Part shown: one piece after another, positions 1 to 27,638 of the stretch
Numbering within the stretch: the stretch's first letter is position 1
How the letters are laid out: each line of letters begins with the position of its first letter
From: a virus
Lineage: Duplodnaviria; Caudoviricetes
IMG/VR virus record: IMGVR_UViG_3300043394_000460
Coordinates: 1 to 27,638 of that record
Reading direction: 5' to 3' (one strand)
DNA: 27,638 bases
Made by a program: the position numbers and the translations under genes
The notes under the pieces: generated by a model
The model's database searches: none
Told to the model about the DNA's origin: nothing
Seen by the model: the letters and a program-made list of their open reading frames with translations, nothing else

Positions 1-600
1 ATGGTTGATATCAGAGATGCTTTTTTTCAATCAGATCCTTTTAAATATATTGCAAATTGTAAAAAAGATATTATTGTAAATGAGGAACCTATACCCCATC
101 GTTTAATCCCATGGTGTTATGAAATGTTTGAAAAAATGTATAATAAAGAGGTAATGGAAAAATTTATGGATAGACCTGTTTATTGTGCAGGAGTTGTAGG
201 AGGTAAAGCAAAAGAACTTTCAATATTATGTCGTCAAATTTATAATGAATCCATTAGAGTGGGACTTACAAATATAGACCAACATTTATTAAACTATTTT
301 ATACATACGGATAGTTATAAAAATAATGTTTTTTTTGGTACTGAAAAAATGCCTTTTGCAACTCATTTAAATACACAGCGTGGATTTTGGAGAGAACAAG
401 ATACTTCATATAAAGATGAAGAAATGATTTTACCATTAGCAACATTAAGAGATAATAAAGTGATAAATTCAGATGGTGAAGAATTTGCAATTGTACATCA
501 ATATGATCGTGTAACTGAATGGATTCCTATTCTTCAAACACAATTTATGACTGATACTAATATATCAATTGCACTTGCTAAACATCAAATAGGAGTTTAA
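1..600 (+). CDS. GT-A fold glycosyltransferase, probably 5'-truncated by the window edge
   Basis: D-x-R-D-x-F-F-Q motif (DIRDAFFQSDPF), CAGVVGG, DQxxxN and C-terminal IVHQYDR, as seen in phage GT-A enzymes. The ORF starts at base 1. Confidence 0.7.
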   Translation: MVDIRDAFFQSDPFKYIANCKKDIIVNEEPIPHRLIPWCYEMFEKMYNKEVMEKFMDRPVYCAGVVGGKAKELSILCRQIYNESIRVGLTNIDQHLLNYFIHTDSYKNNVFFGTEKMPFATHLNTQRGFWREQDTSYKDEEMILPLATLRDNKVINSDGEEFAIVHQYDRVTEWIPILQTQFMTDTNISIALAKHQIGV

Positions 601-611
601 TTTAAATAATT

Positions 612-1367
612 ATGAATAAGGAAATTGCTAATTTTTTTTGGATGGGGATGTTAAGCGAATTAGAAAAATCATCAATAAATTCTTTCAAAAAAAATGGATT
701 TGAAATAAGATTTTGGTCTTACGATAATATTAAAATAGATGGGATTGAAGTGTTGAATGCTTCCGAAATTTTAAAATTAGAAGAATATAAAGATATTTCA
801 CAATTTAGTGAATTAATTGGATGGGATAATAAAGCAATTATATCTGATATTTTTAGATATAAAGTTTTATCTTATGAAGATTCATGGTGGTTTGATTGTG
901 ATGTCTTTTGTTTAAAAAATCAAGAATGGTTTTTTAACTTAAGAAAAGAAAAAGGACATGGTGAATTTATTGCAGGGTATCAATCACCAGATCATGTATA
1001 TCCAATTAATGGAGCTTGTTTATTTTTAAATAAACAACATGCAGAAAATTTATTTTTAAGATCGGCTTATATTTTAGAAAAATATAAAAATAAAATTCCT
1101 CATTGGGGTGAATTGGGACCTAAATTAATAAGTGAATATGTTGTTGAAAATAACTTATTTGATATGTGTGTTGATAGAAGTTATTTTTATGAAATTCTTG
1201 GTAGAGATGTTGATATGTTTTTAAATCCATCAAGAATTTCTGAAGCTTTAAGAAGAACTAAAAAAAGTTACGCTAGTCATGTTTGGGATTCACATTTAAT
1301 TAAATTAAACGTAGATAAGAATAATATAACTCAAGATAATTTTTTAAAGTATCTTATGTACAGATAA
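612..1367 (+). CDS. GT32-like (alpha-1,4-glycosyltransferase / capsule synthesis type) DxD glycosyltransferase
   Basis: FW..G..S..E..SI.SF N-terminus, SDIFRY..L....WWFDCD (DxD) and WGELGPKL. Confidence 0.75.
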   Translation: MNKEIANFFWMGMLSELEKSSINSFKKNGFEIRFWSYDNIKIDGIEVLNASEILKLEEYKDISQFSELIGWDNKAIISDIFRYKVLSYEDSWWFDCDVFCLKNQEWFFNLRKEKGHGEFIAGYQSPDHVYPINGACLFLNKQHAENLFLRSAYILEKYKNKIPHWGELGPKLISEYVVENNLFDMCVDRSYFYEILGRDVDMFLNPSRISEALRRTKKSYASHVWDSHLIKLNVDKNNITQDNFLKYLMYR

Positions 1368-1374
1368 AAATATT

Positions 1375-1518
1375 ATGAAAAATTTACTTATTACAGTTTG
1401 CTCAAATTACGTTTATGATAACATATTTCCTTGGATTACAAGTGCTATAAAGTATTGTAAGAATACCGATATTTTAATTTTTATAAATAAAAATGATCGT
1501 AACACGATAAAAAAATAA
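1375..1518 (+). pseudogene. 47-codon probable N-terminal remnant of a GT-A glycosyltransferase
   Basis: Not in the ORF track. Reads MKNLLITVCSNYVYDNIFPWITSAIKYCKNTDILIFINKNDRNTIKK*, resembling the usual N-terminus of the family of ORF 1..600, and stops right after an A8 run. Confidence 0.45.
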
Positions 1519-1546
1519 AATAAGATGAATTGTTAAAACATTTAAT

Positions 1547-1554
1547 TAAATTTG
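1547..1554 (+). promoter_or_regulatory. Bacteroidota-type -7 promoter element (TAAATTTG) upstream of the GT9/sulfation operon
   Basis: Matches TAnnTTTG, intergenic, 27 nt before ATG 1582. No clear -33 element. Confidence 0.5.
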
Positions 1555-1581
1555 TAAAAAAACTAATTTAAAATAAAAACC

Positions 1582-2469
1582 ATGGAAAAATATTCAATAT
1601 TCCACATTGATGGAGGTATAGGAAAACATATAGCTGCTACAGCTGTAGCTAGATGTATTAAGAACAACCATCCAGACAGGAAGCTCATAGTGGTTTGTGC
1701 TTGGCCTTCTCCCTTTCTAAACCTAGACTTTATAGATAGGGTGTATAGCAGCTCTGCCACCCCTTATTTCTATCAGGATTATATAGAAGGAAAGGATTCT
1801 TTGATATTCAAACATGAGCCCTATTTTACAGCAGAACACATTCACGGTCAACTTCCACTTATTGAGAACTGGTGCAAACTGTATCAGCTTGAATACAATG
1901 GAGAAGAGCCTGAACTAGAGTTTAACCTGAGAGAAAAGCAACTAGCTAATGTTTTGTGGCAACCCACTAAGCCTATGTTACTCCTTCAGACATCAGGAGG
2001 AATGTTTGGTCAAGAGAATGCTGTTAGATATAAGTGGACAAGAGACATGCCCATTTCTGTAATGCAGGCTGTTTACGAAGAGTTTCGTCATGATTATGAT
2101 ATATTTCAGGTGACAAGACCTGGTGCTATTGCTATTGGTGGTGTTAATGTTATTGATAAGCAATACGGTATAATGGAGCTCATGACCATCCTTCTGAGAA
2201 GTGAGAAGAGATTGTTAATTGATTCATGCTTACAGCATGGTGCTGCTGCTTTAGGGTTACAGTCTACTGTGTTGTGGGTTGGAACCAATCCTAATATATT
2301 TGGTTACAAGATGCATAATAATATTATAGCCAATCAAAAACCTGAGTTCAAACTTCCTGATAGTTACTTATTTAATTATAACTTTGAAGGAACAACACAC
2401 GAGTGTCCTTATAAAGATGAGTCAGAGATGTTTGATGTGGACAATATTATAAACCAACTAAAAGGATAA
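1582..2469 (+). CDS. GT9-like (heptosyltransferase-like, GT-B) glycosyltransferase
   Basis: N-terminal GGIGK (GxGD-like) and C-terminal IDSCLQHGAAALG...TVLW (DSgxxHxAaAlg motif). Confidence 0.65.
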   Translation: MEKYSIFHIDGGIGKHIAATAVARCIKNNHPDRKLIVVCAWPSPFLNLDFIDRVYSSSATPYFYQDYIEGKDSLIFKHEPYFTAEHIHGQLPLIENWCKLYQLEYNGEEPELEFNLREKQLANVLWQPTKPMLLLQTSGGMFGQENAVRYKWTRDMPISVMQAVYEEFRHDYDIFQVTRPGAIAIGGVNVIDKQYGIMELMTILLRSEKRLLIDSCLQHGAAALGLQSTVLWVGTNPNIFGYKMHNNIIANQKPEFKLPDSYLFNYNFEGTTHECPYKDESEMFDVDNIINQLKG

Positions 2470-3287
2470 TGGAAAAACTATTTTATCAAAGTTCTCTACC
2501 AAGAGCAGGATCTACATTATTGCAGAACATCTTAGCTCAGAACCCAGACATATATGCTACACCCACAAGTGGTGTGTTAGAACTAGTGTTTGCCGCAAGA
2601 GCTAACTACACTAATTCTCCTGAGTTCAAAGCACAAGAGTCAGAACTTATGAAAAAAGGCTTTCAAGCTTTTTGTCATGAAGGGATGAAGGGATATTATG
2701 AAGCTATTACAGACAAAAAATATGTAATAGATAAGAGCAGGGGATGGGGGATTCATTATGGCTTCCTCAATTTCATTAATCCAGAGCCTAAGATAATATG
2801 CATGGTGAGAGACCTGCGTGACATCTTTGCAAGCATGGAGAAGAATTATAGAAAGAATCCTGATAAGCAGGATGATATTCTAGACTGGTCTAAGATGCAA
2901 GGAACAACAGTTCCTAAACGTATAGATATATGGGCACAGTCTCAACCTGTAGGACTTGCTATCGAAAGGTTGGGAGAGATACTTAGGATGGGAATAGACA
3001 GTAAAATGTTGTTTGTTAAGTTTGAAGATTTGTGTTTACATCCTGAATCAGAAATTATACGCATCTACAACTATCTAGGCATTCCTTATTTTAAGCATGA
3101 TTTTGATAACGTAGAGCAAGTGACTAAGGAAGATGATGAAGTGTATGGAGCATTTGGTGACCATGTTATTAGAACTAAGGTGGAACCTGTTCCTTCAAAA
3201 GCAAAACAGTTGCTTGGAAGAGATGTGACAGATTGGATATGGAGCAATTACAAATGGTTCTTTGACTACTTTAAATATATAAAATGA
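2469..3287 (+). CDS. PAPS-dependent sulfotransferase
   Basis: 5'-PSB loop SLPRAGSTLL, 3'-PB motif VRDLRDIFAS, and KFEDL..HPE. Confidence 0.9.
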   Translation: MEKLFYQSSLPRAGSTLLQNILAQNPDIYATPTSGVLELVFAARANYTNSPEFKAQESELMKKGFQAFCHEGMKGYYEAITDKKYVIDKSRGWGIHYGFLNFINPEPKIICMVRDLRDIFASMEKNYRKNPDKQDDILDWSKMQGTTVPKRIDIWAQSQPVGLAIERLGEILRMGIDSKMLFVKFEDLCLHPESEIIRIYNYLGIPYFKHDFDNVEQVTKEDDEVYGAFGDHVIRTKVEPVPSKAKQLLGRDVTDWIWSNYKWFFDYFKYIK

Positions 3288-3754
3288 TAATAGTATTATT
3301 TGGTCAGCCTCATTGTGGTAAGTCCACGCTTGCTGATATTCTTACAGTTAAACTTCCTGCAGATAATATCGATGGAGATGATTTGAGAGAGTTGTTCAAA
3401 AACAAAGATTACAGCAGAGAGGGTAGGATTAAGAATCTCAATCGTGCAAGTGATATAGCACATTACATCAATCACAAGAATGAAGACTATGTGCACGTCG
3501 TGCTATCTCTAGTATATCCATACAAGGAAGCTAGAGACTACCTGAATAGCCTTACAGAGGATGTGGTTTGGGTCTATCTCACTTATGAAGGAGAAAGAGG
3601 AAGAGAAAACTTTCATGTAAAAGATTTTGAGATTCCTACAGAAGAGCGTATATTGCACCTTGATACATCCAAAACAGATGTGTCAGAATGTATAAATCAA
3701 ATATTAACTTATGCAAAACTTCCTAGCCAAAGCAGCAGCTCCCTCGTCTTCTAA
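3284..3754 (+). CDS. cysC: Adenylylsulfate (APS) kinase-like protein, short form
   Basis: P-loop GQPHCGKST, IDGDDLR and YSREGRIKNL, typical of CysC. ATGA overlap with the sulfotransferase. Confidence 0.75.
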   Translation: MIIVLFGQPHCGKSTLADILTVKLPADNIDGDDLRELFKNKDYSREGRIKNLNRASDIAHYINHKNEDYVHVVLSLVYPYKEARDYLNSLTEDVVWVYLTYEGERGRENFHVKDFEIPTEERILHLDTSKTDVSECINQILTYAKLPSQSSSSLVF

Positions 3755-4109
3755 TTCAAAGATGTATTCAATGTTTATTGGTAGATGGCAACCTTGGCAT
3801 GCTGGTCACAGGTGGCTAATTGATCAAAGGTTGAATGAAGGAAAGAATGTTTTATTGTGTATTAGGGATGTTGAACCAGATGAAAAGAATCCTTTCACAG
3901 CTAGTGAAGTGGAAGCTAATATTAAGAAAGAACTTTGGCAGCTTGTAGGTGAGGAACGAGTGAAGGTGATCATCATCCCTGATATTGAGTCTGTTAACAT
4001 TGGTAGGGGTATAGGGTATGATGTTATAGAACATGTTCCTCCTGCAGAGATACATGATATATCTGCTACAAAGATTCGTGAACAAATGAAAGCTGAGGGT
4101 AAACTATGA
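3711..4109 (+). CDS. HxGH nucleotidyltransferase (cytidylyltransferase-like), candidate minimal ATP sulfurylase
   Basis: FIGRWQPWHAGH, NPF and ISATKIRE motifs. The substrate is inferred only from context. Confidence 0.75.
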   Translation: MQNFLAKAAAPSSSNSKMYSMFIGRWQPWHAGHRWLIDQRLNEGKNVLLCIRDVEPDEKNPFTASEVEANIKKELWQLVGEERVKVIIIPDIESVNIGRGIGYDVIEHVPPAEIHDISATKIREQMKAEGKL

Positions 4110-4339
4110 CAGATGTTAAGATAAGGTATAACACACTATGTAAAGACAACCATAGTTTTTGGAGAATTCTAATCAATGGTGTAGAACGTGTATGTTCTAA
4201 CATTGTGGTGGAGATTCCCATGCATACAACTCGTGACTTTGTTTATGATCCTAATAGAGGAGAAATGGTAGATAAACACCACTTTAGCTGTCAGGCTAAT
4301 GAGGTAATTTGGAAAGGAGACGTAGTTATAATAAAATGA
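4106..4339 (+). CDS. Hypothetical protein
   Basis: 77-aa ORF coupled by ATGA overlaps on both sides. Confidence 0.65.
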   Translation: MTDVKIRYNTLCKDNHSFWRILINGVERVCSNIVVEIPMHTTRDFVYDPNRGEMVDKHHFSCQANEVIWKGDVVIIK

Positions 4340-4551
4340 TAATAGAAAAGAAAAGACACTTAGCTAAGGCTATCTCTTATAGAATAATTAGCACACTCAT
4401 TGGATTCATTGCTATGTGGGCTGCTACCAACTCTATTAAAGTTGGAGCAGCTTTTAGCATAGCAGAACTAATTTGGAAACCTATACAATATTATTTCCAT
4501 GAGAGGATTTGGTATCGATGGATAAAATTTGGTCTAAAAGAACAGAAATAA
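4336..4551 (+). CDS. DUF2061-like small membrane protein
   Basis: KRHLAKAISYRIIST...YYFHERIW signature. Start placed at ATG 4336 (ATGA overlap). Confidence 0.8.
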   Translation: MIIEKKRHLAKAISYRIISTLIGFIAMWAATNSIKVGAAFSIAELIWKPIQYYFHERIWYRWIKFGLKEQK

Positions 4552-5629
4552 CATCTTGTGCCGTTATTGATTTTTGACACTCAAGAAATCTAGATGTGTT
4601 CTTATGTACAGGACACCAATTCCAATCTCCTTTGTCAAACTTAAAGTTAGGATTGTTCCAACATCCATAACACACTGTTTTCTTAACAGGACGTACACAT
4701 TTAAATTCATGCCACTCTTCTGAGAAGTTAGCAATCATCACTACAGGTCTACCCATAGCCCAAGCTAACCAACTTAATCCAGAGCTCAGTCCTATGAAAA
4801 AGTGACTATGAGCAATCGCATCCATAGCGCTTTGTAAAGACTTATCATCTAGAGGTTGACAGTTCTCAAATGGATTTTCTTCTTTAGAAACATTTATTAT
4901 TGTATACCCTAACTTATGTAGGAATGTAATCACATCTTGCCAAGCTTCCCTTGTCCAAAACTTACAGGCAGCTGTAGAATTGGTAGCTATTGTAACCACT
5001 TTTGAATTATAGCTTGTTTTTTGATAATGCATGATTCTAGGTCTTAATTCTTTATATTCAAGCCCTAGAATGTTTGTAGCTGTTTGTTGTAATGGTATTG
5101 TATTTGGTAGCACTGGTTCCATGCTATCTTTGTAAAACCATCCTAGATCATACTTTGCGTACAGATTATCAACTGATTCACCTGGTTTAATAAATGTGAG
5201 TTCTGGATAAGCTTCTTCAAATAGAAAGTTTTTAAATGTCCTTACGAAGACATTACAGTTGTGCTTATTTTTAAATTCTAGTGCATATGGCACCCATGCT
5301 ATTGTATCTCCTAAGGAAGAACTATCAAATGATATTAATACATTCTTATCCTTAGCATTGTATGTAACATTAGAAATTAGTGTGTCGTTCTCATACACCT
5401 CAATTCTCCACTTAATGAAATATTTAATTGCTGTTCTGGCCCACGAATTATTCTGGATTTCTGTTTTATATATTACAACTCCTGTATCATCATTAATAAA
5501 CTTTACTGTATATTTCTTCACTTCAGAACCTAAGATTTCTACAAAAGCACCGTCTGTAAAGTTGTAATGTATCTTGTTCTTTACAACGACAATTGGTGAG
5601 AGGGTTTTCTTCAGATTATTATATATCAT
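4481..5629 (-). CDS. Aah/TibC-like (autotransporter strand-loop-strand) protein O-heptosyltransferase
   Basis: SSSLGDTIAW, FIGLSSGLSWLAWA...PVVMI..FS and the four-Cys set CYGCWN...WCPVH...ECQKSIT. Confidence 0.8.
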   Translation of the reverse strand: MIYNNLKKTLSPIVVVKNKIHYNFTDGAFVEILGSEVKKYTVKFINDDTGVVIYKTEIQNNSWARTAIKYFIKWRIEVYENDTLISNVTYNAKDKNVLISFDSSSLGDTIAWVPYALEFKNKHNCNVFVRTFKNFLFEEAYPELTFIKPGESVDNLYAKYDLGWFYKDSMEPVLPNTIPLQQTATNILGLEYKELRPRIMHYQKTSYNSKVVTIATNSTAACKFWTREAWQDVITFLHKLGYTIINVSKEENPFENCQPLDDKSLQSAMDAIAHSHFFIGLSSGLSWLAWAMGRPVVMIANFSEEWHEFKCVRPVKKTVCYGCWNNPNFKFDKGDWNWCPVHKNTSRFLECQKSITAQDVISVLLDQILSIDTKSSHGNNIV

Positions 5630-6555
5630 TTTTTCAACAGTTTTAATAACAAATTCTTATTTTCATTAACATCTTCAGTGATATATGTCACCTGAGGGTT
5701 ATTATCATACATGTCTAAATAGGTGTGTAGCTTTCTAAACATGCAGGGAAGACCGTGTCCCAATGCTTCTTTAATTGATATTGGAGAGAGTTCAAATTTG
5801 GACGGGAAGTAGAACAGATCAGCTGCAGAATAGAATGTTTCTACATCGTGACGTTCTCCCCAGACAATACAGTTATCTGGCTTATTTGCCATTAGAGGCT
5901 CCCAATATTCCTTAAAATTGCCAGCCTGATTACCTACAAAGTGGAACAAGATGTTCTCATCCTTCAGTTGTCTAGCTATCTCAAACAGCTCAGCTTGATT
6001 CTTGCCAGGGGTAAATAATCCCATATGAAGGACATGTTTAACACTATCATCCAGTCCCAACATCTTTCTAGCTCTACTCTTGTCAACCACGTGATTGATA
6101 ATAGGATATTCCCAGACATCAGAATCAATCCCTAAATGAGCAAATCTTTGCCTGCTCCATTCAGAAACAAATACATATCTGTCTGGATGGTAGTAGATCT
6201 TGTCTGGATCTGTATAAGAACTGTGTGTAGTGACTACATTGAAGTGAGTTCTGTCGTCAGCAAACAGTTTGTCTAAGATTCTTGTGTGTAGAAAATCCTG
6301 AGGAATCTCCTGATAATGGATGATGTCTGGCTGGTAGTGCTCTACATATCTAAGGATCTCGTCCTGATATTCGAAATGGTGCACTGTGAAAAACTTGCTG
6401 ATTTTATTCTTTTGGACGACAAACAGGTCTCCTCCAGAGTTGGTAACATCAATGACTTCTATGTCATGTTCTGCTCCAAAATGCATTGCCTGTTGATATA
6501 AATATTGAGGCATTCCTCCTGTGGATAAGTGGGGTGCAATGTATAGAATTTTCAT
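5626..6555 (-). CDS. GT4-family (GT-B) glycosyltransferase
   Basis: PHLSTGGMPQY, GLFTPGKNQ and FPSKFELSPISIKEA (E-x7-E motif). Confidence 0.85.
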   Translation of the reverse strand: MKILYIAPHLSTGGMPQYLYQQAMHFGAEHDIEVIDVTNSGGDLFVVQKNKISKFFTVHHFEYQDEILRYVEHYQPDIIHYQEIPQDFLHTRILDKLFADDRTHFNVVTTHSSYTDPDKIYYHPDRYVFVSEWSRQRFAHLGIDSDVWEYPIINHVVDKSRARKMLGLDDSVKHVLHMGLFTPGKNQAELFEIARQLKDENILFHFVGNQAGNFKEYWEPLMANKPDNCIVWGERHDVETFYSAADLFYFPSKFELSPISIKEALGHGLPCMFRKLHTYLDMYDNNPQVTYITEDVNENKNLLLKLLKK

Positions 6556-6559
6556 AGCT

Positions 6560-6607
6560 CAAAGTTAAAAAAAGATTTGGTAGTTTCAAAAGTATTTTTT
6601 AGTTTTG
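6560..6607. promoter_or_regulatory. Overlapping divergent Bacteroidota-type promoters
   Basis: + strand: TTTG 6576-6579, 20-nt spacer, TAGTTTTG 6600-6607. - strand: TTTG 6590-6587, 19-nt spacer, TAACTTTG 6567-6560. Confidence 0.7.
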
Positions 6608-6712
6608 TACAAATCTATCCTTGCCTGTCCTAGGCACAAATTACATATACACTTTTTCCCTAATTTGAGGGAGGTGTATTTTTTTTTATCCCACATACCC
6701 TCATATACGAGT

Positions 6713-7054
6713 ATGGAAAATATTTTTGAACAACAAGTAAAAGATGAATTAAAAAGCATGGACCAGCGTCTGTACGACATGGAGGAGAAGATTGTATCTA
6801 TTGACACCAAGCTTACGCAGGTTGTTGATGCTATCTTGGGCAACCCCCTCACCAAGAACGGAGGTTTTGTAAACGAGATTGAAACTCTTAAAGGAAAGAT
6901 TAAAGAGTTTGAAGCTAAGTTTGAAAAGCAAGATCTTAAATTAGAAAAACAAGAAGAGTTTAAGAAGAGAATTATCTGGACAATTAGTATTATTGTTGCT
7001 GCAGCGCTAATCATCCAATACTTCATTACGCTCTATTCAAGTATTAACAAATGA
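6713..7054 (+). CDS. Coiled-coil protein with C-terminal transmembrane helix, putative holin-like lysis protein
   Basis: Heptad-like charged segment, hydrophobic C-terminus IIWTISIIVAAALIIQYFITLY, and position upstream of the endolysin. Start placed at ATG 6713. Confidence 0.55.
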   Translation: MENIFEQQVKDELKSMDQRLYDMEEKIVSIDTKLTQVVDAILGNPLTKNGGFVNEIETLKGKIKEFEAKFEKQDLKLEKQEEFKKRIIWTISIIVAAALIIQYFITLYSSINK

Positions 7055-7635
7055 ACTATATAAAGACTAATTTCTTAAACGTAATTGTCTTAGTGCTTGT
7101 ATCTGTCCTCTTTATAGAGCGATGTAACGAGAAGCCTGCACCAGAACAAAAGCCTATTATTATAAAGGATACGTTCTATATGCATGTTGACAGCATCATC
7201 TACTCAAAACCACAGATTATCAAAACTATCGAGATCCATAAGGATAGTGTAAAGACCTATCTACCTGATAGTAATTACAAGCAATTTGCACAAGACGTTC
7301 TAAATCAACTACTTGCGAAGAACATTCAGCAAGATAGTATCAAGATTGATAGCATTGGATATGTAAAGGTGACTGACACTGTCCAGAGGAACATGATTAT
7401 AGGAAGGTCTTCAGAGGTGAGCGTTAAGTATCCCATCATAAGGGAAACTGTGACACTACCCTATGTTCCTAAGAATCAATTATATGTTGGTGGATCGCTA
7501 CAGTCTAATCAGATTAGTGGTGGTCTATTATTCAAGAACAAGAAAGACCAGATATTTGGTGGGTCTGTAGGACTAAACAACCAAGGTCAATTAGTATATG
7601 GCGTTCAATCATATTGGAAAATCAAATTAAAATGA
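7051..7635 (+). CDS. Membrane-anchored protein of the lysis module (spanin-like candidate)
   Basis: N-terminal hydrophobic helix followed by Cys, beta-rich C-terminus ending YWKIKLK, lysis context. Confidence 0.45.
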   Translation: MNYIKTNFLNVIVLVLVSVLFIERCNEKPAPEQKPIIIKDTFYMHVDSIIYSKPQIIKTIEIHKDSVKTYLPDSNYKQFAQDVLNQLLAKNIQQDSIKIDSIGYVKVTDTVQRNMIIGRSSEVSVKYPIIRETVTLPYVPKNQLYVGGSLQSNQISGGLLFKNKKDQIFGGSVGLNNQGQLVYGVQSYWKIKLK

Positions 7636-7838
7636 AACAGTTGAAATTTGGATGGAAACGATACTTTCAGCCTACCCCTAAGAGAATTAGAGTGTTTGGC
7701 GATAGCCTAGCTGCAGCTGGTACCTTTGGTGCTGGCATTGCTGTTTTAAATGGTCACCCTATTGTGGGCACTGTTGTAATGATTGTAGCTGTGGTTGGTA
7801 AATTTATTTCTAACTTTTTTACTGAGGAGGAAGTGTAA
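7632..7838 (+). CDS. Small two-TM protein, putative holin
   Basis: Basic N-terminus, two hydrophobic segments, TAATG coupling to the amidase. Confidence 0.55.
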   Translation: MKQLKFGWKRYFQPTPKRIRVFGDSLAAAGTFGAGIAVLNGHPIVGTVVMIVAVVGKFISNFFTEEEV

Positions 7839-8377
7839 TGAGAAAAGTTATTCTATCTGCAGGTCATGGTGGAACAGATCCAGGTGCTTCTGGCAATGGA
7901 TATATTGAAAGAGATCTAGCCATTGAGCTTAGAGAACTAGTTGGTGTTGAGCTAAGAGCTCTGAATATTGCTCCTTTAATGGATGACAATAGGAATGCTC
8001 TGAAGGACACTCTTGCTTGGCTGAGAGGTAAGTTTGGCTCAAAAGATATACTTGTAGACATCCATTGGAACGCATCTGCAAATCCTGAAGCTAAAGGAAC
8101 AGAGGTGATTGTACCCAATCTACCTACATATTTCGAGACTAGTCTTGCAAAAAACATATTGAAAGTGTTTACAGACCTTGGCTTTAGAGAAAGAGGTGTT
8201 AAACCTGAATCTCTTACAGCCAGAAAGACATTGGCTTGGATGAGACCAGCAGCTGAGAATATTCTTATTGAAGTGTGTTTCATCTCCAATTCTATGGATA
8301 TGAAGCTATACCAAGCAAATAAAAACGGCATTGCTAAGAAACTAGCTGCTGTTATTCATCAATACGCAAAACTTTAA
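7838..8377 (+). CDS. N-acetylmuramoyl-L-alanine amidase (Amidase_3), endolysin
   Basis: AGHGGTDPGA, E ligand (YIER), DIHWNAS, ILIEVCFISN. Confidence 0.92.
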   Translation: MRKVILSAGHGGTDPGASGNGYIERDLAIELRELVGVELRALNIAPLMDDNRNALKDTLAWLRGKFGSKDILVDIHWNASANPEAKGTEVIVPNLPTYFETSLAKNILKVFTDLGFRERGVKPESLTARKTLAWMRPAAENILIEVCFISNSMDMKLYQANKNGIAKKLAAVIHQYAKL

Positions 8378-8381
8378 ACCA

Positions 8382-8507
8382 ATGAAAAAGGGTAGCTCAA
8401 GCTCAAACAAAGTAATTTTTGGTAAAAGAAAAGGTGGCAAAGCTACCAAGAGTCGTGGACCAAAAGATAAACCTGTCAGCAAATATAGAGGACAAGGCGG
8501 CAGATGA
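8382..8507 (+). CDS. 41-aa Lys/Gly-rich basic peptide
   Basis: Not in the ORF track. MKKGSSSSNKVIFGKRKGGKATKSRGPKDKPVSKYRGQGGR*, with aaaccaATG start context and an ATGA overlap with the next gene. Confidence 0.7.
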   Translation: MKKGSSSSNKVIFGKRKGGKATKSRGPKDKPVSKYRGQGGR

Positions 8508-9097
8508 AACCTAAATCTTCTTATACAGACAGTGGTTTAAAGATTTGTAGTGATTGTAAAATGGCCAAATCTAAAGAACAGTATTATCCTAATATTAAAA
8601 AGTGGGATGGTATAACAAATGTCTGTAAAGATTGCAATAAGAAAAGAGATAGATTAAAAGATAAAGAAAAAGAAAGGGTTAGAAGAAGAATTAAATATTT
8701 AAAGTATAAACAAAAAGAGATTCAAAGAGATAATGTTTACAAAATAAATAGATCAAAAGTTGACCCTGCTTTTAAACTAATTAGAACTTTGAGAGTTAGA
8801 CATTCGAGTGCTGTTAAAGCTGCTGCAGCAAATAAAACATTCAGAACTACAAAATTATTAGGATGTACAGCACAGCAACTTAAACAACATATTGAAAATC
8901 AATTCAGTACCCAAATGAGTTGGGAAAATTATGGTTCTTTTTGGCATATTGATCATATATATCCTCTAGCACTTGTTGATTGGAATAACATAGACCAAGT
9001 GAATAAAGTTTGTAATTATAAAAACTTACAACCTTTACCAATTTTAGATAATATAAGAAAAGGAAAAAAATTAATACATCAAGATGAAAATAATTAA
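8504..9097 (+). CDS. Free-standing HNH endonuclease with N-terminal Zn finger
   Basis: CxxC...CxxC, MSWENYG..WHIDHIYPL, NLQPL...NIRKG. Confidence 0.85.
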   Translation: MKPKSSYTDSGLKICSDCKMAKSKEQYYPNIKKWDGITNVCKDCNKKRDRLKDKEKERVRRRIKYLKYKQKEIQRDNVYKINRSKVDPAFKLIRTLRVRHSSAVKAAAANKTFRTTKLLGCTAQQLKQHIENQFSTQMSWENYGSFWHIDHIYPLALVDWNNIDQVNKVCNYKNLQPLPILDNIRKGKKLIHQDENN

Positions 9098-9147
9098 ATT
9101 AGTTATTTTTGTCAAACAGTTTTAGTTAGTTTATTTTTTTAAAAGCT

Positions 9148-9178
9148 CTTGTTTATTAACAAAGTTAATGTAGATTTG
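9148..9178 (+). promoter_or_regulatory. Bacteroidota-type promoter
   Basis: CTTG 9148-9151, 19-nt spacer, TAGATTTG 9171-9178, 7 nt before ATG 9186. Confidence 0.6.
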
Positions 9179-9185
9179 TGTAATT

Positions 9186-9839
9186 ATGGCAATACCTTCT
9201 AGGCAAATAGGTTGGGGCCCACAAGAAAATCTTTTGTGGCAAATCTCAAAACAACTTGAACAGTTGGGTTGTGGGATTTCTAATGCTGGTATTCCAGGTC
9301 CTCCAGGTCCTCAGGGCCCAATGGGTGTTTCTGGTTTATTTGCTCAAACAGGCAACAGCACTGTTATTACTAATACAACAGTAGAAACATCGTTGATTAA
9401 TGGTGGTGTAGGTACACTGTCTGTACCAGCTAACGGATTTAACGTTGGTGATAGTTTTAGAGCGATTGTTGGCGGTATTGTGAACGCTAATAATAATCAA
9501 ACTCTAAGAATTAGAGTTAAGGCAGGATCTATTGTTCTTTTGGACAGTGGTATTCAAAACCTTGGAAGTAGTGTTATAAATGATGTATTTTCTATAAACG
9601 TTGATTTTACCATTAGACAACTTGGAGCTGCAGGTGTGGCATCACTTGTTGCATTAGGAAGTTTTCATTATACAAAAACTAACAATGCTTCTGTTCAGGG
9701 ATTTGGTTTTAACACTGTTAACACCACTACATTTGATACAACAATTAGCAACACATTAGATATCACTGTTGAATGGGGTACTGCTAGCACAGGAAACAAC
9801 ATATATAGTGACATATTTATACTAAATAAAACATATTAA
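9186..9839 (+). CDS. Putative virion fibre/decoration protein with short collagen-like linker
   Basis: N-terminal module MAIPSR...LLWQISKQLEQL, G-X-Y repeats GIPGPPGPQGPMG, then a Gly/Asn/Thr-rich beta-type domain. Confidence 0.65.
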   Translation: MAIPSRQIGWGPQENLLWQISKQLEQLGCGISNAGIPGPPGPQGPMGVSGLFAQTGNSTVITNTTVETSLINGGVGTLSVPANGFNVGDSFRAIVGGIVNANNNQTLRIRVKAGSIVLLDSGIQNLGSSVINDVFSINVDFTIRQLGAAGVASLVALGSFHYTKTNNASVQGFGFNTVNTTTFDTTISNTLDITVEWGTASTGNNIYSDIFILNKTY

Positions 9840-9841
9840 AA

Positions 9842-9985
9842 ATGGCAATACCATCAAGACCACTCAGTCAAGATCCACAATCTCAGCTCCTTTGGAACAT
9901 CTCCAAGCAGCTTGAGCAATTAATTGGATTGGTAGGTAAGTTAGCAAACACTACAACAACTACCACGACTACAACAGCACCATAA
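9842..9985 (+). CDS. 47-aa paralog of the 9186 N-terminal module with a poly-Thr tail
   Basis: Not in the ORF track. MAIPSRPLSQDPQSQLLWNISKQLEQLIGLVGKLANTTTTTTTTTAP*. Confidence 0.85.
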   Translation: MAIPSRPLSQDPQSQLLWNISKQLEQLIGLVGKLANTTTTTTTTTAP

Positions 9986-9988
9986 TTT

Positions 9989-10027
9989 TTTTGCACAAAG
10001 GAGCAGAAAATGCTACCTTTCGCAAAA
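9989..10027 (+). promoter_or_regulatory. Imperfect hairpin overlapping a promoter-like sequence upstream of the HNH gene
   Basis: TTTTGC-ac-AAAGG-AGCA-gaaaa-TGCT-a-CCTTT-c-GCAAAA. TTTG 9990-9993, 20-nt spacer, TACCTTTC (one mismatch to TAnnTTTG). Confidence 0.5.
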
Positions 10028-10038
10028 TTTAACTACAT

Positions 10039-10848
10039 ATGAAGGAATTAAAGTATATCTGTGCAGAAGAATGGAGAGATATTCCTGATTTTGAAGGTTA
10101 TCAAGTTAGTAATCTTGGTAATGTTAGAAATAAACAGTTAAAACAATTAAAACAAATTTCTAACAAACGAGGCTATCTTTAGGTTAGATTTAGAAAACAA
10201 GGAAAATCTACACCAAGAGTTATTCACAGGCTTGTTGCTAAAATATTCTTAGAGAACCGAAAAAACTATACTCAAGTTAATCATATAGATGGAAATAAAA
10301 GAAATAACTGTGTAGAAAACTTAGAATGGGTTAATAATTCAATGAATCAAAAACATGCATATTTTCTTGGTTTACAACCGAGTAGAGCAGGTGAAAGAAA
10401 TATTAAAGCCACTATAAAAAATAAAGATGTAGATACTCTAAAGGAATTTTATAACTCAGGAAAAACCATAAAAGAAATATCTAACGTTACAGGAATAGGA
10501 TTATCAATTGTCAGGAATATAATATATGGTAAAGCTTGGAAAGATAACACTACTGATGTAGTTAAAAGAGATGATAGGTTAGTCAAATCTACTGAATCAG
10601 TACAAAAGGCAATTAGAACAAAACAGTCTAAAGGTATGTTTGGAGTATCGATTGTACAACTATCAAAAGATAATAAAGAACTAAATAGATTTAGAAGTAT
10701 AAATGACGCATCTATAAAAACAGGCATACCTAGAAAAAGTATAGAAGCTGTTGTTCATGAAAAAGAGTTTTACTCAAAAGATAAATCTAAAAGCTGGAAA
10801 ATGACAGAAGCTGGTGGATATATCTGGAAAAAAAATATAAACCAATAA
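10039..10848 (+). pseudogene. NUMOD4-HNH homing endonuclease with C-terminal HTH/NUMOD1-like domains, interrupted by an in-frame TAG at 10180-10182
   Basis: EEWRDIPDFEGYQVSNLGNVR (NUMOD4), GYL*V, IHRLVA, QVNHIDGNKRNNCVENLEW (HNH). In frame with track ORF 10342..10848. Confidence 0.85.
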
Positions 10849-10856
10849 TAAAATTC

Positions 10857-11876
10857 ATGAAAAAACAATTATTTTACATTACAGCTTGCCCTGACGATAC
10901 GTATTATACATGGCAAGTGCATTTGTGGCTAGAAAGCCTGAGAAACAGAGGTGAATCACATAAGGCTATTGTCTTGATATTCATCCCTAGTTTTAGAGAA
11001 CAAAATCCTAAATGGGAAAAGATTATAGATCTTTACCCAGAAGCTGAGTTTCATTTTTACAAAGACTCTCACGACATTAGTCAGCTATTAGGAATCTACA
11101 TTCCAACACTGCGTCCTTATGTTCTCTGGAGATACTTCAAAGATCATCCTGAAAGATCAGCAGATGCTATTATGTATTGTGATTCTGATGTGTTCTTCAC
11201 TGAGAAATTTGACATCAGTAGCTTTATAGAGGATGATATTTGTTATTTATCAGATACAAATAGCTACATAAACTCTGACTACTTCGACAGCAAGGTGAAT
11301 CAAGTGTTACCTGAAAAGCTAGAAGTATATAAGCAGAGAGATATACTTGGTGAATTAGCTAGTCTTGTTGGTATCAGCAGAGAGATTGCTGAAGCTAACA
11401 AAGAACATTCAGGAGGAGCTCAATACTTGTTAAAGAATATTGATGCAGCTTTCTGGAACAAAGTGATGAATGATTGCCTATTGATACGTAGGTATCTGCA
11501 GAATGTGAACAAAGAGTTCTTCAAAGATGAGAACACTGGATTCCAAAGCTGGTGTGCTGATATGTGGGCCGTGCTATGGAACTTATGGGCAAGAGATAAG
11601 GAAGTCTTAGTGATTCCAGAAATGGGATTCTCTTGGGCTCCAGATCCAATCACAAAGCTAGAGACACACCCAATCCTTCATAATGCAGGAATTGTAGGTG
11701 AGCAAATGGATGGATATGCATGCTTCTATAAGGGTACATACCATACAGGTATAGATCCAACCAAGGACGGTCACTTAGACAAAGTGTTAAATGATGAAAA
11801 GTCTAAGACAAGATGCACCTGGTACTATACCAATGAACTTAAAAAATTATATAACAAATATCAGTTAAATTATTAA
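10857..11876 (+). CDS. GT-A glycosyltransferase resembling plant hydroxyproline O-arabinosyltransferase / peptidyl-serine galactosyltransferase (GT95/GT96)
   Basis: YYTWQ near the N-terminus, YCDSD (DxD), GGAQY, and WCADMWA resembling the W..EMY.Y motif as I recall it, followed by ILHNAG. Confidence 0.55.
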   Translation: MKKQLFYITACPDDTYYTWQVHLWLESLRNRGESHKAIVLIFIPSFREQNPKWEKIIDLYPEAEFHFYKDSHDISQLLGIYIPTLRPYVLWRYFKDHPERSADAIMYCDSDVFFTEKFDISSFIEDDICYLSDTNSYINSDYFDSKVNQVLPEKLEVYKQRDILGELASLVGISREIAEANKEHSGGAQYLLKNIDAAFWNKVMNDCLLIRRYLQNVNKEFFKDENTGFQSWCADMWAVLWNLWARDKEVLVIPEMGFSWAPDPITKLETHPILHNAGIVGEQMDGYACFYKGTYHTGIDPTKDGHLDKVLNDEKSKTRCTWYYTNELKKLYNKYQLNY

Positions 11877-11877
11877 A

Positions 11878-12585
11878 ATGAAAGATTATAACGGTATTGT
11901 TAATTACAATGACTCTGAAGATGATTACATGATTTATATAATGTACTCTACAGATCCTTCTGATAAAAGTATTTATATAGGTGTTACTGAAGATTATAAA
12001 CAACGAATTAAAAAGCATTCAGATGGAAGAAAAAGAAAAATGTATAAAGATAAACCTTTATACACTTGGATGAATAATGTTATAGATGTTATGAACTTAA
12101 AAGTGGTCTTTGAAATATTAGAAAAAAACTTAAGTTCGGATGATGCTTTTTTAAAAGAAGAAGAATATATAAAACTCTATAAAAATTTAAAATACAATGT
12201 TTTAAATTTAACAAATGGTGGAAAAGGAGTTAAAGGTAAATCTCCTTGGAATAAAGGAAAAGTTGGAGTTTATTCTAAAAATCATTTAAAAAAACTATCT
12301 AATTCAAATAAAGGAAAAGTTTCACCAATGAAAGGGAAAACTCTTTCATTTGAAAGAAGAAAGCAAGTATCAGAAAATAATAAAGATAGAGTAGGTAAAG
12401 AATGGAACAATCCTTTAAGAAGAAATATACTAAAATACTCTTCGGAAATGCAATTAGTTGATATATACCATTCATTAAAACATGCTTCAATTTCTGAAAA
12501 AGTACACCCTGCATCAATTGGCAAATGGTGTAGAGGTGAGAATCAACCGAAAAACGGATTTATATATAAATATGAAAACAAATAA
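11878..12585 (+). CDS. GIY-YIG homing endonuclease with NUMOD3/NUMOD1-like tail
   Basis: MIY...IYIGVT...RIKKH, E..YI, NLTNGG.G, PWNKGK repeats and GFIYKY. Confidence 0.88.
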   Translation: MKDYNGIVNYNDSEDDYMIYIMYSTDPSDKSIYIGVTEDYKQRIKKHSDGRKRKMYKDKPLYTWMNNVIDVMNLKVVFEILEKNLSSDDAFLKEEEYIKLYKNLKYNVLNLTNGGKGVKGKSPWNKGKVGVYSKNHLKKLSNSNKGKVSPMKGKTLSFERRKQVSENNKDRVGKEWNNPLRRNILKYSSEMQLVDIYHSLKHASISEKVHPASIGKWCRGENQPKNGFIYKYENK

Positions 12586-12615
12586 ATTTATTCATTAATA
12601 TTAAATTAAATTAAA

Positions 12616-12819
12616 ATGAGCTCTAATCAGAGACCTTTAAAAGGTTTTGTGCGTGTTGATGGATCAGGACGCATAGTAGGCGGAAGTCTAATTCTTAGAA
12701 GAAAGATGCCTAAAGTGGGTAAATGGATTGAAATTCCAGCATATGAGTGCTGCAACCCAACCACAACTACAACAACAACAGTAGCGCCTACTACTACAAC
12801 AACCACAACCATAGGATAA
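12616..12819 (+). CDS. Small protein with C-terminal poly-Thr (mucin-like) tail
   Basis: ...YECCNPTTTTTTTVAPTTTTTTTIG*, using mixed Thr codons. Confidence 0.8.
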   Translation: MSSNQRPLKGFVRVDGSGRIVGGSLILRRKMPKVGKWIEIPAYECCNPTTTTTTTVAPTTTTTTTIG

Positions 12820-12825
12820 TAACGT

Positions 12826-13233
12826 ATGGCAAAATCATTATTTCCAGAGGAAATGATTAAATCTAGCAGTGAAATGTCCTTAGAGTCTATCGCTGCTAGA
12901 TTGACCTATTTTCACGAGCAGTTACATCTGCTTCATTGGCAGACCACTAGTTATGCAGAGCACAAAGCTTTGGGAAAATTGTATGAATATATACAGGATT
13001 TCAAAGATGGTGTTATTGAAAAGCTTATGGGCTACATGAATAAACGTCCTGGCGTTTATAAAATTGAACCTCTTATAAACTGTACAAGTAATGAGTGTGT
13101 TTCAAATCTTTTATCATTTGCTTCAAACCTAAAGAGTTTTGCAAACAGTAATGGCTACCATGACATTGGTAACCTTGCAGATGCTCTATCTGGAGAAGCA
13201 GCTAAAACACGTTATCTATTAACACTTAGTTAA
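12826..13233 (+). CDS. Ferritin/Dps-like four-helix protein (DUF5856-like)
   Basis: QLHLLHWQTTSYAEHKALGKLYE...D..IE, C-terminal YLLTL. Confidence 0.75.
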   Translation: MAKSLFPEEMIKSSSEMSLESIAARLTYFHEQLHLLHWQTTSYAEHKALGKLYEYIQDFKDGVIEKLMGYMNKRPGVYKIEPLINCTSNECVSNLLSFASNLKSFANSNGYHDIGNLADALSGEAAKTRYLLTLS

Positions 13234-13514
13234 TGCAAGTTAATACAAAGTTTGTCTCTCAGGTGATTCCAGATAATGACATGATCTACCTTAACAGGTT
13301 GGTCTCTATTATAGAATCTGTGGATGAACTGAGTTCTTTAGAAATCACTAAGAATCCACACTCCTATCAATTTAGGCTTGTGGCCAGTCTTCCAAAATAT
13401 AATGAATTATTATTGGAAGAAATCTTAAAGTTTCATAACTTGCTACGTATTAAATTAAACCTCTCGAAGAGTATTAAGAGTTCTTCAACTATATGCTTCG
13501 AGATAAATCTTTAA
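13233..13514 (+). CDS. Hypothetical protein
   Basis: 93-aa ORF with TAATG coupling. Confidence 0.65.
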   Translation: MQVNTKFVSQVIPDNDMIYLNRLVSIIESVDELSSLEITKNPHSYQFRLVASLPKYNELLLEEILKFHNLLRIKLNLSKSIKSSSTICFEINL

Positions 13515-13528
13515 AACCAAATTAAATT

Positions 13529-13774
13529 ATGGCAACGTACGATCCAAACAAGAAGTACACATGGACTCCTCAAGACGAATTCACTCTTAGTGGAGCAGAG
13601 TTCGGACTATTATTAAACAGCTTCAGAGCAATCCTTAGTACAGAACAAGCTCAACAAGTGTTATTAGCTAACAGAGCTAATGAAGTGGTGGAAGCAATTC
13701 TAGCCAGAGCAGTTGAGAATGATGTTGTAAAAGAAGCACAAACACCTTCTACAGATGGCAAAGCAAATGATTAA
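13529..13774 (+). CDS. Hypothetical protein
   Basis: 81-aa ORF with an A-rich start context. Confidence 0.7.
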   Translation: MATYDPNKKYTWTPQDEFTLSGAEFGLLLNSFRAILSTEQAQQVLLANRANEVVEAILARAVENDVVKEAQTPSTDGKAND

Positions 13775-13922
13775 ACGTAAAGACGGAAGTGTTTCACAAC
13801 GTGGATTGTGGGATAATTTAAGGAAAAAAGCAGCTCAGAATAAAAAGACTGGCGCTAAACCTAAGGCTCCTACAAAAGCCATGATAGCTCAAGAAAAAAA
13901 GATAAAAGCTAAAGAAAAATGA
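13755..13922 (+). CDS. 55-aa Lys-rich basic protein
   Basis: Not in the ORF track. MAKQMIKRKDGSVSQRGLWDNLRKKAAQNKKTGAKPKAPTKAMIAQEKKIKAKEK*. Fills the gap and has an ATGA overlap with the next gene. Confidence 0.75.
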   Translation: MAKQMIKRKDGSVSQRGLWDNLRKKAAQNKKTGAKPKAPTKAMIAQEKKIKAKEK

Positions 13923-14143
13923 TATATGAACCTAGAAATAGGATTGATGTATCTACACCAAAAGGTGATGGTGTAATATGGTTGGTTACAGACTACGGTC
14001 ATGAAACAGATACTATTTACACTGTGATCATAAATGCTACAGGTGAAATGTGGCAATTCACACACAAGGATATCATTGTTAAATCTAATATAACATTTAG
14101 AAGAAATGGCAACAACAAAAAAGACAGCAGCTTGGACTCGTAA
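13919..14143 (+). CDS. Hypothetical protein
   Basis: 74-aa beta-rich ORF in the operon. Confidence 0.65.
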   Translation: MIYEPRNRIDVSTPKGDGVIWLVTDYGHETDTIYTVIINATGEMWQFTHKDIIVKSNITFRRNGNNKKDSSLDS

Positions 14144-14387
14144 AGAAGGTAAGAATCCTTCTGGAGGACTTAATGCTAAAGGTGTTGCTTCTTATAGAAA
14201 ACAAAACCCTGGCTCTAAGTTAAAGATGGCTGTAACAACTAAACCTTCTAAACTAGATCCTGACAGTAAACCTGCTAAGAGAAGAAAGAGTTTTTGTGCT
14301 CGCATGTCTGGTGTAAAAGGTCCTATGAAAAAACCAAACGGTAAACCTACAAGGAAAGCTTTAGCGTTGCGTAAATGGAATTGTTAA
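14106..14387 (+). CDS. Basic phage protein (DUF6321-like)
   Basis: WTRKEGKNPSGGLNAKG..SY...NPGSKLK...RRKSFCARM...LRKWNC. Confidence 0.7.
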   Translation: MATTKKTAAWTRKEGKNPSGGLNAKGVASYRKQNPGSKLKMAVTTKPSKLDPDSKPAKRRKSFCARMSGVKGPMKKPNGKPTRKALALRKWNC

Positions 14388-14406
14388 ACTTATAAATCAT
14401 AATACA

Positions 14407-14706
14407 ATGGCAAAAATAAAAAAAGCCCAAATGGGAGCTGGTGTTCCTAAGGGTAAAGCAAAAACTGAAATGGGCAAAACTGTTGATAAAAAAGAGTTTA
14501 TGGCCAGACAAGATTCTATGGCTAAAGCTATGGATAAACAACGTGCTTCTTTAGGTAAGAAGAAGATGAAGAATGGTGGTAAGGCTAAATCTTTCCCAGA
14601 CCTTAATAAGGATGGTAAAGTGACTAAGGCTGACATTCTTAAAGGTCGTGGTGTCATCGCTAAGAAAGGCGCTAGTATGAAGAAATGTAAATACGGCTGC
14701 AAGTAA
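14407..14706 (+). CDS. Lys/Met-rich basic protein with an EF-hand-like loop
   Basis: FPDLNKDGKVTKADIL (DxNxDG loop) embedded in K-rich sequence. Confidence 0.75.
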   Translation: MAKIKKAQMGAGVPKGKAKTEMGKTVDKKEFMARQDSMAKAMDKQRASLGKKKMKNGGKAKSFPDLNKDGKVTKADILKGRGVIAKKGASMKKCKYGCK

Positions 14707-14843
14707 TGAAATCAGGAAAACCTAAGAAGGCCCCAAAGGTTATCAACCCTAAGCCCAATCAAAACTTCATGAGGGAATCAGACGTTATTCGTAAACGTAC
14801 TAGTCCTCAACAACCTATGAAAGGTAAAAGACTTTCTAAATAG
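14706..14843 (+). CDS. 45-aa Lys/Pro-rich basic peptide
   Basis: Not in the ORF track. MKSGKPKKAPKVINPKPNQNFMRESDVIRKRTSPQQPMKGKRLSK*. TAATG coupling, ends at the terminator. Confidence 0.7.
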   Translation: MKSGKPKKAPKVINPKPNQNFMRESDVIRKRTSPQQPMKGKRLSK

Positions 14844-14873
14844 AAAAAGCCCCTAATTAACAGGGGCTTTTTC
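14843..14873. terminator. Bidirectional rho-independent terminator
   Basis: GAAAAAGCCCCT-aattaac-AGGGGCTTTTTC between the two converging gene blocks. Confidence 0.88.
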
Positions 14874-14947
14874 AGTATTATAATGCTGATTTGTTAGGAT
14901 TTTAGCTAAAATTATAACAAAAACATACGAATTCGGTAGTATAGTAC

Positions 14948-15481
14948 CTATTTTCTTAATGCATTGTACACTGACAATGTCTGATCTATGTATTTGTAAT
15001 TCTTACTCTTGAGCCAACATTCATGAGCAAACAGTCCATCTGCATCATACCTCTGCAGGTTCCATCTAGAGTTTCCTAATAAGGAAACATCCATGATAAA
15101 GTTGTGTGAATCGATGTTATTTAATGTTACACTTATTCCCATTAACCTTAATATTCCTGAAGGAAATATTTGTTTGAATGATGCAAAGTCTGCATCTAGA
15201 TCCTTTATAGCATCCCATAAGTCTGGGTGTATTACAGTATCATCATCATTGAAATATATCCAACCATTTTCTACAAGATCTAATGCAAAGTTTCTCTGCG
15301 CATTACCAGATATGCTGTTCTTATCAATTACTGAATAGCATTCAGCTTGTGCTGGCTTGTTTTCAGGAATTGGTCCATCAAACACAACTATCCATCTGTA
15401 TTTAGGAAAGTTGATACTTTTAGCTATCTCTTCTAGGTTCTCTGGACGAGAACATGGTGTGATGATATTAATCAACTTCAT
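14948..15481 (-). CDS. GT-A glycosyltransferase with GT43 (glucuronosyl/xylosyltransferase)-like motifs
   Basis: ITPCSR, WIVV.D, QRNFAL and IYFNDDD parallel GT43 ITPT..R, W.VVED, QRN.AL and YFADDD. It could instead be a divergent GT2. Confidence 0.65.
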   Translation of the reverse strand: MKLINIITPCSRPENLEEIAKSINFPKYRWIVVFDGPIPENKPAQAECYSVIDKNSISGNAQRNFALDLVENGWIYFNDDDTVIHPDLWDAIKDLDADFASFKQIFPSGILRLMGISVTLNNIDSHNFIMDVSLLGNSRWNLQRYDADGLFAHECWLKSKNYKYIDQTLSVYNALRK

Positions 15482-16118
15482 TTCTGTATAAGATTAAGAG
15501 TTTATCATTGTCCCATCCTGGAGAATGTTTAAAAATATGTTCTGTCATTACAAATGTAGCTGAGCTGTAATAAGCAGAAAGCTCATTAAGCTGTTCTGCA
15601 TATTGTTGCTCAGAAGCATTTCTGAATATATCCTCAATAACAAGAATACCACCAGGTTTTAAGAACTTAGTAGCAATCTTTGCAAATCTTATTTGATCAG
15701 CAAACTCATGTGTGCTGTCTTCAACAATAATATCAAACTTACAACCAGCTCCTTCAAGAGAAACTTGAATAGACTCTTCAGCCTTTACATTCATATAATG
15801 ATATTCAGTGTTCTGAAGGTTATCAATCACCGCTTTAGTAAGTCTGTTGTGATCATATTCAAATCCATACAATTTAGCATGTGGAAAGTATTCTCTCCAG
15901 CACATCATAGATTTGTTATCTAGAATGCCTATCTCAGCTATTTCTAGGTACATATATCGTAATGGACCAAAGATAAAATCATATACAGCAGTGTAGGGAT
16001 GTTTGTGTAGTGTAGAATTTGTATTGTATGGAGATTTATCTGTACCATACAACTTCCCTAACATACAAAGATCTGTAATTGAATCACTAGAATCAATTAC
16101 AATTTTATTTATTTTCAT
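15468..16118 (-). CDS. Class I SAM-dependent methyltransferase, probable sugar O-methyltransferase
   Basis: YGTDK, EIGI, WREYFP.A, FDIIVEDSTH, LKPGGILVIED. Lies between two glycosyltransferases. Confidence 0.8.
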   Translation of the reverse strand: MKINKIVIDSSDSITDLCMLGKLYGTDKSPYNTNSTLHKHPYTAVYDFIFGPLRYMYLEIAEIGILDNKSMMCWREYFPHAKLYGFEYDHNRLTKAVIDNLQNTEYHYMNVKAEESIQVSLEGAGCKFDIIVEDSTHEFADQIRFAKIATKFLKPGGILVIEDIFRNASEQQYAEQLNELSAYYSSATFVMTEHIFKHSPGWDNDKLLILYRNEVD

Positions 16119-16857
16119 TGAATCGTTTTAACATGTCTACATAATCGTGTTTCCAATTAGGGTTGAGTTGGATTTCACCTGTAGGAATCTTTCCTTGGGC
16201 CCTTAGGTTCTCTATATGAAGACTATGTCTTTGTATAACATTAGGCTGACCAGGTTTGTCATGTCCTTGTCCAGACATGTGATAACTACGTCCTCCCCAC
16301 ATATAAAACCAACTAGCTTCGTGCTTTGGTGGATTAGCAAACAACTTTCCTCCATAAGCATGTAGATTCTGTATGAAGGTCATATCATATCCAGCATTCT
16401 CAATAGGATGGTGTCCAACAGCTTCCCATGCAGACTTTCTGAATACAACACCAGAATTCCCTATCCATGTAATATCTGTAATAGAATTACCATTATAGAA
16501 TACACCAGGATTCCAATGTAGAATATTCACATCATCTGTGAAATACTTAGCTACATTGTTAAGATGCCACGGCATAGCTACATCATCATCATCCCATTGA
16601 CAGATAATATCACCTCTACATAAGTCTGTAGCGTAATTTTCTTTCTCTCCAATTGTTCCAAATGTAAAATCCATATTATGGATTCTCACTTGGGGATGAT
16701 CAAACCTAAGTTTTTGTAAGGGATAGTCATTAACTATAACCAGCTCACAAAGATCAGCAGGGTAGTCCTGCTTGAGGAAAGAGTTTAAGCTCTCCTCAAG
16801 CATTTCCACTCTACCGTAAGTTATGCACTTTGCTGATATAAACGGTAATTTACTCAT
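16105..16857 (-). CDS. GT2-family glycosyltransferase
   Basis: ITYGR..LEESL.SFL.QDY, ELVIVND, WDDDD. Confidence 0.85.
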   Translation of the reverse strand: MSKLPFISAKCITYGRVEMLEESLNSFLKQDYPADLCELVIVNDYPLQKLRFDHPQVRIHNMDFTFGTIGEKENYATDLCRGDIICQWDDDDVAMPWHLNNVAKYFTDDVNILHWNPGVFYNGNSITDITWIGNSGVVFRKSAWEAVGHHPIENAGYDMTFIQNLHAYGGKLFANPPKHEASWFYMWGGRSYHMSGQGHDKPGQPNVIQRHSLHIENLRAQGKIPTGEIQLNPNWKHDYVDMLKRFNENK

Positions 16858-17578
16858 TGTATGTTACTTTTTTGAAGCATTCGTTACTTCCATTAAAAGT
16901 TAGAATAGGGTGATATTTATCATCTTTATTTATTCTTTTTAAATCTGTTTCCAGTTTATACATTTCTTCAGCAGATCCTTCAAAAATTTTTACTATTGTA
17001 TAGAAATAAGGCATTTCTGTTTTAGAAATAAATCTTTTTTTAACTGATGCAAAGGTTCTACCTATTTTAAAAAATGCTTCATTACTATTCCAACATTGAA
17101 TAATATAAACTTTAAAAGATTCAAACTTTTTTGATTTTTTAGAAGCATTTATCCAATTTGTCAATGTCCATCCAGTGTGACATTCTGATTTTTTCTTAGA
17201 GATTTTTAAGTTTTTACATTTTGGACAACCTTGACCTTTTAGATGAGCATTAGGTAACTGATCAAATTGACCATGTTTCTTACAAATTATTGTTATCTTT
17301 TTTACAGAAGATGTATAATTTGCAAGATTATAATTATATTCAAAGTTATGAATTGCATTTGCTTTATTACTATAATATAGATTTTTATCAACTGCACATT
17401 GTATAGTTGAAGAAACACCTGCTAATAAATGTTGTTTTCTAACTTTACAAAATCCAAACTCAGTTCTTGCAATAACATAACTTTTATTATTTCCCACCTC
17501 TTCTAAAATATCAATAGAAGAAGTGGGAAACTTTTGTTTAAACTCTGCTTTAAATTTATCTAAAGCAGTTAGTTCCAT
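16850..17578 (-). CDS. Putative homing endonuclease (DUF723-like Zn motif + GIY-YIG/T5orf172-like domain)
   Basis: IICKKHGQF.Q....HLKGQGCPKC, then VYII...FFKIGRT....KKRF...E; AT-rich. Confidence 0.75.
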   Translation of the reverse strand: MELTALDKFKAEFKQKFPTSSIDILEEVGNNKSYVIARTEFGFCKVRKQHLLAGVSSTIQCAVDKNLYYSNKANAIHNFEYNYNLANYTSSVKKITIICKKHGQFDQLPNAHLKGQGCPKCKNLKISKKKSECHTGWTLTNWINASKKSKKFESFKVYIIQCWNSNEAFFKIGRTFASVKKRFISKTEMPYFYTIVKIFEGSAEEMYKLETDLKRINKDDKYHPILTFNGSNECFKKVTYNE

Positions 17579-17865
17579 ATGTGTATAATATCAAAAGGTG
17601 AAACTAATAGCACTTCTTTACCTTCTCCTAAAGGTACCACTGTAGCTTTTCTAGCTAATGCTTCTGGGTCTACTAACACTTCTTCTCCTACAGAGACACT
17701 AGTAACTAAGTCACCTACAGCATACACCTTTAATTTAGACATCTTACTAAGAAGTTCTTTCTTAAGAGCTTCTTTTGTATTCTCGTCTACAATAATCTTA
17801 CTGTCGTCTTCCTTAGTAGGAAGTTCTAAGTAGATACGATTTCCTAATAACTTTTTGAATTCCAT
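17569..17865 (-). CDS. GroES-like co-chaperonin
   Basis: KLLGNRIYLE, KVYAVG..V..VSVGEEVLV, LLV...DII; 98 aa. Confidence 0.7.
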   Translation of the reverse strand: MEFKKLLGNRIYLELPTKEDDSKIIVDENTKEALKKELLSKMSKLKVYAVGDLVTSVSVGEEVLVDPEALARKATVVPLGEGKEVLLVSPFDIIHIWN

Positions 17866-17869
17866 TGGT

Positions 17870-18136
17870 TTATTTTAATGTGTTAATAAATTTCTCAGCA
17901 TCTTCTTTGCTCAAAAGGATTTCACTCTGAAATATATCTCTGACACGTTTCATTCCTTTAACTATTCTTGATTTAGGATCTACGTCAGGAACTTCATGTG
18001 CTCTTTCGTGAAGATCATCTAATAAAACTAGACGTGTGCCGTCTTCATATCCTATAGTTCTAATCACTTTCTCTGTGTTAAAACTATCTAAGAAGGATTT
18101 TTCTCCTTCTGTTCTGGTGTAAAAAAATTGACTCAT
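17870..18136 (-). CDS. Hypothetical protein
   Basis: 88-aa ORF with aaaccaATG start context. Confidence 0.7.
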   Translation of the reverse strand: MSQFFYTRTEGEKSFLDSFNTEKVIRTIGYEDGTRLVLLDDLHERAHEVPDVDPKSRIVKGMKRVRDIFQSEILLSKEDAEKFINTLK

Positions 18137-18142
18137 TGGTTT

Positions 18143-18385
18143 TTAATATTTAAGCGTTAATACTTTCACTACATTCATTTGTGCATTTAGGATTTCTCCT
18201 ACTGCGTGACTGAACAATCGCTGACTAAACTGCGATTGAGGCTGATTGTCATTGTGGTCATTTAATAAATCTGCTAACTCAGCGCATAGCTCTTTAGCTC
18301 TCTGCACTTTTGGATCATTACTGGGATTGAATGTTAGTCCTACTAACTTCTCTCCAAACGTCATTTCTCTTGTTGTTTGTTCCAT
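18143..18385 (-). CDS. Acb2/Tad1-hairpin-like small helical protein (candidate immune-signal sponge)
   Basis: TFGEKLVGLTFNPS.D..V..AK..CAELAD and RL...A...I..AQM..VK..T helical-hairpin pattern. Confidence 0.5.
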   Translation of the reverse strand: MEQTTREMTFGEKLVGLTFNPSNDPKVQRAKELCAELADLLNDHNDNQPQSQFSQRLFSHAVGEILNAQMNVVKVLTLKY

Positions 18386-18735
18386 TATAATTGGTTTTTT
18401 AAACTGTGAATTACTTGTTTGAATAAATAATCTTTTGCTTTTTGCTCTGTAGGAAGCTGTTCATAAGGAACATAGCAAGGATGTTCTTTAGTCTCAGGAT
18501 TCTTCACTGGACCATACTTCCATCCTTCTTCTTCTTTCTGTTTTAACCAGCTGTTGTGAGAAGCGTCTGGACCTGCATTTGGGTTTTCTAAATGAAACTT
18601 AACACCTTGAATAGCAGAACTCTTCTGCCATTCTGGAGCATTTTCCCATGTAGGTTGACTGTTATCTCCAATAGCTTCGCAATAAGCTTTGTTGATTTCA
18701 TGTGCAACTTGTGCAACATTTTCAATTGACATCAT
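18385..18735 (-). CDS. RyR-domain protein
   Basis: HNSWLKQKEEEGWKYGPVKNPETKEHPCYVPYEQLPTEQKAKD matches the ryanodine-receptor repeat motif. Start at 18735 or 18732. Confidence 0.85.
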   Translation of the reverse strand: MMSIENVAQVAHEINKAYCEAIGDNSQPTWENAPEWQKSSAIQGVKFHLENPNAGPDASHNSWLKQKEEEGWKYGPVKNPETKEHPCYVPYEQLPTEQKAKDYLFKQVIHSLKNQL

Positions 18736-18745
18736 ATTATTGGTT

Positions 18746-19405
18746 TTAATTTCCATACTCATAATCAAGTATCTTACCTACAAGGTCACTTCTGTGATTC
18801 TCCTTGAGTTTAATCCACTTGATTTCTTTAATCTTTTTAGATAGCTCGATGACATAACTTAGTCCTGTCATGCTATCTCTTGTATCCTGCTGCTCGTTAT
18901 CTCCATTGATAACAATCTTACCAGTCTTGCCTAATCGTGTTAATATGGCCAGCATCTCTGCCTTTGTAAGGTTTTGTGCTTCTTCCACAATCAACAGGTC
19001 ATCAACAGTCTTTCCACGAATGAATTGCACTGGTAGGGCTTTCACCTTACCATCTTGGATTAGTTTCTCCACTTCTTTCTTATCTGTACAACACTTGTTT
19101 AAGTTTTCTACAAATGCTTCCATGTATGGATCAAACTTCTCACTCAATGCTCCAGGCAGAAATCCAAGGCTTTTACCCACTTCAATAGCTGCTCTGGTGT
19201 TATAGATGCAATCAATTTGCTTCTTCTTAAGGAAGTCTAATGCTGCCTGGGCACACACTAGTGATTTACCACAACCAGCTCTTCCTGTAATTATAACTAT
19301 TTGATTCTCAATGATTAAGCGTTTTGCTTCTTTCTGTTCTTCATTAAGCTGTATAGCATTGATAGATTTAATGTCTGCTTTACGCTCTCTATTGGGCTCT
19401 CTCAT
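18746..19405 (-). CDS. phoH: PhoH-family ATPase
   Basis: GRAGCGKS, LGFLPG, FIRGKT, VEEAQN, LTRLG, GD..Q.D. Confidence 0.93.
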   Translation of the reverse strand: MREPNRERKADIKSINAIQLNEEQKEAKRLIIENQIVIITGRAGCGKSLVCAQAALDFLKKKQIDCIYNTRAAIEVGKSLGFLPGALSEKFDPYMEAFVENLNKCCTDKKEVEKLIQDGKVKALPVQFIRGKTVDDLLIVEEAQNLTKAEMLAILTRLGKTGKIVINGDNEQQDTRDSMTGLSYVIELSKKIKEIKWIKLKENHRSDLVGKILDYEYGN

Positions 19406-19820
19406 ACTTAGCTTTTAATAGTTCTCGCCTATTGTTAATCTCTGGATACTTGTAAATATCTCTTTCGACATTATCATGTTGTTCCCATGTCAAAAGTATG
19501 ATGTTTTCTTCATCGAAACAAGCTTCTGGATATTTTTCTTTTGGGAGAATGTGGTGGAAGAATATTGTTAAGGGCTCCTTACCTAAATACTCATTGTTAA
19601 TCTCAGATCTATGTGGCCTTTTATTCCATATCTGTAGGAAGAATGCCACTTGTTCTTCAAAGGTGTGTTGGTTTTTTCCACCATTAGCCCTGTTTTTGGA
19701 CTTAATGGTGGAATTTCCCAACTTTTTACCAACACTTAGAGGTTTTCTAGGTTTGTGCCTAAAGCAATAATCTCCTCCTTCACAATTAGCTCCACATGTC
19801 TTACACTTTTTTGAAGGCAT
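19389..19820 (-). CDS. HNH-like (NinG-like) nuclease
   Basis: N-terminal Cys cluster and HHILPKEKYP....DEENIILL...QH. Confidence 0.6.
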   Translation of the reverse strand: MPSKKCKTCGANCEGGDYCFRHKPRKPLSVGKKLGNSTIKSKNRANGGKNQHTFEEQVAFFLQIWNKRPHRSEINNEYLGKEPLTIFFHHILPKEKYPEACFDEENIILLTWEQHDNVERDIYKYPEINNRRELLKAKYERAQ

Positions 19821-20145
19821 AATAATAGATTACTTGTCTGTCTCTTTTAATTTTCTTTGCTGCTTCTACGGTGTTCAGTCTGAGATGTAGCACCTCTCTT
19901 GAGAATTCTGCAAGAGCTGCTCTTTCTCTTCCCATACCTTCAGAGTGACTTCTTTTTTCTCTGGATAATATTGCTTCTTCTGAAGCACCGTGTTTAGCAC
20001 AGACCTTTTCAAACAGTTCATCTACTGTAGGGATGTTCTTAGGCAGTCCCTTCATTGTATGCCAATCAATCTCTAACGTCTCACCAAATCGATTTTCATA
20101 ATCTTTTTGGTATTGCTTAATCTTTGCTAACTTCTCTGGGGTCAT
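19801..20145 (-). CDS. Hypothetical protein with DnaA C-terminal (domain IV)-like HTH
   Basis: LFEKVC..HG.....ILSREKR......R...-AKKIKRDRQVIYY resembles the DnaA_C pattern ending RDHTTV. Confidence 0.4.
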   Translation of the reverse strand: MTPEKLAKIKQYQKDYENRFGETLEIDWHTMKGLPKNIPTVDELFEKVCAKHGASEEAILSREKRSHSEGMGRERAALAEFSREVLHLRLNTVEAAKKIKRDRQVIYYYAFKKV

Positions 20146-20148
20146 AAT

Positions 20149-20598
20149 TTAATTTTTATCTGTACTACCAAATCCTCCTTCTCCACGTTCTGTAGATGAT
20201 AACTCTTCCACTTCTTCAAACTCTACATCTGGATAGGGTAAGATCATTATTTGAGCAAATCTATCTCCTACATTGTACATGTATGTTTCATCAGGTTTAA
20301 CATCAAACACAGCTTTCACTGGTCCTCTGTATCCACTATCAATTACACCTACTGAGTTTGCCAGTCTCACTCCAGATGAGTGTACACTGCTTCTTGGAAA
20401 TACTAGTCCTACAAATCCTTTAGGAATCTCAAATGCCAGACCTGAATCAATAATAATCTTTACAACTTTACCATCACTGTTTACAGCAAGGTCTAAACTT
20501 ACAGCATGTAAATCCATACCAGCATCTCCTGGCTTACTATATTTCGGAATCACCGCTAGTGGATTCAACTTCTTGATCTTTACTTTCATTGGTTTCAT
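20149..20598 (-). CDS. dut: Trimeric dUTPase
   Basis: DAGMDL, PRSS, NSVGVIDSGYRG, GDRFAQ, RGEGGFGST. Confidence 0.96.
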   Translation of the reverse strand: MKPMKVKIKKLNPLAVIPKYSKPGDAGMDLHAVSLDLAVNSDGKVVKIIIDSGLAFEIPKGFVGLVFPRSSVHSSGVRLANSVGVIDSGYRGPVKAVFDVKPDETYMYNVGDRFAQIMILPYPDVEFEEVEELSSTERGEGGFGSTDKN

Positions 20599-21595
20599 TT
20601 TTTATTTTGTTAATAATAGATTGTTTCACCTCTTCGTAAAACTCTTCATTGTCAAGCAACATTGCTTTGAACTCTTCTAAGTCGTACTTGGTATCATTGA
20701 AGGTCATAGTCTTACCATACTTTCTACCTATCTCTAGGTCATGCATAAGAGCTAGCACCTCACCCACCTTGTCAATACCAAGGCCATAAATAATCTCAAA
20801 TGATGATTGTCTATATGGAGGATTAAGTTTGTTCTTGATAGCTTTCAGCTTAGTAAGATTACCATAGGTAACATCACCTTCTTTAGCCAGACTTCTAGAG
20901 ACTTCTATACGAACGTCTGAATAAAACTTTAAAGCATGCCCACCCTGAGTTGTTGTTGGGTTACCAAACATAACACCAATCTTCTCACGATACTGACTGA
21001 TTACAATAACACAAACGTTGTGTTTTGCAATGGCAGACTTCAGCTTTGGATATGCATTACTGTTTAGAACAGCTTTCTTACCAATGGCAGAGTCACCCAC
21101 TTCACCATCTAAGACCTTTTTAGGAATCAATGAACTATCTGAGTCGATGATAACAAGGTCTACCTCGTCAGTCTGAATCATCTCCATAGCAATATTGAAA
21201 CCCTCTTCACCACAGCTTGGTTGAGCAATCAACATCTTTGTTGTATCCACTCCCAGCTGCTGAAAATATGCTTTATCAACTGCATGCTCACCGTCTATGT
21301 ATAAGACAGTTCCACCTGCTTTCTGACACTCTGCTGCAGCGTGTCCACAGATAGTTGATTTACCTGTACCTTCCCAACCCATTAATTCATAGAGCCTACC
21401 TTTTACAAACCCACCCACTCCTAGCGTGATGTAGTCAAAACCAATTGATCCTGAACTAATTACGTCATAAACATTGTGTGATTTTGAGTCTAGGGCTAAC
21501 ACGGTGCCCACGCCATACGTTTTGTTCAGCTTTTCTAATGCTTCTTGCGTTTTGGTTTTACCACTCGCTACTGTTGTGTCTTTTGCTTTCGCCAT
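20537..21595 (-). CDS. recA: RecA recombinase (phage-type)
   Basis: Walker A GWEGTGKST, YIDGEHA, IIDS, SQYREKIGVMFGNPTTTQGGHALKFY, KNK. Confidence 0.95.
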   Translation of the reverse strand: MAKAKDTTVASGKTKTQEALEKLNKTYGVGTVLALDSKSHNVYDVISSGSIGFDYITLGVGGFVKGRLYELMGWEGTGKSTICGHAAAECQKAGGTVLYIDGEHAVDKAYFQQLGVDTTKMLIAQPSCGEEGFNIAMEMIQTDEVDLVIIDSDSSLIPKKVLDGEVGDSAIGKKAVLNSNAYPKLKSAIAKHNVCVIVISQYREKIGVMFGNPTTTQGGHALKFYSDVRIEVSRSLAKEGDVTYGNLTKLKAIKNKLNPPYRQSSFEIIYGLGIDKVGEVLALMHDLEIGRKYGKTMTFNDTKYDLEEFKAMLLDNEEFYEEVKQSIINKIKNETNESKDQEVESTSGDSEI

Positions 21596-21614
21596 ATACT
21601 TTTTTTTATTTGTT

Positions 21615-21622
21615 CAAATTTA
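21615..21622 (-). promoter_or_regulatory. -7 promoter element TAAATTTG for recA
   Basis: TAnnTTTG match between the terminator and the recA ATG. Confidence 0.55.
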
Positions 21623-21643
21623 CGAAATTCTGTGGATATTCTG

Positions 21644-21680
21644 AAAAAAATATAGCCCCTCCATAGAAATAGAGGGGCTT
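21644..21680 (-). terminator. Rho-independent terminator after the nrdJ/HNH unit
   Basis: AGCCCCTCT-atttctat-GGAGGGGCT followed by ATATTTTTTT on the - strand. Confidence 0.8.
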
Positions 21681-21699
21681 CTATTATTAATCAAAAAAC

Positions 21700-22254
21700 C
21701 TATAAGTTGTCTGCATACATTGTCTTATATACAAGTCTGCACATCTCTGTAAAGTATGGTTGATCATACTTATTTTTCATGATGTTTATATCTTTGTGTA
21801 CCCATTGTACATTTGCTAGAGTGTATCCTTTAGAACTATCTTTTCTGTCTAGAGAAGCTGTTGTAGAATAAGTTTGGTTTGCTCTATCTACAGAAAATGA
21901 TCTTGACATCACTAAAGGAAGTCCTGACAGAGCACATTTGTATTCTTGTTTTTCTAGAAGTTCTAAAATTTCTTCTTTTGTGACAGATACTTCTATCTTT
22001 CTTTTTTTAGCTCCTTCCAATATTCTTGAAAAAAATGTACTGCTTAAATTTCCAACACCTTTATAATGTTTTTCATTTCCACAAGATTTACAACAAGTCG
22101 ATTTTCCTCGTCTAAGAGTATTTGCTAAAATGAATGTTTCAAATCCACATTTACATCTAACATTATACTTGTACCATCTTTTATACTTTTCAACATTTTC
22201 AGAGATGACTTCCCAATCTCCAAACTTTTGTCCTATAATTGGATTAATTCTCAT
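21700..22254 (-). CDS. Free-standing HNH-type homing endonuclease downstream of nrdJ
   Basis: GQKFGDWEVI..CKCG...CCKSC N-terminus, CALSGLPL and SLDRKDSSKGYTLANVQWVHKDINIMK. Start placed at ATG 22254. Confidence 0.85.
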   Translation of the reverse strand: MRINPIIGQKFGDWEVISENVEKYKRWYKYNVRCKCGFETFILANTLRRGKSTCCKSCGNEKHYKGVGNLSSTFFSRILEGAKKRKIEVSVTKEEILELLEKQEYKCALSGLPLVMSRSFSVDRANQTYSTTASLDRKDSSKGYTLANVQWVHKDINIMKNKYDQPYFTEMCRLVYKTMYADNL

Positions 22255-22264
22255 TTTTAAATAT

Positions 22265-22309
22265 TTTGGTAGTACAGCAAATATAAATAACATTTACCGT
22301 ACTACCAAA
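22265..22309 (-). promoter_or_regulatory. Promoter embedded in a long RNA hairpin upstream of the HNH gene
   Basis: TTTG (22309-22306), 20-nt spacer, TATATTTG (22285-22278). Arms TTTGGTAGTACGGTAAATGT / ATATTTGCTGTACTACCAAA pair fully with three G-U pairs. Confidence 0.75.
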
Positions 22310-22316
22310 TTTATTT

Positions 22317-23275
22317 TTAGATATTGATTTCGCATTGGTTTCCTGCGCAGGCACTAACCTGGCCGAAATCTACTCTATCATCCAGTTCTACAACTTTTGA
22401 TAGATCTAGAGATTTTAAAGTGCTTAATCTTTTTTCATACTCTTCCTTAGAAATATCCTCGAAAGGGGCTTGGGTATAACTTCCCCCATCGTAGTTCAAA
22501 ACACTCAAGCCATTGTACACATTACGATTATTCCACATCCATGCTCCTACTACTTGCCACTCATTATTTACCAAAATATCTCTATCTGTAAGAGAAAATA
22601 CTAAATCTCCATTTTCGTTAAATGAAGCATCATATCTTCTATTCTTATCAATAGAAATTGTAGCACTTACGTTGTGTGTATTATCTCCTGTAACATGGCC
22701 AGGCTTAATCCATTCTTGAGAGAACTTCTTAACACGTTCTAATGTGTCAATGGCTGTCTCTGTCCTGAATATAGAACCTTCTGGTGCTTTAACAGGAATA
22801 CGTACACAGATGGTGTCATGAGGACGTAAAATATCATCTTCTACCAGCTCTGGGTGATTTACAATCAAGTAGCTAGCAATGTCCTCACTCTTACCAAAGC
22901 GCATTGTACGTAGGTAGTAATCATTATGCCATGCATGAATACCGCTGGCAGTTCCCAATACAAGACTGGTTGTACCAGAAGGTTTAATACAGGTCACACG
23001 AGCTGCTTCATTGGTGCCAATCATTTCACTGATCAGGCAATTGGTAGCTTTTGCCACTTCTGCAGCTGCATTTAGGTCATAATTAAGGATTTCACCAGAA
23101 CCAATACCAGTCATACCAATACCCAATAAGGCATCTTTTTGTGTGGTTTTGCTCCAGATAGGACGTAGGTAGTGAAAATCTGTAAATCCTGCCTGTAATG
23201 TACCAAAGAAAGCTGCTGCTGTGACACGGTTGTTCAGGTCTTCCTGACTCTCAATATCACTAACATTCACCTCAC
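22317..23275 (-). CDS. nrdJ: Class II (B12-dependent, monomeric RTPR-type) ribonucleotide reductase, exon 2
   Basis: LLGIGMTGI, TCIKPSGTTS, Y.QAPFE.I, C-terminal ACAGNQCEI. Splicing restores FCNLCEVN. Confidence 0.93.
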
Positions 23276-23296
23276 CATAATGTTCAATCAAGTTCG

Positions 23297-23758
23297 TTAC
23301 TCTTGATCAGAATCTTTTGGAATATTTTTTATTATCCAATTTGCAAATGATATTAATTCTTCTTCAGTGGCGTGACTTTTCATCATATTTGCTAAATGAC
23401 TAATCACTTGTATGTTATCTTTAGTATAGCCCTTTTTTGAATCTTTTCTATCTAAAGCAGGAGAGTTTTTCTGACCTCCTGATGCTCCACTTTTACAAAC
23501 TAATTCTGTTCCTAGAATTGGACAATGTTTTGGTATAATAATATCTTTAACAGTTAAATTGAAGTCTAATCCTTTTTGTTTGGCTCTTCCTTTTGCTCTT
23601 TGAAACATTTTTGATTCAGGACTTGTACACTTTACTCGTTCTGAGTTACACTTGTTACAAAGAGTTACTGTTTTAGAGGTTTTAAGAAACATTGCACCAC
23701 AATTAGTACATTCTCGTTCTGTCTCTGATATTTTATAACCTTCTCGATTTATTCTCAT
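23297..23758 (-). CDS. Intron-encoded HNH-type homing endonuclease
   Basis: CxxC..CxxC, CPILG, PALDRKDSKKGYTKDNIQVISHLANMMK. Lies within the intron, 3' of P9. Confidence 0.9.
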   Translation of the reverse strand: MRINREGYKISETERECTNCGAMFLKTSKTVTLCNKCNSERVKCTSPESKMFQRAKGRAKQKGLDFNLTVKDIIIPKHCPILGTELVCKSGASGGQKNSPALDRKDSKKGYTKDNIQVISHLANMMKSHATEEELISFANWIIKNIPKDSDQE

Positions 23759-23760
23759 AG

Positions 23761-23805
23761 TTTTGTATTTTTACAAAATTACAGAACTTGTTCGAGATTT
23801 CCAAA
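23761..23805 (-). promoter_or_regulatory. Intron-internal promoter plus start-proximal hairpin
   Basis: TTTG (23805-23802), 20-nt spacer, TAATTTTG (23781-23774). Stem TTTTGTA-AAAA-TACAAAA ends 2 nt before the ATG. Confidence 0.7.
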
Positions 23806-24003
23806 TTTTCATCAATATATTTCTATATTGTTCAGACTATATCATCACCCTTTCGGGGCCCTGTGCTTCCACTCACTTGAGTGTACGTCTTTCGACTAGT
23901 CGTTGAACCTTCCTATTTCTAGGCTCGGCTGCTGATTGTCTTCACCATTATGTGGTCAGAGTTCCCAGCAATTCTCAGGGTTTTAAATCTCCATGAGTAG
24001 TTT

Positions 24004-24982
24004 AGAGATTACAGAACTGGAATGGACGCAATCCAATCTCACAACATGGGTTGGTTCCCCAATCCTTATTGTTAGTCCAGTAGATTCCTGGTTCACCACT
24101 TCCACTTGCTTCTATTCTCTTCCAAAGGGCCATAAACTCCTCTTCACCAACATTTCCTCTTTCCAATACAGCAGAGTTGTTACTTCTACCTCTTTGTTCA
24201 TTCAGCTCCCACCAGTTACCGTATTTACAGGTAATCATTTCTTCATCATCGTGGCTGAATAAAGAGATCATTGCACTCCTTCTGATACCACCAGCTAATA
24301 CGGAATTAGCAATATGGCACATAATGTCATGGCATTCTAATGGACTAAGCTTAGATCCATTCTCCTTACGCTCCATAATAGCCTCAATATGAGCTAAACA
24401 TAGCTTAAGTGGCTCTGGACCAGGTGCTTTACCACCAGCTGTAACTAGTCTGGCTCCTTTGTGCCTGATTGCTCTGAAGTCAAACTTAGGCTTATGGCCT
24501 CCTTCAAAGTAGAATTTCATAAGGACCTTCACAGCATCTGCCCATCCCATGATGCTATCTTCAATTAAATACGTACGATTCTTGGGGTTTTCTACCCTTA
24601 CAACTGTAGGTAGTTGTTCCACATGGTGTTTCTGTACGGAGAATCCTACACCACTTCCTCCTAATAATAGGAACATTGTCTCGCTAAAGCTGTATAGACT
24701 GTCTACAGGTAGGTAGGCACAATTGTATCCTCTTGCATTATTCACTTCCATTGCTGGTCCAGCGAACTGTAGAGCTCTCATAGAGGGTAACACCTTCTTC
24801 TGTCTGATGAACACGGTGGTCTCTTTAATCATTGCTTCAAGCTTAGGATACTTCCTAATCATCATCTGTTCATACCTGTCAACAATTTCATCCCATGTCT
24901 CTCTTCTTTTGAGCTCAGGAACATACTTTGCATACTTACTGAAAACCGTCAGCTTACTTAGCGCTTCCAATCCTAAATCCAT
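24004..24982 (-). CDS. nrdJ: Class II ribonucleotide reductase, exon 1
   Basis: KYA....RRETW, LPSMR, YNCAY, GSGVGFS, GGIRRSA, GEPG, TNPCCEI. Exons of 979 + 959 nt give 646 codons including the stop. Confidence 0.95.
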
Positions 24983-25003
24983 AATGTATATAGTTTTTTG
25001 TTT

Positions 25004-25052
25004 AAAAATAAAAAGGGCAGCGAAGTTAGTCCACTGCCCTCAAACTTCCAAG
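25004..25052 (-). terminator. Terminator hairpin overlapping a putative nrdJ promoter
   Basis: GGGCAGTGGA-ctaac-TTCGCTGCCC followed by TTTTTATTTTT. CTTG (25052-25049), 20-nt spacer, TAACTTCG (25028-25021). Confidence 0.7.
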
Positions 25053-25066
25053 ACAATTGGAAAATT

Positions 25067-25318
25067 CTAGCTAACTAATTTTCTTATTGCTGCACCTAAT
25101 TCCATATCATTAGGAATGGATTTAACTAAGTTAGTTATCTCCTCTTTCTGCGTTATCAACTTCTCTATATAGAGGGTTGCATCCATCATTTCTTCCTGAA
25201 TATGTCTTAAGTAGTTGTCCTTGTTATTACCCTCTAGAGTGGTACCATACTTACGTACGCCTACATCACTCCTACTCTGGTAGCGATTCACTACCTGCTG
25301 AACTATCTTGTCCTCCAT
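25067..25318 (-). CDS. Small all-alpha NTP pyrophosphatase-like (MazG-superfamily-like) protein
   Basis: R...G..KYGTTL.......HIQEEMMDATLY (EExxD motif), next to nrdJ. Confidence 0.5.
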   Translation of the reverse strand: MEDKIVQQVVNRYQSRSDVGVRKYGTTLEGNNKDNYLRHIQEEMMDATLYIEKLITQKEEITNLVKSIPNDMELGAAIRKLVS

Positions 25319-25691
25319 CTTCTTTATTTTTTAATACGCTTTCTAAAAATCTAAATGCTGTTGTAATTGCTTCTCTCTCAGCTTCATCTCTAGTGTATTC
25401 TTTATTATCCACAAGCATTCCTCCTGAAACCAAGATTTTGTAATTGAACTTCTTGTTCATATTAACATCAATTCCTATGTATACATCTTGTTCATCAAAG
25501 AACTTACATAGAGCAATAGGATTTGATTGTAAGATTCCATTAATGTCATCATTTACGAGTCCCATATTTTGCACCTGTTGAATCTCTTCATCAGTCATAG
25601 ACTGATTTTTTAGGTTCTCAATTATTAGTTTTAGATACCAATTCTTCGTTGCTTTCATAGACAACGGATATTTTTCCATCAAGTCTTGCAT
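25272..25691 (-). CDS. Hypothetical protein
   Basis: 139-aa ORF in the - strand operon. Confidence 0.7.
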   Translation of the reverse strand: MQDLMEKYPLSMKATKNWYLKLIIENLKNQSMTDEEIQQVQNMGLVNDDINGILQSNPIALCKFFDEQDVYIGIDVNMNKKFNYKILVSGGMLVDNKEYTRDEAEREAITTAFRFLESVLKNKEDGGQDSSAGSESLPE

Positions 25692-25875
25692 AATTGTTGT
25701 GTTTTAAGTTTTCAAATTTTGTTTTCCACCATTGGTGCTCATAAGCATATTCAAGGTTGGCATTTGGCTGTTTAGCCATTTCTCCATACATGAAGCTTAA
25801 TTCTTCAGCAAATTGTATGGCTCTGTTAAGACCAAACTCTCTGCTAATCATGTTAAATAAATGTTCGTTATACAT
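25618..25875 (-). CDS. Hypothetical protein
   Basis: 85-aa ORF in the - strand operon. Confidence 0.6.
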   Translation of the reverse strand: MYNEHLFNMISREFGLNRAIQFAEELSFMYGEMAKQPNANLEYAYEHQWWKTKFENLKHNNYARLDGKISVVYESNEELVSKTNN

Positions 25876-26413
25876 TGGTTTTCAATTTATTAAGGTCTAA
25901 CACTTCATTTTTATCTTCAAATGCATGCCAAATCTCTTGGTCATCATCAAATTCTACATCAAACCTGTCCTCCCAGAATTTAATCAAGTCTTCTGTTCTA
26001 TTGAAGACACGATATTGTAATGAAATCTCGTCCTTATGCAGGCCGTTTTTCATTATCTTTATCACTTTGGGGAACAGAGCTTGGAAAGCTTTAGATGTCT
26101 TGGAGTACTTTCCTTGTCGAATCATCTTAAAGTCTTTCTCGTATTCTTTGTTCAGACGATAAACAACCACTACATAGCCTCCTTCGTAATTATAGTCATC
26201 TATCAAATCTTTTGTCCTTTCATATTCACTATCCAGGAATTCCCTGAATCTGTCCACATTCTTAGGTTGGAACACCAGATAGATGCAGTCTGGATACTGC
26301 ACCTCTCTGTGTGAATCTTTTACATATCCATTTATGAAACCATTATCCTTCAAGGCATTCCTATCTATCTTGAGGGTGGGCACCATAAATATTGTTGTGA
26401 TCGTTTTCTCCAT
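25868..26413 (-). CDS. Hypothetical protein
   Basis: 181-aa ORF, TAATG-coupled to the nuclease. Confidence 0.75.
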   Translation of the reverse strand: MEKTITTIFMVPTLKIDRNALKDNGFINGYVKDSHREVQYPDCIYLVFQPKNVDRFREFLDSEYERTKDLIDDYNYEGGYVVVVYRLNKEYEKDFKMIRQGKYSKTSKAFQALFPKVIKIMKNGLHKDEISLQYRVFNRTEDLIKFWEDRFDVEFDDDQEIWHAFEDKNEVLDLNKLKTNV

Positions 26414-27462
26414 TAGCCCATAATTTTTACAAGTCCATTATTCTGATAGTTCTTTGCAGAAATATTCCAAACATTATTCTCTAGAGCCCATTTAAGGTCT
26501 GCAATAAGATTTTTTACGCCTGGATATTCTCTATTCTTGTGAGTGAAACCGTTATAGGCATTCTCCAAATCTTTATCAGAGAGAGTATAAATCAGTGGAT
26601 TGTAATAGTTTGTACTGTCACAAACAATGAACTTTGGAGGTTCTACACGATAGCCTCTGATCTCTGGTGTATTGTTCATGTAGTGAATTGCAGCTTTGTA
26701 ATACAATAAAGCTTGAATATATGCTCTGCGGTAGAGATAGTATTCTTCCAAGAAATTCTCTACAGACCATGTGCACTTAAGATCATATACCTGCACTGTT
26801 TTTTCCTCATGGTCAATAACCACCTTATCCATCATGCTTTTAAACTCATGGTGGTCCAGTGTATAACCTTCCACTTGTAGCTGATTGTGCACTGAATATC
26901 TAGGACTATTTACCAGATTCACTATATCCTTTGTGATAGGATTAGTACGAAGTTCTGTAACGATCTTTTCAGCGTTAGCCACGTCTTCGGTGGTGACAAC
27001 TGTCAATCCATTAGCTCTCACCTTACGAATCTCATTGTAGAATATTTCTGCATCTGATCCTACAAACTTACCTATTACAGCGTCGTATTTGATTTTGAAT
27101 CCAGATTCTACATAAGCATCCTTGGAAATGTCCTCAAAGCTTCTGGTCACCTGTCCATGTTCGTTGGTAGCTTCTTTTGTAAACTTGTATAGAGCCTCTA
27201 CAAAATTGAGCATCAATCCTGTAGGTGCACTTACACATGAAGACATGTAAAACTTCTCATCGAACAATTCTGGTTCCATAAGAAGGGTTTCGACAAGTCT
27301 TCCCATGTTTGCAGCTTGAGAGTCTTTATCTTCTACAGACTCACCAAGAATATGCTTTTTGTAATACTTCTTCCTGTCCATACTGAAATCCTTCAGACTG
27401 GAAGAACTGTCTATAGTTTTGGCCCTATAGTTGGCTTCTGTACTAATCTCTCCTTTGATCAT
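26413..27462 (-). CDS. PD-(D/E)XK nuclease, exonuclease VIII/DUF3799-like
   Basis: SSSSLK.F, MG...ETLLMEP..F, KSMMD...D......YDLK.T, Y.Q...Y. Start at 27462 or 27486. Confidence 0.8.
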   Translation of the reverse strand: MIKGEISTEANYRAKTIDSSSSLKDFSMDRKKYYKKHILGESVEDKDSQAANMGRLVETLLMEPELFDEKFYMSSCVSAPTGLMLNFVEALYKFTKEATNEHGQVTRSFEDISKDAYVESGFKIKYDAVIGKFVGSDAEIFYNEIRKVRANGLTVVTTEDVANAEKIVTELRTNPITKDIVNLVNSPRYSVHNQLQVEGYTLDHHEFKSMMDKVVIDHEEKTVQVYDLKCTWSVENFLEEYYLYRRAYIQALLYYKAAIHYMNNTPEIRGYRVEPPKFIVCDSTNYYNPLIYTLSDKDLENAYNGFTHKNREYPGVKNLIADLKWALENNVWNISAKNYQNNGLVKIMG

Positions 27463-27637
27463 CTTCTGTTTGTTTAAATGCTTCAATAATAGCGTTATAC
27501 ATGACTCTCACATCTCTAGGTACACGATTGAAGAACCACCTCACCTCTGGGGCATATTCATTACCTCTAGGATCTACTCCTTGAGGATTGATTAACCAGA
27601 AGTAATGTCTTTCTCCTTCGTGCTCCACATATCCTTC
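27443..27637 (-). CDS. Hypothetical protein, 5'-truncated by the window edge
   Basis: Frame stays open from GTG 27628 up to the window end. Confidence 0.55.
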   Translation of the reverse strand, partial: EGYVEHEGERHYFWLINPQGVDPRGNEYAPEVRWFFNRVPRDVRVMYNAIIEAFKQTEDDQRRD

Positions 27638-27638
27638 A

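Follow-up and report, generated by a model that had tools for sequence, protein, structure and literature searches.

The window analysed here, the whole stretch of 27,638 nucleotides of a freshwater phage contig, carries six open reading frames on the + strand between positions 1582 and 4551, and all of them were confirmed as the tightly overlapping run given in the preliminary description. They encode, in order, a GT9-fold glycosyltransferase (1582..2469, 295 aa), a PAPS-dependent sulfotransferase of the Sulfotransfer_3 type (2469..3287, 272 aa), a short APS kinase with a truncated lid (3284..3754, 156 aa), an HxGH nucleotidyltransferase that is a candidate minimal ATP sulfurylase (3711..4109, 132 aa), a hypothetical protein that is an optional member of the module (4106..4339, 77 aa) and a small DUF2061 membrane protein associated with sulfate-activation genes (4336..4551, 71 aa). 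The five junctions are overlaps of 1, 4, 44, 4 and 4 nt, the last gene most likely starting at the ATG at 4336 rather than at the TTG at 4309. Scans for promoters and terminators returned 43 and 6 candidates, near the counts in shuffled sequences (32.8 ± 6.0 and 3.4 ± 1.8, respectively). The set of GT9-like, sulfotransferase, kinase, nucleotidyltransferase and DUF2061 genes recurs in 38 of 80 phage loci retrieved with the sulfotransferase as query, and the gene order of the cassette is therefore not due to chance.

The window is a phage contig: genes for an amidase endolysin, an HNH-split ribonucleotide reductase, RecA/UvsX, PhoH and dUTPase are also present, and its record is a viral one. Further glycosyltransferase genes surround the cassette. 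On the - strand, an Aah/TibC-type O-heptosyltransferase-like gene (4481..5629; TIGR04414, 283 bits, cut-off 200) converges on it with a 71 nt overlap and is accompanied by a GT4-type glycosyltransferase (5626..6555; PF00534, E 1.2e-12). Upstream, on the + strand, a GT32-like glycosyltransferase (612..1367; PF04572, E 1.8e-5) lies in an AT-richer block, with a GC3 of 0.135 compared to 0.28-0.33 in the cassette, and a sibling contig has different DNA before position 1595; this gene is a variable neighbour outside the cassette core. A chimeric join near position 1580 was considered in view of the composition step; one contig, which may however be the source sample itself, bridges positions 1-1644 with zero differences. 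The term self-contained, used earlier for this operon, proved too strong in view of these additional glycosyltransferases, including the convergent one. Moreover, the profile scan found neither CysQ nor a sulfate transporter among the 49 ORFs of the window, and in 17 of the 46 loci retrieved through the GT9-like gene, GT9 and sulfotransferase are in view but neither kinase nor nucleotidyltransferase is.

The profile matches agreed with the earlier labels for the sulfotransferase, APS kinase, HxGH and DUF2061 genes. The sulfotransferase matched PF13469 (E 5.7e-18, 66.4 bits, cut-off 27) and PF00685 (49.7 bits, over the cut-off). The GT9-like label of 1582..2469 held by fold but not by profile: Pfam (PF01075 included), NCBIfam and PHROG gave no match and its own profile found none among PDB sequences, whereas Foldseek on its model (pLDDT 83.5) placed 3tov, a GT9 member, first (E 1.1e-10), followed by WaaF 1psw, TibC 4rb4 and WaaC. 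The modelled protein is thus best described as a GT-B fold closest to GT9 members. PF01075 is found on 26% of the members of one related Atlas cluster set, and hhalign with the TibC-like protein of the window was weak (E 0.0011, probability 20%). The 77-aa protein matched no Pfam, NCBIfam or PHROG family. The DUF2061 protein matched PF09834 (E 6.5e-14), and the link to sulfate proposed for it is supported by context, as DUF2061 is found within one canonical cysQ-DUF2061-cysC-cysD-cysN operon (L169) and is fused to a member of the 3711..4109 family in one protein (P0259).

The kinase 3284..3754 matched PF01583 (E 7.4e-10, 39.5 bits, cut-off 21.1) and stayed below the cut-off of TIGR00455 (38.3 vs 138.7 bits); all ten of its PDB matches were APS kinases or PAPS synthases. 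Residues G12, K13, D30-G31-D32, R35, R48 and R105 were invariant in 25 sequences, and the P-loop, the DGD and both phosphosulfate-binding arginines are present. The DGD and arginines map to D480, R483 and R497 of Mycobacterium tuberculosis CysC, for which lid closure is reported as essential (PMC4373884). The lid of the phage kinase is about 19 aa shorter than that of three cellular CysC proteins, with R105 kept and the equivalent of Lys562 absent.

With 7,687 relatives, the nucleotidyltransferase 3711..4109 is part of a large family; it matched CTP_transf_like (E 6.6e-5), its HAGH being residues 30-33. Over 63 sequences, conservation of H30, H33, S118, T120 and R123 was 90% or more, and the HxxH and SGTxxR of Sat are present; across the family the HxGH and SxTxxR catalytic residues are nearly invariant and a GR loop is conserved in addition. 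These three elements correspond to motifs of Sat as given in PMC6607087 and PMC3779200. By contrast, the QxRN phosphosulfate motif that the same papers define before HxxH is absent, with G24-R25-W26-Q27 (GRWQ) in its place. In the putative counterpart of the Sat GRD loop (VGRDHAG, following the strand next to strand 1), placed here from predicted dimer contacts, G98-R99 and G102 are conserved and D-H-A is not, the motif being GRGxGY in place of GRDHAG. No match to PF01747 was obtained at E <= 0.01, the protein having 132 aa compared to about 390 for Sat, and none to TIGR02039 (CysD).

The nearest relatives in sequence were archaeal NMNATs (profile E 5e-15); the N-terminal GRxQPxHxGH motif and an NP(F/Y)T motif are common to 3711..4109 and archaeal NMNAT/NadM. 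The same held for the fold: NMNAT (Z 9.9) and PPAT (Z 9.6) ranked above the best Sat (1v47, Z 7.5, rmsd 3.7, 114 aligned), while TagD (Z 6.8) and HldC (Z 6.2) gave middling scores. No Sat chain appeared among the 60 of 65 profile matches, or the Foldseek matches, that were listed. The identity as a reduced or stripped-down Sat, proposed in the preliminary description together with a structure comparison, was accordingly rejected. The superfamily fold is common to Sat (PF01747; Thermus thermophilus 1v47, yeast 1j70), to Sat-APS kinases and PAPS synthases (2gks, 1x6v) and to 3711..4109. Because the nearest relatives in sequence and fold are archaeal NMNAT/NadM (1f9a, 1ej2, 2qjt), sulfurylase activity of this protein would represent convergence within the superfamily.

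This kinship raises the question of whether 3711..4109 is itself an NMNAT, or a nucleotidyltransferase for heptose-1-P or glycerol-P that supplies the glycosyltransferases close by, as part of a NadR-like pair of kinase and transferase; many homologs are indeed named NMNAT at source, and a TibC-like heptosyltransferase adjoins the cassette. However, the NMNAT scores fall far under the cut-offs (PRK01153, 42.3 vs 127 bits; TIGR01527, 36.4 vs 181.2 bits), and the sole match among TagD/RfaE-type profiles was the generic TIGR00125, also below its cut-off (25.8 vs 27.7 bits). In addition, three archaeal NMNAT matches exceed 3711..4109 by about 26 residues, and the same gap appears against 1f9a. The residues lacking are those of an additional helix and strand that follow strand 3 and precede the SxTxxR helix in NMNAT, a segment that we take to bind nicotinamide. 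R52-D53 and GRGxGY are, conversely, specific to the family compared to NMNAT. Three of the five archaeal carriers tested keep a separate full-length NMNAT match (one of them over the cut-off), and the constant partner of the family is APS kinase rather than NAD or sugar genes. Altogether, an NMNAT or sugar-phosphate nucleotidyltransferase appears very improbable. In a quick tree, in which 65 of 147 branches are open and one row is mislabelled (P0144), the family stood apart from three archaeal NMNATs, with fused and separate forms interspersed.

A strand-swapped homodimer was predicted for 3711..4109 with a score of 0.79, compared to 0.00 for the best control; 20 of 30 solved pairs and 1 of 23 single chains scored at or above the mark used. 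The runs agreed in at least 96% of contacts, with a pLDDT of at least 86. In the predicted dimer, one chain lends its residues 92-96 to the sheet of the partner, which they complete by lying between strands 19-22 and 104-108, and this swap would put the G98-R99-x-x-G102 loop at the position of the GRD loop of Sat. The active site is thereby predicted to be completed by a strand of the second chain, in contrast to Sat.

The gene neighbourhoods revealed a near-constant link to APS kinase. Among 80 phage loci fetched with the nucleotidyltransferase family gene, an APS kinase was present in 79, within 55 nt in 72 of them, and the sole exception is a contig edge. Among 80 cellular loci it was found in 70, being the next gene in 48, part of a fusion in 13 and at another place in the locus in 9; the remaining 10 had none. 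Natural fusions to CysC, suggested earlier as a search, were found in both orders: 41 kinase-first and 1 kinase-last among 61 longer homologs, and 20 kinase-first and 8 kinase-last among 150 representatives of the family. The TIGR00455 cut-off was passed by all five environmental fusions tested, two cultured-phage fusions scoring below it. In the reverse direction, in the loci obtained by queries with the GT9, kinase and sulfotransferase genes, the nucleotidyltransferase, where present, was always accompanied by the kinase (13/13, 30/30 and 51/51 loci), and Sat, CysD and CysN were seen in none of the 158 loci so obtained. Likewise, neither Sat nor CysD was found in five of five near-complete phage genomes. 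A scan of viral contigs with a full-length bacterial CysC as query gave no match. Since 8 of 59 and 2 of 32 loci contain the kinase but not the nucleotidyltransferase gene, the latter is dispensable in some phages. The gene for the 77-aa protein was present in 6 and DUF2061 in 34 of the 80 phage nucleotidyltransferase loci.

A Pfam-anchored sulfotransferase was in view in 27 of the 80 phage loci (46 when two weakly similar families are included) and in 33 of the 80 cellular loci. The 34 phage loci devoid of any sulfotransferase-like gene, three cultured phages in which no annotated neighbour of the fusion is named a sulfotransferase, and a phage kinase that scores under the NCBIfam cut-offs and lacks part of its lid would fit a pair that activates another oxyanion or small phosphate (e.g. 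a sulfonate, phosphonate or sugar phosphate) for modification, the short-lid kinase having drifted from APS. We regard this as improbable, as both phosphosulfate-binding arginines of the kinase are invariant, the sulfotransferase overlaps the kinase in the window and close relatives adjoin full-length CysC in bacteria.

Two bacterial lineages provide further evidence that the family supplies APS. Among 41 relatives of one marine flavobacterial genome, 29 carry cysC. The next gene belongs to the 3711..4109 family in 8 of these, with no CysD and no Sat over the cut-off, and is cysD in 21, none of which holds the family gene. The cysC-nucleotidyltransferase (7 loci) and cysC-cysD-cysN (4 loci) arrangements occupy the same slot, with the same flanking gene families and cysQ downstream. 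Because the seven cysC genes linked to the nucleotidyltransferase are 70-90% alike, each replacement of cysDN was probably a single event. In an order-level sample of 81 genomes around one Nitrospiraceae MAG, CysD was found in 74 and the family gene in 5, all lacking CysD. In these five Nitrospirota carriers the gene directly follows a reductase, which exceeded the APS-reductase cut-off in both cases tested, in an operon without cysDN and without APS kinase. APS is the metabolite common to both kinds of partner. In a family-level sample of 71 genomes, the gene was present in the centre genome only.

It should be noted that a Sat-APS kinase fusion is present in all five Nitrospirota carriers (Sat in 3 of the remaining 76 genomes), its motifs being damaged in four and intact in one (G057), so that Sat alone could explain the loss of cysDN in this lineage. 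Sat or CysD was also found in 9 of the 50 carrier genomes tested (of 78 intended); these are incomplete MAGs or SAGs. Together with the missing QxRN, and with catalytically dead sulfurylase-like domains on APS kinases described in bioRxiv 10.64898/2026.04.02.716029, these findings would suit an accessory of sulfate activation, one that binds or turns over APS, PAPS or PAP or stabilises the kinase while the host or another sulfurylase provides the APS. Such an accessory role would not, however, be expected to exclude cysD from the position after cysC (8 vs 21 genomes), to keep the HxGH and SxTxxR residues nearly invariant or to pair with APS reductase in a kinase-free operon, and we consider it unlikely.

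We therefore propose, with a probability of roughly 0.8, that 3711..4109 represents a third lineage of ATP sulfurylase, minimal in size, not orthologous to the established ones and nearest to NadM-type NMNAT. It would feed the overlapping APS kinase. The suggestion that this gene supplies APS is thus strengthened by the fusions in both orders and by the replacement of cysD/cysN. The protein would convert ATP and sulfate to APS and PPi and the kinase would convert APS to PAPS, giving the phage sulfotransferase its own PAPS supply. As elsewhere in the superfamily, HxGH and SxTxxR would bind ATP and PPi; sulfate would be held by R25, R52 and the backbone of G98-G102, and host pyrophosphatase together with the kinase would pull the unfavourable reaction. 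The sulfated product, the least certain part of the proposal, would probably be a glycan that the adjacent glycosyltransferases build on a protein of the virion, for instance a tail fibre. The reaction is likely identical to that of Sat, which is likewise partnered and fused with APS kinase. Compared to the GTP-coupled CysD/CysN, the family takes the same position, either following cysC or within the sir-cysH operon, with a near-exclusive distribution in the two lineages, but has no GTPase partner, about 130 aa replacing about 720.

Two families of ATP sulfurylase are recognised, Sat and CysDN. A wider claim, which we hold to be moderately likely, is that a third has gone unrecognised, a strand-swapped dimer of about 130 residues derived from NMNAT that fully takes the place of CysDN and occurs in thousands of aquatic phages as well as in streamlined bacteria and archaea of marine waters. 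Many phage cysC genes would then be half of a phage PAPS synthase that sulfates virion glycans. If true, an enzyme about one third the size of Sat would fill the apparent gap in genomes with cysC but no sulfurylase, thousands of NMN adenylyltransferase labels would be corrected and enzymatic sulfation would gain a compact source of PAPS. Two reports (PMC10914622; bioRxiv 10.1101/2021.01.05.425418) describe cysC of large freshwater and marine phages as an auxiliary gene of assimilatory sulfate reduction. Phage cysC would then be seen no longer as boosting assimilation but as contributing to a PAPS supply of the phage: the kinase gene is of the same kind, but its setting in this cassette suggests that PAPS serves sulfation and not the making of cysteine. 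The main texts of both reports do not contain 'sulfotransferase', 'nucleotidyl' or 'cytidyl'. Our literature search, which for the two phage cysC papers covered the main text, found no paper on the 3711..4109 family.

The cassette finds a parallel in rhizobia, where nodPQ with nodH/noeE provides a dedicated PAPS supply inside a glycan-tailoring cluster. NodPQ is of the CysDN type, unlike 3711..4109, and the NoeE score of the window sulfotransferase, 39.7 bits, lies well under the cut-off of 500. Its nearest solved chains are tyrosylprotein sulfotransferases (E ~1e-4).

The six-gene run of the preliminary description (1582..4551, + strand) is present in full, and encodes a GT9-like protein, a sulfotransferase, an APS kinase (CysC, 3284..3754), a 132-aa HxGH nucleotidyltransferase (NT, 3711..4109), a 77-aa hypothetical protein and a DUF2061 protein, with successive overlaps of 1, 4, 44, 4 and 4 nt and a DUF2061 gene most likely starting at 4336. 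The sulfotransferase, APS kinase, cytidylyltransferase-like and DUF2061 labels passed Pfam cut-offs; the first gene gave no profile match, and GT9 is its predicted fold according to a structure model and fold search. To determine which genes accompany NT in phages, we compared the best 80 of 544 viral matches, many of them near-duplicates. An APS kinase lies upstream of NT in 79 of these 80 loci, within 55 nt in 72, and the sole locus lacking it is at a contig edge. By contrast, the other members are patchy (DUF2061 in 34 loci, the sulfotransferase family of the window in 18, the GT9-like family in 16 and the 77-aa gene in only 6). What stays constant in phages is therefore the kinase and NT rather than the six-gene set. 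The term "self-contained", previously applied to the sulfation operon, should be corrected.

Reverse queries with the GT9-like gene (46 loci), the kinase (32 loci) and the sulfotransferase (best 80 of 109 loci), whose sets overlap, gave the same association: NT was always accompanied by the kinase (13/13, 30/30 and 51/51, respectively), and the kinase occurred without NT in 0/13, 2/32 (one at a contig edge) and 8/59 cases. Single-sequence probes for the recognised ATP sulfurylases (Sat, CysD and CysN) matched none of the 158 loci from these overlapping sets, and neither Sat nor CysD was found in five phage genomes estimated to be 93-100% complete. Of these five, two carry a Sulfotransfer_3 protein over the cut-off, and another two gave no more than a weak match to Sulfotransfer_2; among the best 80 of 544 phage NT loci, 27 have a Pfam-anchored sulfotransferase in view, or 46 when two weakly similar families are counted. 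Twelve cultured-phage records matched NT, with 33-41% identity across about 80% of the protein. In Salvo (L081:7578-8324) and DLP_6 (L082:7590-8321) the match is a fusion to a kinase part that scores below the cut-off, located among small hypothetical genes with none nearby annotated as a sulfotransferase, and no sulfotransferase is named among the annotated neighbours of the NT match in three cultured-phage records. In six loci (L050, L051, L054, L056, L072 and L078) the neighbours of the kinase-NT pair include 2OG-Fe(II) oxygenases, members of a weakly sulfotransferase-like family and a protein whose end is rich in Cys and Trp, with a Hint domain in L072.

Natural fusions of NT to CysC, which the preliminary description had proposed to look for, were found in both orders: 41 kinase-first and 1 kinase-last among 61 longer homologs, and 20 kinase-first and 8 kinase-last among the 150 representatives listed. 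All five environmental fusions tested passed the TIGR00455 cut-off, and PHROG 10255 is itself a kinase-NT fusion whose two halves match the two genes of the window. One representative (P0259) fuses NT to DUF2061. In P0139, P0142, P0145-P0148 and P0155, NT lies in frame behind homing-endonuclease-like domains, suggesting endonuclease insertions at the kinase-transferase junction.

Cellular NT genes, taken from the 80 best of 177 matches in GTDB species genomes, occur in lineages including Marinimicrobia, Bacteroidota, Nitrospirota, Omnitrophota, Acidobacteriota, Patescibacteria and archaea; some of the contigs may derive from phages and have ended up in MAGs through binning. The next gene encodes the APS kinase in 48 of these loci; the kinase is fused to NT in 13, lies elsewhere in the locus in 9 and was not seen in 10. 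CysQ is often nearby, as are sulfotransferases of Pfam families 1, 3 and 5. Among 50 NT-bearing genomes searched, all incomplete, neither Sat nor CysD was seen in 41 and one of them was seen in 9.

Among 41 relatives of one marine flavobacterial genome, 29 carry cysC, followed by NT in 8 and by cysD in 21; no single genome carries both, and Sat exceeded its cut-off in none of the 8. In the loci drawn (12 fetched for slot comparison and 4 from an earlier set), the same flanking families enclose either cysC-NT (7 loci) or an inverted cysC-cysD-cysN (4 loci), with cysQ on the far side; a flippase and sulfotransferases are present in most. Since the NT-linked cysC genes are 70-90% alike, the swap was probably a single cassette exchange.

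The Nitrospirota case concerns one clade and is weaker evidence than the flavobacterial one. In an order-level sample of 81 genomes around a Nitrospiraceae MAG, 78 have a cysH-type reductase, 74 CysD and 5 NT; all five NT carriers are among the seven genomes without CysD, and the other two also lack a reductase match. In the readable loci of relatives, sulfite reductase and cysH are followed by cysD and cysN, in some cases with an AnPRT-like gene in between, whereas in the five carriers they are followed by NT and the AnPRT-like gene. The reductase beside NT scored over the APS-reductase cut-off and under the PAPS-reductase-specific one in both cases tested. It should be noted that all five carriers encode a Sat-kinase fusion elsewhere, compared with Sat in 3 of the other 76 genomes, which counts against a replacement of CysD by NT. 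In these fusions the QxRN asparagine is gone in four of five and GRDH in three of five, that of genome G057 being intact. The four altered Sat-APS kinase fusions, from related genomes (L164:5950-7665, L165:5434-7173, L166:5783-7522 and L167:4999-6738), each carry different substitutions in QxRN, HxxH or GRDH, a pattern suggesting that the sulfurylase domain is decaying; a preprint (bioRxiv 10.64898/2026.04.02.716029) provides a precedent for dead sulfurylase-like domains attached to APS kinases.

Taken together, the kinase partnership, the fusions and the replacement of cysD support well the earlier proposal that NT supplies APS, and we estimate the probability that it has APS-forming activity at about 0.8, a hypothesis that is easy to test. 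The description of NT as a stripped-down Sat should be revised. Searches with NT gave 7,687 relatives comparable to it in length and, at E <= 0.001, 1,137 cluster representatives; source names, where given, are mostly NMN adenylyltransferase or cytidyltransferase-like, and yet NT scores far under the cut-offs of those families. A 63-sequence NT profile placed an archaeal NMNAT first (1f9a, E 5e-15), with no Sat among the 60 matches listed out of 65, and the predicted structure (pLDDT 91.4) matched NMNAT (Z 9.9) and PPAT (9.6) ahead of Sat (1v47, 7.5). Compared with three archaeal NMNAT matches, NT lacks about 26 residues between strand 3 and the SxTxxR helix, a region where it carries ESVNxGRGxGY. 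Conserved residues are G24, R25, Q27, H30, G32, H33, R52, P61, P90, G98, R99, G102, Y103, S118, T120, I122 and R123. Of the Sat motifs QXRN, HXXH, VGRDHAG and SGTxxR, as given in two papers (PMC6607087, PMC3779200), two are matched, the GR loop is matched in part and QXRN is unmatched. From the cut-offs, the profile and fold rankings and the motif comparison, NT is not a member of the Sat, CysD or NMNAT families, and probably represents a known reaction carried out by a new enzyme family. We found no description of this family in the open-access literature searched. Two studies report phage cysC and interpret it as assimilatory sulfate reduction, and a term search of their main texts returned no sulfotransferase or NT partner (PMC10914622; bioRxiv 10.1101/2021.01.05.425418).

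The NT monomer model has no strand over residues 91-104. Two-copy prediction scored 0.79 against 0.00 for the best control, a mark that was attained in 20 of 30 solved pairs and in 1 of 23 single chains, though this calibration is only rough for the alignment used here; at least 96% of contacts were common to the runs, with pLDDT of at least 86. The best predicted contacts place residues 92-96 of one chain against 19-22 and 104-108 of its partner. We read residues 92-96 as a predicted swapped fourth strand completing the partner's sheet, which, judged from predicted contacts rather than superposition, would put G98-R99 at the position of the GRD loop of Sat.

The window kinase retains the phosphosulfate-binding residues of M. 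tuberculosis CysC but lacks about 19 lid residues. The nearest solved chains of the sulfotransferase are tyrosylprotein sulfotransferases, at E about 1e-4, which is too weak for the acceptor to be named from them. Among the best 80 of 109 sulfotransferase loci, counted without a control, 51 contain a long G/S/T-rich ORF resembling the fibre-like genes seen and 20 a sheath-like start. Downstream of the cassette, a convergent Aah/TibC-type gene (4481-5629, -) exceeds the cut-off of this autotransporter O-heptosyltransferase family (TIGR04414, 283 vs 200 bits); the ORFs scanned in the window yielded no gene for ADP-heptose synthesis. Given the TibC-type neighbour, our best guess, at about even odds, is that the sulfated product would be a glycan on a virion protein; the modification may instead be tyrosine sulfation or fall on a host-surface glycan. 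In the window, which starts 1.6 kb upstream of the cassette, no fibre gene lies next to it.

The window is a phage fragment by profile annotation and virus record, and the two best run matches of its contig are freshwater metagenome runs, both from one sample. A GT32-like glycosyltransferase gene flanks the cassette upstream and a convergent GT4 glycosyltransferase gene lies downstream. The left edge of the cassette, which one contig bridges, marks a step in composition, with GC3 of 0.12-0.21 upstream and 0.28-0.33 inside, and in content: a sibling contig from the same sample carries other DNA before 1595, so that the upstream slot is variable. In the window, positions 1-1580 form an AT-richer block of three ORFs, one of them GT32-like. 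A second small cluster (GT2, methyltransferase, GT2; 14948-16857, -) lies away from the sulfation cassette. At 18143-18768 (-), a RyR-domain protein (E 2.9e-11) sits beside a weak Acb2/Tad1-hairpin match (E 0.0012, below cut-off), with PhoH adjacent. At 21700-24982 (-), a ribonucleotide reductase (phrog_367) is in two pieces, possibly intron-split; one HNH/endonuclease VII gene separates the pieces and a second lies downstream.

Follow-up and report, generated by a model that had tools for sequence, protein, structure and literature searches.

Phage particles are usually regarded as unglycosylated. In the stretch of freshwater phage DNA analysed here (27,638 nucleotides, hereafter the window), a gene for a putative glycosyltransferase lies between two small genes whose products end in runs of threonine, and the question arises what such an enzyme could be doing next to such proteins. 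Our data indicate that it is probably a phage-encoded protein O-glycosyltransferase, predicted to act on poly-Thr tags of virion proteins. The features of the locus are collected in Table 1.

Table 1. Features of the poly-Thr locus and of the candidate glycan-tailoring genes in the window
Position	Strand	Feature	Basis
9186..9839	+	Fibre-like protein, 217 aa	PHROG 5073 tail fibre, E 1e-4; Atlas Collagen cluster
9842..9985	+	Mini-protein A, 47 aa: head A and Thr9 tag (9950-9976); predicted acceptor	
10039..10848	+	NUMOD4-HNH endonuclease, optional insertion, TAG-broken at 10180	Pfam, PHROG
10857..11876	+	Soluble enzyme, 339 aa, predicted GT-A fold, PHROG 4417; predicted poly-Thr O-glycosyltransferase	
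11878..12585	+	GIY-YIG/NUMOD3 endonuclease, optional insertion	Pfam; absent from X7 contig
12616..12819	+	Mini-protein B, 67 aa: head B and two Thr7 runs (12760-12780, 12790-12810); predicted acceptor	
612..6555	.	Candidate elongation/decoration enzymes: Gb3_synth-like, sulfotransferase, APS kinase, cytidylyltransferase, TibC/GT9-like, Glycos_transf_1	Pfam
14948..16857	-	Candidate tailoring enzymes: two GT2-like genes and a methyltransferase	Pfam

A sequence-only reading of this DNA had placed open reading frames at 9186, 9842, 10857 and 12616, and all of them were found again at the same coordinates. The small products end as it had described, in N-T9-AP and P-T7-VAP-T7-IG respectively, and the enzyme does carry YYTWQ (residues 16-20), D109-S-D111 and WCADMW (232-237). 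Contig pieces from run X1, which may be the sample of origin, span the stretch with at most 1 difference per piece. Promoter and terminator scans gave no signal above chance level, and short matching pieces are present in one RNA-library run, which does not demonstrate transcription. The two endonucleases were ruled out as components of the system by a contig of a close strain (run X7) lacking both, in which 10065 is joined to 10890 and 11861 to 12697, and by their rarity: HNH lies upstream of the enzyme in only 8 of 80 related loci and GIY-YIG/NUMOD3 immediately 3' of it in 5. The upstream endonuclease is a single frame whose first nine codons are the original start of the enzyme gene. Recoding of its TAG codon was ruled out, as position 10180 is G in another strain (run X3), giving GAG.

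It was found that the Thr tract of 9842 is encoded by ACT ACA ACA ACT ACC ACG ACT ACA ACA, using all four Thr codons. Three runs reaching (ACN)7 or more occur in the window, against none in any of 200 base shuffles. In the 80 related loci, identical adjacent Thr codons make up 0.355 of pairs against a random expectation of 0.349. Because of this agreement the runs are not slippage microsatellites, as the sequence-only reading had suggested on account of their mixed codons. The modal length of the runs is 7, a length shown exactly by 185 of 327 runs in these loci. In mini-protein B the length of the tail varies among strains through inserted repeat units.

Linkage of the mini-proteins to the enzyme is strong. 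They lie within 2.5 kb of it in 79 of the 80 related loci, and on both sides in 62 of the 71 loci that have both flanks. The earlier idea that the mini-proteins are acceptor scaffolds gains from this linkage but was too narrow, since major structural proteins are also tagged. In Enterococcus- and Lacticaseibacillus-type siphophages with near-identical capsid or tail-tube genes, a C-terminal poly-Thr tail and the enzyme gene occurred both in 49 cases, neither in 48 and discordantly in 0, and for non-adjacent structural genes 2-3 kb off the figures were 45, 31 and 4, all these counts representing only about 7 independent changes. The first set comprises 27 tail-tube relatives, of which 12 have both traits, 15 have neither and none is discordant, and 70 capsid relatives (37, 33 and 0 in the same order), 5 of 75 having been left out as truncated sequences; capsids 97-99% identical to the query occur in both states. 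The second comprises a capsid gene 2 kb upstream of the enzyme (12, 13 and 0; n=25) and a tail-tube gene 3 kb downstream (33, 18 and 4; n=55), and thus all four discordant cases belong to the distant tail-tube gene. On FastTree trees of these recombining phages, 4 and 3 changes were needed for both traits; independent pairs agreed in 4/4 and 2/2 (p 0.125 and 0.5 per tree), and 6/6 when pooled (p about 0.03). Because in unrelated phages the gene comes and goes with the Thr tails of capsid and tail proteins, the enzyme is likely to sugar-coat the particle.

Clustered at 50% identity, the enzyme family makes up 759 clusters, a count in which phage and bacterial members are pooled, and it is present in 77 cultured phage records, including dairy, Enterococcus and Staphylococcus phages. 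Lactococcus phages 1706 and bIL285, Lacticaseibacillus phages PLE3 and iLp84 and Enterococcus phage VPE25 are among the cultured phages with the enzyme. All 13 of the cultured enzyme-positive phages examined have Thr tracts nearby, 12 as Thr runs of at least 5 and LP65 as Thr-Gln repeats. In complete relatives, two further proteins carry Thr runs, one a post-capsid protein of 391 aa, the other a virion protein of 2109 aa. Searches of PDB sequences gave nothing meaningful for the relatives' capsid protein, 391-aa protein or large virion protein.

The predicted structure of the enzyme (pLDDT 93.7) has a single Rossmann-like GT-A fold, with strand 104-107 before the DxD motif and a C-terminal His (H275). 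It opens with core strand 5-12 and has no N-terminal anchor. All 78 homologues keep D109, D111, Y81, Q230, F258, H275 and K292. The best Foldseek matches were UGGT, glycogenin and alpha-1,3-galactosyltransferase (E 6e-7 to 4e-5), and VIA gave Skp1 galactosyltransferase (Z 13.8, rmsd 3.7, 217 aligned), UGGT and glycogenin (both Z 13.6) and LgtC (Z 13.4). The TM value for glycogenin was 0.45. Glycogenin, LgtC, UGGT and Skp1 galactosyltransferase are GT8/GT24-like retaining GT-A enzymes. The phage enzyme resembles them in predicted fold (Z 13-14), DxD and C-terminal His, but it differs from them in its 8-12% identity, its lack of a Pfam match and its unrelated acceptor context. None of the four window proteins matched NCBIfam, and a PDB sequence search with the enzyme and its family profile gave nothing meaningful. 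Among longer homologues, 10 of 48 have some Pfam hit, the fusion partners being GT2, GT6, GT7C, GlcNAc-/O-fucosyltransferase and methyltransferase. Fused homologues of the family sit in Bacteroidota RiPP clusters, one of which also holds a precursor with a pinensin leader and 13 Thr, and no publication was found that gives a function to these homologues.

It was proposed earlier from its motifs that the enzyme resembles plant GT95/GT96 transferases. The part that stands is a GT-A fold closest to transferases acting on proteins and glycans; membership in HPAT/SERGT was not established, there being no Pfam hit. With the HPAT profile PF23452, 3 of 78 homologues match, all below the cut-off (best homologue 21.9 bits against 23.9, E 1.3e-4, profile positions 9-230), and the enzyme itself has no match at E up to 10. 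In a language-model Atlas search, PF23452 is found on 10% of the members of a cluster scoring 0.97 and on 58% of those of one scoring 0.96, and DUF7164 reaches an equal score. No GT95/96 entry is present among the fold matches listed, and genome-level searches with PF23452 and PF23741 gave no candidate, control sequences being likewise undetected. Kinship with HPAT/SERGT is thus a sub-threshold lead from sequence comparison. Plant HPAT (GT95, PF23452) and SGT1/SERGT (GT96) are described in PMC8012813 as initiating the glycosylation of hydroxy-amino-acid runs, HPAT adding arabinose to Hyp and SGT1 galactose to Ser, and as Golgi type II membrane proteins. The phage enzyme would be similar in being a predicted initiating transferase for such runs, with weak sequence kinship. 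Unlike the plant enzymes, with their Hyp and Ser acceptors, it starts directly with the catalytic domain, without a membrane anchor, and its partner proteins carry Thr.

It could be argued that the tags are primed elsewhere, by host O-glycosylation or by the TibC-like or GT2 genes of the phage, and that the enzyme elongates the chain. Several of the closest solved folds (LgtC, alpha-1,3-galactosyltransferase, Skp1 galactosyltransferase, UGGT) use sugar acceptors, other transferases are encoded in the window, and one record (G055, 74% complete) bears Thr tails on its capsid and tail genes together with other glycosyltransferases, without a member of the enzyme family. Such a role is nevertheless unlikely, given that in the small Firmicutes siphophage head-tail modules examined the enzyme is the sole transferase-like gene among annotated neighbours, that capsid and tail-tube relatives missing the enzyme have no tags, and that its weak sequence leads favour the peptide-initiating HPAT. 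Less probable still is that an enzyme of the same fold adds a sugar-phosphate, polyol-phosphate or nucleotidyl group to the tags. Nucleotidyltransferases and Stealth-type phosphotransferases do occur further down the VIA list (Z 9.3-10.6), and the window has APS kinase, sulfotransferase and cytidylyltransferase genes; against this, glycosyltransferases fill all of the top 15 VIA rows and the fusion partners are mainly other glycosyltransferase domains.

Both mini-proteins consist of a conserved modular head and mixed-codon Thr runs. Head A is found in 73 of the 80 related loci, with a Thr run on 88 of 114 copies, and head B in 75, with a run on 100 of 117. The N-termini of the 9186 and 9842 products are alike (19/27 identical, E 2e-11); in the 9186 product, head A (residues 1-30) is followed by three Gly-X-Y triplets and a beta-rich C-terminal domain without any Thr run, and its Atlas cluster (score 0.94) has Collagen on 38% of members. 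Head B is a small beta-strand module with an invariant Cys-Cys. Because the same heads begin fibre-like proteins in relatives, they are likely to dock on the virion. A trimer prediction for head A scored 0.27 against a mark of 0.42 and speaks neither for nor against a trimer. Neither head matched any solved or named virion protein; searches of PDB sequences gave nothing meaningful, the hits for head A being designed helical repeats. A fold search of viral models with head B matched only a family member, and head B and the 391-aa protein had no meaningful match in cultured phages. It is quite improbable that the mini-proteins of the window phage stay off the virion as glycopeptides of the cytoplasm or cell surface, serving as decoys or in superinfection exclusion, only the Firmicutes versions coating particles. 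That view would fit the lack of a known structural match for the heads and one relative (G002) in which the cassette has lysis and Dps-like genes as neighbours and the head-tail genes some 40 kb away. It fits poorly with heads that also begin collagen- and fibre-like proteins, with Thr runs on virion proteins of the same phage family, and with mini-proteins in which no hydrophobic signal or membrane stretch was seen by eye.

The pairing of tag and enzyme does have exceptions. In a reverse test the enzyme family was present in 10 of 106 viral records having an (ACN)7 run, many such runs being off-frame or on fragments, and in 2 of 13 records at least 90% complete. A Thr run is missing from the 4.5-kb contig L204, whose enzyme is 62% identical, and 13 of the 14 fused homologues from bacteria lack any (ACN)6 run in the surrounding sequence retrieved, which reached at most 6 kb to either side. 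TP901-1, which is not itself a matched control, is free of (ACN)4 runs over the 12 kb inspected, and the enzyme is not among the matches listed. Adjacent tag and enzyme could also move as a single cassette. Least probable of all, in spite of the many viral runs without the enzyme and the scarcity of long runs near bacterial homologues, is that the tails are unmodified linkers or microsatellite debris that hitch-hike with an enzyme for DNA, small molecules or host polysaccharide, because codons are randomly mixed with a length peak at 7, many tails are terminal and have nothing to link, tails appear and disappear with the enzyme on separate genes at a distance of 2-3 kb, and DNA-modifying enzymes, a match to which the sequence-only reading had named as telling against it, are missing from the fold matches listed.

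Glycosylation of the tags by the enzyme could thus be envisaged as follows. Inside the cytoplasm of the host, the predicted GT-A enzyme would draw on a nucleotide-sugar of the cell and a divalent metal to transfer sugar to the hydroxyls of poly-Thr tags on phage structural proteins, before or during particle assembly. In the window phage the tags are carried by the two small head modules; in Firmicutes siphophages they are part of the major capsid and tail-tube proteins themselves, as fusions. The chain may then be extended and capped by transferases that are neighbours of the enzyme or fused to it, resulting in a dense O-glycan coat on the particle, the benefit of which could be shielding, stability or adhesion. 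In a broader form, for which we consider the case evenly balanced, this would be a portable two-part 'glycotag': a soluble enzyme, from a family not described before and perhaps distantly related to plant HPAT/SERGT, would recognise a genetically encoded run of about 7 Thr on any protein; phages would add the tag to capsid, tail tube, fibres or bare anchor peptides, at times on only some subunits via frameshifting, giving a mucin-like coat; and the domain would be at work in the RiPP clusters of Bacteroidota as well.

Virion glycosylation has a precedent in mycobacteriophages Che8, Corndog and Myrna (Freeman et al. 2023, PMID 37329881, as cited in PMC12582341), where, according to PMC12363180 and PMC11256854, phage-encoded transferases modify capsid and tail tube and reportedly shield particles from antibodies. 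The present system is similar in its predicted phage-encoded transferase and putative capsid and tail-tube targets, known here from genes alone. Unlike the mycobacteriophage system, it appears to consist of one enzyme with a dedicated repeat tag, in hosts that are Firmicutes and probably Bacteroidota. The enzyme family also differs by sequence profile: Che8 gp108-110 and Corndog gp35-38 reached at best 6.5 bits against the enzyme-family profile, with controls at 112-305 bits (filters off, 13 sequences; E 0.5-2.5). The capsid and tail-tube candidates of Corndog have no Thr tail, unlike the tagged phages here. A likeness also exists to glycosylated RiPPs (glycocins), as far as these are described, in the cytoplasmic O-glycosylation of a peptide by a pathway-encoded enzyme, which is predicted here. 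Known glycocin transferases, by contrast, are GT2.

No publication on phage poly-Thr tags or on this enzyme family was found in a literature search whose scope excluded subscription journals and supplements. Cultured phages and near-isogenic pairs with and without the system exist, so that direct testing is possible, and a single-enzyme, tag-directed tool for cytoplasmic O-glycosylation may result. If the proposal is true, it would represent a second route to virion glycosylation, widespread and unrelated to the mycobacteriophage precedent, and predictable from sequence alone by a Thr tail and an enzyme gene. It would give a function to PHROG 4417 and account for unexplained Thr tails, and it would bear on how the antigenicity, stability and adsorption of phages are to be read.

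The enzyme, the fibre-like protein, the two mini-proteins and both endonucleases were found where the sequence-only reading had placed them. Mini-protein A ends in nine Thr in which all four Thr codons are present, and mini-protein B carries two runs of seven. The window has no other runs of seven consecutive Thr codons, (ACN)7, and such a run arose in 0 of 200 shuffles. The 27 N-terminal residues of mini-protein A are common to the fibre-like protein (19/27 identical), thus mini-protein A is a head with a Thr tag and nothing more. Both endonucleases are passengers. In a close strain, represented by one 7.8-kb contig, 10065 is joined to 10890 and 11861 to 12697, and both endonucleases are missing. 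The HNH element entered the enzyme gene behind codon 9, taking over the start and giving a replacement N-terminus; its ORF has an internal TAG, which reads GAG in another sequencing run. Among 80 relatives, HNH lies upstream of the enzyme in 8 and GIY-YIG downstream in 5.

Features of the window and of the other loci discussed
Feature	Sequence	Coordinates	Content
Glycan-modification clusters	window	1-6555, 14948-16857	dense; sulfotransferase with APS kinase, TibC/GT9-like, GT1/GT4, GT2s, methyltransferase
Unannotated GT-like ORFs	window	1-600, 1582-2469	within a glycan-modification cluster
Fibre-like protein	window	9186-9839	217 aa
Mini-protein A	window	9842-9985	47 aa
HNH element	window	10039-10889	ORF 10039-10848
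Enzyme	window	10857-11876 (+)	339 aa
GIY-YIG endonuclease	window	11878-12585	
Mini-protein B	window	12616-12819	67 aa
Dps/ferritin-like gene	window	12826-13233	immediately 3' of mini-protein B
Small basic Lys-rich proteins	window	13755-14843	group including DUF6321
Small genes further on from the Dps-like gene	window	18143-18768	weakly Acb2/Tad1-hairpin-like and RyR-domain
Ribonucleotide reductase gene	window	22317-24982	in two parts around an endonuclease ORF
Endonuclease ORF	window	23297-23758	probably an intron
Out-of-frame Thr tract	Enterococcus phage 9183	L188:9770-9875	C CCA AAA before the stop (-1 frame)
Out-of-frame Thr tract	Enterococcus phage VPE25	L353:3730-3880	
Out-of-frame Thr tract	Arcanobacterium phage TPWB06	L355:5745-5926	CCC TAA at the stop (+1 frame)
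Thr-Gln repeats	Lactobacillus phage LP65	L354:3058-5101	TTTETQTQTQ, on a protein annotated structural by MS
Poly-Thr tails	viral record G055	L359:11474-15320	
Pinensin-leader precursor	Sphingobacterium detergens	L212:253-498	13 Thr at end
Tandem enzyme paralogues	Chitinophaga sp. YR573	L207:5054-7029	two, 3' of a protein with a short Thr/Ser run

The expectation that poly-Thr ORFs accompany the enzyme in related phages was borne out, as 79/80 loci have a Thr-run ORF no more than 2.5 kb from it; the remaining locus has just 0.8 kb available downstream. Since the loci share 62-77% identity and were not dereplicated, the linkage is a sign of conservation and does not amount to independent cases. 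The enzyme is flanked by such ORFs on both sides in 62 of the 71 loci having both flanks. Mixed codons had been read as a sign of selection on the protein rather than of slippage, and this view holds: neighbouring Thr codons are alike in 0.355 of cases against 0.349 expected by chance, and run length peaks at seven (185/327 runs). Head A occurs in 73/80 loci and head B in 75/80, either bare with the tag or followed by larger domains; neither head matched known virion proteins. Complete relatives have Thr runs on further proteins as well: a virion protein of 2109 aa, and a 391-aa protein encoded three genes 3' of the capsid.

Distant homologues of the enzyme (26-36% identical) are present in 77 cultured phage records. 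All 13 of those opened have Thr tracts near the enzyme, mostly C-terminal on major capsid or tail proteins: Lactococcus 1706 and bIL285; Enterococcus phiFL1A, 4995_1, 9183 and VPE25; Lactobacillus iLp84 and Semele; Clostridium phiCTP1; Staphylococcus DH5; Arcanobacterium TPWB06; Chryseobacterium MA9V-3, where the runs are internal; and LP65, where Thr-Gln repeats take their place. The LP65 enzyme is the most divergent homologue opened, and this pairing suggests that tag and enzyme diverge together. Presence and absence were scored in a search that took the structural gene as its starting point, irrespective of the enzyme. The phiFL1A tail tube gave 27 relatives, of which 12 had Thr tail and enzyme, 15 neither and none one alone. 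For the iLp84 capsid, 75 relatives were found and 70 could be scored (5 were truncated): 37 had both, 33 neither and 0 were discordant, and capsids sharing 97-99% identity with the query included both states. A tail and an enzyme gene that lie next to each other could travel as one cassette, so non-adjacent genes were also scored. For the capsid, 2 kb upstream, 12 loci had both, 13 neither and 0 were discordant (25/27 loci); for the tail tube, 3 kb downstream, 33 had both, 18 neither and 4 were discordant (55/74 loci). In trees built from the genes without their tails, each of the two traits changes 4 times among 27 rows and 3 times among 53 close rows; 4/4 and 2/2 independent pairs agree, neither result being significant by itself.

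Directly 3' of the capsid or tail-tube stop, 9183, VPE25 and TPWB06 have long Thr tracts in another reading frame. The sequences at the stops of 9183 and TPWB06 resemble known shifty sites, and the tag may be placed on a fraction of subunits through programmed frameshifting.

The enzyme had no match in Pfam, NCBIfam or PDB sequences; it matches the unannotated PHROG 4417 (E 7e-56), and its family comprises 759 clusters at 50% identity. Its predicted structure is confident (pLDDT 93.7, pTM 0.91). Foldseek returned the GT-A transferases UGGT, glycogenin and alpha-1,3-galactosyltransferase, and VIA-align gave Skp1 galactosyltransferase (Z 13.8, rmsd 3.7, 217 aligned) together with UGGT, glycogenin and LgtC, the top rows being tied. 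D109, D111, Y81, Q230, F258, H275 and K292 are found in 78/78 homologues (30-49% identical to the query) and D/E235 in 77/78. A Pfam match was obtained in 10 of 48 longer homologues scanned, to GT2, GT6, GT7C, GT25, GlcNAc- or O-fucosyltransferase, methyltransferase, radical SAM or F5/8.

An HPAT/SERGT-like transferase had been proposed, and what the searches yield is a lead to distant ancestry rather than membership of that family. In the Atlas, HPAT-bearing clusters appear at 0.97 (on 10% of members) and 0.96 (58%), and DUF7164 likewise at 0.96. By HMMER the window protein did not match PF23452; 3/78 homologues did, the best at 21.9 bits, under the cut-off of 23.9. PMC8012813 describes plant HPAT/SERGT enzymes as type II membrane proteins of the Golgi, whereas the window enzyme has no membrane anchor. 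The resemblance may reflect distant common ancestry, a lead drawn from sequence comparison.

The tag pattern alone is no predictor of the enzyme, since, of 106 searchable viral records in which (ACN)7 occurs, only 10 have the family (2/13 among near-complete ones; 14 loci were left out) and many of the runs are out of frame or come from short fragments. The siphophage G055, another viral record (74% complete), carries poly-Thr tails of great length on its capsid, adaptor and tail proteins and on a mini-protein of 63 aa; its 74% includes GT2-, GT4- and Stealth-like genes and no member of the enzyme family, and it is possibly a non-orthologous tag system. An (ACN)6 run occurs in just 5/22 GTDB loci, 14 of which are fused homologues in Bacteroidota (L211-L213, L215-L225; 479-829 aa). 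Many of these adjoin genes for RiPP export or maturation (peptidase ABC transporter, LanB/LanC-like, radical SAM) and for double-glycine precursors. The precursor beside the Sphingobacterium detergens homologue has a pinensin leader and ends in 13 Thr; others have short Thr-rich cores. Thr is the normal dehydration substrate of lanthipeptides, so this context favours a peptide-acting enzyme over Thr glycosylation as such.

The window is a 27.6-kb piece of an uncultured phage (24% complete) and its sequence is present in freshwater and wastewater sequencing runs. Contigs of many relatives reach 100-117 kb, some with terminal repeats, and in one the capsid, portal and terminase match PHROGs 11589, 6547 and 6681. 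The host is likely to belong to Bacteroidota, because the starts are AT-rich without Shine-Dalgarno sites and close enzyme homologues occur in bins of Cytophagales and Sediminibacterium, although the contigs concerned may be phage sequence that was binned wrongly. About ten genes in the window are glycan-related. Clusters of small Lys-rich basic proteins are frequent in uncultured aquatic phages.

It is probable that the enzyme moves sugar from a nucleotide-sugar to the Thr hydroxyls of the tags inside the infected cell, and that the tagged proteins would then assemble into a glycan-coated particle. The basis is the fold model, the conserved site and the way the enzyme co-segregates with the tags of major structural proteins. 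What we infer is that the enzyme is catalytic, that it starts chains instead of elongating them, that both mini-proteins are located on the virion and that neighbouring genes do the tailoring. The predicted system would work like mycobacteriophage virion glycosylation as described in PMC12363180 and PMC11256854 and cited in PMC12582341. By sequence the enzyme is not a member of that system: Che8 gp108-110 and Corndog gp35-38 reached at most 6.5 bits against the enzyme family, and controls 112-305 bits. A search of openly available papers found none on the enzyme/poly-Thr pairing. For phages that live in lakes, antibody shielding cannot be the benefit; candidates are stability, adhesion, and protection against proteases or surface traps of the host. 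That the enzyme-tag pair is real and conserved is well supported, and it could represent virion glycosylation via an undescribed enzyme family of predicted activity.
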